A stretch of DNA of 64,000 nt from the sequence record PV808484.1. One strand, written 5' to 3'. Position numbers and translations under genes: made by a program. Every line of letters begins with the position of its first letter. Positions within the stretch are counted from its first letter, which is position 1. The notes below the pieces were generated by a model that ran no database searches, was not told where the DNA came from, and saw nothing but the letters and a program-made list of their open reading frames with translations. This document shows, piece after piece, positions 1-64,000 of this stretch. This stretch comes from a phage.

Positions 1-216
1 CCGCACACTGTTAAAAAATGCAAGTCAAGTTTTATTTTCAGATGACGAGTATTTCAACAAAGACATTACAGGCGTGAAAAATTTAAAAGACGTGAAGGAT
101 GTTATCGGTATCCGTGGATCTTTACGTAAAGGTGACATATACGGTAACAAGGTGCAATATAAACTGTCAAAAGATTATGATTTTACTTTGACAATTATCA
201 ATTAAGGGATCACAAA

Positions 217-375
217 ATGAAAACTTGCCAATGTGGTAAAAAGTCTATCTCTGGTTTAAAACGTGGCGTTGCTCTTTGTCAATATCACTATAACGCTCAA
301 ACGTGGGGTAAGCAGTGGGCGGATCAGATGGAAGAGGCAAAGAAAGAAAATATAAAAGTAGTTGCAAAGAAATAA
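217..375 (+). CDS. small Cys-rich protein (52 aa), possible zinc-binding
   Basis: ATG 217, stop 373-375; CQCG...CQYH spacing; below the 60 aa ORF-track cutoff. Confidence 0.35.
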   Translation: MKTCQCGKKSISGLKRGVALCQYHYNAQTWGKQWADQMEEAKKENIKVVAKK

Positions 376-400
376 AAATAAAGTAAACTGTATTCATCAA

Positions 401-422
401 GGCGGTGGAATAGCCCACCGCC
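401..422 (+). promoter_or_regulatory. GC-rich leader hairpin (GGCGGTGG-loop-CCACCGCC) just upstream of the start codon at 447
   Basis: 8 bp perfect stem read directly; same position as the conserved leader hairpins further downstream. Confidence 0.4.
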
Positions 423-446
423 TAACAAAGAGAAGAGGAAAACATC

Positions 447-617
447 ATGATCACTTTCGCTACCCGTGAAGCCGCTCGCAACGTTGCACGTAAAGTTAAC
501 GCCGCCAACCTGGGCGCTACGTTTAAAGCCCCGGTGAAAGATGAGTCAGGAAAATGGATCTTCCCTGGTCTGCGTCACGCTGATAAGCTGGGAACATTAA
601 CGTTAAAAAATAAATAA
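447..617 (+). CDS. hypothetical protein (56 aa)
   Basis: ATG 447 preceded by AGAAGAGGAA RBS-like purine run; stop 615-617. Confidence 0.35.
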   Translation: MITFATREAARNVARKVNAANLGATFKAPVKDESGKWIFPGLRHADKLGTLTLKNK

Positions 618-624
618 GATCCGC

Positions 625-683
625 TTGACAGTAGCATGATTTATAAGTAAAGTAACAACAACGGCGGGAAATGGTTTCCCGCC
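625..683 (+). promoter_or_regulatory. TTGACA-type promoter plus conserved leader hairpin GGCGGGA-AATGGTT-TCCCGCC (663-683)
   Basis: TTGACA at 625-630; identical 21 nt hairpin recurs at 2973, 4856 and 5715; followed by conserved ATCAATAAAGAGATAAG and ATG 704. Confidence 0.5.
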
Positions 684-703
684 ATCAATAAAGAGATAAG
701 ATT

Positions 704-1063
704 ATGAAATCAGTAAAAGCAATCAAAACTTACATTGTATCGGCTATTTCTTTTGAAGGTACTACAACCGAAAAAGAAAAAATCACCGAACTGATGCGCC
801 GTTTTAATTCTGAATACTGGTATCCCGATAATCAAAAACGTTACAATTATAACGTGATCAAGGCGATAGCCTCATGGTTACAAGGTTTACCGTCAGACAT
901 TAACATCGCCTTTGATTATAACGAGATCGATCACTTGTTAATTGAATGGAAGTACATAAAAGAAACAAGCAAAGAAACAACCGTTACCCGTGAGCGGGAA
1001 AATTATTGGTTATATATTGCAAGCATGATCGTAATCCTGGCAAAACAGCATAACGTGGCGTAA
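704..1063 (+). CDS. hypothetical protein
   Basis: ORF track; start directly after conserved leader. Confidence 0.5.
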   Translation: MKSVKAIKTYIVSAISFEGTTTEKEKITELMRRFNSEYWYPDNQKRYNYNVIKAIASWLQGLPSDINIAFDYNEIDHLLIEWKYIKETSKETTVTRERENYWLYIASMIVILAKQHNVA

Positions 1064-1078
1064 TTAAGAGGAAGAAAC

Positions 1079-1216
1079 ATGAACGCATCACAGCAGATCG
1101 AAAAATTCAACCGCAGCAAGGCGCGTAAAGATTGGAACGAAGAGATCACCAAAAAAGGCGACAAGCGGAACAAAACAAAAAGAGATCGCAGCACAAAAAG
1201 ACACTGGAACGAATAA
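1079..1216 (+). CDS. small basic protein (45 aa)
   Basis: AAGAGG RBS, ATG 1079; Lys/Arg-rich; followed by terminator. Confidence 0.35.
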   Translation: MNASQQIEKFNRSKARKDWNEEITKKGDKRNKTKRDRSTKRHWNE

Positions 1217-1223
1217 CAAAAAA

Positions 1224-1244
1224 GGGCGCAATAAGCGCCCTTTT
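1224..1244 (+). terminator. intrinsic terminator hairpin GGGCGC-AATAA-GCGCCC plus T-run
   Basis: read directly. Confidence 0.6.
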
Positions 1245-1334
1245 AGCTTATATAGAGGCTTGTTACCCATAGGCAATGGTAACGCCAGGGCAAGCCTATA
1301 AACAACGTTAGACGGCTTTACAGGAGCTTTAAAA

Positions 1335-1517
1335 ATGAGATTAGAAGAAATAAGCAAGGCACTAGCCCAGGGGCAAAGGTTATGCGCCAGATATCGTGAT
1401 CAATATGGCTTCATAACTAGCGGCGTGATCCTGGGGATTGAAGGCAATAAGATTTTTATTGACACGTTGAAAAACGTTGTATATAGTGACAATATAATCT
1501 CAATAAAACATATATGA
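1335..1517 (+). CDS. hypothetical protein
   Basis: ORF track. Confidence 0.4.
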   Translation: MRLEEISKALAQGQRLCARYRDQYGFITSGVILGIEGNKIFIDTLKNVVYSDNIISIKHI

Positions 1518-1525
1518 GGCAAGAA

Positions 1526-1927
1526 ATGAAAAACTTATTGATCGCTGGTTTACTCTCTTTTGGTATGGTTGGAACATCTAGCGCGGCGATATCCTCCACA
1601 GTAGCAGAATTAAGCGCCGTTGATGCAATGGAAAACGTCATGCTTATTAATAATGCGATCCCCGATGAAATCATGGAGGATTCACACATGATCGCTTATG
1701 GTGCTGTTACACAACTAACGGCAAAAATAGATAAATCTATTGTTAATGGCTTAAATGAAGATGTACCATGTGAAATTATTACCAGTGTGCTTACTACTCA
1801 AAATTTTACGCCGTGGTTAAAAAGTATTCAAAAAGTACACAGTACAGCCGCAGATCGTAGCAATGAAAAACTAGTGTCAGCACTTGCAACGTATACCCTA
1901 GCAAAATGCACCGAGATAAAAGATTGA
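1526..1927 (+). CDS. hypothetical secreted protein (N-terminal signal-peptide-like segment)
   Basis: start moved to the ATG at 1526 (MKNLLIAGLLSFGMVGTSSAA hydrophobic leader). Confidence 0.45.
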   Translation: MKNLLIAGLLSFGMVGTSSAAISSTVAELSAVDAMENVMLINNAIPDEIMEDSHMIAYGAVTQLTAKIDKSIVNGLNEDVPCEIITSVLTTQNFTPWLKSIQKVHSTAADRSNEKLVSALATYTLAKCTEIKD

Positions 1928-1974
1928 CAACATAGAAAGCACGTTATAAGATACACACAACAAAGGAGAACTAC

Positions 1975-2277
1975 ATGAACGGCATAGCTAAAACGTTTTT
2001 TCTTTTTTCTGGTGTAAATGATCCATCAATAAAAGTCGATAGTGTAAAAGAAAACAATACTATCACCGCTAAATTGTTTCAAGATGAAACAAATAACGTG
2101 CTAATCATTAATCTTAAAGAAATAACTAAAGGTTATTATACTATTGCTTACCATGCAATCTATCATGCTGGTACTAGTGAGGAAGTGCAAACAAGCAACA
2201 ACGAAAGCGCGGCGCTACCTGGTGATCTGGTGCTGGGCGTTATCAGTTTAATTGTCAATGATTTTTTTAAGGAGTAA
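1975..2277 (+). CDS. hypothetical protein
   Basis: ORF track; AAAGGAG RBS. Confidence 0.45.
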   Translation: MNGIAKTFFLFSGVNDPSIKVDSVKENNTITAKLFQDETNNVLIINLKEITKGYYTIAYHAIYHAGTSEEVQTSNNESAALPGDLVLGVISLIVNDFFKE

Positions 2278-2606
2278 AACCATGCCCTATTTACATTTAT
2301 TTTTCGGTATCTTATTGACAGGATCTTTTTTCTTCTGTATGCTTGTTTCTATTGTAAACCACGTTTTAAGACATTAAGGAAACAGCATGAAAATTATTCC
2401 CGTACAATATAGCGTAATAAATCCAGCATACGAGGAAGGAAGGAAAACAAGCATGGCTTTATGTTGTATTGCTACTATAGCCATGTTGTTATGCATTGTG
2501 TTTTAATAGGTTTTATAGTTGTACGCTTTAAAGGCTTGACAATTTTTTGTTATGCTTTAAACTATATCTTGAAAACGGCAAAGGCCGCAAACAAAAGGGT
2601 AAAATT

Positions 2607-2930
2607 ATGAAATCTGTGATCGGTGTTTATTTGGATAACTCTGATTTTTTCTATCATCGCGCTCGTTTCCTTGATGCGATTGAAATGATAGAATCAGGCT
2701 TTAAAGAGTATCGCCTTGCACATGATGACCTGGAAGCATTACAGGGCAATAGTGTTTTTACATTGCAAGCTAAAGCACTATGCAAAAGCCGGATCGACAT
2801 TGCGAGCAAAAAGATAGAACGCGGCATGTCCTGGTTGCGCACCGCAGAAATCAACATGGGGCAATGGTACGGCGAAAACTTAGAAAATAAACATGCTTTT
2901 GTCAATGTAGAAAATATTGAAGATTATTGA
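2607..2930 (+). CDS. hypothetical protein
   Basis: start at internal ATG 2607 after promoter-like TTGACA at 2536. Confidence 0.45.
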   Translation: MKSVIGVYLDNSDFFYHRARFLDAIEMIESGFKEYRLAHDDLEALQGNSVFTLQAKALCKSRIDIASKKIERGMSWLRTAEINMGQWYGENLENKHAFVNVENIEDY

Positions 2931-2993
2931 TTGACAGCACACCTAACGGGTAGTATATTGTATCTCATAGAGCGGGGAAATGGTTTCCCCGCC
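2931..2993 (+). promoter_or_regulatory. promoter TTGACA-17-TATATT plus conserved leader hairpin GCGGGGA-AATGGTT-TCCCCGC (2973-2993)
   Basis: read directly; followed by ATCAATAAAGAGATAAG and ATG 3013. Confidence 0.55.
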
Positions 2994-3012
2994 ATCAATA
3001 AAGAGATAAGCT

Positions 3013-3297
3013 ATGAAGATCACAAAAGCACTTTCCAACTATGCAGCACGTCGCGGATTATGTTTAACCGTTGAAAATTTAGGGAAAGAAGATTTTTTGT
3101 GCTTTTGGGAGCTTGAGAATGATAATGAGTGGATCTTCTCTTATTCTATCTGCGAAGATCAAAACGGTTGTTTATTAACCTGGCGCGGTAATATCTATCT
3201 ACCGGAAGAAATCAAAGAAGAATTACCAGGCACGATCATGACTGAGAAACAGCTTAAGGAAGTGATCAATTTTGTAGGGCAAAACATTAAAAAATAA
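3013..3297 (+). CDS. hypothetical protein
   Basis: ORF track. Confidence 0.5.
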   Translation: MKITKALSNYAARRGLCLTVENLGKEDFLCFWELENDNEWIFSYSICEDQNGCLLTWRGNIYLPEEIKEELPGTIMTEKQLKEVINFVGQNIKK

Positions 3298-3355
3298 TTT
3301 GACAGCAGAAAAACAACGTAGTAAAGTTTATCACATAGGGCGGCAATAGTGCCGC
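3298..3355 (+). promoter_or_regulatory. TTGACA promoter plus leader hairpin GCGGCA-ATAG-TGCCGC
   Basis: read directly; precedes ATG 3379. Confidence 0.45.
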
Positions 3356-3378
3356 TCATAACAGAAGAGAAACAAATC

Positions 3379-3549
3379 ATGATCCCGACTATGTTTTATG
3401 TATCGCGCAAAGGTCACAATATTTTTTGGTCTGAAGATTTAAATGAAGCCATGACGTTTGCCCGTGATCGTGTTGCTATCGGTGGCGTTAACATTACTGT
3501 AACCGATGAAAATGGCATTGAATACTATAACGGCGACGATGAAGAGTAA
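3379..3549 (+). CDS. hypothetical protein (56 aa)
   Basis: internal ATG of ORF 3349..3549, lying after the leader hairpin. Confidence 0.4.
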   Translation: MIPTMFYVSRKGHNIFWSEDLNEAMTFARDRVAIGGVNITVTDENGIEYYNGDDEE

Positions 3550-3556
3550 TTAACAA

Positions 3557-3575
3557 GGCGGGGAGTATTCCCGCC
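3557..3575 (+). promoter_or_regulatory. leader hairpin GGCGGG-GAGTATT-CCCGCC followed by GTCAATAAAGGATAA and ATG 3595
   Basis: read directly; variant of the conserved leader cassette. Confidence 0.45.
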
Positions 3576-3594
3576 GTCAATAAAGGATAATATC

Positions 3595-3732
3595 ATGAAA
3601 ACTTTCAACGCAACAGCATCAACAATTGGTTATATTATCACCGTGCAAGCTATTGATCTAGTAGCTGCAACAAACAAGATTAAAAACATGATCCCTGTAG
3701 GCAGTGATTTTTCCGTTTGGGAAGTAAAATAA
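3595..3732 (+). CDS. hypothetical protein (45 aa)
   Basis: ATG after leader cassette; below ORF-track cutoff. Confidence 0.35.
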   Translation: MKTFNATASTIGYIITVQAIDLVAATNKIKNMIPVGSDFSVWEVK

Positions 3733-3735
3733 ATC

Positions 3736-3797
3736 TTGACAGTGATTTGTTATTTGATAAGATGTACTACGTAGGGCGTGGCAATAAGGCAACGCCC
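3736..3797 (+). promoter_or_regulatory. TTGACA promoter plus leader hairpin GGGCGT...ACGCCC
   Basis: read directly; precedes ATG 3819. Confidence 0.45.
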
Positions 3798-3818
3798 CAC
3801 ATCAGAAAGGGAAAGATT

Positions 3819-4055
3819 ATGACTATAGCAACAGTATTAACCGCCGTTAAAACCGCCGAATCATCCGGCTTGCATGTTGAGATTATAGATCAACCAGGTG
3901 GCGATCTCCTTGTCCAGGTTTACCCGCCGAAAGTAGGGGATGATTATTATTGGTGCTATTCTGATACGTTCGAACAAGTAGACACGAAAGCGATCACGGC
4001 TTTTATTTTAAAAGCTATTGAAGAAAATAACTTTCATTATAACATCAATCAATAA
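3819..4055 (+). CDS. hypothetical protein
   Basis: internal ATG of ORF 3717..4055; the upstream part of that ORF overlaps the promoter. Confidence 0.45.
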   Translation: MTIATVLTAVKTAESSGLHVEIIDQPGGDLLVQVYPPKVGDDYYWCYSDTFEQVDTKAITAFILKAIEENNFHYNINQ

Positions 4056-4097
4056 ACCATAAGCGGGGCAGTAACGCCCACTAATGAGGGTAAAATC

Positions 4098-4202
4098 ATG
4101 TTAGAGAAAATTTTCACGGTTGTAGTAGTGGGCCTGGCGTTATCGGTTGGAGTGGTTGCAACTATGGCTAACATGATTCTATCTTCTCACGGTATTGGAT
4201 AA
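4098..4202 (+). CDS. small hydrophobic protein (34 aa)
   Basis: ATG 4098; predicted single transmembrane helix. Confidence 0.3.
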   Translation: MLEKIFTVVVVGLALSVGVVATMANMILSSHGIG

Positions 4203-4212
4203 GGTGAATCAA

Positions 4213-4428
4213 ATGATCACGAATAAGACAGGTAAAACAGAATTTTTACGCGGCTTGCAAATAGGTAAACCTGAGATCTGGCATTGCACTAAATCCGCGC
4301 ATAATGAAATGAAAGATTTTACCGCTACTTTACAACGTGTTAAAATATCTATCACACAGAAAAAAGCCTTGTTAGTAGTAGAAAACGAGATCCCGCAAAC
4401 TATTATTATTGTCGAGCGTACAGCATGA
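4213..4428 (+). CDS. hypothetical protein
   Basis: ORF track, start at internal ATG 4213. Confidence 0.4.
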   Translation: MITNKTGKTEFLRGLQIGKPEIWHCTKSAHNEMKDFTATLQRVKISITQKKALLVVENEIPQTIIIVERTA

Positions 4429-4811
4429 AAACAGAAATCATTATTGAAATCATCAACGGTTATAAAGAAGCCTTTATTTTTGCTGAATCCGCCAGGGATC
4501 ATGAAGGTAATTTTATTGATAACTTGACTGATTATGATTTTTCAGATCAAGCCCATCAGCGGATCATTCATGACGTAGCGGCTTATTGTGATGCCAATGA
4601 TGCCGCTATCTCTGAGGCAATGAGCGACGGCGCAACAGCCAACCAGATCGGGAATGATTTACATTTTACCCGTAATAGTCACGGCGTAGGCTTTTGGGAT
4701 CGCCCTGAAATATACACTACTAACACCGCCAACCGCTTAACTAATGCAGCTAAATTGATGCCATCGGTGCATGCTTACATTGGTGAAGATAATTTGATTT
4801 ATATTGAATAA
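4425..4811 (+). CDS. hypothetical protein
   Basis: ORF track; ATGA stop-start overlap with upstream gene. Confidence 0.5.
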   Translation: MKTEIIIEIINGYKEAFIFAESARDHEGNFIDNLTDYDFSDQAHQRIIHDVAAYCDANDAAISEAMSDGATANQIGNDLHFTRNSHGVGFWDRPEIYTTNTANRLTNAAKLMPSVHAYIGEDNLIYIE

Positions 4812-4817
4812 AAAGTA

Positions 4818-4876
4818 TTGACACCGATCCCCAATATGGTACTATTTACCACGTAGGCGGGAAATGGTTTCCCGCC
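4818..4876 (+). promoter_or_regulatory. promoter TTGACA-17-TACTAT plus conserved leader hairpin GGCGGGA-AATGGTT-TCCCGCC (4856-4876)
   Basis: read directly. Confidence 0.55.
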
Positions 4877-4899
4877 AGGTAATCAAAAAGGTAAATACT

Positions 4900-5289
4900 A
4901 TGCGCAACCTGGTTTCTGTTTCTAACGTTGAAAAATTTCAATCTTTACAGGGTATCGTTAACAACGTAGCGCCTTTTTTAGTCAACGGCTTGATTGCAAA
5001 GATGAAAAATAAACATCATGCGGCATGGTCTGCTTACTGCTTTGATAATGATGAAAAAGCGGCTGAAATGATGTTAAATATGCTGTTAGACAGTGTAGAA
5101 TCATCTTTACCGGAAAACATCGCAGAAGAGATCACCTATCGTTATAATATGGCGATCACTTACCAGGAGGTTGCGCAATTTAATATGATGGACGATGACG
5201 AACAACAGGATCAGGAAATTTTCTGGGAGTATGCAGATCGTCAATCGGCTTTTGATGAAAAGTTAGCGATGTATTATAACGAATATTAA
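4900..5289 (+). CDS. hypothetical protein
   Basis: start moved to ATG 4900; the ORF-track start at 4864 lies inside the leader hairpin. Confidence 0.45.
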   Translation: MRNLVSVSNVEKFQSLQGIVNNVAPFLVNGLIAKMKNKHHAAWSAYCFDNDEKAAEMMLNMLLDSVESSLPENIAEEITYRYNMAITYQEVAQFNMMDDDEQQDQEIFWEYADRQSAFDEKLAMYYNEY

Positions 5290-5306
5290 TACACGGTAAA
5301 AGAAAG

Positions 5307-5329
5307 GGGCGCACTAAGCGCCCTTTTTT
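5307..5329 (+). terminator. intrinsic terminator GGGCGC-ACTAA-GCGCCC plus T-run
   Basis: read directly. Confidence 0.6.
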
Positions 5330-5675
5330 GTATTCTTTTTTCACAATGGAAGCGACACGTAAAGAATAGGCGTAAAAGGTGGCGTAAAACCATCTAAAAC
5401 CGACTGTAACCGCTTAAACAAGGCAGGGATGATTAATCCCCTTACCAGGATGAAAAAGCTGTTAGAGAGCTATTCATAGCGTTTAAAGCACATAGGAAAT
5501 AATTTGCTTTTTATCTTGCCTTTTATCCTGCTTTTGATTATTATTATGGAACGGGCGGCACCTGGGGACAGGGGAAGATAATCACCGGAAGATCCCGCTA
5601 TATATTGATAGCTAATACCTATTAAACAACAAAACATCAAAGGGATAAACTATCAAATCTTTACAATCCTACCTA

Positions 5676-5735
5676 TTGACACACGATCACCCTTATACTA
5701 ATATGTATCCCGTAGGCGGGAAATGGTTTCCCGCT
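5676..5735 (+). promoter_or_regulatory. TTGACA promoter plus conserved leader hairpin (5715-5735)
   Basis: read directly; precedes ATG 5754. Confidence 0.5.
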
Positions 5736-5753
5736 TGATATAGGAATCATACC

Positions 5754-5984
5754 ATGATCGAACAAATTAAAAGCACTCAAAATGTTAACGGCAATGTGTT
5801 CCACTTTATCGGCAATAAAGGAAAAGGCGTACCCTACGCCGCCGTAACCGTGCAACCTAATGGCGATTATTGGTTTACCGTGTACGGATCATACTCTTTC
5901 GGACGCCCGGCACATGATAAGATCTTGCAAGCGGTTAAACCTGCGGGGAAGAATATTACAGCAGAAAAATTTTATAAAAAATAG
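5754..5984 (+). CDS. hypothetical protein
   Basis: ORF track. Confidence 0.5.
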   Translation: MIEQIKSTQNVNGNVFHFIGNKGKGVPYAAVTVQPNGDYWFTVYGSYSFGRPAHDKILQAVKPAGKNITAEKFYKK

Positions 5985-6059
5985 CTTGCTTTATTTCTTC
6001 TGTTAACTTATAGTTATCGCGTAGGGCAAACAATTTTAAACGGTAGACGAGGAATCACC

Positions 6060-6443
6060 ATGAGCAATATCATCAACCTGGCAGCGACTGTAAACGGTAA
6101 AGACTTTAACGGCGCTGTAGACCGTGATCCTATGTGGTGCTTATCAGTGTTTAAAGGCGATCTGGTTGAAGTTAGAACAACCGAAGGGTATAGCGATGAT
6201 TATAAATGCGAGATCCATTTACATAACTGGTACACGGGGAAAACTTATGCGCTGAATCACGCGTTTATCGGGAAAATTGAATATCGCGAGATGATCGACG
6301 ATGAAACGGGGCAAGATTTTAGTGATTATGTTTATATTCGTTCAGAAACATTAGCCGAACGTTTGATCGAGAAAATGAAAGCAAAAAATAAAATTAATTT
6401 AGCTCATTGGCTTGATATAACAAATGATCCGGCTTACAAGTAA
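6060..6443 (+). CDS. hypothetical protein
   Basis: ORF track; GAGGAA RBS. Confidence 0.5.
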   Translation: MSNIINLAATVNGKDFNGAVDRDPMWCLSVFKGDLVEVRTTEGYSDDYKCEIHLHNWYTGKTYALNHAFIGKIEYREMIDDETGQDFSDYVYIRSETLAERLIEKMKAKNKINLAHWLDITNDPAYK

Positions 6444-6459
6444 ATAACATTTCATACCA

Positions 6460-6485
6460 GGGCGCACAAAGCGCCCTTTCTTTTT
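6460..6485 (+). terminator. intrinsic terminator GGGCGC-ACAAA-GCGCCC plus T-run
   Basis: read directly. Confidence 0.6.
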
Positions 6486-6742
6486 ACCTAAATAAAGATG
6501 ATAGCTTTTACCTATCAAAAACATTCACCGAAAAAAGTGAATAGATCGCGGTATCGAGCTAATCAAGGAGCAGATGAACAACCATACCATGAAGATCATA
6601 AGGCGCTTACAACGTGTTTTAAACCGCTTATTTTTAATTTCTCCATGTAACTATCTGGCAAAAACAGCCTTTTTCGTGTCTTTCCTCTTAAGTGATAATC
6701 ATTCTTATTTATAGCTGATTATTTATGCAATAAACTGCATAA

Positions 6743-6762
6743 TGCAATAATGATAATCATTC
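6743..6762. repeat. Fur-box-like iteron (AATGCAATAATGATAATCATT)
   Basis: shares the ATGATAATCATT core with the copies at 7629 and 7817; a shorter copy lies at 6694-6704. Confidence 0.45.
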
Positions 6763-7176
6763 TTAACTTATGACCATCTAACCTATAAAATAATAAGTTA
6801 TCTAACTAAATTAAAGCTAATTATTTCACCTTTATTTATAACTTACTGTTACTATCTCATTGATAACCTTATATTAAACAACAATAACTAATATAAATCA
6901 TTACTAAGCTAAATATAATCTATCTAACCTTTAAAACTATAACTATAATCTATCGAATTGTTGCACAAAGTAACTATTAAATTGTTAGTAACATTACTAA
7001 ATAATTCATATCCTATCTATTTATGATCTAATCTTTACTTTCCTATCTATTACCTAAATAATCCTATCATACAGTTACCATTTCATGTAATAATCATTTC
7101 ATACAATAACTATAACAAGAAATATAATTCGCAAGCGTATCATTAGCAGCCTATGCCGGACACATAGGCGGCTAAT

Positions 7177-7312
7177 AATAACGCAACTACACACCCCACA
7201 TAATAACCATCACCGATAGTTATTATTTGTGCTTATGTAGCTTGCAACAATTGCAAGCGCAACAATATACATGGTATATTGTATCCCTTACATTGTTGCG
7301 GTGCGTTATTAT
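7177..7312. repeat. long-range inverted repeat (GCTAATAATAACGCAAC / GTTGCGGTGCGTTATTATTAGC) enclosing palindromes
   Basis: read directly; inner palindromes GCCTATG-N7-CATAGGC and GCTTGCAA-CAA-TTGCAAGC. Confidence 0.4.
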
Positions 7313-7628
7313 TAGCTAATGTTTGGAACATTGGCTATAATATAAGCTAAATAATAAGCTATTCAATAATAAACATAATGAATAATGACACTGATGATCA
7401 TAATGCGCCACCTTCCAGGGGGCGCTATGTGAACACAAAGAAATCTTTCTTGTCAAGAAAAATATTAACACTATTGCGCAAAATTATTTATGTCTGAATA
7501 GATGATTTTTCATACTATTGTTATTATTTATCGGCCCTAACTATTGCCTATTTGTTGAGCCTACTTTCTTAAAAGCGCAATAAATCAGAATTATCTTGAT
7601 TTTTAGGGTGTTTTATAGTATAGAAAAT

Positions 7629-7649
7629 ATGCAAATGATAATCATTATC
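7629..7649. repeat. Fur-box-like iteron GCAAATGATAATCATTATC
   Basis: about 17 of 19 positions match the enterobacterial Fur box consensus GATAATGATAATCATTATC. Confidence 0.45.
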
Positions 7650-7816
7650 AGCTATCTTCCACGGGTGGCACTATTTCACGCAGGATCATTTCATTTGGCA
7701 AGGTGTATATAGATGTTTAGACTTGCCAAGCCATTGATTTACTTAGAATTTATCTGTTTTGTTGTGAGTAGTACCTTTCTTGCTCAGAAAATAATCAAAA
7801 GTCTTATAAGTCATTG

Positions 7817-7845
7817 AATGATAATGCAAATGATAATTATTCTCA
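7817..7845. repeat. Fur-box-like iteron pair GAATGATAATGCAAATGATAATTATTCTC
   Basis: read directly. Confidence 0.45.
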
Positions 7846-8206
7846 TTGATATTTGAGGGGGACGGTCGGCAGAAATCGGGGGGCGCTGAAAATCGCGTTA
7901 AGCACCTCTCGCAAGCGAGCAGTATTTTGCGGCAAGTTATTGATATTATTGGCTTTACGCTTATGGAAAGGGGGTGTGTCGAAATAAATCGGGTATACCG
8001 GAAAATTTTTGTGGCATAGATATTTATTTGTCTATATTATGTACAAAGGGGTGTGTTAAAAATATTAGGTATATATAGAATAATTGATAGGGAAATCCTA
8101 TACTAATTCCTCCATTAATGATGTTTCTATGTTGCTGTTCTTGTAACAGATGAAAAGACGCTGTATGATGTGTAGCATGAAACGTAAATTTATAAAGGAG
8201 TCTGAT

Positions 8207-8575
8207 ATGTGTGTTCCTCTTAGCAGTCCTCTGCTGTTAGAATTTTACAAAGCATGGATGGAAGATCATTCCTCAATGCATCGTGAGAATGTTGGTTTGT
8301 GTAATTGCCTTATGGATTACCTGGCAACCACTATGTCAAAGAAAAAGCCTACGGAAGAAGATATAGAATATTTCAAGATGGTTCGTAGCAAAACGCTGAA
8401 AGAGATGAAACTGCAATTCACGTGTGCTGGGCTATCCTCCTTCCTACCCTTTAATTATGATCTTCTATGTTATGAAGATGAAGGTAAGACACATTCTTGC
8501 CATACCAACCCAAAGAGATTGCAGTGGGTGAAAGATCGTATTGCCGATTCATGTTTGGTGTTAGGGGGGTGGTAA
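8207..8575 (+). CDS. hypothetical protein, paralog family A member 1 (Cys/His-rich)
   Basis: AAGGAG RBS; shared motifs FYKAW, GLCxCL, FTCAGL, LPFN, CHTN, LQWVKDRI with three other genes. Confidence 0.5.
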   Translation: MCVPLSSPLLLEFYKAWMEDHSSMHRENVGLCNCLMDYLATTMSKKKPTEEDIEYFKMVRSKTLKEMKLQFTCAGLSSFLPFNYDLLCYEDEGKTHSCHTNPKRLQWVKDRIADSCLVLGGW

Positions 8576-8943
8576 TGAAAAGTAATATTCCGTTGAGTAG
8601 TGCAGCTTTAATACGATTCTATAAAGCATGGATTGCCAACCATCCGGCAATGAATCGCACAACGAGTGGCTTGTGTGGTTGTCTGGTAGATTATGTAGAT
8701 GATTTTGTTGGCGAGGTAACTAGAGAAGAAGATAAAAGATGGCGTGATCGTTTGTTGGATAGTTTGAAATACGAAATGAGGAAACAATTTACATGTGCAG
8801 GACTGGACTACAATCTTCCGTTCAATGTAGATTGCATGGATTACCTTTCAGAGTGTATAGACTTGGCGTGTCATACCAACACGTTACGTCTTCAATGGGT
8901 GAAAGACAGAATCGAAGATGCAAATAATGCTTGCATTGAATAG
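8575..8943 (+). CDS. hypothetical protein, paralog family A member 2
   Basis: ATGA overlap start; same motif set as 8207..8575. Confidence 0.5.
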   Translation: MKSNIPLSSAALIRFYKAWIANHPAMNRTTSGLCGCLVDYVDDFVGEVTREEDKRWRDRLLDSLKYEMRKQFTCAGLDYNLPFNVDCMDYLSECIDLACHTNTLRLQWVKDRIEDANNACIE

Positions 8944-9014
8944 AAATGTCTGTACACTGTGTTCCATAAGATATGCAATATCGCGCATAACAAAACTACT
9001 AATGAGAGGTGTAA

Positions 9015-9473
9015 ATGAAAACTGTATCTTTGTATCTTGCTAACACGGAGCGTGTACATAATCTCGTAAAAGAATGCGGTGTGAGTGTTCAATTTAATAC
9101 AGGAAAGCCTTCCGTGGTGACAGGCAGTGAGATGTGTGTTATTGATTTCCTCAATGAATATTTTCGTGGAAAACCTATTGCTCGTCACTTCATTCAAGAA
9201 ATGCGAGATGTTCTACAGGATTATGAATTCTACCCAGAAGTTTGTGAACGCTATGAAACGATTCTTAGTTCTGTAGAAGATCCAGATACTAGTGAAACAG
9301 GTGCTTCCCACTTACTGTGGATGTTGAATGAAATTCAGGATGGGTGTAATGGTATGTCTGAAACCAAACGCCATCGTTGGCTAGGCTATATTCAGGGTGT
9401 TATGGTTATGAAAAACCTTATTACAGTGAACGATGAACGTAACGCTACACGCCCCGTCTTTAATGGAGCATAA
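9015..9473 (+). CDS. hypothetical protein
   Basis: ORF track; GAGAGG RBS. Confidence 0.5.
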   Translation: MKTVSLYLANTERVHNLVKECGVSVQFNTGKPSVVTGSEMCVIDFLNEYFRGKPIARHFIQEMRDVLQDYEFYPEVCERYETILSSVEDPDTSETGASHLLWMLNEIQDGCNGMSETKRHRWLGYIQGVMVMKNLITVNDERNATRPVFNGA

Positions 9474-9474
9474 C

Positions 9475-9690
9475 ATGAAAAGCATTAAGGTGTGTATTGA
9501 AAATAATTGTGGCTATCTGGGGTTGACACACGTTGCTTTCCCTCTTATATTGGATGCCGATATAGCTTACAGCGGAGTTGCTTATGTGTCATTCAAGACA
9601 ATGAGCCAAGTACCTGGCTGGAATTGGGAAGTAGTTGATGTTGTTGAAGGAGAAGACTATGTTTTCCTTCCACACGAATATACTGTTTAA
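9475..9690 (+). CDS. hypothetical protein
   Basis: internal ATG 9475 overlapping the upstream stop. Confidence 0.4.
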   Translation: MKSIKVCIENNCGYLGLTHVAFPLILDADIAYSGVAYVSFKTMSQVPGWNWEVVDVVEGEDYVFLPHEYTV

Positions 9691-9705
9691 AGAGAGGAAA
9701 AGAAG

Positions 9706-9882
9706 ATGGATAAACAAACTACTGTGTACTTAGTAACAAAGAATACCCCAGGCTGGAGCCAATGCAGCACTGTCCCTTACAAGATTTGTGCAACATTAGA
9801 ACTAGCACAACGCGCAGAAGCAGAAGTGGATGCCATGCAATACAGCTATGGTGAGATCATTCCTTTTACTCTTGAACAATAA
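9706..9882 (+). CDS. hypothetical protein (58 aa)
   Basis: GAGAGGAAAAGAAG RBS region, ATG 9706. Confidence 0.4.
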   Translation: MDKQTTVYLVTKNTPGWSQCSTVPYKICATLELAQRAEAEVDAMQYSYGEIIPFTLEQ

Positions 9883-9893
9883 GGAGTTGTGTA

Positions 9894-10346
9894 ATGTTTG
9901 AAATTGGTAAAGTGTATCGTTTTAAGAACGCATCTTATATCCGTAAGTTTGCTAATGTGTCTGAGTGCAATAGCAGGATTGCTTCTTTCTTAGGTGATTC
10001 CTGTTTTCGTGTATTAGATGTGGATGCCTGGTATGGTGTCACTTCTTTGCAATCCTTAGCAGGAGAGCAAGAAATTATCACTCAAAATGAAGGAGACTTT
10101 GTTCTGTGTTACACATTGCTTGCAGAAAGTGAGTTTGAGTATTTTGTAGAAGTATTAGAAGAAGCACCAAAAAGTAAACACGAAGAGAAATACCTGCTTG
10201 TAGTGGATGGAGTTCCGATCATGGAAACCACCTCCCGTGAGGAAGTTGAAAAAGAGGCAAAACGTTACAAGCTGGATCGTACACAGAGTGTAGTTGAAGT
10301 CTATTCTCTTGTTGGTGTTGCAGATGTTCATGTGAACATTGTATAA
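9894..10346 (+). CDS. hypothetical protein
   Basis: ORF track; AAGGAG RBS. Confidence 0.5.
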   Translation: MFEIGKVYRFKNASYIRKFANVSECNSRIASFLGDSCFRVLDVDAWYGVTSLQSLAGEQEIITQNEGDFVLCYTLLAESEFEYFVEVLEEAPKSKHEEKYLLVVDGVPIMETTSREEVEKEAKRYKLDRTQSVVEVYSLVGVADVHVNIV

Positions 10347-10349
10347 TAT

Positions 10350-10562
10350 ATGTGTAATGATAGATACATTCTTCGTGTATCTGATAAGTCTCCTATGTTT
10401 GACTGGCGGGGCTGGTGGCTACTAGCTCCGATGCAAGGTCTGACAGACGTGGAAAAGGAGGCTTATGTGTATACAAAAGAAGAGATAGAAGATAGCCTTT
10501 ATTTGACAGATAACATTAAGAATGGTATCTTTGAGTGTAAATTGAAAGGAGAGGAAGAATGA
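10350..10562 (+). CDS. hypothetical protein
   Basis: ORF track. Confidence 0.4.
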   Translation: MCNDRYILRVSDKSPMFDWRGWWLLAPMQGLTDVEKEAYVYTKEEIEDSLYLTDNIKNGIFECKLKGEEE

Positions 10563-10858
10563 CTATTACAGAAAAACTGCGCTGTATTGCAAAGCAAAGT
10601 GGAGAAGGTTTATGGTTTCCTATTGAGGAAATTATTCAGGACTGTTATGATCAGGCTAAGACTGGCAAATACTCCAAAGCATTTAAACCGTCTGTTTTCG
10701 GTTTGGATGACTATCCAAAAAATGAACAAGCAAAGAAACGACAAGTTGATTTGATTGATCTGGCTATGGAAGCACTACGAGAGCATGGACTTAGTAAGGT
10801 GTATGCTTTAAACACCAAAGAGGGCTTTGTAGATTCCGTGATCGTAGACTGGTATTAA
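10559..10858 (+). CDS. hypothetical protein
   Basis: ORF track; ATGA overlap. Confidence 0.45.
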   Translation: MTITEKLRCIAKQSGEGLWFPIEEIIQDCYDQAKTGKYSKAFKPSVFGLDDYPKNEQAKKRQVDLIDLAMEALREHGLSKVYALNTKEGFVDSVIVDWY

Positions 10859-10867
10859 GGAGAAGTC

Positions 10868-11236
10868 ATGCAAGAGAATAGTAAAGTGTGTAGCATGAAA
10901 AGCAGCCCCTATTTGCTACAATTTTATGAGTGGTGGTTAGAACAAGAAGATACAAACTTTAGCAAAAAACATTATGGTCTTTGCACGTGTCTTGTAGACT
11001 TCTTGTACAATATTGCTTTGATAAAAGATGTTGAGAATGTAGCAAAGCTCCAATCCTCTGTACGAGAGGAAATGAAGGAACAATTTAAGAAAGCGGGTTT
11101 GAACCATTTACATCCGTTTAATACGGATTTCTCGCACTACTTTACGGAAACAGAGCTAGGCATTGCACACCTTAATAAAGAACGTGTACAATGGGTGATT
11201 GATCGTATTCGTGATATGGAGGAATACAATGGTTAA
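10868..11236 (+). CDS. hypothetical protein, paralog family A member 3
   Basis: AAGGAG RBS; motifs FYEWW, GLCTCL, HPFN, VQWVIDRI. Confidence 0.5.
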   Translation: MQENSKVCSMKSSPYLLQFYEWWLEQEDTNFSKKHYGLCTCLVDFLYNIALIKDVENVAKLQSSVREEMKEQFKKAGLNHLHPFNTDFSHYFTETELGIAHLNKERVQWVIDRIRDMEEYNG

Positions 11237-11438
11237 GTTTAAAACTTTCTGTGCAATCACTGTTTGTCTTATTCTTGCATACGTGTTATTCTCTGGTATC
11301 GTTCGTTTAGGTGAGTATATGGCAAGAGAAGCTCGTGAAAGTGCAGCTAAAAAAGAACAGTGTATTGTGTTCAAGCATCAAAGAGATGCTGAAAAGTTTC
11401 TTGAACAGGATTGTGGGCGCTATGTGAATTATAATTAG
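11229..11438 (+). CDS. small membrane protein, paralog of 16226..16450
   Basis: GGAGG RBS, ATG 11229; transmembrane helix then C.I.KH...AE.FL...C..Y..Y pattern shared with 16226..16450. Confidence 0.45.
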   Translation: MVKFKTFCAITVCLILAYVLFSGIVRLGEYMAREARESAAKKEQCIVFKHQRDAEKFLEQDCGRYVNYN

Positions 11439-11447
11439 GAGGGAAGT

Positions 11448-11696
11448 ATGTTAGATATTTTTACCTTTGATCGTGTTGGTACACCGATTACCGAAGAAGA
11501 ACGTACCAAAATTGAACAAGAATTGGATGCTTTACGTGCGTCTCTTACAGACACAGCCTCACTACAACGTGAAGCTGCACATCTCACAGAGATCACTGGT
11601 ATTCAGTGGAACACGGAGTGGGTTGTAATTACAATTGAAGCGGATATTTGGGGACATGAAGAGACGCTACGTACCGGAGTAGTAACGGTTTGGTGA
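11448..11696 (+). CDS. hypothetical protein
   Basis: ORF track; AGGAGGG RBS. Confidence 0.5.
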   Translation: MLDIFTFDRVGTPITEEERTKIEQELDALRASLTDTASLQREAAHLTEITGIQWNTEWVVITIEADIWGHEETLRTGVVTVW

Positions 11697-11742
11697 TAGA
11701 TGTTATTCTTTTGTGTTTCTTGATATATAAATAGGAGGGTTT

Positions 11743-11967
11743 ATGGTAAAACGTCTGGAATGGGATGCGTGTACTGCTCACGCTTGTCACTGTGATATTG
11801 TTGAAGATCCTAATGGAGAGATGGTGTATTATGAGGATTACGAAGCATTGCACAATGCTGTGATTGCTTTACTGGATGATATTAGCTCACGCTATCCAGG
11901 ACAACAATTCACGTGTCCACATATCCAACTATTAGCCGAACTTACGGAGTATCCAAGTGTTCCATAA
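11743..11967 (+). CDS. hypothetical protein, paralog of 17102..17374
   Basis: AGGAGGG RBS; shared CDIVxDPxG...DY motif. Confidence 0.45.
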   Translation: MVKRLEWDACTAHACHCDIVEDPNGEMVYYEDYEALHNAVIALLDDISSRYPGQQFTCPHIQLLAELTEYPSVP

Positions 11968-11968
11968 T

Positions 11969-12136
11969 ATGGGTGTCCCTGAACAACTGCTCTTTATTGT
12001 AGGATTAGTAGGCTTATTGGCGGCTGGCGCTAAAGCCGCTTCTCACACGCATCACATAATGTTAAGATTTCTGTTCCTACTCCCTTCTATCCTTGTATTA
12101 TTAGTCATATTGATTGATAACATTTTTCACAATTAA
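11969..12136 (+). CDS. small hydrophobic protein (55 aa)
   Basis: ATG overlapping upstream stop; two predicted transmembrane segments. Confidence 0.3.
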   Translation: MGVPEQLLFIVGLVGLLAAGAKAASHTHHIMLRFLFLLPSILVLLVILIDNIFHN

Positions 12137-12145
12137 GGAGAGGTT

Positions 12146-12730
12146 ATGAGTAAAATTATACCAAGCAGTTATGAATTATTGCAGTTTTATGTATATTACT
12201 TAGACTGGGTTAATAGATCGAATGTTAAAGACAATGCGATGTTTAGTAAAAACATCTGTTTAACAGAAAGTATCTTCCGTTATTGGCACACAGGCAGAAA
12301 GTGTACACACAGTGAAGCTATGCGCATTGTAGGTGAATACCTGGAGCAATTGCAAAAAGCAGAACTTCCTGTCCTTCACCCATTCAACGAATCTAAAGAA
12401 GAATTAGAACAAGAGTGTAGAGAAGGTAAGTGCCATTTAAATGAAAAACGTATCGAATGGGTGAGGCAACGTTTAGCCGATGCAGGGAATCCTCCTAGTG
12501 ACTCTGACTATACGTGGTATGATGTAGAGGGTTTAGTTCAAGGTTTTGAGGCTTGTGCTATAGGTAATACCAACTTTGCCAAAGTTTTATGCGAGGTTTA
12601 TGATCTGGCAGATAAAATCCGAAATCACGGATGGAAACAAGAGCATAAAGAATCATATGAACGCCTTGACAAGATTTTCAAACAGATCTATTCTAACCAC
12701 AAAGAGATGTTCCAAATGGAGGATGTGTAA
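12146..12730 (+). CDS. hypothetical protein, paralog family A member 4 (C-terminally extended)
   Basis: AAGGAGAGG RBS; motifs LQFY, HPFN, CHLN, IEWVRQRLAD. Confidence 0.5.
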   Translation: MSKIIPSSYELLQFYVYYLDWVNRSNVKDNAMFSKNICLTESIFRYWHTGRKCTHSEAMRIVGEYLEQLQKAELPVLHPFNESKEELEQECREGKCHLNEKRIEWVRQRLADAGNPPSDSDYTWYDVEGLVQGFEACAIGNTNFAKVLCEVYDLADKIRNHGWKQEHKESYERLDKIFKQIYSNHKEMFQMEDV

Positions 12731-13416
12731 TGAAAGAGATTATGTTTGAAGGGCATCGTTACGAAGTTCCAGACAATGCAAATTTCATGGCTCGTGATAT
12801 CACTGGAGATGTGTTCTGGTTTGAAGATGAACCTGTGTTTTCTTCGAACAAACACTGGTTTTCACAACAATCTTCTTCGGAAAATATGACTTTTGGCTAC
12901 GTAGAGCCTAAAGTGCGCTGCAAAGCAGCTTCTTCTTTGGTAAAAATTTCCCAAGATGATCAAGAAAATACTCCAGATGTTGTTAGTGCACTACTGAAGT
13001 ACATTGCAGAACTTGAGAAGAAAATTAAAGAAGCAGAAACTAAGGTGAAAGCACGATCAGCCATCATTGAAGCTATGTCTGAACGTATCTTAGAGCTAGA
13101 AGATTTGTGTGGAGAGGCTTATCAAGTGGTTGGTGCGCTGGCTTGTGAAGCACAAATGTTTGAAACTTCAGAACAAGTTTCACATATGTTAGATAATTTG
13201 AGTGAATGTAAAATGATTCATGATGATGTATTGCCATTTTGTTGCAATGTTAACAAAACAGAGCAAACACAAGATTCAGAAACAGTTTATGTTCCGCTAA
13301 TGTGTGTTCCAGATCATCTAAAAGGTGTATTCTCTTGTAAATGGTCGCTGTTGAGCGTTACTAATTGTGGTGAAAACTATTCTGCCAACATTGAATTGCT
13401 AAAACACGTTAAATAA
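12730..13416 (+). CDS. hypothetical protein with coiled-coil-like central segment
   Basis: ORF track; ATGA overlap. Confidence 0.5.
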   Translation: MKEIMFEGHRYEVPDNANFMARDITGDVFWFEDEPVFSSNKHWFSQQSSSENMTFGYVEPKVRCKAASSLVKISQDDQENTPDVVSALLKYIAELEKKIKEAETKVKARSAIIEAMSERILELEDLCGEAYQVVGALACEAQMFETSEQVSHMLDNLSECKMIHDDVLPFCCNVNKTEQTQDSETVYVPLMCVPDHLKGVFSCKWSLLSVTNCGENYSANIELLKHVK

Positions 13417-13426
13417 GGAGAGTAAT

Positions 13427-13831
13427 ATGTGGTCTGTTAAAATCAAATATAATGCGCAGTATTATGGTGGAAAGCCTTACGAAGTTGTTATTTGTGACTG
13501 TATCTCTAAAGAAGTTGCACAGCTTTGTGGTGCTGGTGTTAGTGAAGCTATGAACAAAATGCATAACTCGACTGTGCGTTACCTGGATCAAGATATTCCA
13601 GAAGATGTAAATGACTATGCTTACGAAGTTATTTACAGTGAAGGTAAGAAGCTCTCTATTGAAGATGCACTTAAAGCACTACCTGCTATGTGCAGCCCAA
13701 CACCAGAAGCAGTTAAAGAGATTTTACCAGAATCCAACCCCGATGAATATGCCTCTATGGTTGCTTCAGATATGTGGAATCTCTGTCGAGAAACTATGAT
13801 TAAAAATCTTGTGGAAATGGCGCATGAGTAA
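13427..13831 (+). CDS. hypothetical protein
   Basis: ORF track; AAGGAG RBS. Confidence 0.5.
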   Translation: MWSVKIKYNAQYYGGKPYEVVICDCISKEVAQLCGAGVSEAMNKMHNSTVRYLDQDIPEDVNDYAYEVIYSEGKKLSIEDALKALPAMCSPTPEAVKEILPESNPDEYASMVASDMWNLCRETMIKNLVEMAHE

Positions 13832-14042
13832 AACACACTTTATACATCCGTTTGATCCAAAGAACAAGGCGGTTATACACCGCCGTTGGACTGAAACGCG
13901 CATTACAAAATGTCCTGTGCCAGCAGCACAGGAATATAACAAAACATATAAAGCAGAATTTGTGGAGTACACCTTTGTAAATAACAAAGGGAAGGAGGTT
14001 TATGTTCCAGAATACTGCCTTTGGATAAAATGGGAGGAATAA
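13824..14042 (+). CDS. hypothetical protein
   Basis: internal ATG (MSKTHF...) of ORF 13809..14042. Confidence 0.4.
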   Translation: MSKTHFIHPFDPKNKAVIHRRWTETRITKCPVPAAQEYNKTYKAEFVEYTFVNNKGKEVYVPEYCLWIKWEE

Positions 14043-14209
14043 TGCAAACATTTTTTATCGACAAGTTCAATAAAAGTATGAACACGTGGATGGCAACATT
14101 CACTATGCAATTTGCGTCATTTAAAGAAGCTCAAGAATGGTGCGATCAACACAAGGATTTTGATTTTTACTATCAAATTAATACAAATCTTTCTCCAGAG
14201 GATAAATAA
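14042..14209 (+). CDS. hypothetical protein
   Basis: GGGAGG RBS, ATG 14042. Confidence 0.4.
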   Translation: MQTFFIDKFNKSMNTWMATFTMQFASFKEAQEWCDQHKDFDFYYQINTNLSPEDK

Positions 14210-14210
14210 T

Positions 14211-14555
14211 ATGTTGGCTGATATTGAAATCCTTATGTACCGCCAAGGTATGATCAAAATGTGGCTGGATTCTTTTAGCAACATATACTGCACAGTGCGA
14301 TCAGCAGAGGAGCGTAAAACGCTTATTTTATCTGCTATTGTTGATAAACAACGTTTCTTCAAAGAAGTTTTGCAAACAGGCTTCTCCGATGCAGGAGTAG
14401 AGATTGCAACTCTTAGTCTTGGGGTGCTGTCTTACTTGGAGTCCGTTGTTTTATATGTCTTCTCTTTAGAAGAACACTTGCAATTTGAAGCATTAAAACT
14501 TATCTTAGATGCTGCAATTGACATAGAACAAAATCGAATTGATTCTTTTGAATAA
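14211..14555 (+). CDS. hypothetical protein
   Basis: internal ATG of ORF 14112..14555 directly after the upstream stop. Confidence 0.45.
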   Translation: MLADIEILMYRQGMIKMWLDSFSNIYCTVRSAEERKTLILSAIVDKQRFFKEVLQTGFSDAGVEIATLSLGVLSYLESVVLYVFSLEEHLQFEALKLILDAAIDIEQNRIDSFE

Positions 14556-14570
14556 AATAAGGAGAAAACT

Positions 14571-15029
14571 ATGCAAGAGGTTAAACATTATCCACATGGT
14601 CGTAGTTTTGTAGCTGTATGGCATGTTCCTGCTCGTAATGAACTGTTTTGTGCATCTTTTCATTACAAAGATGGACAATATTTCACCTATGATGAGACGA
14701 TGGATGATTTTATCCCAGAGTGCGATCATGGGTATACACCAATGTTCTTTAAACGTATGAAAGCTCGTTTCTTCGTTACAGATGTTGATGGTGAACCTAC
14801 TTGGCACATCGAAGAAGATTGGCAAGATTCTGTGGATATTAAAGAAGCCCCAGAATGGGCTACACTACTGGTACACGTGAAAACCCCTACCCTTGACATT
14901 ATGGCGTGGGTTAATCATGATGATACCCATTACCAATACATAAACAGTAGCACAGAGATTTCTGGTGAGATTATTGGTCGTTGGAAGCCTACGAATCAGG
15001 TTGCTATTGTCGGATATAAGACAGTATAA
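14571..15029 (+). CDS. hypothetical protein
   Basis: ORF track; AAGGAG RBS. Confidence 0.5.
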   Translation: MQEVKHYPHGRSFVAVWHVPARNELFCASFHYKDGQYFTYDETMDDFIPECDHGYTPMFFKRMKARFFVTDVDGEPTWHIEEDWQDSVDIKEAPEWATLLVHVKTPTLDIMAWVNHDDTHYQYINSSTEISGEIIGRWKPTNQVAIVGYKTV

Positions 15030-15030
15030 T

Positions 15031-15225
15031 ATGAAAAGTAGCGTAGATTGGGATGATTTATCCGCTTTTGAAAAATGGTTCTTAGGTAGTGGTTGTTATG
15101 CAGATGGGGATCTCGAAAGAGATCCTTCTGGAAACTACATTATGCCATTAACCCAAGGTTTTTATGAGTGCTGGTGCGCAGCACAAAACAACGTACTGAA
15201 TAAGGAGACAACACAATGCAATTAA
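15031..15225 (+). CDS. hypothetical protein
   Basis: internal ATG of ORF 14965..15225. Confidence 0.4.
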   Translation: MKSSVDWDDLSAFEKWFLGSGCYADGDLERDPSGNYIMPLTQGFYECWCAAQNNVLNKETTQCN

Positions 15226-15455
15226 ACATCGGACAACCCATTTTTGATGCAGATACTGGTCAATATGCAGTGATTGTTGCTCGTATGAGCGGTGATGACT
15301 TTATTGTTTCAGAACTACTCGGATCAGATCCGCAACTGCGAGTAGTATGTGACCTATATCTTCGAGACGAAAGTGATCGCATTGCACTGAAAGAAGATGG
15401 TATGCTTTACTACACCTGGACTAGAGATCCTGGTGTAAAGGAGGTAGAGGTATAA
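15216..15455 (+). CDS. hypothetical protein
   Basis: ORF track; AAGGAG RBS. Confidence 0.45.
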   Translation: MQLNIGQPIFDADTGQYAVIVARMSGDDFIVSELLGSDPQLRVVCDLYLRDESDRIALKEDGMLYYTWTRDPGVKEVEV

Positions 15456-15754
15456 TGGTAAGGAATAGGGGTTTACATAAAAGAAGACACCTTACTTACT
15501 GGCATCGCAAAGTACATGAACCTGTATCAAAGAAAGAATGGCAATACCTTCCTTATGGAAAGGAGCGAAGGAAGTATTTGTTAGCTCATTTAAGGGTACA
15601 TGGTTCGCTTCCTGTTAACAGTAAGTGGCAATTGCAAACAGCTTATGACGAAGATATGAAATATCTGTTAAAGAGAGGCATTATTTGCCTTGTTAAGATA
15701 GGACGATGGAAATCTCGTCAATCTTATATCGTACTTAAACAGGAGAAACCATGA
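15455..15754 (+). CDS. hypothetical basic protein
   Basis: ORF track; Lys/Arg/His-rich N-terminal half. Confidence 0.45.
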   Translation: MVRNRGLHKRRHLTYWHRKVHEPVSKKEWQYLPYGKERRKYLLAHLRVHGSLPVNSKWQLQTAYDEDMKYLLKRGIICLVKIGRWKSRQSYIVLKQEKP

Positions 15755-16002
15755 ATATCAAAGATGTTGTAGCATATGTAGAAGATGAAGTTAAAAACCA
15801 TACAAGTTTACTGAAAGTAATGGTTGTGGTTAAAAATGGCATTGGACAAGTAAACGTACAACATGTCTTATCTGATACTGTATATAATGTGTTTGAATGT
15901 AAAGACACACCTCATGGAGTACGTGTGGTGTATATTGATAACAATTTCAAAGAGTGTGTGAGACATACCTTAGAAAATGAGCTAAGGATCACAATCTTAT
16001 GA
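15751..16002 (+). CDS. hypothetical protein
   Basis: ORF track. Confidence 0.45.
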   Translation: MNIKDVVAYVEDEVKNHTSLLKVMVVVKNGIGQVNVQHVLSDTVYNVFECKDTPHGVRVVYIDNNFKECVRHTLENELRITIL

Positions 16003-16172
16003 GTTATTATGTTGTACCCTATGCCAATAAGTGGAGAGTAAGAGAAACTTGTTTTCTATTCTCCTGGTGGGCTACGTTCGGAGATGGTTGTGGAAATGAT
16101 ACAGGGAAGCCTGTAGAGTATGACACAAAAGAAGAATGTGAACAGTGGATAAAATTAACACAAAGATGTTGA
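15999..16172 (+). CDS. hypothetical Cys-containing protein (57 aa)
   Basis: ATGA overlap start at 15999. Confidence 0.3.
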   Translation: MSYYVVPYANKWRVRETCFLFSWWATFGDGCGNDTGKPVEYDTKEECEQWIKLTQRC

Positions 16173-16225
16173 CACGATCTTAACTTCTTGTTAGTATCAA
16201 TATGTACTAACGATAAGGAGGGTTT

Positions 16226-16450
16226 ATGAAGTCTGTAAACAAGTTGCAACAATTTTTGTTATCAACAGCAATCTTTTTGCTTTTGTTAATTGGTATTCTG
16301 TATGGTGCATCTAACTTATACAATCTACACAACAATGTAGAACATAATATAGAGAAGTGCACCATCCTAAAACACAATAAACAAGCAGAAGATTTCTTAA
16401 AGAACAAGTGTTACAACTACATTGATTATGAGGAGACAAACAATGATTAA
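16226..16450 (+). CDS. small membrane protein, paralog of 11229..11438
   Basis: AAGGAGGG RBS; promoter-like TTGACA at 16169. Confidence 0.45.
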   Translation: MKSVNKLQQFLLSTAIFLLLLIGILYGASNLYNLHNNVEHNIEKCTILKHNKQAEDFLKNKCYNYIDYEETNND

Positions 16451-16685
16451 AGAATTAGGTATGCGAGTATACAGTGAGTGGACTCCAAGCAATGGCCCAG
16501 GAGTTGTTGCAGCTAAATGTATCAATGGTCGTATTGAGTACCTAGAAGGGTATGAAGATAATGAAGAGTTAGTAGATTATGCTAAATCTTTTATTGAAGA
16601 TGATACAGACTTTATTGTATTATATGATACAGGAGAGTTAGAGTATGGATATGATGGAGATGGGGATATCTTTGAACTTCAATAA
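16443..16685 (+). CDS. hypothetical acidic protein
   Basis: internal ATG of ORF 16422..16685. Confidence 0.4.
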   Translation: MIKELGMRVYSEWTPSNGPGVVAAKCINGRIEYLEGYEDNEELVDYAKSFIEDDTDFIVLYDTGELEYGYDGDGDIFELQ

Positions 16686-16892
16686 GAGTAGTAAGTAAGG
16701 TATAAAGAGTATATAGTTAGTTATAGAGTTAGTAACATTACATATACTCTTCCCATGTATAACATGGAATATTCTCTACCTCGCTATCGCTCGGTATATA
16801 AGATTAGGGTAGCATGTTTTTTACGAAAAGTAAAACTGTTTATACCGATTGATAGCAGGTTTTTAATAGATTCTATCTATGAGGAGTAGAAA

Positions 16893-17111
16893 GTGTACAA
16901 ATTATATAAAGGAAAAGATAAGTTTACGGGTAATACATCTGGTTTCTATGTAACACCACGTGGCGTTGCTGTATTTGATTGGATTCCTGGTACTCCAGAT
17001 CGTGAAATGATCTCTCTTGTAAAACTGTCGGAACAAGAGTACACTTACGGTGACATTACAACATTCTATTCTCGTGCAGAAAATCCAAAACTGATCGCGG
17101 AGTGGGAATAA
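16893..17111 (+). CDS. hypothetical protein
   Basis: ORF track; GAGGAG RBS. Confidence 0.5.
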   Translation: MYKLYKGKDKFTGNTSGFYVTPRGVAVFDWIPGTPDREMISLVKLSEQEYTYGDITTFYSRAENPKLIAEWE

Positions 17112-17374
17112 TGGTTACACGATATGATTTAGAGGTGTACAGCCAAGGTGCTGCTGGTCAATGTGATATTGTACCAGATCCAGAAGGAGACTATGTTCTT
17201 CTTGCTGATTACAACAAGCTAGAAGAAAGACTTCTGGCTGTGTATGCTAAAGAGAACAAAACAATCTGTCCTTATTGCAATGGAATGGGTTGGGTGGTTG
17301 CAGATGTTGGACAAATGTATGAATGTGTACCTTGTAAAACCACAGGCTTTATTGAAAAGGATACTGACAAATGA
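17102..17374 (+). CDS. hypothetical protein with C-terminal CxxC...CxxC, paralog of 11743..11967
   Basis: ORF track; shared CDIVPDPEG motif. Confidence 0.45.
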   Translation: MGIMVTRYDLEVYSQGAAGQCDIVPDPEGDYVLLADYNKLEERLLAVYAKENKTICPYCNGMGWVVADVGQMYECVPCKTTGFIEKDTDK

Positions 17375-17619
17375 CTGTAGCAGATAAAATGAGAGAAATG
17401 GCAGAAAACGCAGAACTTAACAAAGCAAAGGAGAGTTTACAAAACATCTACGCGTATATTGAAAGAGCAGCTAAAGATGGAGACAGAGAAGCTGCCATAT
17501 ACACGCTTTATCCAACTTTTGTAAAAGTTAGTTTGGATGCTGAAGGTTTTTCAACTTTTATTGATACAGAAACATCTCATTACGATGAAAATTTTACTCG
17601 AATAGTTATTCGATGGTAA
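17371..17619 (+). CDS. hypothetical protein
   Basis: ORF track. Confidence 0.45.
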   Translation: MTVADKMREMAENAELNKAKESLQNIYAYIERAAKDGDREAAIYTLYPTFVKVSLDAEGFSTFIDTETSHYDENFTRIVIRW

Positions 17620-17635
17620 ATTTCTGATATTTATG

Positions 17636-17700
17636 CGCCCTGGCTACCTGGGCGTAATAAATTCAGCTTATATTTGATCCGCGCCTTCGGCGCTTAGGCA
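17636..17700 (+). terminator. tandem GC-rich hairpins (GCGCCTTCGGCGC and upstream stem)
   Basis: read directly in intergenic gap. Confidence 0.4.
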
Positions 17701-17724
17701 AAGCCACGCCACACAGGAGAGTTT

Positions 17725-18135
17725 ATGTTCAAATGGTTAAAAGAGTTTCTAACATCTTTGGCAGAACCTAAGCAAGATGTTATTAAAAGCTCTATCACAG
17801 GAAAACCGCTTGTTATAGTTACAGGCGGCTTTGGTCATGGGTTTTCTCTTAAACAAACAGATATAGGTTTACAGGGATCTTTGATTAGTTTTAGAATCAC
17901 TCAATTAGGAGATAATAGACAAACAATCTTAGACCTTTTCAATGGGGAATTTGATGATTATTTATCCAAGAGTGGTAAAGAACGTCTGATCGAGCATATA
18001 AAACACCGCTATGAGCATGGTGGTTACTACTTAGATACAAAACGTAATGCACAAGGTGATCTTGACATAGTTCGTATAGCGTGGGATAATGAATTTAAAA
18101 CTAAACTTGGTAAACTTCTGGAGGAGTTATGGTAA
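17725..18135 (+). CDS. hypothetical protein
   Basis: ORF track; AGGAGAG RBS. Confidence 0.5.
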   Translation: MFKWLKEFLTSLAEPKQDVIKSSITGKPLVIVTGGFGHGFSLKQTDIGLQGSLISFRITQLGDNRQTILDLFNGEFDDYLSKSGKERLIEHIKHRYEHGGYYLDTKRNAQGDLDIVRIAWDNEFKTKLGKLLEELW

Positions 18136-18311
18136 ATATTAAAACAGGTGATATTGTACGTCTTGCTAGTGAAGAAATGTTAATGACTGTAATGGTATCT
18201 ACCTACGATACTTGCGAAGTGGTGTGGTTTGATGTTAATGAACAACTACAGAAAGCTACATTTGATAAACGTATGCTTCGTAAAGTTGAAGAAGTGAAGG
18301 AGGAAGAATAA
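18129..18311 (+). CDS. hypothetical protein
   Basis: ORF track. Confidence 0.45.
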   Translation: MVNIKTGDIVRLASEEMLMTVMVSTYDTCEVVWFDVNEQLQKATFDKRMLRKVEEVKEEE

Positions 18312-18312
18312 T

Positions 18313-18525
18313 ATGACAATGTTGCTTCGTATGTTTGTGTTTCTTATGTTCTGGATTATCGTTGGTAACGGTATTGTGTTTTTGATTTTTCCTGAAGTAA
18401 TGACAGGTAATGAAAATAAGGCAGTGCCTTACATTATGCTTATCGGTTACGGTATTGGTACACTCGGATTACTGTTTGCTGACTGGTTAGTCAATACTTT
18501 GTTCTCTAAGTACAGGAACAACTAA
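18313..18525 (+). CDS. small membrane protein (two predicted TM helices)
   Basis: ORF track; hydrophobic. Confidence 0.5.
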   Translation: MTMLLRMFVFLMFWIIVGNGIVFLIFPEVMTGNENKAVPYIMLIGYGIGTLGLLFADWLVNTLFSKYRNN

Positions 18526-18526
18526 T

Positions 18527-18799
18527 ATGTCGGAAAAATTACCTAATGTTTTCTTTTGTTTTGTAGATTGTGTTACACAAGAAATTATAGTTGACGAAGA
18601 AGGTATGTTTACTTATTTTGCATCTGAAGAAGAGGTAAAACTGTCAGCTATGAAATGTATAAGCCAATTGTCAGTACCTGCTGTCAACAGGTTCGGTATT
18701 GCACAGGTGTATAAAACAGTAACAGAGTTTACACCAGATCGAAAACTAACTTTTCTTAACGTTCACTTTGTTTGTAAGTTTAGTGAACTACGACATTAA
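18527..18799 (+). CDS. hypothetical protein
   Basis: ORF track. Confidence 0.45.
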   Translation: MSEKLPNVFFCFVDCVTQEIIVDEEGMFTYFASEEEVKLSAMKCISQLSVPAVNRFGIAQVYKTVTEFTPDRKLTFLNVHFVCKFSELRH

Positions 18800-18812
18800 A
18801 TCAGGAGTGAAA

Positions 18813-19412
18813 ATGAAAGAATATTGGAGTGGTGAGAAGGGCTTACTAAAGCCAGGAATGCTTTTGCGAGTGAAGAACATGTTGATCACACAAGATTACA
18901 TAATGCCTAATCCTGGAGCATTAGTAGAATTCCTTACTGCGCGAGATCAACCTGGGGTTGGTGAAATGTGGATTGTAACGTGGATATCTCTCGATGGTAA
19001 ATTGCGCGTTGCTCCTATTGACCCAAAACACCTAGAATCTCCTTACGCCAGTATTGATCCTCGGATCATAGATTTGGCTAGAGTTTATAAAGCTCGTACT
19101 GGTGTAGAATTAAATGTGGAAATTTTAAATCAATGTATTGACTTCTTACCGGAAAAAGTGCATAATGCACAACAAGAAGGTAACGGTTTAGAAGTTGTTC
19201 TTCTTAATGATGGGATGTTCTCTGGTTTGGCATCCGTAGATTTTCCAATAACATTAAGATTGTTACCTGGAGAATATGTACTGGATGAAGATACTATTGC
19301 TATATCCTCTAAAATTTTAGAACTCATTCCAGGTGCAAGGTGTGTTGGTGATACATCTTCCTTGCTGTTTACTCTGAATGAAGAAGCCATTATAGTTAAA
19401 AAGGAGAAGTAA
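18813..19412 (+). CDS. hypothetical protein
   Basis: internal ATG 18813 with CAGGAG RBS. Confidence 0.5.
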   Translation: MKEYWSGEKGLLKPGMLLRVKNMLITQDYIMPNPGALVEFLTARDQPGVGEMWIVTWISLDGKLRVAPIDPKHLESPYASIDPRIIDLARVYKARTGVELNVEILNQCIDFLPEKVHNAQQEGNGLEVVLLNDGMFSGLASVDFPITLRLLPGEYVLDEDTIAISSKILELIPGARCVGDTSSLLFTLNEEAIIVKKEK

Positions 19413-19517
19413 ATGATGACGTTTATTGTTGGTGTTATTGTTGGTTATTTTGGTCACAAGTACCAGGATGTTATCATCGCTAAAGTTGACGAAGTAATCG
19501 AAAAATTTAAACACTAA
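19413..19517 (+). CDS. small hydrophobic protein (34 aa)
   Basis: ATG directly after upstream stop. Confidence 0.3.
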   Translation: MMTFIVGVIVGYFGHKYQDVIIAKVDEVIEKFKH

Positions 19518-19568
19518 TTTTTTAAAAGGCTGTACTGCTGTGCAGCCTATCTTTCAAAGGAGAGTAAA

Positions 19569-19742
19569 ATGTTCAAAGATACCAATTATAAATGTGTACA
19601 TTGCGGTAAATCTTTTGGTGATCACAAAGCTAAAACATTCAATTGTCCACGAAAAGGGCGGGGTAGCTTTAAAGGTTTTAATCCATCCCACGTTTACTCT
19701 CCCAACTACGACAAACCAGAAGAAGAAAAATTTGTAATCTGA
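19569..19742 (+). CDS. small zinc-finger-like protein (CxxC...H...C, 57 aa)
   Basis: AAAGGAG RBS 7 nt upstream of ATG 19569; preferred over the ORF-track frame 19540..19737. Confidence 0.4.
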   Translation: MFKDTNYKCVHCGKSFGDHKAKTFNCPRKGRGSFKGFNPSHVYSPNYDKPEEEKFVI

Positions 19743-19751
19743 GGAGGCAAT

Positions 19752-20039
19752 ATGGAACTAGTGCAAGAAGTTTATGAAAAACTGAAAGAAGAGAATCTTG
19801 ATTGGCCTGAACATGCTCTTATTGTCGTCAAAGATACTAATGGTGAAATAAAATTCTCAAGTGTAAGTGAAGATGATGTTGTTTTAAGTCCTACAGGGTA
19901 TTATATGAGAGGTGTTACGTGTCTATTCAACACCAAAGTGTATCCTGAAATTAAACTTAGTTACGGTGAACCTGATCATCCAGAAATCGTTACACGTAAT
20001 GAATATGAAAATTATTATTTTGCTCGTGAAAGCAAATAA
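19752..20039 (+). CDS. hypothetical protein
   Basis: ORF track; GAGGAGG RBS. Confidence 0.5.
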   Translation: MELVQEVYEKLKEENLDWPEHALIVVKDTNGEIKFSSVSEDDVVLSPTGYYMRGVTCLFNTKVYPEIKLSYGEPDHPEIVTRNEYENYYFARESK

Positions 20040-20047
20040 GGAAAACT

Positions 20048-20371
20048 ATGCAAAAAATAAACACTGGTTCTCGTCCTAAACAGAAGCAAACAAAAGCAAG
20101 GGTATCTTATGTTGACAACTCTTGTTATAATTTCAAAAATGTTAAAGAAGTTATCATTGATGAAAAAGAAGGTTTGATTCACATTTCATCTGAACGTTTG
20201 AAAGGTAGTGTTACTCTTCGTGAGAATGTATCTATACCTATGAAAGTTGTGGCTACACTCTGTGTTGATAAGCCAGATGTTGTTAACTACTATGTGTTCC
20301 GTGATAGTTGTATTTCATTACATAATAAGATTTTTAAATCTTCGCACGTTAAAACAAAACACATTGTATAA
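20048..20371 (+). CDS. hypothetical protein
   Basis: ORF track. Confidence 0.5.
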   Translation: MQKINTGSRPKQKQTKARVSYVDNSCYNFKNVKEVIIDEKEGLIHISSERLKGSVTLRENVSIPMKVVATLCVDKPDVVNYYVFRDSCISLHNKIFKSSHVKTKHIV

Positions 20372-20377
20372 CACATA

Positions 20378-20400
20378 AACCCGCTTCGGCGGGTTTTCTT
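20378..20400 (+). terminator. intrinsic terminator AAACCCGC-TTCG-GCGGGTTT plus T-run
   Basis: read directly. Confidence 0.6.
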
Positions 20401-20456
20401 GTATATATGCTCTTTGTGTGTTTTTATTTGTCTTAGCCTAAACAGTAGGAGGTCTT

Positions 20457-20678
20457 ATGTCTGTAGTTGTAGAAGGTAGTATTGGTTTCTTAGTAGATAA
20501 CCCTCACCCTTTCGTGGTTAAGGTTCATATTCAAGAAAAGGTAAGCAACAATACGTGGTTGTGCTTGTTAGATAGTAAGATACACTCTTATACAGAGGTT
20601 TATCTTCACACTTGGCAAATTGGTACGATAACAGCAGAGGATGAATTGATAATTGAATTATATGAACGAGATCTATAG
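20457..20678 (+). CDS. hypothetical protein
   Basis: ORF track; AGGAGG RBS. Confidence 0.5.
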   Translation: MSVVVEGSIGFLVDNPHPFVVKVHIQEKVSNNTWLCLLDSKIHSYTEVYLHTWQIGTITAEDELIIELYERDL

Positions 20679-20757
20679 ATGACTTTACTAGAGAGTATCG
20701 TAGTGTTAATCATCTTTATCATTGTTGTCATAGGATATTTTACAGAAGACTAAAATA

Positions 20758-20790
20758 AAGCCCCTAGAATCGCTTCTAGGGGCTTTTGTT
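20758..20790. terminator. bidirectional terminator hairpin at the convergent strand switch
   Basis: AGCCCCTAGAA-TCGC-TTCTAGGGGCT flanked by A-run and T-run. Confidence 0.55.
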
Positions 20791-20853
20791 TGCATTAGAT
20801 AGGGAAACGTATTACTAAGATAAAAAGTGCGTTAGAATGCGTTACAGGAGGTT

Positions 20854-21111
20854 TTAGGAATGCATAAAATCTTCTTCAGGGCAGGTTGAAAGATAAGAGA
20901 TGCACGTTGGGACAACAACAACATTGTCTTTAAGGTTTGCAACCAAGCCTTTTGTAATTCCAGCCACTGCCCCGTTAATATCTGCTTGACGGATACCAAA
21001 ACCTTGTTGTGCGGATAGATAACAAAATCCCTCACCTTTCTGTTGATTATTATTGAAGTAATAAACGTAGTGCATCATAAAATGGTCTTTAACGATTTGT
21101 TCTGTGGTCAT
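20854..21111 (-). CDS. hypothetical protein
   Basis: ORF track. Confidence 0.4.
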   Translation of the reverse strand: MTTEQIVKDHFMMHYVYYFNNNQQKGEGFCYLSAQQGFGIRQADINGAVAGITKGLVANLKDNVVVVPTCISYLSTCPEEDFMHS

Positions 21112-21126
21112 AATATTCTCCTATAA

Positions 21127-21147
21127 GAAAAGGGGCTTTCGCCCCCT
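21127..21147 (-). terminator. terminator hairpin GGGGCTTTCGCCCC (recurrent element)
   Basis: same hairpin at 32417 and 45499. Confidence 0.5.
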
Positions 21148-21155
21148 TGGTCAAG

Positions 21156-21968
21156 TTACTTAGTCAAATGATCTTCTATCATTTTTATGAAAGCAGGATT
21201 GCTAAAAGCATCTGCTGCCTTTTCTCTATAAACAAAGACTCCTCTATCTTCGTAAAGAAGAGTTTCTTCGTAATTAATTCCTGGGTTAACAACAATCATT
21301 TTTGTACCCATATTAAGTGCAGGGAATAATTCCCAATTAAAATTGATAACTTGGTTTGAACATCCTACTACAACAACCAAATCTTGCATGGTCAAAGTAT
21401 CAAACAAGTGAGCCATATCTGCATACAAAGGTGCAGCCTCACCAAAAAATACAACATTAGGCTTCACCCAGTTATAATCATCTATGTTTATACTATTGTA
21501 ACCAATGTCTACCAGTGTTTTGTAATCTCCAGGATGCATACGGTAAACTACTTCAGGAAGATACCCGTGCACGTGAATAACAGAATCCCTGTCCACACCT
21601 GCTCGCTCTAGTAGATCATCAACGTTTGTTGTCAAGTTTACTACTTGGTTAGGATATTCCTTAAACCACTTTGCTATTTGAATATGTGCAGCATTAGGTT
21701 GTACATCTTTAAGCTCAACACGTCTTTTGTTATAAAATTCGTGTGTTTTGGCATACAAGTCCATACCGTTCTCGTCTACACCACCGACCACTGGAAGATC
21801 TGGAGATGTTCTCACACGATAACCTGCTTGGAAAGCTCCAATATCGCAGACCTCTTCTAAGTCATATTCTTCCCATAAGGCACGACCACTATCTGTGTCT
21901 GTTCGGAACGTTCGAATCCCACTGTCTGCACTTAAACCTGCGCCACTAACAAAAATTACTCTTCGCAT
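21156..21968 (-). CDS. sirtuin-like (Sir2/CobB family) NAD-dependent protein
   Basis: GAGLSADSGIRTFR, NVDDLLERAG, HVHGYL and VVFFGE match sirtuin signature blocks in order. Confidence 0.75.
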   Translation of the reverse strand: MRRVIFVSGAGLSADSGIRTFRTDTDSGRALWEEYDLEEVCDIGAFQAGYRVRTSPDLPVVGGVDENGMDLYAKTHEFYNKRRVELKDVQPNAAHIQIAKWFKEYPNQVVNLTTNVDDLLERAGVDRDSVIHVHGYLPEVVYRMHPGDYKTLVDIGYNSINIDDYNWVKPNVVFFGEAAPLYADMAHLFDTLTMQDLVVVVGCSNQVINFNWELFPALNMGTKMIVVNPGINYEETLLYEDRGVFVYREKAADAFSNPAFIKMIEDHLTK

Positions 21969-21979
21969 TCAATATCCTC

Positions 21980-22525
21980 TTAGTAATCATCATCCCAAGA
22001 AGATGCGTCGTAACGCTCTTCCTCTTCGAAATCCCAATTAATTTCTACTCCAAAATCTAAAAACAATTTAACAATGTTTTCTGTAGAGTAGTATTTATCA
22101 TAAGCATTAGCTAGTTCCCAATACTTGTCACTCAATTTTTTATATTTAGGATCATTATAGTCATAATCTACTTTATAACCATAATCATACATCTCTTGTT
22201 CAGCTTTAAGCATAGCTTCTGGTGTAAGAAGATTAGGGAACGGACGATTTCTTTCTTTTAACTTAGAAGCAATCCAGTTTGCAACATTCGCCACTTCACC
22301 ATCTCGATTATCACCTAAACAACTTGCATAATCTCCATCTTCGTAAGTGCCTAAATCCCCACTAACTTCATGTACAATAGACGAATACGATCCACACGTT
22401 TCACAATCTGAAAAAGTGTCTACTGTTGTAATATCAATAGATAAAACTGGTAAAGCCATAGCTTCTTTCACACAAGCCTCCTCATATAATAACATGTCAT
22501 CAAAACCCATATATCCTCCAGACAA
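21980..22525 (-). CDS. hypothetical acidic protein
   Basis: ORF track. Confidence 0.45.
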   Translation of the reverse strand: MSGGYMGFDDMLLYEEACVKEAMALPVLSIDITTVDTFSDCETCGSYSSIVHEVSGDLGTYEDGDYASCLGDNRDGEVANVANWIASKLKERNRPFPNLLTPEAMLKAEQEMYDYGYKVDYDYNDPKYKKLSDKYWELANAYDKYYSTENIVKLFLDFGVEINWDFEEEERYDASSWDDDY

Positions 22526-22564
22526 ATAAAGCCCCTGTTTGGGGCTTTGGTTAAGTTTTACGGA

Positions 22565-23176
22565 TTATACCAGACTTTTAAGGTACTTGTCAAGGGCTTC
22601 TTGATCACCTTGACAAACATAGCAACGGAAGTCTTGAGCAGAAGGTTCTTTGTCCTCGTCCCAATCCCAATAGACAGTACCTTTATAGCGTGAGCCTGGG
22701 AACTCGAAGTATGCCACATGAGTAATATGGTGTGGGCCACCCCAAAATTCTGTAAAAGTAAATTGAGGATACGCTGCTTTAACTGTATTTTCAAACCAAG
22801 TTTTACGATCTAATGCTTCGTTTATAAAATAAGCATGGCGTTCCATTTCATCCCAATCTTTCCAAACGCATTTTTCATCCAGAGAAAAAACAAAATCTTC
22901 ACTGTTAAAATCGTCTGTATCTGATTCCAAAATATCATAATCATGTGCACTAGGTATCCACCATCCAGCTTCTAATAGTGCTTTTGCAGGTACAAAACCT
23001 TTTTCAGCATATTGATCAAATTCTTTTACTCTACGTACAGTGCAGTATTCATCTTCACCACCAATGTCCAGTAGACAAGCACCTTTGCGTCTTGCTGCAA
23101 GACCATGTGTATCAAAAACTACAACACTACCTTCACCGTCTTCACGATCTACTTGATATGCAACTTTTTGAGTCAT
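22565..23176 (-). CDS. hypothetical protein
   Basis: ORF track. Confidence 0.45.
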   Translation of the reverse strand: MTQKVAYQVDREDGEGSVVVFDTHGLAARRKGACLLDIGGEDEYCTVRRVKEFDQYAEKGFVPAKALLEAGWWIPSAHDYDILESDTDDFNSEDFVFSLDEKCVWKDWDEMERHAYFINEALDRKTWFENTVKAAYPQFTFTEFWGGPHHITHVAYFEFPGSRYKGTVYWDWDEDKEPSAQDFRCYVCQGDQEALDKYLKSLV

Positions 23177-23299
23177 ATTACCCCCAATGTATATGGGAAA
23201 TTAACCAAAAGATAAATTCCCAAAAACACCAACCAAGAAAAGTTAATGGAATTATAAAGGCTATCAGAGCAGTCTTCCAGCCTTTCCACAATGTTTCCA

Positions 23300-24289
23300 C
23301 TATTCCTCCATACATTTAAGAATATGTGCAATGACAGGTATAGTCCAACCGTTACCTAACATCTTATATGCTTGTGTGTTACTACTCACTTTAAAGTAAT
23401 CATCTGGCACACCTTGCAAGCGGCAACACTCTTTAACCGTTAACTTTCTATAATGTACGCCTTCACTCAATTTTTCAAAGGCATCTAGATATCTTCCAGG
23501 TGGAATGTAGGCTAATAGTACGTCTTTAGGCACAGTCGTGAGGCAACGAGTTTTTTCACTGTCCTGAACTTCCAAACAATGTACCAAACGATCAGTTTTA
23601 GATGTACTACGTTTGCCATTTTCATTAATTCTACGCCCATATATTGCTGCCGGATAAAAAACCAGTTGTCTGCGACTCTTTTCAAAATACTGTTCTATAT
23701 TACCACCTTTGGCATAATTTGCATCTATGCAATAAGCCTTATCTCTGTCTACAATACTATCATCTTCAATGATATCTTGCAACACTTCATTGGTAATCTC
23801 CCAGGGTTTTATTTCCCAGTTGCACCAGTATAAACGTTGTCTATTCTGTGCCGTGAAATCTGCGGAGTTAATGAATACGGGATCAACACCTAAGTAACTT
23901 GTGATCACGTTTTCCCACTCCACTTTCATCTTAACGTTTTCAAGCATGAACTTAACATTAGGATTAAACTTTTTAATATGTTCAAGAATTTCAACATATT
24001 CGAAGAATAGCTTAGATCGCGGATCTTGAAAGTTCAAACCCTTACCAGAAGAAGAGAAGCCTTGACACGGACTACCACCTAACAAAAGATCAATTTCTCC
24101 CCACGGGATATCCCATTCTCTCCATTTTGTAACATCACCTAACTGAATAATATCTGGAAAATTTGCTTGGCTTTCAGCTACGGCAAATTTGTCTAATTCT
24201 GAAGCGTAATATGTATCTACTTCAATACCTGCACTTTTTAGCGCAAGCATTCCTCCTGACATACCATCAAAAAGACTTAAAACTTTCAT
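23300..24289 (-). CDS. dcm: DNA (cytosine-5)-methyltransferase
   Basis: LFDGMSGG (motif I), GGSPCQGFS (motif IV), ENV (motif VI). Confidence 0.85.
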   Translation of the reverse strand: MKVLSLFDGMSGGMLALKSAGIEVDTYYASELDKFAVAESQANFPDIIQLGDVTKWREWDIPWGEIDLLLGGSPCQGFSSSGKGLNFQDPRSKLFFEYVEILEHIKKFNPNVKFMLENVKMKVEWENVITSYLGVDPVFINSADFTAQNRQRLYWCNWEIKPWEITNEVLQDIIEDDSIVDRDKAYCIDANYAKGGNIEQYFEKSRRQLVFYPAAIYGRRINENGKRSTSKTDRLVHCLEVQDSEKTRCLTTVPKDVLLAYIPPGRYLDAFEKLSEGVHYRKLTVKECCRLQGVPDDYFKVSSNTQAYKMLGNGWTIPVIAHILKCMEE

Positions 24290-24291
24290 TA

Positions 24292-24702
24292 TTACTTCTT
24301 CTCCTTAACACTAGCTGGTAATTCTGCCTTGAGGCAGAAGTTTAAACGGTAAGCCTCATTCTCATTTAAAAGTACAGATTCACACGATAACCAGAACAAG
24401 AGATCCTCAATACCAGGACTGTTAAGCCAACAGTGCAGAAGAGAATGTTGTTCTATATCAATGTAATTTAGTAACAAGGCTTGTAAGGCGTAACTAGTTC
24501 CTGTCGTTTTTGCTTTTTCAAGGATGATATTGTGTTTACTAACAACTTTCTTCCTAAGACCAAACCATTTATTAACAACAACAGTCTCTTCTTGTAGTTG
24601 TTTTCTTATTTTCTCACATTCTTTAACTACAATCTGCATCTTATCCACTGCTGATTGAAGTTGTTCTTTTGTTGGGTTTACAAAATAATCACTATAATAC
24701 AT
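24292..24702 (-). CDS. hypothetical protein
   Basis: ORF track. Confidence 0.45.
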   Translation of the reverse strand: MYYSDYFVNPTKEQLQSAVDKMQIVVKECEKIRKQLQEETVVVNKWFGLRKKVVSKHNIILEKAKTTGTSYALQALLLNYIDIEQHSLLHCWLNSPGIEDLLFWLSCESVLLNENEAYRLNFCLKAELPASVKEKK

Positions 24703-24784
24703 GCTAAACTCCTCTTCTGTTTTTCTGTAGTCTATTCGAAAAAACTGGTGTTGTCAACAAAAAACCCGCCGAAGCGGGTTTATA

Positions 24785-25042
24785 TTATTCTACAGGAACT
24801 TCTTCACCAAGAGAAACTTCTAAACGGAATGCTTTACTTTCAATACATTCACTACCTTTTAAGAAATCGAATTGCACTATAGACTGACTTAATAGAATAG
24901 ATAGAATCACATCGCAATCTTCACTAGGGGCTAGATGTTTGTATTCTTCCTTCAAGGTAACATCATAAAAACATAAGTCCCCTACTCCTAGTTCATCCCA
25001 TCCTTCCCATGCATCTACAAAGTTAAATTCTAAACCTTTCAT
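24785..25042 (-). CDS. hypothetical protein
   Basis: ORF track. Confidence 0.4.
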   Translation of the reverse strand: MKGLEFNFVDAWEGWDELGVGDLCFYDVTLKEEYKHLAPSEDCDVILSILLSQSIVQFDFLKGSECIESKAFRLEVSLGEEVPVE

Positions 25043-25563
25043 ACAACCTCCTCGTAATCGTTATTGTGTTTTACTGTCTCAACATACAATAAAGATTCCA
25101 TCTGTAATACATTACCAGAAAGAATAAACCCATAAGCCATTTCAGATGTGTCTATATCATATGCCCCGTCTTCCGGTTTAGCAAAGTGTAAAACTATTTC
25201 ATCTGGGTTTTCTGCATCCCATAGTTTAGAAATTTTCCGAACCAGAATGTTAGCTAAAATAGTTGACATTCGGGATAAAGCTGTATCCTCATATCTTTTA
25301 AAACCTAGCCAATAGAGGTTAAGAATTTCTACTTCTTCTTGTGTTAAGTTTTTGTCTAAAGTAATCAGATCTGTAGAGCACGGCGTTTTTGTTGAACCTA
25401 CTGTTACAAAACCTGGAGTGTTATGAAAAACAATCTTAACTTTATCACGTATAAAGTTTAAACCTTGTGCCTCAACTATATATTGTATTGTAGGTACAAT
25501 ATCGTTTGTTACATCAATAAAACTATCTTTAATGACGCTTATATTATTTCTGGACAAGACCAT
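25039..25563 (-). CDS. hypothetical protein
   Basis: ORF track. Confidence 0.45.
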   Translation of the reverse strand: MVLSRNNISVIKDSFIDVTNDIVPTIQYIVEAQGLNFIRDKVKIVFHNTPGFVTVGSTKTPCSTDLITLDKNLTQEEVEILNLYWLGFKRYEDTALSRMSTILANILVRKISKLWDAENPDEIVLHFAKPEDGAYDIDTSEMAYGFILSGNVLQMESLLYVETVKHNNDYEEVV

Positions 25564-26122
25564 TCTCCTCTAAAATAGGCTTAATAAATTCGAAAATTTG
25601 TTTTTTACTTTTACCTCGAATATTAAAACAAGGAACATTAAACTTTTTAGCCAACATCCAAGCTGTTCTTGTACCACCTAAAGGATCTCCATTTTTATCT
25701 GTATTTGCACAAGCTAAAAGAAAACAAGATGGTTTTGGATTCTCAAGATCTCTTCCAAGAACTTGGTGGATATTTCTTTGATGTAATTTTTTAGCACCTT
25801 GAGATAATCTGTCCCAAGCTGGATGCAATTCTTTTGCATATTGCAAGGTTAGAGCATAGTTTACACTATCTGGTCTGTCAAGAACAATAACCTCTCCCTC
25901 TATTTCATTACCTTTAAACGAGAGCCAAGGGATGTATATTTCTTTCTTTGTATTGTTCCCACTATCATATACCCCGCATTCAAATGCGGAATCTGCACCT
26001 TCTGCTTTACCGGATCGCAAAATGAACCATGTAGATAACCATTTTGCAACAGATACCATAGTATCCCATTCTTCGTCTGTAATATCTCTGCTACCAACAC
26101 CTGTGTAGAATAAATCGCTCAT
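25544..26122 (-). CDS. Rossmann-fold nucleotide-binding protein, possibly SLOG/DprA-like
   Basis: start moved to ATG 26122 (AAGGAG RBS); YTGVGSRDIT and GKAEGADSAFECG glycine-rich loops; family assignment tentative. Confidence 0.35.
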   Translation of the reverse strand: MSDLFYTGVGSRDITDEEWDTMVSVAKWLSTWFILRSGKAEGADSAFECGVYDSGNNTKKEIYIPWLSFKGNEIEGEVIVLDRPDSVNYALTLQYAKELHPAWDRLSQGAKKLHQRNIHQVLGRDLENPKPSCFLLACANTDKNGDPLGGTRTAWMLAKKFNVPCFNIRGKSKKQIFEFIKPILEENGLVQK

Positions 26123-26132
26123 GGTTTTCTCC

Positions 26133-26453
26133 TTAACAAGTAATATTGGGAGTAACAATTGGATTAACAATTGGAGTAATAGGGTACGTAAACCAAGGGC
26201 TTCCAATTTCCCAAGGATAATAAGGTCTACGAGGATCGTATGGAGGAGTTACTTCAGGCTTTTTCCAAATCTCCGCTAATTGTTTCTTCCATTTATCCCT
26301 TGCTGTCTCATTATCTTCATCCAACTGTTCATCATTATCTTTTATTTCTGGTTTTGGAAATAAAAGCTCTTTGACTAATTCAACATCTTCCGTCTCAATA
26401 GTAGTTTCTTTCGTAAGTTCTCCTACTGTTTCTTTAATTGTGATTTTATACAT
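26133..26453 (-). CDS. hypothetical Pro-rich protein
   Basis: ORF track. Confidence 0.4.
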   Translation of the reverse strand: MYKITIKETVGELTKETTIETEDVELVKELLFPKPEIKDNDEQLDEDNETARDKWKKQLAEIWKKPEVTPPYDPRRPYYPWEIGSPWFTYPITPIVNPIVTPNITC

Positions 26454-27199
26454 TAGTCCTCCTCTAAAGTAGAATAAAATTGTAACGTATTTGAATCATC
26501 AAAATATGCAAAGGTTAAATTACCATTGAAGCAAGATCCTGTGTCCATATATACCCTATTACTGCTAATCACAGGTTTAGGAACATAAGAATGCCCGTGA
26601 AATACATAATCTACTCCTGAAACCCTAGGAAGAAGAATTCCTTCAAGTGCGCAATCTATCATATCACGATCCCACATTAAAGATTCTGTGAATCGAGAAA
26701 CTTGCTCTTTATTCATATTCAAACAAAATGGCAAAACTTCTGTCACTGGCAAATGTTCCAAAACTGAAGGATACCCACCGTGAATAAAGCCTAGTTTCAT
26801 ATTACGATAATTGACAACAAGTACAACAGGTAAATCTTCTAGCATCAAAGCAAGAGCAGTTGCACCCTCTTCTCCACACTCGTCTAGAACTGTATGGCCT
26901 CCGTTCTGAAACCAACATTCGTAATATCGTCTATCACCTTCTAGCAACCCTTTAATCATCATATCTTCATGGTTCCCACGAATAGCATAACGATTTAGCT
27001 TTCTGGTGAATTCAACAACACAACGAAAATTCTGCTTGCCGCGATCTGTAAGATCTCCTAAAGATACAACAACATCTTGATCTCGGATACCTAAAGTATT
27101 AACACCTTTCTGGTACAAATCAAAGCAACCATGTAAATCACCAATAATAAACAGGTCTTGATCATCTTTTACACTAATTTCTTGATATACTAACATCAA
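26453..27199 (-). CDS. PPP-family Ser/Thr protein phosphatase (lambda-phosphatase-like)
   Basis: GDLHG, GDLTDRG and GNHE metallophosphoesterase motifs in canonical order. Confidence 0.85.
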   Translation of the reverse strand: MMLVYQEISVKDDQDLFIIGDLHGCFDLYQKGVNTLGIRDQDVVVSLGDLTDRGKQNFRCVVEFTRKLNRYAIRGNHEDMMIKGLLEGDRRYYECWFQNGGHTVLDECGEEGATALALMLEDLPVVLVVNYRNMKLGFIHGGYPSVLEHLPVTEVLPFCLNMNKEQVSRFTESLMWDRDMIDCALEGILLPRVSGVDYVFHGHSYVPKPVISSNRVYMDTGSCFNGNLTFAYFDDSNTLQFYSTLEED

Positions 27200-27522
27200 C
27201 TCTCCTCAAAATCCATAAGTATAAAGATATTAACTTTACCTTCTATATTATGTTCTACAACAAGATCTGCAAATTCTTTGTAGGCTTTTTCTTCTATTTG
27301 TTCAATGTGAGACGCTACATCTTTGTATATAGCGTCACCATCTACTTTAACAAGGAGGAATAGAGATCTTACTTCAATCTCTTTATTTTTACGGGGTAGA
27401 AAATCGACGGCTTCTTGTATACGCCAGCCGAGATACCCTGGAGTCCTTTGAATATCCTCCAAATGACTTTCTAAGATTTCCCTTCCTTTGTCTATTAAAG
27501 CCTGTTCTGTCGTTATTTTCAT
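27196..27522 (-). CDS. hypothetical protein
   Basis: ORF track. Confidence 0.45.
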   Translation of the reverse strand: MKITTEQALIDKGREILESHLEDIQRTPGYLGWRIQEAVDFLPRKNKEIEVRSLFLLVKVDGDAIYKDVASHIEQIEEKAYKEFADLVVEHNIEGKVNIFILMDFEES

Positions 27523-27532
27523 CCCCTTCTCC

Positions 27533-28105
27533 TTAATGTGTTAATGAAACTGCGTAGCTAAACACAGGTTCAGATATTACATCGGCTACAGTAATAAAAA
27601 CGTCTTCGTCTTGAGTTGTTTCTACACGACATACAGTTACACCATTCACCACGAATTCAACGCAATGTGGAATATTTTCACAAACGAAGGTAGTGTAAGT
27701 AACACCCAAAGCATCATACAAAGATTTAACAGTGTTTGCAAGTGCCGCAGTTTCTTCTTTTTCTGAGACAATGAATGCTGTAACAACAAGATTGTTTGCA
27801 TAGTTTAGACTGTCCTCTATAGCCAATGATTTACAAGGTAGTAATGCAAAATATTTACCTGGTTTAATCAGACCTGCTTCCCATTGATTCAAAATTGCCT
27901 GGGATGGTTTAGTAATATAAAACAGATTTTCACTTGGGTTATCAATATTACTTCTGGCGATACAACGTGAAGGATTATTAATATCAAACACATGATCAAA
28001 ATCTACACAAACAGGTAAACTGAAAGGTGTGAATTTTTTACCTAATAATCCTATGGCTGATAATATGTTTGCTGTGCTTATCTTCCCGTTAAAAGCTAAA
28101 CGCAT
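27533..28105 (-). CDS. hypothetical protein
   Basis: ORF track. Confidence 0.45.
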   Translation of the reverse strand: MRLAFNGKISTANILSAIGLLGKKFTPFSLPVCVDFDHVFDINNPSRCIARSNIDNPSENLFYITKPSQAILNQWEAGLIKPGKYFALLPCKSLAIEDSLNYANNLVVTAFIVSEKEETAALANTVKSLYDALGVTYTTFVCENIPHCVEFVVNGVTVCRVETTQDEDVFITVADVISEPVFSYAVSLTH

Positions 28106-28116
28106 ATTTAACTCCT

Positions 28117-28320
28117 TTAACTAGCAACCGTAACTTCCGAACTTTCTTCTTTCGTACTGTCTACGATATGCCTGGTGGCAATATACGAGACTTGCCAGTT
28201 ACCATCTGGTGTAGTCTCAATAAGTACCCTATCTACTTCGAGAAAATGCAAAAATTCAACCATCGCTCGCTTCGATAGGAATTGTTTTTTAACAGTCTCC
28301 TCAAAAGATTGAACTGCCAT
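28117..28320 (-). CDS. hypothetical protein
   Basis: ORF track. Confidence 0.4.
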   Translation of the reverse strand: MAVQSFEETVKKQFLSKRAMVEFLHFLEVDRVLIETTPDGNWQVSYIATRHIVDSTKEESSEVTVAS

Positions 28321-28329
28321 GTTTCCTCC

Positions 28330-28992
28330 TTATTTAATATTCAATTTTGCACAAAGACGTTGTACCGCTTTGGCATCGAACAAACTCCCACGAATAGTTC
28401 TCTTTCCTGATTCATTCAGATGCTTTGCAATCGTCATATATGGCGTTTTACAAGCTCTGTATGCAACTAAAGAATCTTTTAAAGAAAGCGCAAACTCTCT
28501 TGAGCGTTTTGCTTCTTCCGTTTTCGTATAATCTGTTCTTTTGTATTTAGGGTTTGCTGCACCAAGAAGCGTTCCCTTCGCTTTTGCTACCTTAAGGCTC
28601 TTCTTAACACGATCAGATATTGCACGAGCCTCTTCTTCTGCCAGAACTGCTAAAATATTTATTATCATATTTTCAGCGGAGGGCATAGTTGCTATTCGTA
28701 CATTAATCATCTCTAACAAGGTTGCAACAGAAGCTGTGTTACGTCCAAGACGGTCAACCTTAGCAACAACAAGTGTAGCACCTGTTTCTTTGCAAAGATT
28801 AACAGCTTTTACAAGCTCTCTACGTTGCTTCCAATCGCCTTTACCCGAATAAAACTCTGCAAAGCTACCTACAATAGTATAATTTTCTTGTGAATCCAGG
28901 AAGCGTTGAATATCTGCTTCCTGTGATTCTATACCATACTGGTTGCCTTGTTGTTTCTTCTTAGAAAGTCGATGATATAGTACAAACTTCAT
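28330..28992 (-). CDS. serine recombinase (resolvase/invertase family)
   Basis: N-terminal YHRLSKKKQ (catalytic Ser), VVAKVDRLGRN, SDRVKKSLKVAKAKG; C-terminal HTH-like tail. Confidence 0.75.
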   Translation of the reverse strand: MKFVLYHRLSKKKQQGNQYGIESQEADIQRFLDSQENYTIVGSFAEFYSGKGDWKQRRELVKAVNLCKETGATLVVAKVDRLGRNTASVATLLEMINVRIATMPSAENMIINILAVLAEEEARAISDRVKKSLKVAKAKGTLLGAANPKYKRTDYTKTEEAKRSREFALSLKDSLVAYRACKTPYMTIAKHLNESGKRTIRGSLFDAKAVQRLCAKLNIK

Positions 28993-29049
28993 AATACCCT
29001 CCTGTTCTGTTACAGGAAGTATGCACTACCTTAATGTTAAAGTCAACAG

Positions 29050-29253
29050 TTAAGTAGTGGTAATATCATCCTCTTGAATACCAGGGTCAACTTCTGCAAA
29101 GATAGCCTCTACAGGAATTTCTTCACCTGCTATTCTAGAAAGAAGCACTGAACCAATAGCTTTTGCGTGTTCTTCGGATTCCGCATAAACATTAGTTCCT
29201 GTGTCTTTTTTCTTAGTTTCGTTAAAATATACCAGATAGTAATTGTATGCCAT
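29050..29253 (-). CDS. hypothetical protein
   Basis: ORF track. Confidence 0.4.
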   Translation of the reverse strand: MAYNYYLVYFNETKKKDTGTNVYAESEEHAKAIGSVLLSRIAGEEIPVEAIFAEVDPGIQEDDITTT

Positions 29254-29504
29254 TATTCATCCCAATCGTTGTTACGAGCACTTTCAAGAACCTTGACAAC
29301 TTCTGCATACTCTACAGCTAAACCAGCACACACTTCAGCTTGTTTTGCAATTGCTTGTTTAAAGAACATAGCGATTGCAACACTCTGTGTTGTGTGAATG
29401 TTATCTGCTTTAGTTGATACATGAAGATCAAAATCTTCTTCATCAAAGGTGAGTTCCATAGTAACAATAAATTTCTCGGTCATAAAAATGCTCCTCTTAA
29501 ACAA
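29253..29504 (-). CDS. hypothetical protein
   Basis: ORF track. Confidence 0.4.
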   Translation of the reverse strand: MFKRSIFMTEKFIVTMELTFDEEDFDLHVSTKADNIHTTQSVAIAMFFKQAIAKQAEVCAGLAVEYAEVVKVLESARNNDWDE

Positions 29505-30006
29505 AATAGAAAGGTTGAGTTAAACCCAGCCTGTTTTTTGGGTCGTAGACGTACCAAGCATATGCTGTCTTATCAGTACCACCTGCAACAAAAGATGGTC
29601 GTTCAGAAAGAACAATCAAATTTGTTGGTGGATTCTGTTTATGGAATTCCCTTCGTTTAATAGACTCTAGGAACCCAAGACGCAACAAGTATATGCAAAC
29701 GTCTGCTTCTTTTAAGCTCTTTTGCAAGAACTCAAGTGCAAGTTTGAATGGGGGATTTGTGATTATAATATCCGGCTTAGTATGCCATTCGTGGTTAAAA
29801 TAATCTTTCCCTTCTTCTAACTCACAATATTCTGATCCTTCTGGAAAATGTTGATAAATTGCAGCAGCAGCGCCTTTACACGGTTCTGCAAAAATAAAAC
29901 CTTCTTCTTTAAGGTTATTAAAATCTATTACACTAAATAATGCATTTATACATTTTTGTGGAGTAGGATAGTAATCAGTTGGTGGACGATCATACTTATT
30001 TGCCAC
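29497..30006 (-). CDS. DNA N6-adenine methyltransferase (small phage Dam-like)
   Basis: YPTP, EPCKGAAA (AdoMet loop) and IITNPPF motifs. Confidence 0.6.
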   Translation of the reverse strand: MANKYDRPPTDYYPTPQKCINALFSVIDFNNLKEEGFIFAEPCKGAAAAIYQHFPEGSEYCELEEGKDYFNHEWHTKPDIIITNPPFKLALEFLQKSLKEADVCIYLLRLGFLESIKRREFHKQNPPTNLIVLSERPSFVAGGTDKTAYAWYVYDPKNRLGLTQPFYFV

Positions 30007-30424
30007 TACTTAAAATCTCCTCTTTTGTGATTTCAGGGTCTTCTTCAAAAACCATAATATCTCTTAAGAACGTTAATTCTTCCATAGATACTGGTATTGT
30101 ATCTTCTTCTGTTTTTCGTTTACATAAATCGTCAAGAAAGTTTTTAAAGTTTTCTGACAAGTCGTAAAATTTCAACAGTTGATAATCACAGGAGGAGATC
30201 CTATCTAGTTCTAACATTCTTTCTAAGATATTTTCTGTGTTGCCGTACAACACACGAACTTCTCCGAAAGGGTTGACTAAATATTGTGAAGTTCTGAACC
30301 ATCCCTTTTTAGATACAGTGTAACGCTGTTCTGCTAAACTTTCAATAAAATTTTTAGCTCTTTTACAGTTTTGTTCTAAAGAGTAGTAGGCTTTTTCTAC
30401 AAAGTTTACAGGTACTGGTAACAT
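29996..30424 (-). CDS. hypothetical protein
   Basis: ORF track. Confidence 0.45.
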   Translation of the reverse strand: MLPVPVNFVEKAYYSLEQNCKRAKNFIESLAEQRYTVSKKGWFRTSQYLVNPFGEVRVLYGNTENILERMLELDRISSCDYQLLKFYDLSENFKNFLDDLCKRKTEEDTIPVSMEELTFLRDIMVFEEDPEITKEEILSSGK

Positions 30425-30429
30425 ATCTC

Positions 30430-30458
30430 CTCCTAATAACCCCCCTTGAGGGGGTTTA
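30430..30458 (-). terminator. terminator hairpin CCCCCCTTGAGGGGG
   Basis: read directly. Confidence 0.5.
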
Positions 30459-30465
30459 TACTAGA

Positions 30466-31119
30466 TTAATTATCAGAGGACACTTTATCAAGTTTTTCAG
30501 AGACTGTCAATACTTTTTCTTGTGATTCTTTCATTTCTGCTAAAATACTTTCAGCTTCATCACTATCAGGATCACCAGTCAACAGCATACTAATTAGTTG
30601 CTCCTTGCTGAAGTTCAGAATATCTTCCGCTGTTAACTCCAGTTGTTCTTCGATCTCTTCGATAAAAGTTTCACCGCCTGAAAAAGCATCTCGCAGTTTT
30701 GCAACTTCCATCGCTTCTTCTGGGGTTGCCCCAGCGTCTAAAGCTGCTAAAGCAAAATCTGCCCCACTACCCACAGCATAATAATCTTCAGTTAAAGGAT
30801 ATGCTCGCGTTGGATTATTACCCTCGTGCATATAAATTTTACCGTCTGGGTGAACAACCAATGCCACAAACTCTTCATCTTCTTTATCAGGATCTGACTG
30901 GATCACCAAACCTGGGATTGTCTCTTGTGCTGCTTGGCATTGTAAGTTTTGTTCGAACCAAGAAAAGAAAGTCAGGATAGAAGACAGACGTCCTGCACCA
31001 CCAACAAGGTAATCCCCAATTTTACGCACTTTCTTGAAATTTAAAGTGTCTACACGACTACCTACTGTTACCTTACCGTCAGACAGAATTTTGTTACGTG
31101 TTGCAATAATTGTTGTCAT
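30466..31119 (-). CDS. HslV/proteasome beta-subunit-like N-terminal-nucleophile peptidase with acidic C-terminal extension
   Basis: MTTIIATR (Thr2), KKVRKIGDYLVGGAG and YAVGSGADFALAA align with the HslV N-terminus, Gly-rich loop and GSG block. Confidence 0.6.
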   Translation of the reverse strand: MTTIIATRNKILSDGKVTVGSRVDTLNFKKVRKIGDYLVGGAGRLSSILTFFSWFEQNLQCQAAQETIPGLVIQSDPDKEDEEFVALVVHPDGKIYMHEGNNPTRAYPLTEDYYAVGSGADFALAALDAGATPEEAMEVAKLRDAFSGGETFIEEIEEQLELTAEDILNFSKEQLISMLLTGDPDSDEAESILAEMKESQEKVLTVSEKLDKVSSDN

Positions 31120-31610
31120 TATACTTCCTCCTGTAGTGTTTTAAGGACTGCTTTACCACCGCTTACATATTTACGGAGGTAATCAATAGCTCTTAGTGTT
31201 TCTTTATCCACAAGAATTTTATTAGTTCTTGTTAGTGGATGATTTAGTAAATCACTGCAATTTCTTACTAACATAGATTTCTTGTGAAAGATACTGCTAA
31301 GAAAAAGAAGTTTAGAATCTTCTTCATCAATCAGGAGTAATTCTGAATTAGACCCAGCTATATTTATTATACACTCAAACAAGCCTTCTTGACTATCAGA
31401 TAATTCCTGGTAATATTTAGTTAGCCAATCCTCGCCTTTTAACCAACTAAAAAACATCTGAACTTTTTGCAAAGTTGTCATGTTCTCTAAACGAAGAGAT
31501 ATTTCTTTTTCAATCTTGTCAATATAAATCTGTCTAAACTCATTCGGCTTAACTAAGCCAGCTTGATAGCATTCATCAATACCATTGCGATCAATCTCAA
31601 TTAGCGTCAT
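31119..31610 (-). CDS. hypothetical protein
   Basis: ORF track. Confidence 0.45.
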   Translation of the reverse strand: MTLIEIDRNGIDECYQAGLVKPNEFRQIYIDKIEKEISLRLENMTTLQKVQMFFSWLKGEDWLTKYYQELSDSQEGLFECIINIAGSNSELLLIDEEDSKLLFLSSIFHKKSMLVRNCSDLLNHPLTRTNKILVDKETLRAIDYLRKYVSGGKAVLKTLQEEV

Positions 31611-31646
31611 TTAACCTCCATAACAGGCATCCTTGCCTTGTAATTA

Positions 31647-32399
31647 TTAATATACTTCCGTGATGAACTGAGACAAACGGGAACGTTGGTTATCAGCAGT
31701 TGTCATTTCAACATAACCAATAAAATCCACAATAGCTTCCCTTTCTCCTTCTTCGTTAATAGGAACAACACGATCTAACAAATCACCTAACCCGTTAGCT
31801 CTTCGTTTAATTGCATATGTTTGATTAACATCGCCCATAATGACAATACGTGTATTAAGACCTGCTCGCTCAAGGAGAAGTTTTACTGTATTTGGTGACA
31901 TAAGTTGAACTTCATCAATAAGAATAATGCTGTTATCCCACGTAGCACCTAGTGCATAGTTTGGAATATTAAGTTCAATTTTGCCACTTGCAATATCGTT
32001 TTCCAATTTATTTGCAGTCATAAACTGTTGGAAAATTCTTTTAGTTGATTCGTAGTGTGCTGCTAGTTTATCAGTTTTATCTCCAGATAAGAAACCAATT
32101 TGATCATCACCTACTTCTGTCGGGTTTTTAAGGAAAATCAACTTTCTGAAATCACCAGCTTTAAGCATTTGCAATGCTTTCCATAGTGCTGTTGTCGTTT
32201 TTCCTGTTCCTGCTGGGGCATTAACAATGGTTAAATCATTCCAAACCATGCTTCTTACAATAGCTTCTTGATTCCCAATAGGGGTAAATTCATCAAGACG
32301 GTAATCATCATTTCCTACTGCTTTAGCCGCATAACGACTGGCACGTTTGTCATCATTGGCTGCTGATTGACGACGAGCCTTTGCGGTTTTATTTCCCAT
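31647..32399 (-). CDS. phoH: PhoH-like ATPase
   Basis: Walker A GTGKTTTAL and overall PhoH-like layout. Confidence 0.8.
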   Translation of the reverse strand: MGNKTAKARRQSAANDDKRASRYAAKAVGNDDYRLDEFTPIGNQEAIVRSMVWNDLTIVNAPAGTGKTTTALWKALQMLKAGDFRKLIFLKNPTEVGDDQIGFLSGDKTDKLAAHYESTKRIFQQFMTANKLENDIASGKIELNIPNYALGATWDNSIILIDEVQLMSPNTVKLLLERAGLNTRIVIMGDVNQTYAIKRRANGLGDLLDRVVPINEEGEREAIVDFIGYVEMTTADNQRSRLSQFITEVY

Positions 32400-32416
32400 G
32401 TTTGCACTCCTTATAA

Positions 32417-32434
32417 AAGGGGCTTTCGCCCCTT
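32417..32434 (-). terminator. terminator hairpin GGGGCTTTCGCCCC
   Basis: recurrent element. Confidence 0.5.
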
Positions 32435-32437
32435 TGT

Positions 32438-32938
32438 TTAGTTATAAGCGTCTAATGTTCCAGTTTTAAGTACCTGAATTACACGCTCTGCGCGATTAGG
32501 CGTTTGGCGATACCATTTACTTTTACGTAAATTTATAGAGGCTTGAGTATAATATGAATTACTCACTAAAGTCAAGCTATTTTTGAAAGATTCTGCACCT
32601 TTCAATCCCATTTGAAATACCATATTAATAATAGCCATTTTACGATTAGGACTTACTTTATCGTAAATAGGAGATAATATGGTACTTGAATGGATTTGTT
32701 GTATCGCTTTCTTTACGTCACTCTCAAAGATTTTTCTAGCTTCCGCTTCAGTAATAACTCCATTGGTTTTTCTACCTACTAAGTTATCAAGAATGCGTAT
32801 AGCTTCTGCTTTATCTTTGCGTTTTGTCAGAAGGTGTCCAATACCAACTGTCCAATACCCTTCGGTATCAGGATATACAGTTAGCTTTAGTCCTTCATCA
32901 AAACGTAACATATCAAACACATCAACTACCTTAGCCAT
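32438..32938 (-). CDS. T4-type lysozyme (endolysin)
   Basis: N-terminus MLRFDEGLKLTVYPDTEGYWTVGIGHLLT matches the T4 lysozyme catalytic Glu/Asp/Thr block; C-terminal KSKWYRQTPNRAERV. Confidence 0.9.
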   Translation of the reverse strand: MAKVVDVFDMLRFDEGLKLTVYPDTEGYWTVGIGHLLTKRKDKAEAIRILDNLVGRKTNGVITEAEARKIFESDVKKAIQQIHSSTILSPIYDKVSPNRKMAIINMVFQMGLKGAESFKNSLTLVSNSYYTQASINLRKSKWYRQTPNRAERVIQVLKTGTLDAYN

Positions 32939-32950
32939 GTTTTCCTTATA

Positions 32951-33094
32951 TCAGTCGCCCTCCCCATGATCTAGCTCTTGAAACAGTAGGTGTTCAGGAG
33001 ACATTTCACGTTTAGGCTTCGTCTTTTTAGTTTGGGACTTAAGCTCTGTTGCCAAAGCACGAGAAAAGATCTTACGTTTCTGTTTACCTTTCAT
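32951..33094 (-). CDS. small basic protein (47 aa)
   Basis: ATG 33094 to stop 32951; Lys/Arg-rich; below ORF-track cutoff. Confidence 0.25.
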   Translation of the reverse strand: MKGKQKRKIFSRALATELKSQTKKTKPKREMSPEHLLFQELDHGEGD

Positions 33095-33098
33095 ATTG

Positions 33099-33365
33099 TT
33101 ACTCCGCAATCTGAGCCATGAATTCACGTAGTTCAGAAAAACCTCCTACGTGGGTTAGCTGTTCACCATCTTCCACAAAAATCTGAGGAAATGTGCGTGG
33201 TAGAACACCTGTTTTCTCTAAAACCAGATTCTGAATCTGATCTAAAGAATAGTCTTCATCTAAGGTAAGGTATTTAAAATCCTGTTCACGCTGTTCTAGT
33301 AGAATCTTAGCGTTAGTGCAGAAAGGACAATTTGGTTTACCGTAGATAATAAAATTCATTTTCAC
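33099..33365 (-). CDS. glutaredoxin/NrdH-like redoxin
   Basis: N-terminal IYGKPNCPFC active site; next to the nrd genes. Confidence 0.8.
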   Translation of the reverse strand: MKMNFIIYGKPNCPFCTNAKILLEQREQDFKYLTLDEDYSLDQIQNLVLEKTGVLPRTFPQIFVEDGEQLTHVGGFSELREFMAQIAE

Positions 33366-34192
33366 TCCTTGTTTAAAAGTATAGTTAAAGTTCTTACAAT
33401 ACCGCTATCAACACTTCGCGGATTTAAAGTAGGATCTGTTTTTAAATAAGATGTTGCTGGTCTGACTGCTTTGGAATTATAGGTTGAAGCAGACACAGGA
33501 TTAACTGTAACAGATAAATCTATAACAAGAAATATCTTTCGTGCAAAATCATACCAAGAAATATAATCTGCACCTGCATAGTGTACAATTTTACTATTTA
33601 CACCATCTTTTACAAGTTTAAAAATTGTTTCTGCAAGATCAGGTGCATAAGTAGGACATGATAAATGATCACATACTACATTAAATTCTTTTTGACCACC
33701 GTTGTAGCGTTCCAACATAGTTTTCAAAAAGTTATGTCCAAATTCACTATAAACAGAAGCTGTTCTGATAATAAGTGCTGTAGGACAAACTGTTTGTACT
33801 AAAGTTTCACCTAATTGTTTACTGTAACCGTAGGTGTTCAAGGGGTTTGTTTTACTATCTTCTGTGCCAGCAACATGCCCATCAAAAACATAGTCTGTTG
33901 AAATATGTACAAACTGTATCAGTAAATCATTACATGCTTTGGCAATGTTTGTTGCACCGTATGCATTAACATTTATACAGGTGTTAACATCTTCTTCAGC
34001 TTTATCTACTGCCGTGTAAGCCGCACAATTCACAACAACATCAGGCACATGCTGTACAAGACTATTCATAACATCTTTAAAGTTGGTAATGTCTATATCA
34101 CTTGCTTCAATCAAAACAACATCTTCTGGTGCAACTTTTGCCAAAGATTGTCCTAATTGACCTTTTGATCCAAAGACTAAAAATTTTGTCAA
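33362..34192 (-). CDS. rmlD: dTDP-4-dehydrorhamnose reductase
   Basis: VFGSKGQLGQSL N-terminal Rossmann motif, VNCAAYTAVDKAEED, STDYVF, YGYSK; last gene of the rml operon. Confidence 0.85.
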   Translation of the reverse strand: MTKFLVFGSKGQLGQSLAKVAPEDVVLIEASDIDITNFKDVMNSLVQHVPDVVVNCAAYTAVDKAEEDVNTCINVNAYGATNIAKACNDLLIQFVHISTDYVFDGHVAGTEDSKTNPLNTYGYSKQLGETLVQTVCPTALIIRTASVYSEFGHNFLKTMLERYNGGQKEFNVVCDHLSCPTYAPDLAETIFKLVKDGVNSKIVHYAGADYISWYDFARKIFLVIDLSVTVNPVSASTYNSKAVRPATSYLKTDPTLNPRSVDSGIVRTLTILLNKE

Positions 34193-34743
34193 AGTATGAT
34201 CTCCTTTAGTGTTTTTGCTTCCTGATCTTTTTGTGACAAGATAGGTTTAAAATTAATATCATTAAAGATTAAATCAAAACCCCAATCTATATTGATATCT
34301 GGATCATTCCACGCAAGACTACATTCTGAAGTCGGATCGTAATATTCTGTACATTTATATTCAAAATCAGCAATATCGCTAATCACAACAAAGCCATGAG
34401 CGAAACCAGGAGGAATCCAAAATTGTGTTTTATTCTTTTCAGATAAGAGAACACCTACCCATTCTCCAAATGTTGGACTACCAACCCTAATATCTACAGC
34501 AACATCATAAACTTCACCACGAACACAGCGTACTAACTTCCCTTGTGGGTTTTTCTTTTGAAAATGAAGCCCACGTAGAACTCCTCGGATAGAACGTGAA
34601 TGGTTATCTTGGACAAAGTTTTGTTTACCTATGTATTGATCATATAAAGCCTGATTAAAACTTTCTAAGAAAAAGCCACGTTCATCTCCGTAAACGTCAG
34701 GTTGAATGATCAACAAATCTTCGATTTTTGTTGCTTGAATCAT
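34189..34743 (-). CDS. rmlC: dTDP-4-dehydrorhamnose 3,5-epimerase
   Basis: DERGFFLESF, RGLHFQ and WIPPGFAHGF cupin motifs. Confidence 0.85.
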   Translation of the reverse strand: MIQATKIEDLLIIQPDVYGDERGFFLESFNQALYDQYIGKQNFVQDNHSRSIRGVLRGLHFQKKNPQGKLVRCVRGEVYDVAVDIRVGSPTFGEWVGVLLSEKNKTQFWIPPGFAHGFVVISDIADFEYKCTEYYDPTSECSLAWNDPDINIDWGFDLIFNDINFKPILSQKDQEAKTLKEIIL

Positions 34744-34755
34744 TTAATTCCCCTT

Positions 34756-35625
34756 TTATTTTAATTTAAGTAAATACTTACCGTAGTCTGTTTTACTTAA
34801 AACCTCTCCAGAACTTTTTACAGAGTCTAAAGTAATCCATTCATTTTTAAAAGCAATCTCTTCCAGGCATGCAACCTTCATACCTTGTTGCTTCTCTATT
34901 GCATGAACAAATTGAGATGCTTCCATAAGACTTTCATGTGTTCCTGTATCCAGCCAAGTGAAACCTCTTCCTAGCTTACAGACACGTAAAGCCTTTTCTT
35001 TCCAGTACATCTCATTTATATCTGTGATCTCTAACTCCCCTCTAGCAGAAGGCTTAACGCTTTTAGCTTTCTGTATAACAGAATTATCGTAAAAGTACAA
35101 GCCTGTAATTGCATAGTTGCTTTTTGGTGCTTTTGGTTTTTCTTCAATACTTACTACTGTACCTTCAGAATCAAACTCAACAACACCAAATCTTTCAGGA
35201 TCATTTACGTGATACCCAAAAATATTAGCTCCACCATTCTTTTCAATATGTTCTCTAGCAGAATCTAAAATGCTACCAAAACTCTGACCAAAGAATAAAT
35301 TATCACCTAGAACAAGTGCTACAGAATCTTCACCAATAAAGCTCTCACCAATAATAAACGCTTCTGCTAAACCTTTTGGGCTGTCCTGTATTGCATACTG
35401 TAGGGAAACACCAAAAGAAGAACCATCACCTAGAAGATTTACAAAATTAATTTGATCTTCTGGTGTTGTAATTATTAGTATTTCCCTAATTCCAGAAAGC
35501 ATTAGGACAGAGAGTGGATAATAAATCATAGGTTTATCGTAAATTGGTAATAGTTGTTTACTAACCCCTTTAGTAACTGGGTAAAGTCTTGTCCCACTAC
35601 CACCCGCTAAGATAATACCTTTCAT
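34756..35625 (-). CDS. rmlA: glucose-1-phosphate thymidylyltransferase
   Basis: [39 protein letters not shown] is close to the enterobacterial RfbA N-terminus. Confidence 0.95.
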
Positions 35626-35633
35626 ACTCCTCC

Positions 35634-36623
35634 TTAAACTTTATTTTCCCACCACTCTTTGTTATCTACATACCAATCAATGGTTGAATAAAGTTTTTCT
35701 TCAAATGTGCCTTTAGCTTTCCACCCTAATTCCTTTTCAATCTTATAAGGATTCACTTCATATCTTAAATCATGCCCAGGTCTATCTGTAACCATCTCAA
35801 TGAGGCTACAAGCATCTGTTTCAGATGGATATACCGCATCCATATAATCACAAATCATATAGATTACATCAATATTAGTTCTAGGGTTTCTGCTCCCAAT
35901 ATTATATGTCTCTCCAGATTTGCCTTTAGTTACTACCAGGTGTAATGCTTCTGCGTGATCATCAACGTATAGCCAATCTCTTACTTGAAGACCATCGCCA
36001 TAAACAGGGATTGGTTTATTCATTAAGATATTTGTTATCGTCTTAGGTATTAGTTTTTCTGGATGATGATATGCTCCAAAATTATTTGAACAATTTGTTA
36101 TAACTGTCGGAATACCATAAGTACGATGCCACGCTCTTACCAAATGATCGCTTGCAGCTTTAGATGCAGCATATGGACTACTTGGTTTATAAGGATTCTG
36201 TTCTGTAAACGGATAATCCCCTTCTTCCATATCACCATACACTTCATCTGTTGAAATATGATGGAACATTTTAAGATTTGATTTATCTCCCATTAAACGA
36301 ACAGCTTCTAGAAGATTAAATGTTCCAACAATATTTGAATTTATAAAAACACTCGGTGATGCTATTGAATTATCTACGTGACTCTCTGCTGCAAGATGCA
36401 TTATATAATCTGGATTAACATCTGCCACAATCTTAGCAGTTAACTGCGCATTTGTCAAGTCAACACGACAAAACTTTACATTAGGTGTTTCTGATAAATT
36501 TCTAGGGTCTGAAGCGTAACCCCATTTATCTATAACGTAAATATCATTCTTAGTATTTTTAGCTAGGAAACGAACTACCGCACTTCCAATAAAGCCTAAA
36601 CCACCTGTTACTAAGTATTTCAT
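35634..36623 (-). CDS. rmlB: dTDP-glucose 4,6-dehydratase
   Basis: [19 protein letters not shown], catalytic [11 protein letters not shown] (YxxxK), ISTDEVYG. Confidence 0.9.
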
Positions 36624-36817
36624 TTAGTCTCCTTCCAATTATTACCTTCAGTAAAAATAATACCTTCATAAAACAACCATCTGGAACCTTTTTCAACAGG
36701 AACAGGAAGCTCTTCTTCAGTAAAGTTATAAACCTCTCTAGCATCTTCTAAAAGTGATGCAAATGTTTTTGGACTTACTGTTACGCGAGGAGCATTGATC
36801 AATTGATCTAGCATCAT
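36620..36817 (-). CDS. hypothetical protein
   Basis: start moved to internal Met with AAGGAGG RBS at 36821-36830. Confidence 0.4.
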   Translation of the reverse strand: MMLDQLINAPRVTVSPKTFASLLEDAREVYNFTEEELPVPVEKGSRWLFYEGIIFTEGNNWKETK

Positions 36818-36830
36818 TCTACTATCCTCC

Positions 36831-37157
36831 TTACCAAACGTGTTGAGAAATAATAGTTTCCGTTTCAATGTTATATTTTTCAAGAAGTTGTGCATAGGCT
36901 TCTTTTGCATTTTTATTTAGTTGCTCAAGATCTACAGCTACACTTCCTTCGCCACCTTCTAAATAAATGCCATATATGCAATAAGATTCATCAGCGTCAT
37001 AGAAAGGTGAGATACGGCTTAAATCAAGACCTTCTTGTAAGAACCAATTAAAATCTCCATCAAATTCTTCTTCAATTCTAGGATCTTCTCCTACAGCCTC
37101 TTCCCATTTATTAAAAGGTGCACCCTGTAACATACGCCATTCAGTGTCAACTCCCAT
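36831..37157 (-). CDS. hypothetical acidic protein
   Basis: ORF track. Confidence 0.45.
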   Translation of the reverse strand: MGVDTEWRMLQGAPFNKWEEAVGEDPRIEEEFDGDFNWFLQEGLDLSRISPFYDADESYCIYGIYLEGGEGSVAVDLEQLNKNAKEAYAQLLEKYNIETETIISQHVW

Positions 37158-37297
37158 TATCTTCCTCTTCTTCTTCCGTGTGAACGAAGCCTAAACCGTT
37201 ACAATTCCAACACGGAATAAATTGTTCCATACTAACAATAAAATTCCCAGTACCACCGCAGATAGGACAAATACTTACATCATCCATTATTAAAGCT
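37157..37297 (-). CDS. small zinc-ribbon protein (CPICGG...CWNC, 46 aa)
   Basis: manual translation; two CxxC pairs; below ORF-track cutoff. Confidence 0.3.
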
Positions 37298-37496
37298 CCT
37301 CAATCTTTTCTAACATCTGTTTTAACTCATTCTCTGTTAACAGAATTTCTGTGATACCATCATAAGTTTCTACCATCAGAGTAAAACATTTTTCTCCATC
37401 TGAACACACAAAAGCACCACCTTCATCTTCTGTTAAGTCAGAATTAATATCCACATCAACAAAATCAATCATCTTTTTCTCCTTTGATAATTTCAA
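37290..37496 (-). CDS. hypothetical protein
   Basis: ORF track. Confidence 0.4.
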   Translation of the reverse strand: MKLSKEKKMIDFVDVDINSDLTEDEGGAFVCSDGEKCFTLMVETYDGITEILLTENELKQMLEKIEEL

Positions 37497-37683
37497 ACTT
37501 GGCTACACCATTAACTATAATGTGACCGCAAGACATAACCCCTAGCCAATGATCACCATTCTTTTTTAAACGTTTACCGTAAACATCACAGAAACCATTC
37601 TGTAATTCGGAAGCCTCATAAGAGGCTCCCTTTTCGAAAACGTCTTTGAAGTCAGAAATTAATCCAACACAAAGTAGTTTCAT
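37465..37683 (-). CDS. hypothetical protein
   Basis: ORF track. Confidence 0.4.
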   Translation of the reverse strand: MKLLCVGLISDFKDVFEKGASYEASELQNGFCDVYGKRLKKNGDHWLGVMSCGHIIVNGVAKFEIIKGEKDD

Positions 37684-38768
37684 TAAAAGTCTAACTCCTC
37701 GTCATCACTTACATCTTTATTTGCTGAATTCAGTTTGTAAGCTGTAATTTGGATCTCCTGTGCTGCTGCTTGAATTTGATCTGGATTTAACCAAACATCC
37801 ATCCAAGGCAGTGGACTTTTCTTCGGTGCACGGAATTTGTGTTTCATTTTCAGTCTGCGATAGATAGGCGCGGCATTGAAGTAAACCCAAAGTTTGAACA
37901 ACTCTGCGTTACCACCAACGATAACCCTTCCTTCACTAAACAGATAGTCACACCAATCTTCCTCTTGTCCAACTACCGTATCAAGAATTTCTGTCAGAAC
38001 GTCGATATTGTCTTCGTATACTTTTCTCCAGACAGGATCTTTCAGCAGTGCATCAATAATAGCATAATCCATTTTAACGTGCAATAGTTCATCCAACATA
38101 ATTTTTTGAATGAGTTTAGCTGCACCTACAAACAGTTGCTGCTCTGCTAAGGCAAATGTTGCAGCAAAAGATGATATGAATTGAATGCCTTCCAGACCGA
38201 TAAGTGCAATCATTCCTTTCAGAATCAGTAGACGAAGGTTATCATCCTTCTCAATCAGACCTAGAGCATATTTATGTCCTGCCTCTGCCAGATCACTCAT
38301 TATCTCTTCAACTATACCCATCCTCTGGAAGATTCTTTCGTTCTCCATAATCTGATCGATAACTTCATTTGGATTAGGGATACACTGACGAATAATTTCA
38401 GAATATGTCAAAGCGTGTAAAACTTCCATTTCTGATTGCTTCATCATCATTGCACATGCTTCGTTGTTGCTTAAAAATGGTGCAAACAAAGTGATGATTG
38501 ATTTAGCAAGTGAATCATTTTCCCATTGGAAGGATAGGTTTTTGATCATAACATCATAGTTGCTTTTAGAACAAGCTACGAAATCTTTTCGTGTCTGATC
38601 TAAGTTTACTTCGTTTTCATCCCAATCTTGCTGTTTTTGTAGTTTGTACAGACGATGCATTTCTGGGTATGTTACATTAATAGAATCAAAAATACCTAAC
38701 TGTTCTCCCAAAAATACAGGGTAGAAACCTTCTTTGTAAGTGTCGTTGTATAAGTTAATTGCTGCCAT
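37683..38768 (-). CDS. nrdB: ribonucleotide reductase class Ia beta subunit
   Basis: length and conserved-block layout of the R2 subunit; adjacent to nrdA. Confidence 0.85.
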   Translation of the reverse strand: MAAINLYNDTYKEGFYPVFLGEQLGIFDSINVTYPEMHRLYKLQKQQDWDENEVNLDQTRKDFVACSKSNYDVMIKNLSFQWENDSLAKSIITLFAPFLSNNEACAMMMKQSEMEVLHALTYSEIIRQCIPNPNEVIDQIMENERIFQRMGIVEEIMSDLAEAGHKYALGLIEKDDNLRLLILKGMIALIGLEGIQFISSFAATFALAEQQLFVGAAKLIQKIMLDELLHVKMDYAIIDALLKDPVWRKVYEDNIDVLTEILDTVVGQEEDWCDYLFSEGRVIVGGNAELFKLWVYFNAAPIYRRLKMKHKFRAPKKSPLPWMDVWLNPDQIQAAAQEIQITAYKLNSANKDVSDDEELDF

Positions 38769-39090
38769 TTAAATCCTCCACAATATCACACATTGCTTTT
38801 ATTGTATCAATGTGTTCTCTCTCCATACCATCCTCTAGGTAAGCCTTCTCTAATGCGTCCCATACACTCTTTGTGAGTAGTATAGTAACCTCTCCCTCAT
38901 ACCTTGCTCTGGTTAAAGCATACCAGGTAGCTATGGGATCATTGGAAGCCCATATTTCAACACTGGAAAATTGAAAACCTGCAATATAATGACAACACCA
39001 ATCGAATGTAAAATCTTTACTATCTACCAGTGTATAATTTCCCCAGCGTCTTTGTGGTGTTGCCCCAGGTAATACAACTAATGTAGGCAT
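38755..39090 (-). CDS. hypothetical protein
   Basis: start moved to internal Met with AAGGAGGAAT RBS; the ORF-track N-terminus would overlap nrdA. Confidence 0.4.
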   Translation of the reverse strand: MPTLVVLPGATPQRRWGNYTLVDSKDFTFDWCCHYIAGFQFSSVEIWASNDPIATWYALTRARYEGEVTILLTKSVWDALEKAYLEDGMEREHIDTIKAMCDIVEDLNGSN

Positions 39091-39104
39091 ATTCCTCCTT
39101 AAGA

Positions 39105-39125
39105 AAGGGGGACAAAGCCCCCTAG
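39105..39125 (-). terminator. terminator hairpin GGGGGACAAAGCCCCC
   Basis: read directly downstream of nrdA. Confidence 0.5.
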
Positions 39126-39130
39126 TTTCA

Positions 39131-41392
39131 TTACATCTTACAAGCCTCACAACCGGATTCTTCATCCTCTTGAGCGAGTGAGGTTGCCGATTTTGTTCTG
39201 CTATTTAGATAGTACAAAGATTTACCACCAAGTTTTGCAAACTGAAGAATATATTGCATTTCTGATTTAATGGATAAACGACCACCTTCCATCTTAGAAT
39301 AGTCAATCCACTTATCACATGATGCACCTTGATCTAAGAATTTAGTCAATAGTCCATATGCTTCAGCCATATCTTTATCTGGCGTATCCCAAGCCGATTG
39401 GTAAATATCTTTTAGTTTATCGTAATCTGGCACAATAAACAGAACATTACCTTTTTGGCTTTGTTTATAAACTATAGTATCACGTACAGGATACACAGAG
39501 TTAGTCGTATTACTTACAAGACTACTGGACTCATTCGGAGCAATAGCTGCTAATACACTATTTCGGATACCGCCTTGTGCAATGATATCTTGTCGTAAAC
39601 CTTCCCAATCCATTTTAAGTTTAAAATTGCCAATATCATCTACAGCTTTAGCGTAGGTGTCAATAGGCAACCATCCTTCAGGCCATTTGGTTTTATGCAT
39701 CCATTCTGCATTACCTTTCTCTTTTGCCAAACGAAGAGAAGCTCTTGCTAACCAATAATAATGTCTTTCTGCTAATTCGTGAATTAGTTTTTTGCCGTAA
39801 GGATCTGAATAAGTAACAAAATTACTTGCCAGATAATGTGCAAGGTTTGTAATACCTACACCGATAGACCTACGTGCTTTAGCAGTGATTTCGTTATGTT
39901 TAAACGGATACTGCATTGTTTCAATCACATTATCAATAGTTAGAACGGTATAATATGCAACATCTTCATATTCTTCTGGTGTAACACGACCAGCTACAAT
40001 AGAAGACAAGAAGCATAATGCCAATTCTTGATCTTCTGTGTTCTCACCTGTGAAAAGATCCGTCATACTGTGAAATGCTTTCGTAGGTAAGAAAATTTCT
40101 TGGCACAAGTTTGACTGATAAATAACATCCTTAAACGGAGTATGCTTATTAGCATTATCCGCAAAGAACATATAAATACGTCCTGTCTCTGCTCTTTGTG
40201 TAATAATTTCTGCCAGAAGATCTCGTGCTTTTACAAACTTCTTCTTAATTCGTTTGCGACTAACTTTTTCATATACTTCTTCAAACTCTTCCTCGCTTTT
40301 ATAAAGCGCCTCATAGAGTTCTGGTGCTTCGTCATAACTGACTAGCATCCAATCTTTGCCTTTTGCTGCACGGCGCAGGAAAGCATTGTTTACTACAATA
40401 GAGTAATCAAGTTTATCTACTCGTTTTTCACTAACAGTAGTTGGGTTTTTCAAACGTACCAGATCTTCAAAATCAGGTTCTAGTATTGTAAACGTTACTG
40501 TTGCACTTCCACCACGACTTGCTTGTTTTGATGCTCCAACACTTGTTTCCATCCATTTCAGATATGGTAAAAGACCACCGTGAACGATACGGTTGTTCTT
40601 AACACCTTGTCCTGTAGCACGGGTTTGGAGGTTAACACCAATACCTGCATTATTCAATGTATATTCATGAGCAAGATAGTTAGCAATTGCTAAAGATTCT
40701 GCTGTATCGTCTGCTCTAAACAGACAACAAGAAGCACTACCTTTAATCTTAGTACGCAAAGTTGTTAAATAAGGTGATGGTAAATTAATCTTAAGATCAC
40801 TTACGTAGGTATATAGACGTTTAATGTCTTCTACTCTGCGATCTTTTGGTTGGATTTCCATTACCTTCATTGCTACACCAATGAATAAAAATTGTGGTGA
40901 TTCAAAAACCACATCATTGATCGCATCTTTCACAAGATACTTATCAACCATCTGGCGCAGTACGGAATAACCATAAGTTAGGTTTTTATCATGATTGATA
41001 ATTTTACCAATCTCAATAATTTCTTCTTCTGTATAATCCATTTTCCCCCAATAGCCTTTACTTACAGACATATTGTAGAAATCCAGGAGGGAGGGGATAT
41101 TGTGATATCCCCCATGAGCCTGTTTATAGATCATACCAAGAAGTAACCGACCTGCCATATCACTATATGCCTGATCTTTCTTATCAATACATGCTGCTAT
41201 CATAGCTTTATGTAAATCACGAGTAGGCACACCGTCGTAACAACGTTTAACAGCTTCGAGTTCAATTTCAGACCAATTTAATTTACCAGCAGCAAACTCT
41301 GACCATTTACGAAGTTTTTCTGGATTAAATTCTTCTTTCTTGCCGTTTGTTTTTGTTACATAACGGATAGATTTGCTTAGATACTGAGTCAC
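39131..41392 (-). CDS. nrdA: ribonucleotide reductase class Ia alpha subunit
   Basis: 753 aa; SNLCQEIFLPTK, STGRIYM blocks and C-terminal ESGCEACKM tail characteristic of NrdA. Confidence 0.95.
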   Translation of the reverse strand: MTQYLSKSIRYVTKTNGKKEEFNPEKLRKWSEFAAGKLNWSEIELEAVKRCYDGVPTRDLHKAMIAACIDKKDQAYSDMAGRLLLGMIYKQAHGGYHNIPSLLDFYNMSVSKGYWGKMDYTEEEIIEIGKIINHDKNLTYGYSVLRQMVDKYLVKDAINDVVFESPQFLFIGVAMKVMEIQPKDRRVEDIKRLYTYVSDLKINLPSPYLTTLRTKIKGSASCCLFRADDTAESLAIANYLAHEYTLNNAGIGVNLQTRATGQGVKNNRIVHGGLLPYLKWMETSVGASKQASRGGSATVTFTILEPDFEDLVRLKNPTTVSEKRVDKLDYSIVVNNAFLRRAAKGKDWMLVSYDEAPELYEALYKSEEEFEEVYEKVSRKRIKKKFVKARDLLAEIITQRAETGRIYMFFADNANKHTPFKDVIYQSNLCQEIFLPTKAFHSMTDLFTGENTEDQELALCFLSSIVAGRVTPEEYEDVAYYTVLTIDNVIETMQYPFKHNEITAKARRSIGVGITNLAHYLASNFVTYSDPYGKKLIHELAERHYYWLARASLRLAKEKGNAEWMHKTKWPEGWLPIDTYAKAVDDIGNFKLKMDWEGLRQDIIAQGGIRNSVLAAIAPNESSSLVSNTTNSVYPVRDTIVYKQSQKGNVLFIVPDYDKLKDIYQSAWDTPDKDMAEAYGLLTKFLDQGASCDKWIDYSKMEGGRLSIKSEMQYILQFAKLGGKSLYYLNSRTKSATSLAQEDEESGCEACKM

Positions 41393-41403
41393 TTCCTCTC
41401 CTA

Positions 41404-41664
41404 TTAATTGTGCATGTTTAGAACATCTACATCATAACCGCCACGCATCTCATTATATAAGCCATTTGCGTATAGAAAACCTTCAAAATGATCTATACCT
41501 TCAAAACCTTTTGCCTTTGCTTTGCGGTCTGCTTCTTGTCTTTTTGGGGATAATCTTTTAGATGTATCAAGGATAACTGTTACATTGCAACCTAATGTTT
41601 CATCAAAATAGACTTCAATTTCACAGCCTTCATATTTATTACTTTCTGTCATTTGGCCTCTCAA
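41404..41664 (-). CDS. hypothetical protein
   Basis: ORF track. Confidence 0.45.
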   Translation of the reverse strand: MRGQMTESNKYEGCEIEVYFDETLGCNVTVILDTSKRLSPKRQEADRKAKAKGFEGIDHFEGFLYANGLYNEMRGGYDVDVLNMHN

Positions 41665-42075
41665 TTAGAATTCAGAATCATCATCTCGTGATGGATCATG
41701 TTCATTTCCGAAGTCTTCCATTTTGATATGAGAGCTACCCCAACCTGTAAAATCTTCTTCTCCAAAGTGCAAAATATCTACACCTTGATAGATTCGCTTA
41801 TATTTATAGTCTTGTCGAACTGGGAAAGTATACAATGTAGTATTTGCAAACACCACACGTCGATTGTTGTTACTACGAATATTAACACCACGTTCTACTG
41901 TATAATGTCCATCGGTAGACATACCAAGCATTACTAATGCTGCTCGCAATGTAGTGTTATGATATTCGTGAGGAATTTTTCCTCCGTGCTTTTTAGCCAT
42001 TTCTTTCCAGATCGGTGTAGCCTTAATGGTAGACATACTTACGGTCGCCCAAATGGTTGTATTAATTAGTGACAT
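41665..42075 (-). CDS. hypothetical protein
   Basis: ORF track. Confidence 0.45.
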   Translation of the reverse strand: MSLINTTIWATVSMSTIKATPIWKEMAKKHGGKIPHEYHNTTLRAALVMLGMSTDGHYTVERGVNIRSNNNRRVVFANTTLYTFPVRQDYKYKRIYQGVDILHFGEEDFTGWGSSHIKMEDFGNEHDPSRDDDSEF

Positions 42076-42172
42076 AAATTCTCCTTCTCTCTTTTAAGGA
42101 GAGCATAGCTCTCCTAACGTTAGCCTATACTACACGAATCTCAATTAAAAGTCAACTATAATTTTAAGTTGA

Positions 42173-43144
42173 TCACCATTTTGTATGGTTAGTCAAAAGT
42201 TGACGATGTTGAATCCAACCACAGAAGTTTCCACTCCACAAACGATGTTTACGATCCATATGTGTAATACCTTCTTCCCAAGAGGAAGGGAACGGAGGAA
42301 TATTAATACCACCTTTCTGTTGTTTTAATCCTGACAAATCCATTTCTTTCATTGGCGTTGCCTGGTGTTCAAACGGAGATGCATGTACCTTTTGTCCAGA
42401 CAGCAAACGAGAATAGATATCCAATGCTTTATCTTTAGTATCATTCAACTTACGATAACTTACCTGAGCGCAACAAGAAGCTGAAATAGCTTTTGCTTCA
42501 TCTTCTGTCAACATTTTCTCGTTGGAGAAGGTTTCACCCAAGAAATAACGGATCATACCAGTTTCTGGATCTCGATCACGATTAACGTAAGGTGTATGCC
42601 ACTCCCCTGGGAAAAGAAGATATGGTTCAGAAGATTCATACAGTTTTTTAATTTCTTTAGCAAGAGCCTCAATAGTAGGATCTGCATCAGCATCTACGCG
42701 CAACCACAAGAAGTTTTCTAACTCTGTAGTGGTTACTACAGTCTTCATACGCTGGAATGGTTCTAGTAGTCGGTTTGCAACCTGTTTATGATAACCAGCA
42801 AGAGCAAACTCTTCTGCAAAACGTGCAGCACTTAGCGCAGCCAAGTCCCACCATTCTTTTGCAGTGTAACCTGCATCAATCAGGGCATCGTGATCTGTGC
42901 CTTTATCTTGCATACCTGGTTGGTTAGCACCAAAACGATAAGGACGTGCTGGAGATTGCCGTACCATTTCAATTAGAGTTTTAACAGGGATAGCTCGACT
43001 TGATGCGGCATTACGAGAAAACAAACGATGCGTCATCAATTCAGAGTGAATGATTCGAGGATATTCAAGTTCAAAGGTAACAATATCCTTACCTTCAGAT
43101 GTTTGAGAGTGTGCAATAATTTTTGCTGAAATAGAATCTGTCAT
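42173..43144 (-). CDS. thyX: ThyX-like flavin-dependent thymidylate synthase (extended, 323 aa)
   Basis: HRLFSRNAASSRAIP resembles the ThyX RHRxxxxxS motif (first Arg replaced by Thr); C-terminal HASPFEH block. Confidence 0.6.
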   Translation of the reverse strand: MTDSISAKIIAHSQTSEGKDIVTFELEYPRIIHSELMTHRLFSRNAASSRAIPVKTLIEMVRQSPARPYRFGANQPGMQDKGTDHDALIDAGYTAKEWWDLAALSAARFAEEFALAGYHKQVANRLLEPFQRMKTVVTTTELENFLWLRVDADADPTIEALAKEIKKLYESSEPYLLFPGEWHTPYVNRDRDPETGMIRYFLGETFSNEKMLTEDEAKAISASCCAQVSYRKLNDTKDKALDIYSRLLSGQKVHASPFEHQATPMKEMDLSGLKQQKGGINIPPFPSSWEEGITHMDRKHRLWSGNFCGWIQHRQLLTNHTKW

Positions 43145-43153
43145 TATTTCTCC

Positions 43154-43744
43154 TTAAGGTAGTAAAATACTTTCAATTTCTTCCCACTGATTATCTAAAC
43201 CAGTGATAATTACATTAGGAAGTTTCTTTAACTCTTCCAAGTATGGATCTTCATAAATAGTGTTGAAATATATTTTCAACGTTTCATCTGGAAACAGGAC
43301 AAGATTTTCAGCCCTATCATCAATAGTTACGTCGCAAGGTAATAAGTATTTTTCTTTTGTTGCGAAAAAACCATTACCAGATGTTCTACTAAAATCCACT
43401 TTATCTAAAGACCGTGTTACGTGTCTATATTTAGAACTAAGGTGTCCACCCTTAGTGTGGCTTGCTATAGATATATTAGCTCCATTTGCAATTATACGAT
43501 GAACAACATCTGTACTATTAGGTACTACGCCCATAGTATCATATAGATGTTGGTTATCCCAAAAAGAGTAAGGATCTACACCAAATTGCTTTTTAAAATC
43601 AGGGAAATATTTCGTAATATCATAATGCACAGTTTTATGTGTCTTATCAAATTTGATATTAGATCTACTTACCGCATTTAACCAATTTAACCATTCTATA
43701 TCCGCAGGAGCTATTACTAAATCCCAATCACATACTAGACGCAT
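43154..43744 (-). CDS. HAD-superfamily phosphatase, possible 5'-deoxynucleotidase
   Basis: start moved to Met with AGGAG RBS; N-terminal DWD (DxD motif I) and distal IDDR. Confidence 0.4.
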   Translation of the reverse strand: MRLVCDWDLVIAPADIEWLNWLNAVSRSNIKFDKTHKTVHYDITKYFPDFKKQFGVDPYSFWDNQHLYDTMGVVPNSTDVVHRIIANGANISIASHTKGGHLSSKYRHVTRSLDKVDFSRTSGNGFFATKEKYLLPCDVTIDDRAENLVLFPDETLKIYFNTIYEDPYLEELKKLPNVIITGLDNQWEEIESILLP

Positions 43745-44291
43745 TATTTCTCCTGTTATAACATTTTCTACACATTGTTTCGTAAATGTCTTCTCCCCCA
43801 ATAACAATCTGTTCTTTAGAGTCGATAAGTCTAGCATTGAAAATAGCTTTTCTTCCACATTTACAAATGCTTTTCAATTCTGTAATTGAATCTGCTATAG
43901 CTAATAACCGTTCAGAACCTTCAAACAATTCTGTAGCAAAATCTGTTTTAAGTCCATAGCAGAATACAGGAATATCGTAATTATCTACCACATCTCCAAG
44001 AATGTCAACCATATCTTTAGTTAGGAATTGTGATTCATCTACAAATACTGCATCTACTGGATTTTCTTTAAGCTGTGTATAAATTTCCAGCATATCTTCT
44101 TTTGTTTTAACTGGTTTTGCTTCCTCTTTAATACCTATCCTAGAAGCAATAGCACAACCAGATCTGGTATCTAAAGCTGAAGTTAAAAGAAGAACTTTCA
44201 TATTTCTTTCTTTATAGTTCCAAGCTGTTTGTAGAAGATGTGTGCTTTTACCACTGTTCATCGGACTATATCGGAAATAAAGTTTAGCCAT
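43728..44291 (-). CDS. tdk: thymidine kinase
   Basis: FRYSPMNSGKSTHLLQ P-loop; C-terminal CRKCYNRR zinc-binding tail. Confidence 0.9.
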   Translation of the reverse strand: MAKLYFRYSPMNSGKSTHLLQTAWNYKERNMKVLLLTSALDTRSGCAIASRIGIKEEAKPVKTKEDMLEIYTQLKENPVDAVFVDESQFLTKDMVDILGDVVDNYDIPVFCYGLKTDFATELFEGSERLLAIADSITELKSICKCGRKAIFNARLIDSKEQIVIGGEDIYETMCRKCYNRRNNASSM

Positions 44292-44336
44292 ATTTTCTCC
44301 TCTAACGCTCCCGTTTGTGGGAGCGATAATACTTTA

Positions 44337-44912
44337 TTATTTCTCTTCGTCAAGAAGAATTTTTACTATTTGTTTTCTTCGCTTACTTACTGTACTTTCT
44401 GGTGAAATTCCGCGCTTCGTTAGCCAATTTTTATCCTTTTTAGACTGGCATAAAGCTATCGCTTCCTTCTCCGCTTTTGCTTCCCTGAATGTCATATCGT
44501 GCTTGTCAGCATAAGCCAGGATAGCGTTACACTGCTTACAAACTACACGCAGGTCGTCTTCTGTTACATACAATAGGCGTAAAACAAAACTTGGGATATC
44601 TTCATAACAGGTTAATGTACCTGCTGCATTGATATGGTCTACTTGAAAGTCTTTCATACCTCCTGTGTGTCCACACAATTCACACTTACAATTCCAAACC
44701 TGTTTCGGTTTGCCTGTTTTCTTATCTAAAACTACATTGCCATCTTTGTCCAACCTATCGGCTTTAAATCGTACAGATTGGATCTTTTTTATCTTATTTG
44801 GGTGTCTCACCCATGCTTTCCTTAAGCAACCCCTTAAATATGTATAAAAGGCTGCTTGAGTTTTCCAAGGTGTTCCATCTCCCCAAATAACTTTAGGTTC
44901 TTTATTTTCCAA
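44337..44912 (-). CDS. HNH-type endonuclease-like protein
   Basis: CELCGHTGG...DHINAAG...CKQCN metal-binding pattern; assignment tentative. Confidence 0.4.
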   Translation of the reverse strand: MENKEPKVIWGDGTPWKTQAAFYTYLRGCLRKAWVRHPNKIKKIQSVRFKADRLDKDGNVVLDKKTGKPKQVWNCKCELCGHTGGMKDFQVDHINAAGTLTCYEDIPSFVLRLLYVTEDDLRVVCKQCNAILAYADKHDMTFREAKAEKEAIALCQSKKDKNWLTKRGISPESTVSKRRKQIVKILLDEEK

Positions 44913-45096
44913 TAGTGCTCACCTTTTTAGCTACATAATCTCCAGGTGGGATGTTATATTTAAAGAAAAGCATACGGTCTAAACCAGCCTTACACATGTT
45001 TTCTGGGATTGTGATTGTATATAGGAGTTTATCTCCACGCTTATTGTATATTTTATATACTTCACCCTCTCCGTATTGTTTACCGTGAGAAGCCAT
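44902..45096 (-). CDS. hypothetical protein
   Basis: ORF track. Confidence 0.4.
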   Translation of the reverse strand: MASHGKQYGEGEVYKIYNKRGDKLLYTITIPENMCKAGLDRMLFFKYNIPPGDYVAKKVSTIGK

Positions 45097-45481
45097 CTAC
45101 ACTCTCCTTCAATTGTTCAATAGCATCTGCTGCTTCAATGTACTTACCTTTATACATTGCTTTTAAAGCCTTACGAACAAGATCATCGTCTGTGTATAAA
45201 TCAATTAGCTGATTAGCTAACTCAATTTTTACAGGGTTTTTTAGATTAGGGTAGGCTTCATACAACATATTGTAATACTTATCACTCAATTCTTTTTCAA
45301 TATGAATAACGTGAATCGCTTTGTTTAGGTTGATCACACGATCACCTTTGTTTCGACAAGCATACTTAGCTAACTTAGTGAAACAAGGAGTTGCACCAAT
45401 TAGATATGCAAGTTCCAAAGGTTGCATACGCATACGTTTGTAGTGATCACCATCAATTTGAATATCCAGTGCTGTAGTCAT
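45080..45481 (-). CDS. hypothetical protein, DUF3310-like
   Basis: IDGDHYK...MQPLELAYLIGATPCF pattern recalled from phage DUF3310 proteins; tentative. Confidence 0.35.
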   Translation of the reverse strand: MTTALDIQIDGDHYKRMRMQPLELAYLIGATPCFTKLAKYACRNKGDRVINLNKAIHVIHIEKELSDKYYNMLYEAYPNLKNPVKIELANQLIDLYTDDDLVRKALKAMYKGKYIEAADAIEQLKESVDGFSR

Positions 45482-45498
45482 AAATCCTCCAAAAATAA

Positions 45499-45516
45499 AG
45501 GGGCTTTCGCCCCTTT
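45499..45516 (-). terminator. terminator hairpin GGGGCTTTCGCCCC
   Basis: recurrent element. Confidence 0.5.
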
Positions 45517-45519
45517 TTA

Positions 45520-46482
45520 TTAAATTCCAATAACAGTGTTTACACGCTTCTCTTTGCTACGCAAATTAACACGTCCACGAGACAGGCTATTACATGATGT
45601 GCATCTTAGCACTTGGAATGTACTAACCGCTGTTGTGTAAACCTTACCAGGAACAACTTCAAGGTGCTCTTTACCGCAACGAGGACAACGAAGTTTTTCA
45701 TCGTCATAGAATGCAGATACGTTAGGATGCTGTGGAATCCACGCACGAAGTTTGATGTAAAGATCTCTAAGAGAAACAACATCACCATCGTTGTATGTTT
45801 GCATACGGAAGAAGGCGTGTCTGTCTCCTTCACAACATGCTTTCCACAAAGGAAAACCTTCATTGTCAAGTTTAAAGTTTTCTGTATCAAAATACAAACA
45901 CATTTCTTTAAGCGCATTAGAAGGTAGTGCAAACTGCTTCTTAGCTGCCTTGAGTGTATCAATCACAACATAGTGTGATGGTGGCTCCATACCGTGAAAA
46001 GCAAAACGTTGGTTAATATAAGCCTTATCAAACTTAATACCGTTATGCGCGATCACAATATCTGCATCGTCAAGCAAGTGCCACAGATCTTGACATAATT
46101 CCCAATCATCGGTATGATCTATGTCAAACAGAGGGTAATTGCTAAGGTTCTTACCTTCTACTTCTCCTGTTTCTAAGTCAGCAGATGAATAGGAAAGCAA
46201 GTAACCTCGACGAATAACTTGTTCAGGTGAAATAAAGGCTTTGAAACGTGAGAAGCTATACACAATCTCCGGTGCTGTCTCTACGTCAATAATTTTAATT
46301 ACTGGCCCACCTTTGTCTTGCGGAGCACCGCGATGTGGTGAATTTACACGAGCTAAGTAATCATTTACTGTGCTCTTCTTAGTAGAACTTCCCAACACCT
46401 CTTGTGCAATCTTACGCGAAGAGTAACCTTGTGCTTTCATAGATACAATCAAGGCTTTCTGTTCGTCTGTTAATTTACTCAA
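45520..46482 (-). CDS. DEDD-family 3'-5' exonuclease with N-terminal HTH-like and C-terminal zinc-ribbon segments
   Basis: IIDVETAPE and HNGIKFDKAYI exonuclease motifs; CPRCGK...CTSCNS. Confidence 0.65.
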   Translation of the reverse strand: MSKLTDEQKALIVSMKAQGYSSRKIAQEVLGSSTKKSTVNDYLARVNSPHRGAPQDKGGPVIKIIDVETAPEIVYSFSRFKAFISPEQVIRRGYLLSYSSADLETGEVEGKNLSNYPLFDIDHTDDWELCQDLWHLLDDADIVIAHNGIKFDKAYINQRFAFHGMEPPSHYVVIDTLKAAKKQFALPSNALKEMCLYFDTENFKLDNEGFPLWKACCEGDRHAFFRMQTYNDGDVVSLRDLYIKLRAWIPQHPNVSAFYDDEKLRCPRCGKEHLEVVPGKVYTTAVSTFQVLRCTSCNSLSRGRVNLRSKEKRVNTVIGI

Positions 46483-47513
46483 TGTTCCTCCTGCTCTGAA
46501 ATATATGCTTGTAGCATACTTTCAAAAGTTGTTTCATCATTCGCCCAACGTTTCATATATACCAACTGAAAAATTGTCTCTATCCATTCGTCAGTTGTCA
46601 TCTCTACTTCTTCACCATCCCAAGAAGTAAATTTAACGCCATCTGGGAACCATTCATAATACTGATCTTTAACTGTCTGAAAAAGTTCAGCCTGTGTTTT
46701 ACATTTGGAAATAAGATTAAAGCAAGTAATATCTCCAAACTTAACATCGAAATCTTGGTAAGGTCGAATACTATCTGTCTTATCGCCCATTAGCATTTGA
46801 TAAGCTAACCAGTAACTACCCCAGCCCTTAATTTCTTTTTTCTTACCTTTTTCTACGATCCAGATATCACCGATAGATTCATCAATCAAAATAATACAAG
46901 GGTTTTTATAAACACCATCCTCTTTATAAAAGTTAAAGAGTAAACTTGGTGTGTGTAAGCTATCTTTGTCGATAGATGCTACAATATGAGAAAACTTACC
47001 AGTTTCCTTGTAGGCTTTATACCCTGCATATCCATAGATTTCTAAAGCATCATCTGCCTCAATACCAGTAACAACGTCACCGTTATGTTTTTCAACTAGA
47101 TAATCTTTAGTATCTGATAAATGGATTGGTCTTAAATCTGATCGTTCTGATTTATATTCTTTTGGCATTTTGAAAGAATGCCGGAAGGTTTTTCCTACCC
47201 CGATGACACCGCAATACTTTTGAAGTTTTAGGTGATCCATCATCTGGGTTATTTTTGTCTTTGCAGCTTGAAACGTAAAAGAAATATTATCTGGGACTAT
47301 TTGAACATCTTTTATTTCAAAATCTTCTCTAGAGAACAACTTTTTACCAGCAGCTTCGCGTTGCGCGTTAAGTGCTCCTAGCCATCCTCCAATATTTTTT
47401 GAAGACTTACCCCAAAAATCTGTTCTTGTTTCAAACTCTTTTACATTACCGGAAGCCTTGTGTACAGCGTGGATTTTTCTTTGTTCTAAAGCTGAAGACG
47501 CTTGGAACGCCAC
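46479..47513 (-). CDS. 5'-3' exonuclease / flap endonuclease
   Basis: GIEADDALEIYG, SIDKDSLHT and MGDKTDSIRP match FEN acidic clusters and H3TH region. Confidence 0.7.
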   Translation of the reverse strand: MAFQASSALEQRKIHAVHKASGNVKEFETRTDFWGKSSKNIGGWLGALNAQREAAGKKLFSREDFEIKDVQIVPDNISFTFQAAKTKITQMMDHLKLQKYCGVIGVGKTFRHSFKMPKEYKSERSDLRPIHLSDTKDYLVEKHNGDVVTGIEADDALEIYGYAGYKAYKETGKFSHIVASIDKDSLHTPSLLFNFYKEDGVYKNPCIILIDESIGDIWIVEKGKKKEIKGWGSYWLAYQMLMGDKTDSIRPYQDFDVKFGDITCFNLISKCKTQAELFQTVKDQYYEWFPDGVKFTSWDGEEVEMTTDEWIETIFQLVYMKRWANDETTFESMLQAYISEQEEH

Positions 47514-47605
47514 TTGATCGTAGTCTATTGCAAGAATTGTGTTCTCGTCAACATATTTGTGCAGGTCTTCCGGTTGGATTAAAATGTAACCGCTAATATT
47601 ACCTC

Positions 47606-47818
47606 CTATTCATCATCTGAACTCTCTGTTGAGAATGTTCGTGTGTAGGGACACTGACGACTTGCAGAAACCTCTATAACCTTGTCGTACATACCGTTAG
47701 AGTAAAAACAGTATTTTGTACTTCCAGAAACTTGTTCTCCAGAATTAATTAAAGTTATTTGACCAGCATAAGAATAAGAACTGATTACTAAAAGTAAACC
47801 GACAAGAAGTTTTTTCAT
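47606..47818 (-). CDS. small secreted protein (signal peptide)
   Basis: MKKLLVGLLLVISSYSYAGQ signal-peptide-like N-terminus. Confidence 0.5.
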   Translation of the reverse strand: MKKLLVGLLLVISSYSYAGQITLINSGEQVSGSTKYCFYSNGMYDKVIEVSASRQCPYTRTFSTESSDDE

Positions 47819-47893
47819 TGGTGTGTCTCCTTAAAAGCCCACCTAACTAAGTAGGTAGGCATATTAACACATATTAAATTAGTAAGTCAAGTA

Positions 47894-48778
47894 TTATTTT
47901 TGAATAGTTGACTTGATAAGGTCTTGCATAATACCACGGATTTCATTAAAGCACAGAAGGACAGATGCTTCAAAAGATCCTTCTTCATCGTTAAAGTATT
48001 TAGGGAATTTAATACCACTCAACTTAAATTCTTTATCGACAATAAAGTTAACGAAACCGTCATATTCCAGGCCAATGGCAACAACGTGCTTACCATCTTC
48101 CATAAGTTCTACTGCACGAGATTCATAAAGGGACTCTTTACTCCATACAACCACACCTTCAGAATCTTCAAGTTTAATATAATTACCCAGGGTAAGTCGT
48201 TCAGCCTCATGTTCTTCTAAGATGGTATCAAAACCTTTAATAATGGCTTCTTCGTGTACACTAAACGGCAGAACTGGGAAAGTACCCAACACCTCACGAA
48301 GAAATACAGCAATATCTTCACTAATTTTCTTAGAACCATTAAGAACATAGGTAATACTGTTTTCAGTGTCTACAACAACATAGTTGTAGAAATCATCTGC
48401 CTCTGTTTCTGGAAGCAGAGAAAACACGATATCAGCCTCAATTGCTTTTTTACTTTCTTTATCCAAGAAGAATTCTTTAGTAGGATTTGCAGCAATAAAT
48501 TCTTGTTCCATCTCCTGGAGTTTTTCATTAAGAATGCGTTTAACTTTCTTCTTGTTAACTTTCTTAACAGACTGCCCTACTTTAATAACCTCTAAACCAG
48601 AGAACACTTTTACATAGGAACCATCATCTTCAAAACGAACAAGACCAATGGTATGTGCTTGTTGCCCCTGTGCCACAACAAAATCCAGCGGTTTGTCTGT
48701 TACTGTGTCCAGTGCTGAAATAGACAGACCATCACCAGAAATCAGGGTTACGCAAGATTTGAAATTTTTAGCAAACAT
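47894..48778 (-). CDS. RdgC-like recombination-associated protein
   Basis: start moved to Met with GAGGAG RBS; length and LGTFPVLPFS block resemble RdgC. Confidence 0.5.
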   Translation of the reverse strand: MFAKNFKSCVTLISGDGLSISALDTVTDKPLDFVVAQGQQAHTIGLVRFEDDGSYVKVFSGLEVIKVGQSVKKVNKKKVKRILNEKLQEMEQEFIAANPTKEFFLDKESKKAIEADIVFSLLPETEADDFYNYVVVDTENSITYVLNGSKKISEDIAVFLREVLGTFPVLPFSVHEEAIIKGFDTILEEHEAERLTLGNYIKLEDSEGVVVWSKESLYESRAVELMEDGKHVVAIGLEYDGFVNFIVDKEFKLSGIKFPKYFNDEEGSFEASVLLCFNEIRGIMQDLIKSTIQK

Positions 48779-48788
48779 AGTTTTCTCC

Positions 48789-49067
48789 TCAAATAACAAC
48801 TACAAAATATTTTACACCATCATATTCTACAATATGATCAGGATATTTAAATCCTTTATAAGATTTACCAAACAGACTAACAGCCTCATTAGCTTTGTTT
48901 TGCGGATTACTCAACCACTGTTCTTCTGTGTAAAACTTAAATTCTGTTCTCTTACCTTCTTTTTCTAAACCAACAATTTCCTGTGTGATATCTTCAATAC
49001 CTGCATTCTTCAAGGATTTGATCACCTGACGCAAACCGTGTTTAAAGATATCTTCTGCTGTTAACAT
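48789..49067 (-). CDS. hypothetical protein
   Basis: ORF track. Confidence 0.45.
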   Translation of the reverse strand: MLTAEDIFKHGLRQVIKSLKNAGIEDITQEIVGLEKEGKRTEFKFYTEEQWLSNPQNKANEAVSLFGKSYKGFKYPDHIVEYDGVKYFVVVI

Positions 49068-49079
49068 AATACCTCCAAT

Positions 49080-49097
49080 AAGCCCCCGAAGGGGCTT
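49080..49097 (-). terminator. terminator hairpin AGCCCCCGAAGGGGCT
   Basis: read directly. Confidence 0.5.
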
Positions 49098-49103
49098 TAT
49101 TTC

Positions 49104-49826
49104 TTAAGCAATGATTGCTGCGATATTAGGTTTAACAAAGGTAGATGGTTTCATAATTTTACCTTTGTCATCAAAGAATACATACACCTTTTGAACTTCG
49201 TTATATACAGCGTGTACCCCAGTATAAGAACCTTCTGCACGATCTTTGCTTCGCATCTCTATAGCATCACATTCTTTTTCAAGAGCTTCAATAATATCCT
49301 TAGTTTCCCAAATAGCCAGGAGTTGCTTCTTGGTAGGATATTTGGACTCATTGCTATTCAACACTTCACGCATAACCTTCTTCTCGTTATAAACAGAACG
49401 TACCAAAGTATCTCGTGCCATACGTGTAAGTGTAAGAGACATTAGGGCAAATTGCAAGTCATTTTCTACCATTTTATCAAATTCAATGATAACATCGTAA
49501 ATGTTTTCTGCCAGAACATCTCCTGTCGGCATTTCCAGAGCTTTATCAACACCTTCTTTACCAAAGAACATAAACGCCAGGTAGGATGCTACCACAAAAA
49601 TATCTGCTGCTGCATCAAGTAATTCAACGTGATCATTTTCCTGTGCTGCTGCTTGGAACTCTTTAAGTTCTTCTCGTACAAAAGAAAGTTGAGCTTCAAA
49701 CATCTCTTGAGTAAACTCTGGAGTTACTCCACCACGTGCCTTAGCATTCCAAGCAACAATCTGATCGGCAGCTTTGATAAAGAAGCTATTGTCCACTTTT
49801 ACTTGTTTGAAAAAATTCTCGATCAT
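49104..49826 (-). CDS. MazG-like nucleotide pyrophosphohydrolase (tentative)
   Basis: EELKEF and ELLDAAADIF acidic helices typical of all-alpha NTP pyrophosphatases. Confidence 0.4.
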   Translation of the reverse strand: MIENFFKQVKVDNSFFIKAADQIVAWNAKARGGVTPEFTQEMFEAQLSFVREELKEFQAAAQENDHVELLDAAADIFVVASYLAFMFFGKEGVDKALEMPTGDVLAENIYDVIIEFDKMVENDLQFALMSLTLTRMARDTLVRSVYNEKKVMREVLNSNESKYPTKKQLLAIWETKDIIEALEKECDAIEMRSKDRAEGSYTGVHAVYNEVQKVYVFFDDKGKIMKPSTFVKPNIAAIIA

Positions 49827-49835
49827 TGTTTCTCC

Positions 49836-50042
49836 TTATTTAAAATATTGTTCTAACAAAACACTAATGCGAACTACCGATTCGCCCATATACGCCCCAG
49901 CACAGAGGAAAACAACAAATCTACAAAAATTGCAGTACCATTTGTCAACTGGAAACGAGGCTAACATTATAATTGCAATAGCAATTAACATCATAAGAAC
50001 TGTTGCTAATACCATACTACCTCTTACTCTGCTGGTTCCCAA
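49836..50042 (-). CDS. small membrane protein
   Basis: hydrophobic core VLATVLMMLIAIAIIMLASF. Confidence 0.45.
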   Translation of the reverse strand: MGTSRVRGSMVLATVLMMLIAIAIIMLASFPVDKWYCNFCRFVVFLCAGAYMGESVVRISVLLEQYFK

Positions 50043-51139
50043 GTACCTGGAATCATCTTACGTACACGTACCCCAACAGGTTTAGTAGGAATACCTTCGT
50101 CTGAAAATTCTTCGTACTCAATTTCAACAAATTGACCAATAAGTGTCAAAGCATTTTCTTCTTTACGATAGTTAATGGTTTCATCTGAATCCTTACGCAT
50201 CAGGAATTCGACTACTTTACCATTTTCCATCTCGCCTGTCAATACCCCGTCACCATTTTTATCACGTTTTGCACTGACTACCTTAACTTCAAGAGTCTGC
50301 CGTGGTTTACGTTTAATAACATCATAAGAACGTTTATCAAACTCGTAAACACCTTGTGCGTTACGATACACAACACCTTCCGCTTTCTCATGCAGAGCTT
50401 TTGCATAGAAAGCATCAAACTGCTCTTGGTTTTCAATGTATTCTGTATGTACTACACAAATGAGTTCATCTAAACCTTTATCTTCAACAACTTCTTTTAG
50501 AGCAGCTAAAACTTGAACCCTCTTCTCAAATGGTACAGATGGCACAGGAACATCATATACATAGTATTTAAGAAGCGGAGTGTTAGCATTATGCTTTTTC
50601 CACGCACTATTAATTTGTTGAAGGCTAAGGACACCCAAACCAGCAAAAACTTCACCGTCAAGAGGATGACCAACTACTTCTTTAATGAAGGTTGGAATTT
50701 CTTTCCAGTGAGGTGGAAGTTTATATACCTCCCCAGCTTTAGATAAACATTCACCTTGCATGTTAATCATTGAACGTAGACCATTCAATTTATATTGTGC
50801 ATAACCTGGGAACAAAACACGATCAGCATAATCTTTATAATCCTGACATTTCATGGGTGTGGAAGGAACATGGTTTTCAGCTTCCTCTTTTGTTTTATAA
50901 TACCCACTCTTAAGTTGCTTTGTCCATTTGGCAAGAGCTTCTATTTCAGCTTGTTCTTCTGCTGTTGTTTCATTTGAGCGACCAATATTTTTAGGTTCTG
51001 CTGTATAAGATTTGCTAGTAATCTTTCCACCTAATTGACCATGAGCAACAGTTACAACACTACCTTCGGTATAGACTGACCACTGTTTAATTTTACCTGT
51101 AGAAGTTTTACCATATAATGTAGGATTAGTTTGTTTCAT
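50024..51139 (-). CDS. ATP-dependent DNA ligase-like nucleotidyltransferase
   Basis: start moved to Met with GGAGG RBS; motif I YKLNGLR (N where D is canonical), motif III HPLDGEV, motif IV EGVVYR, motif V DVIKRK. Confidence 0.7.
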   Translation of the reverse strand: MKQTNPTLYGKTSTGKIKQWSVYTEGSVVTVAHGQLGGKITSKSYTAEPKNIGRSNETTAEEQAEIEALAKWTKQLKSGYYKTKEEAENHVPSTPMKCQDYKDYADRVLFPGYAQYKLNGLRSMINMQGECLSKAGEVYKLPPHWKEIPTFIKEVVGHPLDGEVFAGLGVLSLQQINSAWKKHNANTPLLKYYVYDVPVPSVPFEKRVQVLAALKEVVEDKGLDELICVVHTEYIENQEQFDAFYAKALHEKAEGVVYRNAQGVYEFDKRSYDVIKRKPRQTLEVKVVSAKRDKNGDGVLTGEMENGKVVEFLMRKDSDETINYRKEENALTLIGQFVEIEYEEFSDEGIPTKPVGVRVRKMIPGTWEPAE

Positions 51140-51329
51140 CTTTAACCTCCAGTTGCGAAAGAACCCATTTAGCCATTTCAATTTCACCGTGTAGTCTGCC
51201 TAGTTCATAGGCATCATCAATATTACCACCAGTGTAATCATCCACCATAAAGTAAGGATCTTCGCTACTGTTAGGTGCGTTTGCAATTCTCGTTAGTTCT
51301 TCAATAAATGTCATAGTCACCCTTACCAA
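51126..51329 (-). CDS. hypothetical protein
   Basis: ORF track. Confidence 0.4.
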   Translation of the reverse strand: MVRVTMTFIEELTRIANAPNSSEDPYFMVDDYTGGNIDDAYELGRLHGEIEMAKWVLSQLEVKDETN

Positions 51330-51547
51330 TTATACACAAGAGTTTGAATTTCTTCCATTAAGTCTTCAAGATCTGTATCAACGTATTCAGAAGATGTTGC
51401 CATAAAGTATGTAATCATTGTGAACCCTTCTGAAGAAAGGGCATCAAGGATATCATTAAACATATCTTCCATTTCAGTATTCTCACCAAATGAGAATAAC
51501 ATTTGTTGATCTTCGCTTACACCTTTAACATAGATAGCTGTACTCAT
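51323..51547 (-). CDS. hypothetical acidic protein
   Basis: ORF track. Confidence 0.4.
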   Translation of the reverse strand: MSTAIYVKGVSEDQQMLFSFGENTEMEDMFNDILDALSSEGFTMITYFMATSSEYVDTDLEDLMEEIQTLVYNW

Positions 51548-51550
51548 ATA

Positions 51551-51871
51551 TTAATCCTTAAGACGTTCATTTAAATCTGCAATAACATCACCTAAATCTT
51601 CACATTCCAGTGTTAATTCTGAAACTTGTCCACTCAAATAACAAACTTCTTCATTTAGATCTGAAATAATGTTTTCTAATGAATCTACTTGGTCATCATA
51701 TGAACGTTTTGTTTCTTCAAGTTCTTCCGTAAGATCATTAATCAAATGGAGCAAAGATAAGATATAACCGTCTCCTGTCGCGTTCCTCCACTCACTTCCG
51801 TAGCGATAAATAATAATTTCACCATTATCGACTACTGTAAAATACTTACCTTCACCAGAATAAATTTCCAT
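51551..51871 (-). CDS. hypothetical protein with coiled-coil-like C-terminus
   Basis: ORF track. Confidence 0.45.
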   Translation of the reverse strand: MEIYSGEGKYFTVVDNGEIIIYRYGSEWRNATGDGYILSLLHLINDLTEELEETKRSYDDQVDSLENIISDLNEEVCYLSGQVSELTLECEDLGDVIADLNERLKD

Positions 51872-51880
51872 ACGCTCTCC

Positions 51881-52285
51881 TTATTGTAGCTTAAGTGAAC
51901 TGCGAAGACGTTTCTCTTGCTGATCACGAATATGTTGTGGAACCTCATGAATTGAGTCGTTACCGTGCCTATTTTCAACAACTAAAGAGATAACTTGATA
52001 ACCAAACTCTTCAGCAAGAGTAAAATAAGGTTTAAGTTCTTTCTCTGTGGTTGAAGTGTTAGAGACAATAATCTTTTTAATATTAGACTGCATAGCATCA
52101 CGAACAATGACTCGACACCATGCGTGTGCTTTACCTACATTCTCTGGCTTCCAATCGTAAACACCACTTTCTGTGTAATGATATTGATCTGCCTCACAGA
52201 TAGGCCAATAACCTTCAGAAATAATTTCTGCTACTGTAGATTTACCTGCACCTGAAACACCACGTAAAATGATAAGTTGTTTCAT
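51881..52285 (-). CDS. P-loop polynucleotide kinase-like protein
   Basis: ILRGVSGAGKST Walker A; short kinase-only protein. Confidence 0.6.
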   Translation of the reverse strand: MKQLIILRGVSGAGKSTVAEIISEGYWPICEADQYHYTESGVYDWKPENVGKAHAWCRVIVRDAMQSNIKKIIVSNTSTTEKELKPYFTLAEEFGYQVISLVVENRHGNDSIHEVPQHIRDQQEKRLRSSLKLQ

Positions 52286-53218
52286 TTAGCCTCCAAAGAA
52301 GTTTTCTATTTCTTTACGTCGCTCTTGTGGATCTAGAGCAGCCCATTGAACCTTCGTAAAATTATTTCGAAGCCATTCTAGCAAAGTATAATATTCTTCG
52401 TCAACAATTTGTTTAGCATTTTTTGGGTTGTCCCAAATCATATCCCACTTCTTATTGCCACCACGCATAAGGAATTTCTTAGCAAGATAGTATGGTGACT
52501 TAATCTTTAAAAGTAAGTTAAACGGATAGTTTGTTTCACGAACAACAAAGCCTTCGTGTCTACAATGTTTAGACATTTCAACAACATCTGAAAATTTAAT
52601 CATTGGATAAACTTCAGGACGTTTAAACTTTGTAATAGATGCAATCCCATCAAGAACACCTTCAGGTAACATGAAACTTGTCCCATCAAGATTTTGAATT
52701 CTTGCTCCAATTAAGTATGCGCCTGGTTCTTCTTCGACAATATGTGGATCAGAAGGATCACAGATTTCAAAAAGGAAAGTTGCTTTTGCACTTTCTGTCC
52801 ACTTAATGAAATACTCTATGTCGTCACACTCGGAAACAATACGGTTCTTTGCCATAATTGCAAAATCTGATTCTAGGCTCCCTGTTGTTGATACAACAAG
52901 TTTCCCTTTGTACACACCTACAGATGCCATAAAACCGTTTACTTTACGGACAGCATCTACAAGCTGGTCTGCTGGAAGATCTGTACCATTCTCAAAACGA
53001 TTAAAGATTTTAGTAAAAGGCCAAATAACAACATTGTCTTCTGAGTCAACAACCAACCCACGACAATATAGAAGCCGTTTGTCAACGTTCCACAAATTAT
53101 CCCAGAATACATTGTTTTTGTATTTAAGTACAGCAAGACCAGCATACTCTCCAGATTTAACTTCTTTTTTATGCACTAAACCTTTTGCAATCAGGTCATC
53201 ACAATTGAACTTAGCCAC
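52286..53218 (-). CDS. RNA ligase-like nucleotidyltransferase
   Basis: motif I KVNGF, motif IV EGFVVR, motif V KIKSPYY. Confidence 0.6.
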   Translation of the reverse strand: MAKFNCDDLIAKGLVHKKEVKSGEYAGLAVLKYKNNVFWDNLWNVDKRLLYCRGLVVDSEDNVVIWPFTKIFNRFENGTDLPADQLVDAVRKVNGFMASVGVYKGKLVVSTTGSLESDFAIMAKNRIVSECDDIEYFIKWTESAKATFLFEICDPSDPHIVEEEPGAYLIGARIQNLDGTSFMLPEGVLDGIASITKFKRPEVYPMIKFSDVVEMSKHCRHEGFVVRETNYPFNLLLKIKSPYYLAKKFLMRGGNKKWDMIWDNPKNAKQIVDEEYYTLLEWLRNNFTKVQWAALDPQERRKEIENFFGG

Positions 53219-53219
53219 C

Positions 53220-53771
53220 TTAATCTCCTTTGATTATCTTATGATGGTCTACAACAACAATATCACGCTTATCCATAATAGAGATGATTTCGTCAAAATG
53301 CAAGATTTTCCCGTGTGCATCCCAACCAACATCCAACATCTTCCCATACAAATGATCAGGGAATGATCCGTGAGAGTGTCCGTGTAGCATGATTGATCCA
53401 TGCCCTTGTTTATTCCAGGCAGCCATAGGGTAATGGCTTAAGACGAAAAACAGCTTCTGATATTTCACTTCGTCATAATAAACCACTTCTCCATACTCTG
53501 CAAGCACTTTTCTGTGTTTACTGTAATCATGGTTCCCAACACAGTAAGTAATATCCCCTTGGAGACGGGAAGCAATCTTACGGGTATCTTCTTCAGTCCC
53601 GAAACAGAAGTCCCCAAGATGGTACATCTTTACTCCTGGTGTTGTGGCACATTTATTCCATGCTTCGATCAGTGCTTCTGTCATATGCTCCATATCTTCC
53701 CACGGGCGATATTCAGGAGCAAACTCTCGGATACGTTTGTGCATAAAATGCAAATCACTTGTAATAAACAT
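53220..53771 (-). CDS. calcineurin-like metallophosphoesterase
   Basis: SDLHFMH, HLGDF and GNHDY motifs. Confidence 0.7.
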   Translation of the reverse strand: MFITSDLHFMHKRIREFAPEYRPWEDMEHMTEALIEAWNKCATTPGVKMYHLGDFCFGTEEDTRKIASRLQGDITYCVGNHDYSKHRKVLAEYGEVVYYDEVKYQKLFFVLSHYPMAAWNKQGHGSIMLHGHSHGSFPDHLYGKMLDVGWDAHGKILHFDEIISIMDKRDIVVVDHHKIIKGD

Positions 53772-54133
53772 TAGTATAATCCCTCGCTGAATAGTTCACT
53801 GTCGTGACCATTTCTTTCATAGTTAATTTGTTTGGCGTTATCTGCAATGATATAAGCATCTTTGCGACTCCACCAATTATAATACTGATCAATAAACCCT
53901 TGATTATCAGGTAAGCAAAACAGTTTATCGATCAATCCTGCATCTTTTAAAACATTAAGTTGTGCAGATAGTACAGGATTTGCATGCCTAACACAAGGAA
54001 TAATTAACTCTTCGCCATTGTTGAGAATATACTTATTCGCAGCGCAGACTATAACACGTTGAGCATAGTGATCCTCACCAATCCAAGTAAGAGGTTGGTA
54101 ACAAATATCATGTTGATTAGTAGCGCACATCAA
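53771..54133 (-). CDS. hypothetical protein
   Basis: ORF track. Confidence 0.45.
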   Translation of the reverse strand: MMCATNQHDICYQPLTWIGEDHYAQRVIVCAANKYILNNGEELIIPCVRHANPVLSAQLNVLKDAGLIDKLFCLPDNQGFIDQYYNWWSRKDAYIIADNAKQINYERNGHDSELFSEGLY

Positions 54134-54288
54134 TTTTCTCCATACTCTTTTAATTTATCAGCGAAAAAACTGTAGTCAGGAAGTAAAAGATCATTACTAG
54201 TATCGCTCCAGTTTTCTTCCTCTCTATAGATAAAATGCCCTTCATCCTCTTCTTGCTCTGACCAAACTGAATAATGCATAATACCTAC

Positions 54289-54663
54289 TTAATAGTTAAC
54301 ACGTTTAATTTCAACACCATAGGATGAAATAAAATTTTCCTTAGCTAACATATATTTACCAGCAGCAGAAGGATTTGATGTATGAACATAGATAGTTTTA
54401 AGAGCATCCCATTCACCCGCGTACAACATACATTCTACATCCAAGAACGCATGATATCCTTCTTGATCTTCTCCAAGATCATTGTCGAAGTGTATCTCTG
54501 AGATAGTATTGAAATTATCTTCATCTGAAACAAAAGCTAACCAATCCTCAAAAGATTTTAACCAAATGGCATCCTCATAACCATAATCTTTAGGATTTCT
54601 TAAATCGTCTAACCAAAGAATTTTAGCCACTATCAACCCCCTGCCTGTTTCTCTTCTTTCCAA
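54289..54663 (-). CDS. hypothetical protein
   Basis: ORF track. Confidence 0.45.
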   Translation of the reverse strand: MERRETGRGLIVAKILWLDDLRNPKDYGYEDAIWLKSFEDWLAFVSDEDNFNTISEIHFDNDLGEDQEGYHAFLDVECMLYAGEWDALKTIYVHTSNPSAAGKYMLAKENFISSYGVEIKRVNY

Positions 54664-54824
54664 GTTTTACCTTTATCTACCAATTTCTTAGAAACAGCAA
54701 ATCTTTCCCCATTGATATAAAACAAATAAAGAATAAAGGATTTTCCTATAGTTACAGTATCTACTACTTCTACACGCTTCACACCTTGCATGTATTTGGC
54801 TTTACCTGAATAAATAAGAAACAT
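54633..54824 (-). CDS. hypothetical protein
   Basis: ORF track. Confidence 0.35.
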   Translation of the reverse strand: MFLIYSGKAKYMQGVKRVEVVDTVTIGKSFILYLFYINGERFAVSKKLVDKGKTWKEEKQAGG

Positions 54825-55102
54825 TACTTATTCCTTTTGTTGTTGATCACATCTAAAGCTGTGTAAGGCTTGTTTGTACCGCTGTATTCAAGAATAATTG
54901 GTACATATTCATAAACCAACTCAAAAGTGCCATACACAGAATCTGCAACTGAAATAAGCATTTCAGTGCCTTCGTCGTTCTTAATTAATGAAAATCTTGC
55001 CCCTGGTTTATTGAGCACTTCATATTTCTTACCTGCTGTCAGCAAACCTGAATACCATTCGTTTTGCACAACAGACAAACACTTCAGATAAGTTTTTCTC
55101 AT
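54824..55102 (-). CDS. hypothetical protein
   Basis: ORF track. Confidence 0.45.
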   Translation of the reverse strand: MRKTYLKCLSVVQNEWYSGLLTAGKKYEVLNKPGARFSLIKNDEGTEMLISVADSVYGTFELVYEYVPIILEYSGTNKPYTALDVINNKRNK

Positions 55103-55440
55103 TTCTTTTTGCTCCTTCTTTTAGGCTTCTCGTATAAACCTAACACAGCCGATTCTTTTGCACAAATAGGAACTGACTTCATTCCTCGTTTTTTAGCTTC
55201 TGGTAGATTCAAAACCCACCAGCCAAACCAGTACAATTCATCTTCTGTGAAAGGATCTGCCATAGGATCTGCATCACGTGCTTCAAATTTAGCAAGAGCT
55301 TCTTCTATCTTTTCTATTGGAGTATCAAAGACAAAAGCCTCTGTGTCAAATTTTTGTTTCTTAGGAGCGGCTTTTGCCGCCCCATCTTTAGATGCGCGCT
55401 TTGTTACGGATCGCTTCTTCGGTGTTTTCGCCATCAACAA
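55099..55440 (-). CDS. hypothetical basic protein (Lys-rich termini)
   Basis: ORF track. Confidence 0.45.
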   Translation of the reverse strand: MLMAKTPKKRSVTKRASKDGAAKAAPKKQKFDTEAFVFDTPIEKIEEALAKFEARDADPMADPFTEDELYWFGWWVLNLPEAKKRGMKSVPICAKESAVLGLYEKPKRRSKKK

Positions 55441-55627
55441 CCTCCATGCGGTGTAAGAAATCTTGCTGGAATCGCCAATACTGTTGACCAGTCCTTACAT
55501 CTTCGTAGATCACAACAGGATCAAATACTTTAGATACACCCGCTGGTTTAGGAAAACCAACTACACGATATAAACCGCCTTTGCTAATACAAGAATATGT
55601 TACATCAGTTAAAATTTCTTTTTTCAT
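55388..55627 (-). CDS. hypothetical protein
   Basis: ORF track. Confidence 0.4.
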   Translation of the reverse strand: MKKEILTDVTYSCISKGGLYRVVGFPKPAGVSKVFDPVVIYEDVRTGQQYWRFQQDFLHRMEVVDGENTEEAIRNKARI

Positions 55628-55821
55628 TTCTTAATAAACTCCAATACAGGTACGTGATCAGCAGTTAAAGTTACACAATTGTAACTCACCTTTTCAACTT
55701 CAGAGAATGCTTCAACCCATAGCAAGAAATTCTCTTTAGCTTCTTCATAATTCAATGTTGACTTAACAACATGGAACTCGCCAAGGATTACTCTATAGAT
55801 TGTTTGCATAGTTTGATTCAT
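55624..55821 (-). CDS. hypothetical protein
   Basis: ORF track. Confidence 0.4.
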   Translation of the reverse strand: MNQTMQTIYRVILGEFHVVKSTLNYEEAKENFLLWVEAFSEVEKVSYNCVTLTADHVPVLEFIKK

Positions 55822-55887
55822 TTATTTTTCCTTTGTTTAAAATGTGTTAAACAATCGCAAATGCTTGTGACGCACTTTGTGATTCCA

Positions 55888-56256
55888 CTAATTAATGTCA
55901 GCACTATGATTGTTGAGAGTATAGGATACTCCATCGCCCAAGTCAACATGAATCTCAACTCCTAACTGTCTTTCTAATGGTAAACGTTTTGAGAATTGAT
56001 AATTACAAAGTTTACAGTCTAAGTCAAGCAATTCATGTTTGCTTAAACCTGCAACGATAACTTTGCTTCCCACTGTCCACTCAATACCTTCAAAGTTATC
56101 TCTTCTTTTCAAAATGTCAAGTAAGAAGATGATTTGTTGCCATTCCGTAGACAAGTCTTCTTCATAGAAGGCAGAACAAAAAGTTTTATCATCGTAGAAA
56201 GCATACATTATGCCTCCATCTATTGTTTCACTTCTAACGTAACGTGTGACCCTCAT
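55888..56256 (-). CDS. hypothetical protein
   Basis: ORF track. Confidence 0.45.
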   Translation of the reverse strand: MRVTRYVRSETIDGGIMYAFYDDKTFCSAFYEEDLSTEWQQIIFLLDILKRRDNFEGIEWTVGSKVIVAGLSKHELLDLDCKLCNYQFSKRLPLERQLGVEIHVDLGDGVSYTLNNHSADIN

Positions 56257-56387
56257 TATTCCCTCCTGTATGGCTCTGTAACGAGCTAATAGCCTCTAAG
56301 ATATGCAATCACCTTACCTCACAGTAAAACTCGTTACAATCGTTTTTAGGAGGTTTAGGTTGTACTTAAAAATAATCTAAAAAGGTG

Positions 56388-56416
56388 TTGACAAACGCAA
56401 AAAAGTATGCTACCCT
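56388..56416 (+). promoter_or_regulatory. TTGACA-type promoter in the divergent AT-rich region
   Basis: TTGACA 56388-56393 with TACCCT about 17 bp downstream. Confidence 0.35.
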
Positions 56417-56677
56417 AACCCCCGAAAAACGCCGAGCGCAGCGAGGGGGTGTTATCTAATCTTGTGATACATGATCTAACAGACAACTGAGTAGTCTACA
56501 TATAGCACTATGTTATGTCTATAATACTAACATACATACTCTATACTAACAATAGATTCTTTATTAATTTTATTATTAATTAAATAATAAATTAAATAAT
56601 AAATATCTATTGACTTTAGATCTATCTGGAGGTAGAGTAGAGAACATAAAGTCCTAACTCAACTAAGGAGATAAAGA

Positions 56678-57571
56678 ATGAAAGTTAGTATTCTACATGG
56701 TGTTGACTGTTATGTTACTGATGTAGACGTTAAAGTGTTTACATTCTCTGGTGGAGAACAACATGTTCAATTAGATACGAACCTGTCAGGTTTCAATCAT
56801 GCTACAGACAGAATCTTACTCACATTAGAAGTAAGATCTGCTAAAGACTTGATGACTTTGGTTATGACTAAGAATGCATTGGACAATATGCTATATCATA
56901 AACCATATTGTGTTGATTTACTCATGTTGTATGTACCGTATGCACGACAAGACAGAGTGTGTGAGCCTGGGGAAGCATTTGGAGTTAAAGCATTTGCTTC
57001 TATAATTAACTCATTAAATTTCTCACGTGTTATCGTTGCTGATCCACACAGTGATGTTACTCCAGCAGTGTTTGACAGACTCTGTGTAATACCTCAAGAA
57101 GAGATTGCTTACGAAACTTTAAAATGGAAGTTACGTATGGAGAATTTTGCTCTTGTTAGTCCTGATGGTGGTGCTCTTAAGAAAATATTTAAATTATCTA
57201 AGAAAATGTCTTTAGATGTGTTCTGTGCAGAGAAGGTTAGAGATACCGCAACAGGTGCTATTGTTCGTACAGACATTTCTGTACAGGATTTCAATAAGCG
57301 TAACCTGATGATCGTAGACGATATCTGTGATGGTGGTAGAACTTTTATCGAATTGGCTAAAGTGCTACGTGCTCGTAACGCAGGTAAGATTGAGCTATAT
57401 GTTACACACGGTATCTTTTCTAAAGGTCTTAAAGAGTTAAGTGAGCACTTTGACTGCATTCATTCTCTTAATATATGGGAAGATAACATCCAAGAAGATT
57501 CCGGTGTTCTTGTTAAGAATCAGTCAGATTTGCAACAACAAATTGTATCTCCATACGTGTGGAATTTTTAA
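56678..57571 (+). CDS. prs: ribose-phosphate pyrophosphokinase (Prs)-like enzyme; candidate ADP-ribose pyrophosphokinase
   Basis: YVPYARQDR, VIVADPHSD and MIVDDICDGGRTF phosphoribosyltransferase-type blocks aligned to Prs. Confidence 0.8.
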   Translation: MKVSILHGVDCYVTDVDVKVFTFSGGEQHVQLDTNLSGFNHATDRILLTLEVRSAKDLMTLVMTKNALDNMLYHKPYCVDLLMLYVPYARQDRVCEPGEAFGVKAFASIINSLNFSRVIVADPHSDVTPAVFDRLCVIPQEEIAYETLKWKLRMENFALVSPDGGALKKIFKLSKKMSLDVFCAEKVRDTATGAIVRTDISVQDFNKRNLMIVDDICDGGRTFIELAKVLRARNAGKIELYVTHGIFSKGLKELSEHFDCIHSLNIWEDNIQEDSGVLVKNQSDLQQQIVSPYVWNF

Positions 57572-57581
57572 ATAATAAGTG

Positions 57582-57625
57582 TTGACAATAGGGAGTATGC
57601 TTAGTAAGATACTCCCACACTAACA
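57582..57625 (+). promoter_or_regulatory. TTGACA promoter plus leader hairpin GGGAGTAT-N-ATACTCCC
   Basis: read directly upstream of ATG 57643. Confidence 0.45.
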
Positions 57626-57642
57626 AACAAGGAGACATAACT

Positions 57643-59376
57643 ATGAATATTTTTGCACCTTTTGCTACTGATTGGTATAAACCTGGTCACAAGCAGATGT
57701 ACAACCAAAATACAAAACTTATTTTCTCTAATTTAACTCCTCGTAATGATAAAAACTTTGCACACTATGCAGATCGTGAAGCACGTGGTGTCATTGTTTT
57801 AGGTATTCGTAGAGCAGTAACCGATGCTCTTGTAACTATGTGGGACGGCTTCTTTAAAATGTCTCGTAGTGCAGCAGTAAATAAATTTTATCGTATGTCT
57901 AAAAATGCATTAGGTGCTTCTGCTCCTTCTGCTGAATGTTGGGGAGAATTGCACGATTTAGGTTATCTTCCGCTGGAAGTTCGATCTCTGCCAGAAGGTG
58001 TTTTGTGTCCTATTGGTGTTCCTGTGTTTACTGTGCATAATACTTTAGAAAAATTCTTTTGGTTAACTAATTATGTGGAAACACTGTTGTCAGATGAAAC
58101 TTGGAAGACAATGACTAATGCCACAGCAGCTTTTCAGTATAAGCGTATCGCTATGGCATATGCGATGGCAACGTGTGATAATATTGATCACGTTAACTTC
58201 CAGTGTCATGACTTTAGCCTACGTGGTTTAAGTAATATCGAAGATGGTTATAAGAGTGGTATCGCTCATTTGGCATCGTTCACAGGAACAGATAATATTC
58301 TGGCTATTGAAACTGTACATGATTATTATGGTATTGATTATGATCAGTTTGTTGCAGGTTCTATTCCGGCTACAGAACATTCAGTAGCAACGACTAACAT
58401 TGGAGCTATTGTTGAAGATCTGAAGGAACATTTCCCACGTCTTAAAGATGATGTAGATTGGCTTCGTTATGTAGCAGAAAAAGAGTTTCTTCGTCGTTAT
58501 ATTGAAGAAATTGTTCCAGAAGGTTTTTGTTCATATGTAGCAGATTCTTATGATTACTGGGCTGTATTGACTAACATTCTGGTAGAGTTGAAAGATTCTA
58601 TTATGTCACGAAATGGTCGTCTTGTTATTCGTCCAGACTCAGGAGATCCGGTTAAAGTTGTTGCAGGATACAATATTGAATCTTTTGATAACTATGAAGA
58701 CCTTTTAAATAATGGTATTGCGACAGCCACTGAAGTAGTTCATTTGGCTGATGTTAATAAGTATTACAATGTTCTTCAGGATTGCAGTGTTGCTGACTGT
58801 ATTGATGAAACTTATGAAATTCCTTATTATGAAGCAGTAGGTTCTATTCAAATCCTTTGGGAAGTGTTTGGTGGTACTATCAACCGAAAAGGCTACAAGG
58901 TTCTTGATCAGCATATCGGTATGATTTATGGTGATTCTATTACTGTTGAACGAGAACACGAGATCTTACGCCGACTGAAGAAGAAAGGTTTTGCAGCTTC
59001 CAATATTGTATTTGGTGTTGGTAGTTATACTTATCAGTTCAATACACGAGATACTTTCGGTTTTGCTGTTAAAGCAACAGGTAGTATCATCGGTGAACAC
59101 GAAATTTTGGTAAGTAAGGAGCCTAAAACTGATCCTGGTAAACGCTCTGCAAAAGGCTTTATTAAGGTTGTTAAGGATACCAATGGTAATCTCTCTCTTG
59201 TAGATAATCTTTCTTTTAAAGATATCCAGGATGAAGACAATGAGTTACAAGTTATCTTCAAGAATGGTAAGGTTATTACACCACAAGTAGAAGGACGTGA
59301 TGAAACATTTACTGATATCCGCAACCGTGTTGACGTAGAGGTTCTTCGTACTATGGGAACCATCCAGGTTGACTAA
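57643..59376 (+). CDS. nadV: nicotinamide phosphoribosyltransferase (NAMPT/NadV)-like enzyme
   Basis: N-terminal FATDWYKPGHKQMY block typical of NAMPT; 577 aa with extensions. Confidence 0.85.
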   Translation: MNIFAPFATDWYKPGHKQMYNQNTKLIFSNLTPRNDKNFAHYADREARGVIVLGIRRAVTDALVTMWDGFFKMSRSAAVNKFYRMSKNALGASAPSAECWGELHDLGYLPLEVRSLPEGVLCPIGVPVFTVHNTLEKFFWLTNYVETLLSDETWKTMTNATAAFQYKRIAMAYAMATCDNIDHVNFQCHDFSLRGLSNIEDGYKSGIAHLASFTGTDNILAIETVHDYYGIDYDQFVAGSIPATEHSVATTNIGAIVEDLKEHFPRLKDDVDWLRYVAEKEFLRRYIEEIVPEGFCSYVADSYDYWAVLTNILVELKDSIMSRNGRLVIRPDSGDPVKVVAGYNIESFDNYEDLLNNGIATATEVVHLADVNKYYNVLQDCSVADCIDETYEIPYYEAVGSIQILWEVFGGTINRKGYKVLDQHIGMIYGDSITVEREHEILRRLKKKGFAASNIVFGVGSYTYQFNTRDTFGFAVKATGSIIGEHEILVSKEPKTDPGKRSAKGFIKVVKDTNGNLSLVDNLSFKDIQDEDNELQVIFKNGKVITPQVEGRDETFTDIRNRVDVEVLRTMGTIQVD

Positions 59377-59447
59377 ATAAAAACTTCGTGATAAGATTAA
59401 GGTAAGGAGAGCCTACAACTGCCCTGGATGGGCTTCACGAAGGATTT

Positions 59448-59669
59448 ATGAAACAACATAATTTTTATTTTCGTTGCCGAGCCTGTAACAGACACTTGAC
59501 TAATCATTCCCGTAGAGACAGGAATGGTAATATTCAAGAGTCGGATCTATGCTCGATTTGTACAAGTTTGGCATTCGACGACAGTCCCGAAAGGGTTTAT
59601 CAACATCAAAGTGTAACTGATCTTCTTCTAAATTACACAGCATCAGAGGAGGAATTAGATTTCACATAA
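59448..59669 (+). CDS. small zinc-finger-like protein
   Basis: CRACNRH...CSIC. Confidence 0.45.
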   Translation: MKQHNFYFRCRACNRHLTNHSRRDRNGNIQESDLCSICTSLAFDDSPERVYQHQSVTDLLLNYTASEEELDFT

Positions 59670-59682
59670 TTAAGGAAACAGT

Positions 59683-59796
59683 ATGTCTACAGAAATTATT
59701 TTTGGCTTATCTGTTTTTATTGCTATTGTATCCTTTGTATGCGGTTATACACTATTTTTATTGCTGTTGTATCTTTTGTATGCTGCTCTACACTAG
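59683..59796 (+). CDS. small hydrophobic protein (37 aa) containing a tandem 41 bp duplication
   Basis: ACAGTATG start; direct repeat 59716-59755 and 59757-59796. Confidence 0.3.
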   Translation: MSTEIIFGLSVFIAIVSFVCGYTLFLLLLYLLYAALH

Positions 59797-59830
59797 GTTA
59801 CAGATTAAGAAAAAATATTGTAAAAACTAG

Positions 59831-59860
59831 TTGACAACATAGCTAGTTATTTGCTAAGAT
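59831..59860 (+). promoter_or_regulatory. TTGACA-type promoter
   Basis: TTGACA 59831-59836, TAAGAT about 18 bp downstream. Confidence 0.4.
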
Positions 59861-59889
59861 AAGCACAAGTTAAACAAAAGGAGAAAACT

Positions 59890-60156
59890 ATGACAGAAAA
59901 GACTTATGGCAAAGAATTGATTGAGAAGCACGTATTGATTGATAATAAAGGTGGAGCAATCTTTATTTTTGATCCTGAATCAGTTCTTACTGAAAACGAA
60001 AATGGTAGCGTTAGCCTTAAAACAGAAAGTTTGGTAATTGACTTCCTTGCTCTTCTGGATGAAATGGGGCTTCCTCACGAAGAAGAAGCAGCTATTGCTT
60101 TGATTGCAGTTCTTCTGGAGAAACGCGAAGCTGGTGAAATGACCCAGTATGCTTAA
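59890..60156 (+). CDS. hypothetical protein
   Basis: ORF track; AAAGGAG RBS. Confidence 0.5.
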   Translation: MTEKTYGKELIEKHVLIDNKGGAIFIFDPESVLTENENGSVSLKTESLVIDFLALLDEMGLPHEEEAAIALIAVLLEKREAGEMTQYA

Positions 60157-60163
60157 TATTCAA

Positions 60164-60239
60164 GGTTCCATAGCTCACTGACGAGAGCGCACACCTCATA
60201 AGTGTCGAGGGCAGGGATTGTAACACTGGGGAACCACCA
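60164..60239 (+). tRNA. tRNA-like element, possible tRNA-Met (anticodon loop CTCATAA), atypical T-loop
   Basis: 6 bp acceptor pairing GGTTCC/GGAACC, ACCA 3' end, D-stem GCTC/GAGC; T-loop ATTGTAA non-canonical. Confidence 0.35.
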
Positions 60240-60270
60240 TTTAAAAGGAGGTGTTATGCATCTCCTATAT

Positions 60271-60356
60271 GCAAGTGTGGTGGAATTGGTGATACACATT
60301 GTGCTTAAAACGCAACGCTTAAATGATTGAGGGTTCGAATCCCTCCACTTGCACCA
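60271..60356 (+). tRNA. tRNA-Leu (anticodon TAA), class II
   Basis: acceptor GCAAGTG/CACTTGC, T-arm GAGGG-TTCGAAT-CCCTC, anticodon loop CTTAAAA, long variable arm, encoded CCA. Confidence 0.7.
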
Positions 60357-60358
60357 AC

Positions 60359-60464
60359 GCCTAGTAGGGTATTTGGTAATTCCGAGGCCATCAAAGCCTG
60401 AAAAATATGTTAGACCGCTTTGTCTAACTAAATACGAAATATGGTTCGATTCCATAACTAGGCT
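60359..60464 (+). tRNA. atypical 106 nt tRNA-like element
   Basis: perfect 7 bp acceptor GCCTAGT/ACTAGGC and canonical T-arm TATGG-TTCGATT-CCATA, but about 30 nt too long; candidate anticodon loop CATCAAA. Confidence 0.3.
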
Positions 60465-60497
60465 TCAATTTAAATAGTAATTTTAGTAAAAAATATC

Positions 60498-60526
60498 TTG
60501 ACATTTACTTAGTTTTTTGTTATAGT
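60498..60526 (+). promoter_or_regulatory. promoter TTGACA-17-TATAGT driving downstream tRNAs
   Basis: read directly; ideal 17 bp spacing. Confidence 0.55.
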
Positions 60527-60537
60527 CGTTATGAAAA

Positions 60538-60619
60538 CGGGGTGTATCTCACCTGACTTCTAATCAGGCGTTAACCGAGTAATTGGAGTATGCAGGTTCG
60601 AATCCTGTCACCCCGGCCA
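60538..60619 (+). tRNA. tRNA-like element, possible tRNA-Arg (anticodon loop CTTCTAA) with irregular D region
   Basis: perfect acceptor CGGGGTG/CACCCCG, T-arm GCAGG-TTCGAAT-CCTGT, CCA; perfect stem-loop CCTGA-CTTCTAA-TCAGG; cloverleaf not resolved. Confidence 0.4.
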
Positions 60620-60682
60620 AAAAGTTTTAAAAACTACTTGACAAGCAAGATAGTTTTATGTTAGATTTAAAGTATGATAACT

Positions 60683-60772
60683 GGAAGGTAGGGCGCAGCG
60701 GTGCGCAACCAGGTTTGAACCCTGGCCCATTGTAGCGATACGGTGATGGTTCGACTCCATTATCTTCCTCCA
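60683..60772 (+). tRNA. tRNA-Ser (anticodon TGA), class II
   Basis: acceptor GGAAGGT/ATCTTCC, D-arm GCGC-AGCGGT-GCGC, anticodon arm CCAGG-TTTGAAC-CCTGG, 19 nt variable arm, T-arm GATGG-TTCGACT-CCATT, CCA. Confidence 0.8.
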
Positions 60773-60790
60773 AATTCAATGAGTGATTTT

Positions 60791-60943
60791 ATGAATTATA
60801 AAACTATTGGACAGGTTGTTACCGGAGTTAAGATTGTAAATAATAAAGTTGTTTATGAGTATTCTAATCTTCAACAATCTGAAGATGGTAAGAATATTCG
60901 TATGGTAAAAGCAGAACAAAAAGATTCCGGTTGTTTTGAATAA
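60791..60943 (+). CDS. hypothetical protein (50 aa)
   Basis: internal ATG of ORF 60743..60943; the upstream part overlaps tRNA-Ser. Confidence 0.35.
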   Translation: MNYKTIGQVVTGVKIVNNKVVYEYSNLQQSEDGKNIRMVKAEQKDSGCFE

Positions 60944-60951
60944 TTAAGAAC

Positions 60952-61037
60952 GGTAGATTGGTGAAATGGTAGCCACAACAGTTTGCTAAACTGTCGTCGG
61001 AAACGGCGTGTAGGTTCAAGTCCTACATCTACCGCCA
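60952..61037 (+). tRNA. tRNA-Ser (anticodon GCT), class II
   Basis: acceptor GGTAGAT/ATCTACC, anticodon arm ACAGT-TTGCTAA-ACTGT, variable hairpin CGTCGGAAACGGCG, T-arm GTAGG-TTCAAGT-CCTAC, CCA. Confidence 0.8.
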
Positions 61038-61172
61038 AGTTATCTTTAATGTAGCTTGTAATCTTACTTTAGCAGAGTAAATCTTCGGCAAGTGGCGGTA
61101 ACCACTTTACCGATACCCCAATACTTCATAGCTAAGTGCCGCAAACACTGGCTATTTTAAAGATAATTTTAT

Positions 61173-61247
61173 ACATCGTTAGCCAAGCGGTAAGGCACTT
61201 GACTTTTAATCAAGGGAGCGAAGGTTCGAATCCTTCACGATGTACCA
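61173..61247 (+). tRNA. tRNA-Lys (anticodon TTT)
   Basis: acceptor ACATCGT/ACGATGT, anticodon arm CTTGA-CTTTTAA-TCAAG, T-arm GAAGG-TTCGAAT-CCTTC, CCA. Confidence 0.85.
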
Positions 61248-61252
61248 AACAC

Positions 61253-61339
61253 GTAGGTATCGCATAGCGGCAATTGCTGGAGACTGTAAATCTCCTGCCC
61301 TTCGGGGCTTCGTTGGTTCGAGTCCAACTACCTGCACCA
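61253..61339 (+). tRNA. tRNA-Tyr (anticodon GTA), class II
   Basis: acceptor GTAGGTA/TACCTGC (one G-U), anticodon arm GGAGA-CTGTAAA-TCTCC, variable hairpin, T-arm GTTGG-TTCGAGT-CCAAC, CCA. Confidence 0.8.
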
Positions 61340-61346
61340 AATTAAA

Positions 61347-61431
61347 GATGGATTGGCCTAGTGGTTGGGCGACGGACTGTTAATCCGTGAACGAAAGTTC
61401 TAGCAAGGTTCAAATCCTTGATCCATCGCCA
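61347..61431 (+). tRNA. tRNA with Asn anticodon (GTT) on a class II (long variable arm) scaffold
   Basis: acceptor GATGGAT/ATCCATC, 3 bp D-stem GCC/GGC, anticodon arm ACGGA-CTGTTAA-TCCGT, 15 nt extra arm GAACGAAAGTTCTAG, T-arm CAAGG-TTCAAAT-CCTTG, G73, CCA. Confidence 0.65.
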
Positions 61432-61435
61432 AATA

Positions 61436-61504
61436 GTGCTTGTAGAGTTAATAGAAACCTCTAGAATTTTCTAGAATTGTAGGTATCAAATCCTACCAAG
61501 CAAA
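61436..61504 (+). tRNA. tRNA-like element, no encoded CCA, irregular anticodon region
   Basis: 6 bp acceptor pairing, T-arm GTAGG...CCTAC with 8 nt loop; region contains TCTAGA-ATTTTC-TAGA palindrome. Confidence 0.25.
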
Positions 61505-61510
61505 TATTTT

Positions 61511-61585
61511 GCTCCTATCGTATAACGGCTATTACGGTTGCCTTGTAAGCAACTTATCAGGGTTCGAGTCCTTGTGGGAGCACCA
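61511..61585 (+). tRNA. tRNA-Thr (anticodon TGT)
   Basis: acceptor GCTCCTA/TGGGAGC (one G-U), anticodon arm GTTGC-CTTGTAA-GCAAC, T-arm CAGGG-TTCGAGT-CCTTG, CCA. Confidence 0.8.
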
Positions 61586-61607
61586 ATTTAACTCTAAAGG
61601 AGTGTAT

Positions 61608-61931
61608 GTGACAGAAAAAGAGTTAGAGAAATATTTTAATATCAATGTTTTCGATGGTTTTGATGATATTGAAGATGTTGAAAGATACTATGAAGTAGAG
61701 TTAGATAAGGATAACATTGTAATTCTTTCTGCCACTTATGATTGTGCATATTATGAAGGCGAATCTCACGTTTATTTCTATGATATGAAAACATCTTTGT
61801 TTTATGAAGTACACGCATATCATTGTTCTTGTTATGGCTTAGAAGGTCAGTGGGAACCTGAAGAAATAGGTGATTTGAGCTTTACGGTTGCATATCTAAA
61901 CAGACGTGGTGCATCTACTATTTTAAAATAA
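61608..61931 (+). CDS. hypothetical protein
   Basis: GTG start 5 nt after AAAGGAG RBS; the ORF-track N-terminus overlaps tRNA-Thr. Confidence 0.45.
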   Translation: MTEKELEKYFNINVFDGFDDIEDVERYYEVELDKDNIVILSATYDCAYYEGESHVYFYDMKTSLFYEVHAYHCSCYGLEGQWEPEEIGDLSFTVAYLNRRGASTILK

Positions 61932-61945
61932 ATATTAAAAGCCTC

Positions 61946-61975
61946 TTGACAAAGGGGCTAATAATATGTTAGAGT
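61946..61975 (+). promoter_or_regulatory. TTGACA-type promoter upstream of tRNA-Gly
   Basis: TTGACA 61946-61951. Confidence 0.45.
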
Positions 61976-61986
61976 AATATTGTTAA

Positions 61987-62061
61987 GCGGGTATAGTGTT
62001 AATGGTAGCATATGAGGTTTCCACCCTCCAGGTGCAGGTTCAAGTCCTGTTACTCGCTCCA
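61987..62061 (+). tRNA. tRNA-Gly (anticodon TCC)
   Basis: acceptor GCGGGTA/TACTCGC, anticodon loop TTTCCAC, T-arm GCAGG-TTCAAGT-CCTGT, CCA. Confidence 0.7.
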
Positions 62062-62160
62062 AGATTATTTAAATGGAATCGCTAGAGAAAATTTCTCTTT
62101 TCGCTCATGGTTTTCTCCTTCAAACTCTAGCGGTTCTTTTTAAGTGATTTTTAGTTTTAT

Positions 62161-62235
62161 TGGAGATTAGCCTAGTGGGAAGGCAACGGCCTTTGAAGTC
62201 GTGATGACTAGGTTCGATTCCTAGATCTCCAGCCA
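62161..62235 (+). tRNA. tRNA-Gln (anticodon TTG)
   Basis: U1-A72 acceptor TGGAGAT/ATCTCCA, anticodon arm ACGGC-CTTTGAA-GTCGT, T-arm CTAGG-TTCGATT-CCTAG, CCA. Confidence 0.85.
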
Positions 62236-62242
62236 ATATTTA

Positions 62243-62318
62243 CAGTGCGTAGCGCAGTTGGTAGCGTGGGAGCTTTGGATGCTTCGGGTCGCAGGTTCGA
62301 GTCCTGCCGCACTGACCA
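62243..62318 (+). tRNA. tRNA-Pro (anticodon TGG)
   Basis: acceptor CAGTGCG/CGCACTG, D-arm GCGC-AGTTGGTA-GCGT, anticodon arm GGAGC-TTTGGAT-GCTTC, T-arm GCAGG-TTCGAGT-CCTGC, CCA. Confidence 0.85.
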
Positions 62319-62323
62319 AATTT

Positions 62324-62398
62324 GCAGAGATAGCTGAGACGGATTAGTGCTACCCTGAAAAGGTAGAAAGGATGGATCGTTACCATCTCTCTGCACCA
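62324..62398 (+). tRNA. tRNA-Phe (anticodon GAA)
   Basis: acceptor GCAGAGA/TCTCTGC, anticodon arm CTACC-CTGAAAA-GGTAG, T-arm GATGG-ATCGTTA-CCATC, CCA. Confidence 0.8.
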
Positions 62399-62475
62399 AA
62401 TAACACCATCCAAGGAGTAGACTTGGTTAACTGTCAATAGCACATTGAGGCTTCTTACAGTGGTGCACTTATTAT

Positions 62476-62560
62476 GGCTAAGTGGTGGAATGGTATACAC
62501 GATACGCTTAGAACGTATTGCCCCAAGGGATTGTGAGTTCGAGTCTCACCTTAGCTACCA
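62476..62560 (+). tRNA. tRNA-Leu (anticodon TAG), class II
   Basis: acceptor GGCTAAG/CTTAGCT, anticodon arm ATACG-CTTAGAA-CGTAT, long variable arm, T-arm GTGAG-TTCGAGT-CTCAC, CCA. Confidence 0.8.
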
Positions 62561-62575
62561 AATTACTACAGATTG

Positions 62576-62654
62576 CGCGGGATAGAGGAGTCTGGTCGTC
62601 CTCGCCAGTTTCATATGCTGGAGATCATCGGTTCGAATCCGATTCCCGCCTCCA
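62576..62654 (+). tRNA. tRNA-Met (anticodon CAT; elongator, initiator or Ile2 not distinguishable)
   Basis: acceptor with one C-C mismatch at pair 1-72, D-arm GAGG...CCTC, anticodon arm CCAGT-TTCATAT-GCTGG, T-arm ATCGG-TTCGAAT-CCGAT, CCA. Confidence 0.7.
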
Positions 62655-62698
62655 ATAAATACTTCCCTTCTGGTGTAATGATTAAATTACATTGACAC

Positions 62699-62795
62699 TT
62701 CAAGGAACTCATAGCCGGGTAGATTTAAAAGAGTATGGTACTCAATATGGCTCCAAACCATAGATCAGGGGGTTCGATTCCTCACCTTGCTGCCA
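62699..62795 (+). tRNA. tRNA-like element with Trp anticodon loop (CTCCAAA) but unpaired or extended 5' region
   Basis: perfect anticodon arm TATGG-CTCCAAA-CCATA, T-arm GGGGG-TTCGATT-CCTCA, CCA; 5' acceptor partner only 5 bp and about 22 nt too far upstream. Confidence 0.35.
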
Positions 62796-62800
62796 ATTAT

Positions 62801-62876
62801 TGTGGTATCGTACAGATGGTTAGTACACTCGACCGATAATCGAGAAACAACGGTTCGACTCCGTTTACCACGACCA
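62801..62876 (+). tRNA. tRNA-Ile (anticodon GAT)
   Basis: acceptor TGTGGTA/TACCACG, D-arm GTAC...GTAC, anticodon arm CTCGA-CCGATAA-TCGAG, T-arm AACGG-TTCGACT-CCGTT, CCA. Confidence 0.85.
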
Positions 62877-62987
62877 AACTCCGTGCCAGCGGTGTCTTCG
62901 AAGAACAAGCCTAGTTCCTTCTGAGATGGAGGGGTGCGACTCCTTAACGCACAATATACTACTACTAAATACTTATCAGGAGATATC

Positions 62988-63257
62988 ATGTATACTTTAA
63001 AAGTAATTCGCAAGTTTCCTCAAGAAGAGGAAGTAAGAATTTATAACACTGTACCATTCGTAGTAAATGAAGAAGAATTCTTTTATTGCTTAGAAGATGA
63101 AGTAATTATTCAATATCATTGGGAAGGTTACGACAGACAAGATGGTGTTGTAGCTTCTGTGCTTGCTGGTGATAGAGTGTTATTCATTCACAAAACTGAA
63201 TCAGCATATTTAATGAATGATAAAGGACAAACTGTTAAAGTAATTAACAGACCATAA
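62988..63257 (+). CDS. hypothetical protein
   Basis: ATG 62988 after AGGAGA RBS; the ORF-track GTG start at 62934 lies in tRNA-like sequence. Confidence 0.45.
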   Translation: MYTLKVIRKFPQEEEVRIYNTVPFVVNEEEFFYCLEDEVIIQYHWEGYDRQDGVVASVLAGDRVLFIHKTESAYLMNDKGQTVKVINRP

Positions 63258-63270
63258 AGAATTTTATAAA

Positions 63271-63295
63271 AGCCTCCTTTTTGGAGGTTTTTTAT
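63271..63295 (+). terminator. intrinsic terminator AGCCTCC-TTTTT-GGAGGTT plus T-run
   Basis: read directly. Confidence 0.6.
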
Positions 63296-63363
63296 TATCT
63301 ATAAAATAAAGATCTTTACAAAACGTATAAAATATGTTATCCTTAAGTAAGGAGGTGCATATT

Positions 63364-63654
63364 ATGCCTAAATTGAAAAGAGGTCGAGGTAGACCTACAG
63401 CCGAAATGCAACAGATTTATGCTATGGATGCTGCACAGGCGCAAGTAAAAGAAATTTTTGCTGGTCGTTATTTAGATGCTATGCGTTACATTGCAGATCT
63501 TGTTGTAGATGAAAAGGCTTCTGCTAATATTAAGTTGACTGCTTCTAAGATCATCAAAGAACAAGTAGAAGAATGGCTGGAAGAACATTATGAATCTATG
63601 GAAGAAGAAGATATTCTTCCAGAAAATTCTCCCCCTCAAAAAATCGTTATCTAA
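63364..63654 (+). CDS. hypothetical protein
   Basis: ATG 63364 after AAGGAGG RBS. Confidence 0.5.
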   Translation: MPKLKRGRGRPTAEMQQIYAMDAAQAQVKEIFAGRYLDAMRYIADLVVDEKASANIKLTASKIIKEQVEEWLEEHYESMEEEDILPENSPPQKIVI

Positions 63655-63700
63655 TTCTCCTCTCTTGGGAACTTTGTTCCCCCTCTCCTTGTTAATTAAC

Positions 63701-63731
63701 ACCCCTTTCCGAAAGGTTAGGGGGTTTTTTA
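63701..63731 (+). terminator. GC-rich hairpin plus T-run
   Basis: CCCCTTTCCGAAAGG...GGGGG followed by TTTTTT. Confidence 0.45.
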
Positions 63732-63791
63732 TTTATACCTATTGCTTTTATATATGTTTTTATGATATGATTAATACAGGAGGATTATAAA

Positions 63792-63965
63792 ATGAGAAAC
63801 TATGTAGCTAAACACGATTTCAATAGGGCTTCTTATCACAGAGATAAGAAGAACAGTTATTCGCGTAAATGGGATCTGGAGGAAGAGTTAGACTATGATT
63901 ACAGAAGAACAATGGAAGGAGATTTTGGAGAATGCACAACCGATGGTAGTGAAGAAGATAGTTAA
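63792..63965 (+). CDS. hypothetical protein (57 aa)
   Basis: ACAGGAGG RBS, ATG 63792. Confidence 0.4.
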   Translation: MRNYVAKHDFNRASYHRDKKNSYSRKWDLEEELDYDYRRTMEGDFGECTTDGSEEDS

Positions 63966-64000
63966 TAATTCACCAAGTCTCCCTAAAGTAAAATTTAAAG

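What the first reader, a model, noticed from the sequence alone, without database searches (positions are those of the whole stretch)
401..5735. Recurrent promoter / leader-hairpin / conserved RBS cassette in front of early genes
At least four genes (starts 704, 3013, 4900, 5754) are preceded by TTGACA-N17-(TA-rich -10), then the same 21 nt hairpin GGCGGGA-AATGGTT-TCCCGCC (one variant GCGGGGA...TCCCCGC), and in two cases the identical string ATCAATAAAGAGATAAG before the ATG. Variants with different GC stems and a near-identical downstream string occur at 401, 3340, 3557 and 3774. An identical structured leader on several transcripts suggests a shared post-transcriptional control point, such as a binding site for a phage or host RNA-binding protein, an RNase processing or protection element, or a transcription pause or attenuation signal.
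Basis: seen in the sequence. Interest (0 to 1): 0.6.

Follow-up and report, generated by a model that had tools for sequence, protein, structure and literature searches.

The report
Promoter-hairpin cassettes of phage early genes
The early-gene region of this phi92-like coliphage is built from repeated ~80-base units (strong host-type promoter, a GC-rich hairpin at the very start of the transcript, a ribosome site), which most likely give each tiny gene a stable, insulated message and also act as the joints at which related phages swap such genes.

Summary
In window 400-5737 nine GC-rich hairpins without T-tracts each end 16-23 nt before a start codon. Six of them begin 8-12 nt after the -10 of a perfect TTGACA promoter. 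The window is a Justusliebigvirus (phi92-like) genome, and the region is its array of tiny early genes of unknown function.

The same unit recurs more than 140 times in 14 related loci. It is specific to these arrays: 76% of promoter-proximal leaders fold at -10 kcal/mol or below, against about 4-6% of controls and 1 of 16 promoters elsewhere in the window.

Stem sequences differ between copies and are swapped in front of the same gene, and loops vary among orthologues. Structure is therefore conserved rather than a specific protein-binding sequence. G:U pairs favour the sense RNA.

Homology breakpoints between phages cluster in the hairpins, and whole gene modules move between them. More distant relatives (CR3, P7_Pc, SSBI34) carry the same leader hairpins alongside hairpins inside the promoter spacer, which is the geometry of the PeSL cassettes of T4-like phages.

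Verdict: this is a PeSL-type mobile expression cassette in a non-T4 lineage, of the leader-hairpin form. The hairpin most likely protects and insulates the mRNA end rather than terminating transcription. That function is inferred, not shown. Interest is moderate.

The parts
400..423 (+). Promoterless hairpin AGGCGGTGG-aatagc-CCACCGCCT. It starts 24 nt after the upstream stop codon and ends 23 nt before ATG 447.
   Evidence: Folds at -19 kcal/mol and dominates the centroid structure.
625..703 (+). Full cassette: TTGACA-N17-TAAAGT (625-653), 9 nt, hairpin 663-683, A-rich ribosome site, ATG 704.
   Evidence: z = -3.8; Shine-Dalgarno and AUG unpaired.
2931..3012 (+). Full cassette: TTGACA-N17-TATATT (2931-2959), hairpin 2972-2992, ATG 3013.
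   Evidence: Homology breakpoint at 2989 in 4 phages. The same gene carries a family-B hairpin in Phapecoctavirus.
3299..3378 (+). Full cassette: TTGACA-N17-TAAAGT (3299-3327), hairpin 3338-3357 (GGGCGGCA-atag-TGCCGCTC, with one G:U pair), ATG 3379.
   Evidence: Vequintavirus JEP1 shares only 3321-3362 at 95% identity.
3557..3594 (+). Promoterless hairpin 3557-3575 (GGCGGGGA-gta-TTCCCGCC), 7 nt after the upstream stop codon, plus ribosome site; ATG 3595.
   Evidence: Breakpoints at 3558 and 3575. The orthologue in Vequintavirus ime has a promoter.
3736..3818 (+). Full cassette: TTGACA-N16-TAAGAT (3736-3763), hairpin 3774-3797 with one internal mismatch, ATG 3819.
   Evidence: Breakpoints at 3788-3797. 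In P3322, tuntematon and ime the promoter and 5' arm are fused to the module that starts at window 4073.
4063..4097 (+). Degenerate half-cassette (4-bp GGGC/GCCC core, 4066-4079) plus ribosome site; ATG 4098. Read as a recombination scar.
   Evidence: weak fold. Breakpoints at 4073/4079 in 12 alignment ends. Junction sequences.
4818..4899 (+). Full cassette: TTGACA-N16-(TG)TACTAT (4818-4845), hairpin 4856-4876, ATG 4900. The ATG at 4864 lies in the hairpin loop and is not the likely start.
   Evidence: The same promoter is joined to three other hairpin-plus-gene modules in P3322, ZCKP1 and WPEC1.
5676..5753 (+). Full cassette: TTGACA-N17-TAATAT (5676-5704), hairpin 5713-5737, ATG 5754.
1220..1244 (.). 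For contrast: a canonical two-way intrinsic terminator, AAAAGGGCGC-aataa-GCGCCCTTTT. Two more lie at 5301-5329 and 6459-6477. This is a different class (A-tract and T-tract flanks).
   Evidence: all three hairpins with flanking sequence. flags 5301 and 6459 on the + strand and lists 1220-1244 on the - strand only.

Best explanation
Each unit is a self-contained, portable early-expression cassette of the PeSL kind (promoter-early stem-loop).

Its parts, in order:
- an A-tract, a consensus -35 and an (often extended) -10, read by host sigma-70 RNA polymerase;
- a conserved ..TATCAC(A/G)TA.. stretch that places the transcription start about 3 nt before a GC-clamped hairpin of roughly -14 kcal/mol;
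- 16-25 nt of A-rich, unstructured ribosome-binding sequence.

Proposed function, which is inferred and not shown:
- On the cassette's own transcript the hairpin forms at the extreme 5' end. There it hinders 5'-end-dependent decay (RppH, then RNase E) and keeps the ribosome site free of upstream pairing.
- On read-through transcripts from the gene upstream, the same hairpin separates the cistrons. After cleavage in the A/U-rich spacer it can cap the upstream message at its 3' end.
- It is not an efficient intrinsic terminator.

Because the same ~20-80 nt is repeated in one orientation before many unrelated small genes, it also supplies the short homology at which modules are deleted, inserted and exchanged. 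This happens within Stephanstirmvirinae and between Stephanstirmvirinae and Vequintavirinae.
For: Shown here:
- Geometry. Of 143 cassettes, 101 have a promoter. The -10-to-hairpin distance is 10-11 nt in 67 of those 101 (range 6-14). After the -10, position 7 is C in 57 of 74 unique rows and position 8 is a purine in 70 of 74. This predicts a transcript start with about 3 unpaired nt.
- Specificity, tested without selecting for hairpins. 75 of 99 unique promoter-proximal 34-mers fold at -10 kcal/mol or below, against 3.6% of random and 5.6% of shuffled 34-mers. Only 1 of 16 perfect TTGACA promoters in window 7-64 kb does so.
- In context the hairpin dominates the centroid fold, and the Shine-Dalgarno sequence and AUG stay unpaired.
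- Structure rather than sequence is kept. Stem families A and B replace each other before the same 94-, 56- and 90-aa genes. Loops vary among orthologues (cac/tag/tac). Three stem positions carry two or three Watson-Crick pair types.
- RNA sense strand. 20 G:U-type pairs against 6 A:C-type; sense folds are more stable than antisense (Wilcoxon p = 9e-4).
- Not terminators. None has a T-tract, and the + strand scan flags only 5301 and 6459.
- Module joints. 31 of 93 alignment ends (7 of about 29 distinct events) fall within 3 nt of a hairpin, which is 3.6% of the region.
- Link to PeSL. CR3, P7_Pc and SSBI34 carry the same CACATA-GGGCG leader hairpins together with hairpins in the -35/-10 spacer or around the -10. 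That is the PeSL geometry.
- The genes served are all of unknown function.

Established knowledge used: base pairing at the 5' end slows RNase E (review PMC3997798). The T7 gene 10 leader hairpin is cited from my own memory.
Against: - No transcript ends have been mapped, so the start site and the 3-nt tail are predictions.
- Three unpaired nucleotides are enough for RppH in vitro, so the protection may be partial.
- Three hairpins in the window have no promoter.
- In Certrevirus many hairpins sit in the promoter spacer, where they cannot cap their own transcript. If one function serves all positions, it must act on read-through RNA or on DNA.
- Four promoters in the array work without a hairpin.
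- The near-invariant GGCGG...CCGCC base and the frequent AAU(G/A)GU apex are more conserved than a purely structural role requires, although gene conversion between copies could explain this.
- The G:U count is biased, because the hairpin finder allowed G:T pairs.
Confidence: 0.5

Rival explanations
1. Attenuator or terminator. This is the reading given to PeSLs in T4-like phages. The hairpin would stop or thin out transcription arriving from upstream units, so that flux from many tandem strong promoters does not pile up.
For: - The stem-loop of an RB49 PeSL lowered downstream lacZ as much as rrnB T1 (PMC2839356).
- Hairpins sit between nearly all units, including three without promoters.
- In CR3 and P7_Pc, 25 of 46 promoters carry the hairpin in the spacer, where only read-through RNA contains it.
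- GenBank records ASO2A and Paula annotate them as terminators.
- The sequence after the stem is A/U-rich.
Against: - No T-tract follows any of them: 0-2 U in the next 8-10 nt.
- The phage uses textbook terminators where it needs them (1220, 5301, 6459). The consensus scan flags no leader hairpin on the + strand.
- In this lineage the hairpin always lies downstream of its own promoter (84 of 120 promoters; 0 of 120 in the spacer). A terminator there would cut off its own gene.
- The position is fixed relative to the -10.
Confidence: 0.2
2. Specific protein-binding RNA. The hairpin would be a shared operator for a phage or host factor, for example a boxB/N-like antiterminator, a translational repressor or an endonuclease that shuts off early messages.
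For: - Identical 21-nt hairpins lie before several genes.
- The GGCGG/CCGCC base is near-invariant, and an AAU(G/A)GU apex is shared by the two main stem families.
- The CACRTA-GGGCG motif is kept across two subfamilies.
Against: - Loops differ among orthologues, and one loop is inverted.
- Whole stem families are interchangeable before the same gene.
- Stem length and loop size vary.
- No boxA-like element appears in the cassette consensus.
- There is no Rfam match.
Confidence: 0.1
3. DNA-level element. The inverted repeat would act in DNA, within the polymerase footprint (-35 to +25), in one of three ways: as an operator, as a cruciform that switches early promoters off, or as the site of a dedicated (integron-like or mini-circle) recombination system.
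For: - In the wider clade the repeat can lie in the spacer, around the -10 or at +4 to +24, always inside the promoter footprint.
- Breakpoints cluster in it.
- One loop inversion points to hairpin formation in DNA.
- PeSL mini-circles have been reported in RB49 and phi1.
Against: - The spacing between half-sites varies from 8 to 12 bp, and G:T positions break DNA symmetry while keeping RNA pairing.
- Copies without promoters exist.
- Crossovers lie at the 5' edge, the loop and the 3' edge rather than at one fixed point, as expected for homology-driven exchange.
Confidence: 0.08
4. Passenger repeat. The hairpin would have no role in expression. It would persist because cassettes spread and homogenise by recombination or gene conversion, perhaps as remnants of terminators that lost their T-tracts.
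For: - Copies are very similar within a genome while promoter spacers differ.
- Four promoters in the window do without it.
- 43 orthologue groups never have it.
Against: - Pairing is kept through changes on both sides.
- The geometry is kept in phages whose homologous proteins are only 30-40% identical.
- 22 orthologue groups keep the hairpin in every member.
- The asymmetry between sense and antisense strands.
Confidence: 0.1

Closest known systems
PeSLs (promoter-early stem-loops) of T4-like phages RB49/phi1, PST/T4 and nt-1/KVP40 (Arbiol 2010, PMC2839356; Comeau 2014, PMC4122927)
   Same: - Composite unit of a near-consensus sigma-70 early promoter, an A/T-rich upstream region, a G-run/C-run stem-loop, a Shine-Dalgarno sequence and a start codon.
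- Repeated many times in a region of small genes of unknown function.
- Gene insertions, deletions and replacements between close relatives have their junctions in the units.
- Relatives of this phage (CR3, P7_Pc, SSBI34) show the classic PeSL positions, in the spacer or around the -10.
   Different: - Different phage lineage (Stephanstirmvirinae and Vequintavirinae, not T4-like).
- In this window and its subfamily the stem-loop always starts about 10 nt after the -10. It is therefore transcribed as the 5' end of the unit's own message, a position at most touched by the rarest PeSL subclass.
- It lacks terminator features.
- Terminator activity and mini-circles were not tested here.
5'-terminal stabiliser hairpins (ompA and papA 5' UTRs; T7 gene 10 leader)
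   Same: A stable stem-loop within a few nucleotides of the 5' end of the primary transcript, followed by an unstructured ribosome site. The effect does not depend on the stem sequence.
   Different: Those are single, experimentally proven cases. Here the transcript start and any effect on half-life are only predicted, the element is repeated before dozens of genes, and some copies are internal to operons.
Intrinsic (Rho-independent) terminators
   Same: GC-rich stem with a G-rich 5' arm and a short loop, in an intergenic position. Annotation pipelines (WebGeSTer, and the Paula record) call them terminators.
   Different: There is no U-tract, and they lie downstream of a promoter and directly before a ribosome site. 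The phage's real terminators have A-tract and T-tract flanks.
lambda-type nut/boxB sites
   Same: A small hairpin shortly after early promoters.
   Different: There is no boxA, the loops are not conserved, the stems are longer and variable, and the hairpin is present before nearly every gene rather than once per operon.

Membership tests
PeSL (promoter-early stem-loop cassette) | Near-consensus sigma-70-type early promoter with an A/T-rich upstream region | tested here: met
   Perfect TTGACA, N16/17 spacer, TAnnnT -10, an A-tract upstream and often TGn before the -10.
PeSL (promoter-early stem-loop cassette) | Adjacent stable stem-loop (G-run, loop, C-run), with Shine-Dalgarno sequence and start codon at the 3' end of the unit | tested here: met
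PeSL (promoter-early stem-loop cassette) | Stem-loop upstream of, within or overlapping the promoter (five subclasses, up to just before the transcription start) | tested here: not met
   In the window and in all Stephanstirmvirinae loci the stem starts 6-14 nt after the -10: 0 of 120 promoters have a spacer hairpin and 84 of 120 have a leader hairpin. The feature is met in the relatives CR3 and P7_Pc (25 of 46 in the spacer, others around the -10) (definition).
PeSL (promoter-early stem-loop cassette) | Concentrated in a variable region next to small genes of unknown function | tested here: met
   Confined to window 400-5737. All genes served fall in PHROG families of unknown function.
PeSL (promoter-early stem-loop cassette) | Insertions, deletions and replacements between relatives have junctions in the units | tested here: met
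PeSL (promoter-early stem-loop cassette) | Stem-loop terminates transcription in a reporter; mini-circles form | not testable with these tools
   Needs reporter assays and inverse PCR.
Intrinsic terminator | GC-rich hairpin followed at once by a U-rich tract | tested here: not met
   No T-tract after any of the nine hairpins. The scan flags none of them on the + strand.
5'-terminal mRNA stabiliser hairpin | Stem-loop within about 4 nt of the 5' end of the primary transcript | tested here: inconclusive
   The predicted start (C at position 7, purine at position 8 after the -10) leaves about 3 unpaired nt. No transcript mapping is available.
5'-terminal mRNA stabiliser hairpin | Lengthens mRNA half-life, independent of stem sequence | not testable with these tools
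   Only the sequence independence is supported indirectly, by the swapping of stem families.
nut/boxB antitermination site | Conserved loop recognised by an N-type protein, with boxA nearby | tested here: not met
   Loops vary among orthologues, and no boxA appears in the cassette consensus.
Any curated RNA family (Rfam 15) | Covariance-model match | tested here: not met
   No match at the hairpins, even at E-values up to 5.

The most novel reading that the evidence does not exclude
The hairpins would be the working sites of a cassette-exchange system, comparable to integron attC hairpins or PeSL mini-circles, that moves small early genes between two phage subfamilies. Alternatively they would be the common handle by which a still unknown phage factor switches the whole early gene set off. 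In either case the conserved CACRTA-GGGCGG...CCGCC frame would be a recognition signal and not only a structure.
Probability: 0.1. Interest if true: 0.75.

Novelty: new variant of a known kind. Interest (0 to 1): 0.42.

Why it matters
- It extends the PeSL idea, that regulatory cassettes double as joints for gene shuffling, from T4-like phages to two other large groups of therapeutic coliphages. It also shows a form in which the stem-loop is part of the message.
- It explains why automated annotation places "terminators" directly after promoters in these genomes.
- It gives a concrete, testable reason for the extreme mosaicism of the early region, including near-identical gene modules shared across subfamilies.
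- The units are compact natural promoter/5'-hairpin/RBS parts that could be used for expression design or for inserting payload genes into these phages.

Tried and rejected
- Rfam, at gathering thresholds and at E-values up to 5: nothing at the hairpins.
- MAFFT alignments of the hairpins (A1, A2). They align by sequence and break the structural register, so RNAalifold found only 3 pairs. I used centre-anchored counts in Python instead. Those rows were chosen as hairpins, so pairing in them is partly circular. The non-circular test is. No covariance model was built.
- Scans of viral contigs. The exact family-A 21-mer is found only in 3 stretches from 2 contigs of close relatives. The 17-nt family-B pattern gives many single hits in unrelated contigs, likely chance GC-rich palindromes, and was not followed up.
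- tRNA acceptor-stem mimicry or an RNase P substrate. GCGGGAA/UUCCCGC equals the E. coli tRNA-Gly(GCC) acceptor stem as I remember it. However, no CCA follows the stem and the phage's own 14 tRNAs differ. Rejected as coincidence.
- RNase III site: the stems, 8-11 bp, are too short.
- Terminators on the minus strand, as annotated in the Paula record: only the 663 and 3557 copies have a T-rich tail on that strand, and there are no minus-strand genes in the array.
- The AUG in the loop (AAUGG): the reading frame relative to the gene is inconsistent and there is no Shine-Dalgarno sequence. Not a start codon.
- Literature search for transcript maps or any description of these units in phi92-, phAPEC8- or rV5-like phages: none found.

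Full report
**What the window is.** Bases 1-6600 match about 180 phage records. The best match is Escherichia phage EmilieFrey (100% covered, 96% identity), and the matches include phi92. These are Justusliebigvirus and Phapecoctavirus (subfamily Stephanstirmvirinae). In phi92 the region corresponds to gp225-gp248, next to the right terminal repeat. It is a one-directional array of very small genes. All ten tested fall in PHROG families of unknown function, and only the last one (6060-6443) has a Pfam name, Gp30.8.

**Check of the observation.**
- Nine GC-rich hairpins without T-tracts lie at 400-423, 663-683, 2972-2992, 3338-3357, 3557-3575, 3774-3797, 4063-4080 (degenerate), 4856-4876 and 5713-5737.
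- Each ends 16-23 nt before an ATG with a purine-rich Shine-Dalgarno sequence.
- Six follow a perfect TTGACA-N16/17-TAnnnT promoter by 8-12 nt. Three (400, 3557, 4063) have no promoter.
- One correction: the spacer before gene 4900 is 16 nt, with TG before the -10.
- The 21-mer is not expected by chance (0.00 in shuffles).
- Three canonical terminators with A-tract and T-tract flanks (1220, 5301, 6459) form a separate class. The consensus scan flags 5301 and 6459 on the + strand and lists 1220 on the - strand only.
- Four perfect promoters (1459, 1924, 2315, 2536) have no such hairpin.

**How general it is.** In the window plus 14 related loci I found 143 hairpin-RBS-ATG units, 101 of them with a promoter.
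- The distance from the end of the -10 to the stem is 10-11 nt in 67 of those 101.
- The consensus is an A-tract, TTGACA, N16 (71 units) or N17 (30 units), often TGn, TAnnnT, (G/T)TATCAC(A/G)TA and then GGGCGG. C is at position 7 and a purine at position 8 after the -10. This predicts a start about 3 nt before the stem.
- A test that does not select for hairpins: of 99 unique 34-mers starting 5 nt after the -10 of perfect promoters in these arrays, 75 fold at -10 kcal/mol or below. The figure is 3.6% for random 34-mers and 5.6% for shuffled leaders. Only 1 of 16 such promoters in window 7-64 kb does so.
- In context the hairpin dominates the centroid structure, and the Shine-Dalgarno sequence and AUG stay open.
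- Rfam has nothing at these positions.

**Structure or sequence?** Several stem families exist:
- A: GGCGGGAAA-tgg-TTTCCCGCC
- B: GGGCGGCA-atgg/atag-TGCCGCTC
- C: GGGGCG-gnaa-CGCCCC
- D: AGGCGGGA-ttaa-TCCCGCCT
- E: AGGCGGTGG-aatagc-CCACCGCCT

The same gene carries family A in one genus and family B in another (the 94-, 56- and 90-aa genes). Loops vary among orthologues (cac/tag/tac), and one loop is inverted. In a centre-anchored alignment three stem positions carry two or three Watson-Crick pair types. These rows were picked as hairpins, so this count is only descriptive. G:U-type pairs outnumber A:C-type pairs 20 to 6, and sense folds are more stable than antisense folds (p = 9e-4). The caveat is that the hairpin finder allowed G:T pairs. 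Presence is stable per gene: 22 orthologue groups always have the hairpin, 43 never do, and 7 are mixed. Together this favours a generic RNA structure on the sense strand. It argues against a loop-specific protein site and against a DNA operator with fixed half-site spacing.

**Module boundaries.** I ran local BLAST of window 1-7000 against the loci. Alignment ends fall within 3 nt of a hairpin in 31 of 93 cases (7 of about 29 distinct events), although these positions make up 3.6% of the region and 11% of its non-coding part. Junction sequences are explicit:
- In P3322, tuntematon and the Vequintavirus ime, the promoter and 5' arm of the window's 3736 cassette are fused, within AACGCCC of the 3' arm, to the ribosome site and gene of window 4098.
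- The 3819 gene sits elsewhere in P3322 and tuntematon, between two other hairpins.
- The 4818 promoter is joined to three different hairpin-plus-gene modules in other phages.
- The 94-aa gene has a different promoter and hairpin in Phapecoctavirus.
- Vequintaviruses share single modules at 84-89% nucleotide identity, with ends at 3558, 3797 and 4073.

Crossovers lie at the 5' edge, the loop or the 3' edge of the hairpin, as expected for short-homology exchange.

[quoted passage not shown] Their stem-loop lies upstream of, within or over the promoter, and was read as a terminator. Distant relatives of this phage bridge the two designs. In Certrevirus CR3 and P7_Pc, 25 of 46 promoters have a GC hairpin in the -35/-10 spacer and others have the -10 in the loop. 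Eleven carry the same CACATA-GGGCG leader hairpin as here, five of them both kinds, and SSBI34 shows a similar mix. In Stephanstirmvirinae 0 of 120 promoters have a spacer hairpin and 84 of 120 have the leader form. GenBank records ASO2A and Paula annotate these hairpins as terminators placed directly after promoters. No paper in the library describes them or maps transcripts in these phages.

**Mechanism.**
- Shown: the anatomy, its conservation, the strand bias, the lack of terminator features, and the role as a module boundary.
- Inferred: the hairpin caps the 5' end of its own transcript with about 3 free nucleotides. It thereby slows 5'-end-dependent decay, since a base-paired 5' end is a poor RNase E substrate (PMC3997798). 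It insulates the ribosome site, and on read-through RNA it separates cistrons and can protect the upstream 3' end.
- Main rival: attenuation of upstream transcription, as proposed for PeSLs. The spacer-located hairpins in Certrevirus keep this rival alive.
- Less likely rivals: a specific RNA-binding factor, a DNA-level switch or recombination site, and a functionless passenger repeat.

**Verdict.** It is best filed as a new variant of the PeSL kind rather than a new regulatory principle. The function of the hairpin remains to be tested by 5'/3'-end mapping and by compensatory stem mutations.

Noticed in passing
window 6715-8150: About 1.4 kb without any ORF of 60 aa or more, directly after the early array; the phi92 equivalent lies next to the terminal repeat. 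It holds four copies of a Fur-box-like palindrome, AATGATAATCATT, at 6691, 6749, 7634 and 7829. The stretch 7631-7649 (GCAAATGATAATCATTATC) matches 17 of 19 positions of the E. coli Fur box consensus, where chance expects 0.07 matches.
   Followed up: partly
L132 (CR3), L134 (P7_Pc), L133 (SSBI34): Early promoters of Certrevirus and a related Salmonella phage carry GC hairpins inside the -35/-10 spacer (TTGAC-GGGGCC...GGCCCC-ATAAT) or with the -10 hexamer in the loop. This is classic PeSL geometry in a group where it has apparently not been described.
   Followed up: partly
L003 664-687 versus window 400-423: The orthologous hairpin has its loop reverse-complemented (aatagc versus gctatt) on an unchanged stem. 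This is the signature of strand switching within a DNA hairpin.
   Followed up: no
window 42097-42155, 30438-30510, 22527-22593 and 47860-47890, minus strand: Other sigma-70-like promoters followed by unrelated hairpins before a ribosome site, for example GGAGAGC-tatg-CTCTCC, whose 3' arm is complementary to the downstream Shine-Dalgarno sequence. Some also serve as two-way terminators.
   Followed up: no
window 60271-62876: A cluster of 14 tRNA genes, several preceded by perfect TTGACA promoters without leader hairpins.
   Followed up: no
window 3558-3797 and 4073-4426 versus L011 (Vequintavirus ime): Single small-gene modules are shared at 84-89% nucleotide identity between two phage subfamilies. 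The ends lie at hairpins (3558, 3797, 4073), except 4426, which lies at a gene end. This points to recent horizontal transfer of individual cassettes.
   Followed up: partly
window 4864: ORF callers can start the 4900 gene at the ATG inside the hairpin loop (AAATGG), which adds 12 spurious residues. The same loop ATG opens mini-ORFs of 6 and 9 codons at 671 and 2980.
   Followed up: partly

What the first reader, a model, noticed from the sequence alone, without database searches (positions are those of the whole stretch)
6444..8149. 1.7 kb ORF-free AT-rich region with Fur-box-like iterons and nested inverted repeats
In an otherwise gene-dense genome this stretch has no ORF of 60 codons or more. 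It contains at least four copies of an ATGATAAT(C/T)ATT core; the copy at 7629-7649 matches about 17 of 19 positions of the enterobacterial Fur box consensus GATAATGATAATCATTATC. It also holds a long-range inverted repeat (7177-7190 versus 7294-7312) enclosing the palindromes GCCTATG-N7-CATAGGC and GCTTGCAA-CAA-TTGCAAGC, and GC-rich islands sharing GGGGGCGCT (around 7416 and 7880). It could be a replication origin with iterons, a set of Fur or other host-regulator binding sites (iron sensing or titration of a host regulator), or a locus for non-coding RNAs.
Basis: seen in the sequence. Interest (0 to 1): 0.6.

Follow-up and report, generated by a model that had tools for sequence, protein, structure and literature searches.

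The report
Phage genome-end region with Fur boxes
The gene-free stretch is where the two physical ends of this phi92-like phage genome meet: it holds the known 343-bp terminal repeat, several near-perfect binding sites for the host iron regulator Fur at conserved positions, and a conserved folded DNA or RNA element, neither of which turned up in the literature searches done here.

Summary
Window 6444-8149 has no ORF of 60 codons or more. Its Fur-box-like motifs are far above chance, and the inverted repeats exist. The window is a phi92-like myovirus (Justusliebigvirus), and the region is its genome terminus, or concatemer junction. Window 7558-7900 is the 343-bp direct terminal repeat (DTR) annotated in phi92. 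Both borders fall in one motif, GTTR|AGC, which is conserved across genera.

Two Fur boxes lie inside the DTR. Box D is 69-71 nt from the right border in 12 of 13 relatives; box C is 75-78 nt from the left border in the E. coli-type relatives, farther in the Klebsiella clade. Two more lie in the right arm. Box C contains TGATAATCATTATCA, the same core as the nohA/lambda-cos site that purified Fur shifts in published work, so Fur binding is very likely. Its purpose is inferred only.

The nested inverted repeats (7149-7316) form a multi-helix element with strong covariation: 12 compensated pairs, 99% of cells paired. Whether it acts as DNA or RNA is undecided.

No evidence supports an iteron origin. 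The DTR is known biology; the Fur-box architecture and the structured element look undescribed.

The parts
6459..6477 (+). Intrinsic terminator that closes the last (right-end) operon, downstream of the Gp30.8-like gene at 6060-6443.
   Evidence: Stem-loop plus T-run. Invariant across genera. Annotated as a terminator in phages Paula and PATM.
6688..6706 (.). Fur-like box A1 (TTAAGTGATAATCATTCTT; core TGATAATCATT at 6693-6703).
   Evidence: A box at the aligned position in Phapecoctavirus (TGCAATGATAACCATTATC) and in Klebsiella phages (AATAATGATAATCAATCTC).
6746..6764 (.). Fur-like box A2 (AATAATGATAATCATTCTT; 16 of 19 to the Fur consensus).
6651..7130 (+). AT-rich spacer that is G-poor on the + strand (23% GC, 6% G), with five short YTATCKA repeats. 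The sequence is not conserved between genera, but the A/C-rich, G-poor composition is.
7149..7169 (.). Hairpin P0 (GCCTATG-N7-CATAGGC).
   Evidence: Three of 7 pairs show compensatory changes and 100% of cells are paired in 18 sequences.
7171..7316 (.). Multi-helix element closed by the 15-bp stem P1 (7171-7185 with 7302-7316). It encloses P1b (7187-7190 with 7237-7240), P2 (7203-7211 with 7215-7223), the invariant P3 (7241-7247 with 7251-7257) and P4 (7258-7266 with 7292-7300).
   Evidence: RNAalifold gives 44 pairs, 12 of them with changes on both sides. 99.1% of cells are paired against 90.8% in shuffles and 22-46% in slid controls. Fold z-scores are -6.4 (+ RNA), -8.3 (- RNA) and -8.4 (+ DNA). 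The block is 97.5-100% identical within the genus and about 80% across genera.
7385..7436 (+). Degenerate copy of the border module: a box-like CTGATGATCATAATG, then 12 nt, then GGGGGCGCT, then ATGTGAACAC.
   Evidence: Repeat family D1.
7553..7560 (+). Left DTR border motif TGTTG|AGC. The phi92 genome starts at window 7558.
   Evidence: Invariant in 7 genomes of 3 lineages. The Klebsiella phage record PQ360875 also appears to start at this site, by coordinate arithmetic.
7558..7900 (+). Direct terminal repeat (343 bp), present once in the window, as expected for the concatemer-junction or circular-assembly form.
   Evidence: phi92 DTR-L 1-343 aligns to 7558-7900 at 98% identity without gaps. 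phi92 and UAB_1 annotate it. PhageTerm reported a 342-bp DTR in BME3 (PMC12210895); the repeat at the two ends of the BME3 record maps to 7558-7899.
7631..7650 (.). Fur box C: GCAAATGATAATCATTATC (17 of 19). It includes the perfect 7-1-7 palindrome TGATAATCATTATCA at 7636-7650.
   Evidence: The core is identical to the nohA/lambda-cos Fur site (PMC2189734). The 19-mer starts 75-78 nt after the left border motif in the E. coli-type genera.
7695..7729 (.). Hairpin inside the DTR (TTGGCAAG-N19-CTTGCCAA). It is only partly conserved.
7814..7853 (.). Fur box D, a run of NATWAT-type hexamers (TTGAAT GATAAT GCAAAT GATAAT T ATTCTC ATTGAT), followed by the conserved TGATATTTG.
   Evidence: The best 19-mer starts 69-71 nt before the right border in 12 of the 13 relatives and in the window itself, with 2-6 mismatches.
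7856..7905 (+). GC-rich border module (GGGGGACGG...GGGGGGCGCTGAAAATCGCGTTA|AGCAC) containing the right DTR border after 7900.
   Evidence: AAAATYCGCGTT[A/C]AGCA is nearly invariant across genera.
7966..8100 (+). Left-end leader. It has two direct repeats of AAGGGGTGTGT-N12/13-GGTATA (7969-7996 and 8046-8075) and a conserved block ending in ATAATTGATAGG (8080-8091). This is the presumed early-promoter region for the first gene at 8150.
   Evidence: Repeat family D14. Cross-genus block 8017-8109. GGGGTGTG occurs only here and, inverted, at 7197 within the 64 kb. The promoter assignment is an inference.

Best explanation
The stretch is the genome-end control region, or concatemer junction, of a phi92-like virulent myovirus.

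Shown: 7558-7900 is the 343-bp direct terminal repeat. The DNA to its left (6444-7557) is the non-coding right arm of the packaged chromosome. The DNA to its right (7901-8149) is the leader of the first left-end genes. Both DTR borders lie in the same conserved motif, GTTR|AGC, usually preceded by a GGGGGCG island.

Inferred: this motif is the recognition and cutting module used when unit genomes are cut from concatemers.

Shown by sequence: high-affinity sites for the host iron regulator Fur are embedded in this architecture. One lies about 80 nt inside the left border and one about 70 nt inside the right border. Two more lie 800-870 nt upstream in the right arm.

Inferred: host Fur occupies these sites. 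My preferred reading is that Fur acts as a host accessory factor for genome-end biology, organising or marking the ends for cutting, termination of packaging or end protection, much as IHF serves lambda cosB. Titration of Fur would be a likely side effect.

Shown: the nested inverted repeats at 7149-7316 are a base-paired element maintained by selection.

Inferred: they act as DNA hairpins in end processing, for example in duplicating the repeat, rather than as an RNA gene.
For: Identity:
- The region is 94-96% identical to Justusliebigvirus genomes.
- The phi92 DTR maps to 7558-7900.
- Independent evidence for short DTRs: a PhageTerm DTR of 342 bp in BME3 (PMC12210895; mapping), and termini that PMC11663894 lists for FKP3 as short DTRs of 317 bp.
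- An ORF-free gap of 1.5-2.0 kb sits at the same position in all six relatives whose full gap was extracted, from two further lineages.

Borders:
- TGTTGAGC and CGTTAAGCAC are invariant islands in otherwise diverged DNA.
- Motif pairs lie 321-344 nt apart in 12 of 13 relatives, and 412 nt apart in one.

Fur boxes:
- 17 of 19 and 16 of 19 matches to the consensus; 0 of 2000 local shuffles reach 2 mismatches.
- Offsets from the borders are conserved across genera.
- The consensus of 19 distinct phage boxes is GATAATGATAATCATTCTC, 18 of 19 to the Fur consensus. This is partly circular, because the boxes were chosen by similarity to that consensus.
- BLAST of box C against E. coli genomes lands on an iron-permease promoter in pUTI89 and on lambdoid cos regions.
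- One of those hits is the site 234 nt upstream of nohA. Chen et al. scored that site at 22.3 bits and shifted it with 150 nM Fur. It had been selected in vivo by Fur titration (PMC2189734).
- No phage of this subfamily encodes a Fur homologue.

Link to ends rather than to gene promoters:
- In lambda-type cos the same box sits about 43 nt from the cosN nick and 6-7 nt from GGGTCCT (cosQ, recalled).
- Phage Muenster carries 4-5 such boxes in the non-coding start of its terminal repeat.
- A second five-box array in relative AV123 lies between convergent genes.

Structure:
- 12 compensated pairs, 99.1% of cells paired, 0 of 500 shuffles as good, and slid controls at 22-46%.
- Departures from Watson-Crick pairing are strand-symmetric: 5 G.T and 7 A.C cells on the + strand. 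That is what duplex-derived hairpins on either strand would give.
Against: - No binding, packaging or transcription data exist for this DNA. Fur occupancy and any role in end processing are inferences.
- Box-to-border distances differ from lambda (about 43 nt against 66-85 nt) and change in the Klebsiella clade (103-171 nt for box C).
- Box C is weaker in other genera (5 mismatches), and box D is absent in Citrobacter phage Tr1.
- Boxes A1 and A2 and the array in AV123 are not at ends, so end biology cannot be the only role.
- Fur boxes contain -10-like hexamers by nature, so promoter control cannot be excluded. One weak leftward promoter candidate (7671 to 7644) overlaps box C.
- The minus-strand RNA of the structured element folds best (-82 kcal/mol, z -8.3), which fits an RNA.
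- The T7 hairpin precedent is recalled from memory, not verified here.
Confidence: 0.6

Rival explanations
1. Iron-sensing switch. The boxes are ordinary Fur operators that overlap host-RNA-polymerase promoters in the terminal repeat and right arm. Holo-Fur would then repress, and iron starvation would release, early or non-coding transcripts.
For: - Fur sites normally overlap promoters.
- Chen et al. chose the identical nohA site as a candidate Fur-controlled promoter, using a sigma-70 model together with a Fur model (PMC2189734).
- The DTR lies directly upstream of the first early genes.
- In Muenster the boxes lie 200-500 nt upstream of the first gene.
- Weak candidates exist: TTTATA-18-GATAAT ending at 7642 (my reading of the sequence) and the minus-strand GTGCCA-16-GATAAT.
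Against: - Promoter-like sites are not enriched (21 against 14.5 +/- 3.7).
- No -35/-10 pair around boxes C or D is conserved across genera (inspection).
- The first gene starts 300-500 nt downstream.
- The lambda-cos box and the AV123 array (between convergent genes) have no obvious gene to regulate.
Confidence: 0.25
2. Fur decoy. The boxes have no cis role. Replicating phage DNA soaks up Fur and de-represses the host iron-uptake regulon, for example to feed phage iron enzymes.
For: - There are many strong sites per genome: two per DTR copy, two in the right arm, and five more in the second array seen in relatives.
- Multicopy Fur sites are known to titrate Fur in vivo. This is the basis of the Fur titration assay that recovered nohA (PMC2189734).
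- Some of the arrays lie in non-promoter contexts.
Against: - Fixed distances from the DTR borders across genera are not needed for a sponge.
- The copy-number argument uses recalled figures for Fur abundance.
- The lytic cycle is short.
Confidence: 0.2
3. The boxes bind a phage protein, such as the small terminase or an early regulator, and only resemble Fur boxes by chance or by mimicry.
For: - They are 13-15-bp palindromes in repeated modules (box, 12 nt, GGGG) next to the cutting sites, as expected for terminase recognition sites.
- Many copies prefer ATTCTC over the consensus ATTATC.
Against: - The same sequence occurs in unrelated phages (lambdoid, Alcyoneusvirus) and at a genuine iron promoter. 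That points to a shared host protein.
- The identical core is a proven Fur site.
- GAGAAT-type hexamers also occur in genuine Fur sites (recalled).
Confidence: 0.2
4. The element at 7149-7316 is a structured non-coding RNA. It is more likely read from the minus strand, starting near 7332.
For: - Strong covariation.
- The minus-strand RNA fold is the most stable (-82.2 kcal/mol, z -8.3).
- A minus-strand promoter-like site, TTGAAT-16-TATATT at 7366 to 7339.
- Phapecoctavirus has a TATAAT next to the stem on the minus strand (my reading of the alignment).
Against: - No Rfam match at E <= 1.
- No terminator follows the element on either strand.
- Wobble and mismatch cells are split 5 to 7 between the strands.
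- The predicted start would fall inside stem P1 in Phapecoctavirus.
- P3 never varies, as a protein-recognised sequence would.
Confidence: 0.25
5. Replication origin. The AT-rich, G-poor stretch would act as an unwinding element, and the structured element or the boxes as initiator or primosome sites.
For: - 23% GC over 480 nt next to a conserved folded element.
- GC skew is strong enough to favour R-loops for leftward transcripts.
- No origin is known for this family. The rV5 paper found only skew changes tied to transcription direction (PMC3606486).
Against: - No tandem same-sense iterons.
- Only two DnaA-box-like matches in the region, each with one mismatch, at chance level; one lies inside box D.
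- No initiator gene is evident next door.
- The AT-rich part is not conserved in sequence.
- Skew in the window follows gene orientation.
Confidence: 0.15

Closest known systems
Direct terminal repeat of phage phi92 (NC_023693: DTR-L 1-343, DTR-R 148270-148612)
   Same: Homologous sequence (98% over 343 nt), same borders, same flanking genes (gp248-like Gp30.8 protein on one side, small early genes on the other).
   Different: The phi92 record annotates only the repeat. It carries no annotation of border motifs, Fur boxes or the structured element. Here the repeat appears once, in junction form.
T7-type short-DTR concatemer junction (recalled: Dunn and Studier 1983; Chung, Nardone and Hinkle 1990; Fujisawa and Morita 1997)
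   Same: A short terminal repeat cut at sequence-specific borders. Non-coding DNA with short repeats flanks it. An inverted repeat to the left of the repeat is proposed to form a hairpin that primes duplication of the repeat.
   Different: There is no sequence similarity. This is a myovirus without a T7-type RNA polymerase. The element here is a 170-nt multi-helix structure 241 nt from the repeat, and T7 has no Fur boxes. The T7 details come from memory, not from a tool.
Lambda-type cos region with the nohA/nohB Fur site
   Same: The same 15-bp palindrome, TGATAATCATTATCA, lies a few tens of bp from the terminase cut, followed by a G-rich element (GGGTCCT in lambda; GGGTGGC, GGGGACG or GGGGCGC here). 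That site is a proven Fur binder.
   Different: Lambda has cohesive ends rather than terminal repeats, a single box, different distances, and an unrelated terminase and phage family. No function is known for the lambda box either.
Fur-box hexamer arrays at iron-regulated promoters (for example pUTI89 FTR1 permease; iucA, recalled)
   Same: Runs of NATWAT hexamers and 19-bp palindromes. Box D is a run of 5-6 hexamers.
   Different: The phage arrays are not visibly tied to a promoter or to an iron gene.
IHF site I1 in lambda cosB (recalled)
   Same: A host DNA-binding protein site built into a packaging signal at a fixed distance from the cut.
   Different: A different protein. Only two IHF-core matches occur in the region (7727, 7933), out of 9 in the 64-kb window, and their conservation was not examined.

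Membership tests
phi92-type short direct terminal repeat (genome end) | Sequence homologous to an annotated DTR, with the same borders. | tested here: met
   phi92 DTR 1-343 aligns to window 7558-7900 at 98% identity with no gaps. Eleven listed records begin (one ends) at window 7558.
phi92-type short direct terminal repeat (genome end) | Physical ends at these positions in virion DNA (read pile-ups or run-off sequencing). | not testable with these tools
   No reads are available for this phage. Indirect support: PhageTerm gave a 342-bp DTR in BME3 (PMC12210895), which maps to 7558-7899.
phi92-type short direct terminal repeat (genome end) | Conserved border sequence in relatives. | tested here: met
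   GTTR|AGC is present at both borders in 13 relatives, 321-344 nt apart in 12 of them and 412 nt apart in one.
E. coli Fur box | Match to the 19-bp consensus, the 7-1-7 palindrome or three or more NATWAT hexamers, above background. | tested here: met
   17 of 19 and 16 of 19 matches; a perfect TGATAATCATTATCA; 0 of 2000 local shuffles reach 2 mismatches.
E. coli Fur box | Equivalence to a site shown experimentally to bind Fur. | tested here: met
   The core is identical to the site 234 nt upstream of nohA (L145). Chen et al. report that site at -233, 22.3 bits, gel-shifted by Fur (PMC2189734).
E. coli Fur box | Fur actually binds this DNA. | not testable with these tools
   This needs a gel-shift, footprint, ChIP or Fur titration assay.
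E. coli Fur box | Overlap with a functional sigma-70 promoter, as for a classical operator. | tested here: inconclusive
   Only weak candidates were found, with no cross-genus conservation. Promoter-like sites are not enriched.
Iteron-type replication origin | Three or more same-sense direct repeats of about 17-22 bp in a tight array. | tested here: not met
   The boxes are palindromic and spaced 58, 885 and 195 nt apart. The other direct repeats are short families of two or three copies.
Iteron-type replication origin | An adjacent AT-rich unwinding region. | tested here: met
   6651-7130 has 23% GC.
Iteron-type replication origin | DnaA boxes or a neighbouring initiator gene. | tested here: not met
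   No perfect DnaA box. Two one-mismatch hits occur at chance level (98 in the window). The flanking genes are Gp30.8-like and phrog_2510, both of unknown function.
Structured non-coding RNA | Conserved secondary structure supported by covariation. | tested here: met
   12 of 44 pairs are compensated and 99.1% of cells are paired.
Structured non-coding RNA | A transcription unit (promoter and terminator) and a strand-specific G.U pattern. | tested here: inconclusive
   One minus-strand promoter-like site and no terminator. G.U-compatible cells are split 5 (+ strand) to 7 (- strand).
Structured non-coding RNA | Membership of a described RNA family. | tested here: not met
   No Rfam 15 match at E <= 1 in 5500-9000 on either strand.
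Lambda-type cos site | Cohesive single-stranded ends at a cosN nick pair. | tested here: not met
   The ends are a 343-bp direct repeat. Only the Fur box plus G-rich element resembles the cosQ side.

The most novel reading that the evidence does not exclude
Host Fur is an unrecognised host factor for the ends of enterobacterial phage chromosomes. On this reading, unrelated phages have independently placed high-affinity Fur boxes within tens to hundreds of bp of their physical DNA ends. Examples are lambdoid cos phages, phi92-like DTR myoviruses, the jumbo phage Muenster and perhaps T5-like phages. Fur binding there would help terminate or position terminase cutting, or protect or handle the first DNA to enter the cell. 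Fur-regulon de-repression by titration would be a built-in consequence.
Probability: 0.22. Interest if true: 0.8.

Novelty: new variant of a known kind. Interest (0 to 1): 0.55.

Why it matters
The region itself is ordinary in kind. Every phage with terminal repeats has a non-coding end region, and phi92's repeat is already annotated.

Three things stand out:
- The cut sites can now be read as a conserved motif (GTTR|AGC) across a whole subfamily of therapeutic-candidate coliphages and Klebsiella phages.
- Near-consensus Fur sites are built into the repeat at conserved distances. The same sequence sits beside lambda's cos site, where Fur binding has been shown but never explained.
- A 170-nt element with textbook covariation lies beside the repeat and belongs to no described family.

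If Fur matters for genome-end handling, or is titrated by phage DNA, phage development becomes linked to host iron status. That is relevant in the iron-limited gut and in infection sites where these phages are used. It would also give a simple handle (fur deletion hosts, box mutants) on the poorly understood mechanism that makes short terminal repeats.

Tried and rejected
- Rfam scan of 5500-9000 at E <= 1: no match.
- Sigma-70 promoter and terminator scan: promoter-like sites are not enriched (21 against 14.5 +/- 3.7). The only terminator in the region is 6459-6477.
- Small ORFs inside the region: no Pfam or PHROG hits. Cross-genus indels are not multiples of three. Coding was therefore rejected, and the 8-11 'hypothetical proteins' called here in some GenBank records look like over-annotation.
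- DnaA boxes, IHF cores and GATC sites: nothing notable.
- YTATCKA 'iterons' in the AT-rich part: only five copies, not conserved between genera.
- Metagenome scan with the palindrome GCTTGCAANNNTTGCAAGC: the pattern was too unspecific. Of the loci returned, two were true relatives (L073, and L044 in part). The IMG/VR scan added only four loci.
- BME3 as a guide to the ends: the record is internally inconsistent, so I relied on phi92 and on the repeat at the BME3 record ends.
- Phage-encoded Fur: tblastn finds no homologue in this subfamily.
- Literature searches for Fur boxes combined with phage terminal repeats, cosQ or this subfamily: nothing relevant. The phi92 genome paper is not held.
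- Building a quantitative Fur weight matrix: the published site lists are not held as text. I therefore used consensus mismatches and identity to a validated site.
- Strand assignment of the structure from wobble pairs: undecided, 5 to 7.
Full report
**1. The observation**

The stretch 6444-8149 has no ORF longer than 57 aa. The five internal ORFs tested (44-57 aa) hit no Pfam or PHROG family. The flanking ORFs are real genes: 6060-6443 is a Phage_30_8 protein, and 8150-8575 and 8497-8943 are two phrog_2510 paralogues.

The region is 32% GC. A 480-nt core (6651-7130) has 23% GC and only 6% G.

The core TGATAAT[CT]ATT occurs at 6693, 6751, 7636 and 7831 and nowhere else in the 64 kb. Counting both strands, TGATAATNATT gives 5 hits against 0.65 expected.

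The 19-mer at 7631-7649 matches the Fur consensus at 17 of 19 positions, and 6746-6764 matches at 16 of 19. The AT-rich background does not explain this. In 2000 dinucleotide-preserving shuffles of the region itself, none reached 2 mismatches and 0.4% reached 3.

The long-range inverted repeat is real, but its arms are 7171-7185 and 7302-7316.

**2. What the region is**

The DNA is 94-96% identical to Justusliebigvirus genomes, the phi92-like myoviruses of subfamily Stephanstirmvirinae.

In phi92 the homologous gene-free DNA is split between the two ends of the linear record. RefSeq annotates a 343-bp direct terminal repeat at both ends. That repeat aligns to window 7558-7900 at 98% identity with no gaps, and it occurs only once in the window. 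The window therefore shows the junction form: right arm (6444-7557), repeat, then left-end leader (7901-8149).

There is independent support for these ends:
- PhageTerm gave a 342-bp repeat in phage BME3 (PMC12210895). The 342-bp repeat at the ends of the BME3 record maps to 7558-7899.
- Eleven of the listed records begin, and one ends, exactly at window 7558.
- By coordinate arithmetic, the Klebsiella phage record PQ360875 starts and ends at the equivalent positions.
- Phage FKP3 is reported to have short DTRs of 317 bp (PMC11663894).

An ORF-free gap of 1.5-2.0 kb occupies the same position in the six relatives whose whole gap I extracted, from Phapecoctavirus and a Klebsiella clade. The rV5 genome map also carries an unexplained 'non-coding' box (PMC3606486).

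**3. Anatomy from comparison across genera**

Most of the region has diverged too far to align, but islands survive:
- the terminator at 6459-6477 and the DNA up to about 6805, including boxes A1 and A2;
- 7139-7316, the nested inverted repeats;
- the left repeat border, invariant TGTTGAGC, with the cut after GTTG;
- box D, then TGATATTTG, then a GC-rich island, then AAAATCGCGTTA|AGCAC, which is the right border;
- 8017-8109 in the leader.

Both borders share GTTR|AGC. In 12 of 13 relatives a pair of these motifs lies 321-344 nt apart; in one the spacing is 412 nt. In most genera GGGGGCG precedes the motif.

The one at 7879 is part of the right border. The one at 7418 belongs to a degenerate third copy at 7385-7436. 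I infer that this module is the signal for recognising and cutting unit genomes.

**4. The Fur boxes**

Box C includes TGATAATCATTATCA, a perfect 7-1-7 Fur palindrome.

A BLAST of box C against 5,426 E. coli genomes gave three kinds of best hit. One is a plasmid site upstream of an FTR1 iron permease. The other two are lambdoid prophage cos regions.

One of those is the site 234 nt upstream of nohA in the Qin prophage: GATGATAATCATTATCAC, followed by TTTACGGGTCCTTTCC...GGTTACG|GGGCGGCGACCT. From memory, the latter is lambda cosQ and cosN.

Chen et al. list this very site (-233 from nohA) at 22.3 bits. They note that it was recovered in vivo by Fur titration, and they show that 150 nM Fur shifts it. 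The matching nohB site scores 25.3 bits, among the strongest in the genome (PMC2189734). A sequence with the same core as box C is therefore a proven Fur site.

In the phage family the boxes hold their positions while the surrounding DNA drifts. Box C starts 75-78 nt after the left border motif in the E. coli-type genera, and 103-171 nt after it in the Klebsiella clade. Box D starts 69-71 nt before the right border in the window and in 12 of the 13 relatives. Boxes A1 and A2 sit 330-490 nt upstream of the structured element.

Box D is a run of NATWAT-type hexamers. The consensus of 19 distinct boxes is GATAATGATAATCATTCTC. There is a caveat: I picked those boxes by similarity to the Fur consensus.

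No phage of this subfamily encodes a Fur homologue. I conclude that host Fur very probably binds here. That is an inference until tested.

**5. What Fur might do there**

A classical operator role is possible, but I found no support for one. Promoter-like sites are not enriched, and no -35/-10 pair around the boxes is conserved.

Three observations point away from simple gene control:
- The lambda-type box sits in the cos site, about 43 nt from the nick.
- The unrelated jumbo phage Muenster has 4-5 boxes (GTAAATGAGAATCATTATC) in the non-coding start of its terminal repeat.
- In the close relative AV123, a second gene-free stretch about 10.6 kb upstream, outside this window, carries five boxes in 120 nt between convergent genes.

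The fixed distances from the cut sites make me favour a structural role at the genome ends, comparable to IHF in lambda cosB (recalled). Titration of Fur by replicating phage DNA would be a likely by-product. The operator, decoy and phage-protein readings remain open and are listed as rivals.

**6. The nested inverted repeats**

I aligned 18 distinct sequences from four lineages: Justusliebigvirus, Phapecoctavirus, the Klebsiella clade and Citrobacter phage Tr1, plus IMG/VR and metagenome contigs.

RNAalifold predicts a hairpin (7149-7169) followed by a domain closed by the 15-bp stem 7171-7185 with 7302-7316. That domain encloses four further helices.

The statistics are strong:
- 12 of 44 pairs show changes on both sides, including repeated G-C to C-G swaps.
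- 99.1% of cells are paired, against 90.8% in shuffles (0 of 500 as high) and 22-46% when the partners are slid.
- The sequence folds far better than shuffles as RNA on either strand and as DNA, with z-scores of -6.4, -8.3 and -8.4.

Helix P3 (GCTTGCAA-N3-TTGCAAGC) never varies, which suggests it is also read as sequence.

Non-Watson-Crick cells are split between the strands. Five are G.T on the + strand. Seven are A.C on the + strand, which would be G.T on the - strand. There is no Rfam match and no terminator.

This strand symmetry, together with the position 241 nt to the left of the repeat, resembles the T7 model. In that model an inverted repeat left of the terminal repeat folds back to prime duplication of the repeat. 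I am recalling this model and did not verify it here. I therefore lean towards DNA hairpins used in end processing, while keeping an ncRNA and an origin or primosome site as rivals.

**7. The origin hypothesis**

The AT-rich, G-poor spacer could serve as an unwinding element. However, there are no tandem same-sense iterons, no perfect DnaA box and no initiator gene next door. Skew follows gene orientation. I rate this reading low but not excluded.

**8. Novelty and verdict**

The terminal repeat is already annotated in phi92. The literature searches turned up nothing on Fur boxes in phage terminal repeats, on the border motif, or on the structured element.

The finding is a known kind of feature, a phage genome-end region. 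It has two unusual, strongly conserved components whose mechanisms can be tested directly.

Noticed in passing
L149 2039-2851 (phage AV123, OR352953.1, record 77962-78774); outside the window, about 10.6 kb upstream of the terminus region: A second gene-free stretch lies between convergent genes. It carries five Fur-like boxes within about 120 nt (L149 2478-2592), followed by a GC-rich island and preceded by three direct repeats of about 65 nt. Phage PD06 has a match at 12591-12609, outside its terminus region, which may be the same array.
   Followed up: partly
L145 1505-1525 (E. coli Qin prophage) and L144 1501-1521 (O157:H7 prophage): The proven nohA Fur site is a perfect Fur palindrome. 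It sits 6-7 nt upstream of GGGTCCT (cosQ, recalled) and about 43 nt from the cosN nick of lambda-type cos sites. I know of no function assigned to it in packaging.
   Followed up: partly
L148 985-1522 (Klebsiella jumbo phage Muenster, MT708547.1, first 1.3 kb of its terminal repeat): Four to five boxes of the form GTAAATGAGAATCATTATC lie in or next to the non-coding DNA upstream of the first gene. They are almost identical to box C of phi92 (GTAAATGATAATCATTATC).
   Followed up: no
L147 195-219 (T5-like Salmonella phage Kenya-K18): CTGATAATCATTATCATC lies about 200 bp from the left genome end, but inside the dmp coding sequence. Many T5-like records show the same hit.
   Followed up: no
window 7971, 8048 (+ strand) and 7197 (- strand): GGGGTGTG(T) occurs only three times in the 64 kb. 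Two copies face right in the left-end leader, each followed 12-13 nt later by GGTATA. The third faces left and forms the conserved unpaired C-rich loop (AACTACACACCCC) of the structured element. Similar motifs flank the AV123 box array.
   Followed up: partly
window 60271-62876: A cluster of 14 tRNA genes, all on the + strand.
   Followed up: no
window 8150-8575 and 8497-8943: The first two left-end ORFs are paralogues (phrog_2510, unknown function). As listed they overlap by 79 nt; relatives annotate the second gene from a start further downstream.
   Followed up: no
L004/L005 (phage BME3, PP239276.1): The record is internally inconsistent at its ends. A 788-nt stretch is duplicated, a 342-nt repeat sits at both ends, and the annotated 'DTR-L' is shifted 73 nt relative to that repeat.
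   Followed up: yes
Hits H13-H16 and H187: Records labelled Campylobacter phage (MG0656xx) and Acinetobacter phage ABPW7 carry this coliphage-type region at about 80-95% identity. The host labels look doubtful.
   Followed up: no
window 6444-8149 as annotated in some GenBank relatives (for example VivaForever, Eryne, J-01): Automated annotation places 8-11 'hypothetical proteins' in this region. They have no family support, and their reading frames are not conserved.
   Followed up: yes

What the first reader, a model, noticed from the sequence alone, without database searches (positions are those of the whole stretch)
8207..12730. Four-member paralogous family of Cys/His-rich early proteins
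Genes at 8207-8575, 8575-8943, 10868-11236 and 12146-12730 share an ordered motif set: LxxFYxxW, GLCxCL, FTCAGL, LPFN/HPFN, CH(T/L)N and (L/V)(Q/E)WV(K/I/R)(D/Q)RI. Outside these anchors they have diverged strongly, and one copy is C-terminally extended to 194 aa. The conserved Cys and His residues suggest a small metal-binding domain. Diversified tandem paralogues among early genes are typical of host-take-over or anti-defence repertoires.
Basis: seen in the sequence. Interest (0 to 1): 0.55.

Follow-up and report, generated by a model that had tools for sequence, protein, structure and literature searches.

The report
Four-copy uncharacterised phage helical-domain family
Four genes near the physical start of a phi92-like E. 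coli phage genome are true paralogues of a large, phage-restricted, all-helical protein domain that has no Pfam entry, no solved-structure relative and no known function, and it does not look like a zinc-binding domain.

Summary
ORFs 8207-8575 (A), 8575-8943 (B), 10868-11236 (C) and 12146-12730 (D) are real paralogous genes (BLASTP 4e-34 to 4e-10). All four hit phrog_2510, and there are exactly four copies in the window. All have Shine-Dalgarno sites and are under purifying selection (dN/dS 0.0-0.33).

The metal-binding idea is not supported:
- Only one Cys (in GLC) is invariant family-wide.
- The His is 80% conserved, the Cys before it 56%, and the second Cys of CxC 27%.
- The two variable Cys do not co-occur.
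- D has its Cys out of register.

By homology to Salmonella phage UAB_1, A starts about 650 nt from the physical left genome end. Relatives sit in early or terminal regions of N4-like and other phages. This fits an early host-takeover or anti-defence role, but nothing tests it.

My best guess is a conserved-pocket binding module that acts in several copies. The function remains unknown.

The parts
8207..8575 (+). Paralogue A, 122 aa. It is the first gene after the terminal-repeat homologue. It carries the full motif set (LLEFYKAW, GLCNCL, FTCAGL, LPFN, CHTN, LQWVKDRI).
   Evidence: ORF. AAGGAG 7 nt before the ATG. phrog_2510 at 5.6e-22. dN/dS 0.17-0.33 against 6 orthologues. Its TAA stop overlaps the ATG of B (TAATG).
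8575..8943 (+). Paralogue B, 122 aa, overlapping A by 1 nt and probably translationally coupled to it. This is the copy shared at 84-95% nucleotide identity with Phapecoctavirus phages.
   Evidence: ORF. phrog_2510 at 7.7e-24. A-B 47% identity, E 4e-34. Window 8574-8954 is the main or only stretch of the 4.7-kb query matched in most listed Phapecoctavirus records. dN/dS 0.08-0.26. The same arrangement occurs in phAPEC8 genes 0018 and 0019.
10868..11236 (+). Paralogue C, 122 aa (Phi92_gp006). It lacks the Cys before the His (AHLN) and the Cys of FTCAGL.
   Evidence: ORF. phrog_2510 at 9.4e-26. AlphaFold model with pLDDT 89 and six helices at 14-25, 31-35, 38-53, 58-75, 88-97 and 104-121. dN/dS 0.0-0.22.
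12146..12490 (+). Paralogue D, N-terminal domain (aa 1-115; D is Phi92_gp010). It is the most divergent copy: GLC becomes ICL, EM..QF becomes EY..QL, and AGL becomes AEL.
   Evidence: Family HMM at 1.5e-28 over residues 5-114. Same helix order as C. phrog_2510 at 5.1e-18 and phrog_27059 at 1.5e-138.
12491..12730 (+). C-terminal extension of D (aa 116-194). Predicted as three helices at low confidence. It is unrelated to any other ORF in the window. Its stop overlaps the start of the next gene (12730-13416).
   Evidence: pLDDT about 50-68 for this part. phmmer of the extension against all window ORFs finds only itself. Weak phrog_24126 match at 3e-4. TAATG overlap.
7558..7900 (.). Context: homologue of the direct terminal repeat annotated in Salmonella phage UAB_1. 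This places the physical left genome end about 650 nt upstream of A.
   Evidence: UAB_1 bases 1-979 align to window 7558-8535 at 96.9%. The UAB_1 right-end stretch (record 145905-147769, 93.9% identity) ends at window 7900. The repeats are annotated at 1-343 and 147427-147769.

Best explanation
Shown: A, B, C and D are four functional paralogues of one phage-restricted, roughly 105-residue, six-helix domain with no described relative. They lie in the long rightward array of small genes that begins at the physical left end of a phi92-like genome. A and B are the first two genes of that array.

Inferred mechanism: the domain is a cytoplasmic binding module, made at the very start of infection. 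It engages one component that is conserved across Proteobacteria, either a host protein or a small nucleotide-like ligand. The binding site would be the invariant constellation formed by the Cys at the N-terminus of helix 3, the Pro-Phe(-Asn) loop, the Glu and Gln of helix 4, and the Asn and Arg at the start of helix 6. The variable helix 3-4 connector, helix 5 and the C-terminal tails would differ between paralogues and set partner or context specificity.

The domain probably works in several copies at once, as homo- or hetero-oligomers. A and B, which overlap by one base, are the likeliest pair. The biological role would be host take-over or counter-defence.

The Cys and His residues are not a structural zinc site of the family.
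For: - Paralogy and common fold.
- Real, constrained genes: Shine-Dalgarno sites; dN/dS 0.0-0.33 against up to 9 orthologues each.
- Large phage family: 775 clusters at E<=1e-3 and 159 at E<=1e-10. Among 50,697 phage records, 141-227 match depending on the query. Only 1 of 72,556 plasmids matches. Two pattern scans of GTDB genomes found nothing.
- Strong site conservation at about 20% mean column identity: C39, P83, F84 and R106 are invariant. L16, F19, Y20, G37, L38, E68, Q72, F73, L78, N103, W109 and V110 are at least 90% conserved (C numbering).
- Multivalency: 2x and 3x tandem-domain proteins arose independently. In P0058 and P0057 the two domains are each other's best or second-best hit. 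The domain is embedded behind an N-terminal module that matches phrog_60/660/3323 and that I recognise as ead/Ea22-like. It is fused to DUF551 in phage Av-05. A-like and B genes are adjacent and overlapping in both genera.
- Early or leading position: A starts about 650 nt from the left end inferred from UAB_1. The N4-like Axy11 copy at 2833-3168 lies upstream of the phage RNA polymerase genes. By my own tally, 17 of 25 listed records under 80 kb have the gene within 10% of a record end.
- Cytoplasmic and mildly acidic: pI 5.2-6.4 for the four, family median 5.2.
Against: - No experiment, no characterised homologue and no informative domain fusion. Every fused partner is itself of unknown function.
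- I could not read model coordinates, so the spatial clustering of the conserved residues is an assumption. Several of them (Ser-Ser, Gly, Asn) sit at helix starts and could be purely structural caps. Glu68 and Arg106 could be a structural salt bridge.
- An invariant Cys is unusual for a pure binding module and fits an enzyme equally well.
- Orthologue dN/dS shows no gene-wide arms-race signal.
- D and the Av-05 homologue lack the Cys in register. If they are functional, the Cys is not universally required.
- Expression timing and the direction of DNA entry are not measured for this phage group.
- Record starts are conventions, and many of the counted phages are related.
Confidence: 0.4

Rival explanations
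1. Thiol-dependent enzyme. The invariant Cys at the N-terminus of helix 3 would be a nucleophile or redox centre, assisted by the invariant Arg, the Glu and Gln, and usually the His. The proteins would covalently modify or cleave a host molecule early in infection. D and the GLK variants would be inactive pseudo-enzymes.
For: Cys is 100% conserved in 118 single-domain members, together with invariant Arg and Pro-Phe and at least 90% conserved Glu, Gln and Asn, at only about 20% mean column identity. The Cys sits at a helix N-terminus in the model. From general protein chemistry, that position lowers a thiol's pKa. This degree of polar conservation is more typical of catalytic sites than of inhibitor surfaces.
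Confidence: 0.2
2. One reading: a small structural Cys/His metal-binding (zinc) domain, at least in the CxC...CH subgroup that includes A and B.
For: A and B carry all four candidate ligands (C32/C34 with C98/H99 in A) and 7 Cys each. The pattern CCCH occurs in 23 of 167 domains. From general knowledge, some protein families have both zinc-binding and zinc-free forms.
Against: Family-wide conservation is one Cys at 95-100%, the His at 80%, the Cys before it at 56% and the second CxC Cys at 27%. The two variable Cys are not associated (26/19/68/54, Fisher p 0.86). C has CCAH and D has its Cys shifted. Close B orthologues lose individual Cys. The same fold is predicted with high confidence for C, which lacks one ligand. 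There is no hit to any zinc-finger or zinc-ribbon Pfam model at E<=1.
Confidence: 0.1
3. Regulators of the phage's own programme or DNA-binding proteins: helical, HTH-like modules that bind phage or host DNA or RNA polymerase to switch early transcription.
Against: All these matches are partial (38-84 of 122 residues aligned) and in the noise range for small helical proteins. The proteins are acidic (pI 5.2-6.4), which is unfavourable for DNA binding. No HTH family is hit in Pfam or NCBIfam. The Crl hit is below any threshold and applies to one paralogue only.
Confidence: 0.1
4. Not a real feature: chance motif resemblance among non-coding or unrelated ORFs.
For: None beyond the small size of the ORFs.
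Against: E-values down to 4e-34, a shared PHROG family, 775 homologous clusters, purifying selection and confident shared fold predictions.
Confidence: 0.01

Closest known systems
PHROG families phrog_2510, phrog_6418, phrog_27059 and phrog_2176 (all 'unknown function')
   Same: All four window proteins match phrog_2510. D is a full-length member of phrog_27059 (1.5e-138). Distant relatives match phrog_6418 and phrog_2176 over the same domain.
   Different: These are automatic clusters with no name, structure or function, so membership says nothing about mechanism. The domain has no Pfam, NCBIfam or PDB counterpart.
Mosaic 'ead/Ea22-like' proteins of lambdoid and P22-like phages (lambda Ea22, exo-xis region)
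   Same: Relatives of the domain are embedded in 250-400 aa proteins. These have an N-terminal module that matches phrog_60/660/3323, which I recognise from memory as the ead/Ea22-like type, and a WNACRAAMLNGGKS-type tail. One such protein lies upstream of the integrase remnant in the P22-like phage GE_vB_TR. [quoted passage not shown]
   Different: The window proteins are stand-alone domains with no coiled coil or tail. The solved C-terminal domain of lambda Ea22 is a mixed alpha-beta fold (PMC10834534), not this all-helical domain. No PDB sequence or fold match was found. NCBIfam gave no ead/Ea22 hit for the mosaics.
Leading-end early genes of terminally redundant phages (T7 gene 0.3/Ocr, T5 pre-early genes, N4 early region, SPO1 host-takeover module); own knowledge
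   Same: Small genes placed next to a physical genome end, with A about 650 nt from the inferred left end. A homologue lies in the left-end region of an N4-like phage, upstream of its RNA polymerase genes.
   Different: No sequence or fold similarity to any solved protein, so none to those of these proteins that have solved structures. The order of DNA entry and the timing of expression have not been measured for phi92-like phages. No function has been demonstrated.
DUF551 (PF04448) phage proteins
   Same: In phage Av-05 gp048 the domain is fused behind a DUF551 domain (4.2e-9).
   Different: The window proteins have no DUF551, and DUF551 is itself of unknown function.

Membership tests
phrog_2510 / phrog_27059 (uncharacterised phage protein family) | Significant match to the family profile over the whole domain | tested here: met
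   A 5.6e-22, B 7.7e-24, C 9.4e-26 and D 5.1e-18 to phrog_2510. D matches phrog_27059 at 1.5e-138.
Structural zinc-binding (Cys/His) domain | Three or four Cys/His ligands conserved across the family | tested here: not met
   One Cys at 95-100%, the His at 80%, the second Cys at 56% and the third at 27%. Paralogue C shows CCAH, and D has its Cys out of register.
Structural zinc-binding (Cys/His) domain | Ligand positions gained and lost together | tested here: not met
   Cys at position 41 against Cys at position 100: counts 26/19/68/54, Fisher p 0.86. The sequences are related, so this test is approximate.
Structural zinc-binding (Cys/His) domain | Ligands within bonding distance in the structure; metal present in the protein | not testable with these tools
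   The tool returns no model coordinates. Metal content needs purified protein.
Structural zinc-binding (Cys/His) domain | Match to a known zinc-finger or zinc-ribbon profile | tested here: not met
   No such Pfam or NCBIfam hit at E<=1. None among the 118 members scanned.
lambda Ea22 / ead family | Short N-terminal domain, then a coiled coil, then a C-terminal domain with a mixed alpha-beta fold (PMC10834534) | tested here: not met
   A to D are single all-helical domains of 122-194 aa. There is no PDB sequence match, and lambda Ea22's solved domain should be in that library. Only distant relatives are embedded in such mosaics.
Solved phage anti-defence or host-takeover proteins (those deposited in the PDB) | Fold similarity to a solved member | tested here: not met
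Known anti-phage defence proteins (PADLOC) | Profile match | tested here: not met
   Only a DzbA hit at E 0.015 (12.6 bits) on the tail of D.
Papain-like or other Cys-His hydrolases | Invariant catalytic Cys and His on an alpha+beta fold | tested here: not met
   The Cys is invariant but the His is only 80% conserved. The fold is all-helical. No such structure appears among the listed matches.
Early (leading-end) gene class | Transcribed in the first minutes of infection | not testable with these tools
   Only position could be examined: first genes after the terminal-repeat homologue, with sigma-70-like sites upstream. No transcriptome was found in the literature search.

The most novel reading that the evidence does not exclude
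The domain is a new fold carrying an invariant reactive cysteine. On this reading it is a previously unrecognised class of phage effector: either a thiol enzyme or a covalent trap or sponge for a host immune signal or sensor. It would be deployed from the first DNA to enter the cell and multiplied into cassettes of diversified copies (four to five genes, or two to three fused domains) so that one phage can neutralise several variants of a defence.
Probability: 0.12. Interest if true: 0.75.

Novelty: new variant of a known kind. Interest (0 to 1): 0.4.

Why it matters
If it is functional as proposed, this is a sizeable phage-restricted domain family. It has at least 775 clusters at 50% identity and occurs in phages of enterobacteria, Rhizobium, Burkholderia, Achromobacter and others. 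No domain database or structure covers it. It has a sharply defined invariant site (Cys, Pro-Phe, Arg, Glu, Gln, Asn) and sits at the leading end of several unrelated phage types.

That makes it a well-defined target for a new Pfam entry, a structure determination, and anti-defence or host-takeover screens. The phi92-like BASEL phages that carry it, such as Bas61 EmilieFrey, grow on E. coli K-12.

It also corrects a tempting mis-annotation: the Cys and His residues are not a zinc finger. On present evidence, though, it is one more family of hypothetical early phage proteins.

Tried and rejected
- Pfam, NCBIfam and PADLOC scans of the four proteins found only noise: ATG11, DREPP, Crl and DzbA at E 0.015-0.17.
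- A Pfam scan of 118 family members gave one chance TetR_C hit.
- PDB sequence-profile searches with 29- and 118-sequence alignments found nothing meaningful.
- BFVD returned only uncharacterised phage proteins.
- Domain fusions were examined for functional clues. All partners are unknown (phrog_60/660/3323, DUF551).
- Names in the 15-billion-protein collection are all 'hypothetical'.
- Literature searches by accession number, PHROG id, phage group, and Ea22/DUF551 with anti-defence terms found no paper on these proteins.
- Scans of GTDB genomes failed three times: the alignment was too divergent, and two pattern scans gave no confirmed hit.
- The plasmid search found one hit only, so there is no link to plasmid leading regions.
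- The neighbouring genes were scanned with PHROGs and all are unknown. The 'goF' label in phage Eryne belongs to the unrelated ORF 9894-10346 and rests on a weak hit of 1.2e-5.
- Gene-wide positive selection was not seen.
- I first read the wider identity spread of B orthologues as faster evolution. I rejected that when one search showed that the 90-95% band consists of Phapecoctavirus orthologues.
- Rfam found no RNA family in window positions 1-22000.


Full report
**What the window is.** The 5-kb stretch around the finding is 96-98% identical to many Justusliebigvirus (phi92-like, Stephanstirmvirinae) E. coli myophages. The best match is Bas61 EmilieFrey at 98.0% over 100% of the query. In those records the four ORFs are separate genes annotated 'hypothetical protein' (bas61_0144, 0145, 0152, 0157). 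C corresponds to Phi92_gp006 and D to Phi92_gp010. They lie in an array of about 75 small rightward genes, almost all unannotated.

**Check of the observation.** The ORFs are at the stated coordinates. Each ATG is preceded by a good Shine-Dalgarno site. The stop of A overlaps the start of B (TAATG), and the stop of D overlaps the start of the next gene in the same way.

Pairwise BLASTP gives:
- A-B: 47% identity, E 4e-34.
- A-C: 39%, E 7e-25.
- B-C: 37%, E 2e-20.
- C-D: 31% over 114 residues, E 4e-10.
- A-D and B-D: only the C-terminal half, E about 2e-8.

All four match phrog_2510. A profile of the four, and a profile of 118 family members, each recover exactly these four among 628 six-frame ORFs, with nothing else below E 0.7. 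So the paralogy is real and there are four copies.

The motif list is complete in A and B, partial in C (FKKAGL, AHLN) and more eroded in D (NICL for GLCxCL, EY..QL, AEL, IEWVRQRL).

Against up to nine orthologues each, dN/dS is 0.17-0.33 (A), 0.08-0.26 (B), 0.0-0.22 (C) and 0.07-0.21 (D). The neighbouring genes give 0.0-0.53. All four are therefore constrained coding genes, with no gene-wide sign of positive selection.

**Fold.** AlphaFold2 with a 29-sequence alignment gives C a confident all-helical model: pLDDT 89, pTM 0.83, helices at 14-25, 31-35, 38-53, 58-75, 88-97 and 104-121. D shows the same order of six helices in residues 9-113, followed by three further helices at low confidence (pLDDT about 50-68).

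**The wider family.** A full HMMER scan of 1.84 billion representatives found 775 clusters at E<=1e-3 and 159 at E<=1e-10. Most are single domains of 100-125 aa.

Named members are all hypothetical proteins of phages. Depending on the query, tblastn finds the domain in 141-227 of 50,697 phage records. These are mainly Stephanstirmvirinae, with up to five copies per genome. They also include Vequintavirinae, Drexlerviridae, N4-like Schitoviridae, 45-61-kb phages, jumbo phages, and phages of Rhizobium, Achromobacter, Alcaligenes and Caulobacter. BFVD adds phages of Burkholderia, Delftia and Pectobacterium.

Only one of 72,556 plasmids has the domain. Two pattern scans of GTDB species genomes confirmed nothing.

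The domain is therefore an undescribed, phage-restricted family whose predicted fold has no solved counterpart.

**Is it a Cys/His metal site?** I extracted 167 domains from the 150 best representatives and aligned them to the profile. Conservation, in C numbering, is:

| Position | Conservation |
|---|---|
| Cys of GLC (C39) | 95% (100% in 118 single-domain members) |
| His (H101) | 80% |
| Cys before the His (C100) | 56% |
| Second Cys of CxC (C41) | 27% (Asn in 53%) |

The commonest pattern at these four positions is C-N-C-H (39 domains). C-C-C-H occurs in 23 domains, mostly close relatives of A and B. Presence of Cys41 and Cys100 is not associated (26/19/68/54, Fisher p 0.86).

Within the close B orthologues, individual Cys are replaced, for example FEHAGL and AMSHQN in P0011. 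C lacks Cys100. D has its only nearby Cys one position out of register. The Av-05 homologue has GLK.

A four-ligand zinc site is therefore not a property of the family. It remains possible only as a subgroup feature of A and B. I could not test ligand geometry because model coordinates are not returned.

**What is conserved instead.** At about 20% mean column identity, C39, P83, F84 and R106 are invariant. L16, F19, Y20, G37, L38, E68, Q72, F73, L78, N103, W109 and V110 are at least 90% conserved.

Nine of these are hydrophobic and probably form the core. The polar set is Cys, Glu, Gln, Asn and Arg, usually with His. It lies at the start of helix 3, on one stripe of helix 4, and at the start of helix 6, next to the Pro-Phe-Asn loop. 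This could be a ligand or catalytic site. It could also be a buried polar network with helix caps. The data do not decide between these.

**Architecture clues.**
- Proteins with two tandem copies of the domain, and one with three, occur. In P0058 and P0057 the two copies are each other's best or second-best hit, so duplication happened repeatedly.
- In 250-400 aa proteins of P22-like and lambdoid phages, the domain sits behind an N-terminal module that matches phrog_60/660/3323. I recognise that module from memory as the ead/Ea22-like type. A WNACRAAMLNGGKS-type tail follows the domain. One such gene lies upstream of the integrase remnant in the Lederbergvirus GE_vB_TR.
- In phage Av-05 the domain follows a DUF551 domain.
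- In phAPEC8, as here, an A-like gene overlaps a B orthologue right after a terminator and a roughly 1.5-kb ORF-free gap.
- Copy number changes by recombination between the paralogues. UAB_1 gp001 is an in-frame A/B hybrid whose junction lies in the conserved QWVKDRI coding stretch.
- A metagenomic variant, P0019, joins the D domain at 'DAG' to the C-terminus of window ORF 14112-14555.

Repeated tandem duplication, fusion to what I take to be an oligomerising N-terminal module, and overlapping adjacent genes all suggest, by inference, that the domain works in several copies at once.

**Position.** Salmonella phage UAB_1, also a Justusliebigvirus, is deposited as a linear genome with annotated direct terminal repeats at 1-343 and 147427-147769. 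Its gp001 is a family member. UAB_1 bases 1-979 align to window 7558-8535 at 96.9%, and its right end aligns up to window 7900. The terminal-repeat homologue is therefore window 7558-7900, and A starts about 650 nt from the inferred physical left end.

A paper on this subfamily states that Stephanstirmvirinae genomes end in direct terminal repeats (PMC12695924). In the N4-like phage Axy11 the homologue is ORF 2833-3168. The record annotates only its 3' part, 3010-3168. It lies in the left-end region upstream of the two phage RNA polymerase genes. From my own knowledge of N4, that is the early region.

By my own count of the listed records under 80 kb, 17 of 25 carry the gene within 10% of a record end. 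Record starts are conventions and many of these phages are related, so this is only suggestive. 'Early' is well supported by position but has not been measured.

**Mechanism.** I commit, at about 0.4 confidence, to the following. The domain is a non-zinc binding module made at the onset of infection. It engages one component conserved across Proteobacteria through the invariant pocket. Its variable connector, helix 5 and tails differentiate the paralogues. It acts as an oligomer, with A and B the likeliest pair.

The main rival is a thiol enzyme (about 0.2). It explains the invariant Cys better, but explains the copy number and the variable His worse. A subgroup zinc site (about 0.1) and a DNA- or RNA-polymerase-binding regulator (about 0.1) are not excluded.

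An anti-defence role is suggested only by position, phage restriction and copy-number flux. There is no sequence, fold or selection evidence for it.

**Verdict.** The metal-binding interpretation is not supported, and the function is unknown. This is a good candidate for a new domain entry and for experiments. As it stands, it is one of many families of hypothetical early phage proteins, so its interest is moderate.

Noticed in passing
window 6691-6703, 6749-6761, 7634-7646, 7829-7841 (19-mer matches at 6746-6764 and 7631-7649): There are four copies of the palindrome AATGATAATCATT (two exact, two with one mismatch) in the ORF-poor stretch upstream of paralogue A. From my own knowledge this is the core of the E. 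coli Fur-box consensus GATAATGATAATCATTATC. They are the only four sites in the 64-kb window, against a chance expectation of 0.39 matches counted over both strands. The full 19-mer matches with 2 and 3 mismatches (chance 0.07). Two copies lie inside the terminal-repeat homologue. They could be iron/Fur-responsive early promoters or an operator of a phage regulator.
   Followed up: partly
window 7558-7900: This is the homologue of the 343-bp direct terminal repeat annotated in Salmonella phage UAB_1. The physical genome ends therefore fall inside the window, in the 1.7-kb ORF-poor stretch 6480-8200 that follows a terminator-like hairpin at 6459-6477.
   Followed up: yes
L014/L017 (UAB_1 651-1016) against window 8207-8535 and 8893-8943: UAB_1 has a single in-frame A/B hybrid gene where this phage has A and B. 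The junction lies in the conserved QWVKDRI coding stretch, as expected from unequal recombination between the tandem paralogues. Other relatives (Eryne, ESCO8, pEC-M2929) instead have a 156-nt ORF inserted between a 119-aa A and B.
   Followed up: partly
window 12146-12490 and 14112-14555; protein P0019: The metagenomic protein P0019 (166 aa) joins the N-terminal domain of D, at the residues 'DAG', to the C-terminus of the product of ORF 14112-14555. This implies a roughly 1.8-kb deletion that removes D's tail and the genes in between.
   Followed up: no
window 8574-8954 (gene B): Gene B is the main or only stretch of the 4.7-kb query that megablast aligns to most listed Phapecoctavirus genomes, at 84-95% nucleotide identity. 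This points either to unusual conservation or to recent exchange between the two genera.
   Followed up: partly
L005 (Achromobacter phage Axy11) 2833-3168: The family member is an ORF at 2833-3168 (111 codons from a TTG; the domain begins at an internal Met), but the record annotates only its 3' part (gp10, 3010-3168). This looks like a start-site mis-call.
   Followed up: partly
window 60271-62876: A cluster of 14 tRNA genes lies on the + strand: Leu x2, Ser x2, Lys, Tyr, Asn, Thr, Gly, Gln, Pro, Phe, Met and Ile.
   Followed up: no
window 9894-10346: This 150-aa ORF is labelled 'goF mRNA metabolism modulator' in phage Eryne. The label rests on weak PHROG hits (1.2e-5 and 4e-4). Its best match is phrog_3710, of unknown function, and it is unrelated to the four paralogues.
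   Followed up: partly
GenBank MG065639, MG065645, MG065656, MG065689: Records named 'Campylobacter phage' A150, A145, C3 and A110a are 96.7% identical to this E. coli phage region over 94% of the query. The host label looks doubtful.
   Followed up: no
window 20000-22000 and 56000-58000: GC skew flips from positive to negative near 20-22 kb and back near 56-58 kb. The first flip matches the switch in gene orientation seen in the EmilieFrey annotation: rightward small genes, then a leftward block that includes sirtuin-family and Dcm-like methyltransferase genes.
   Followed up: no
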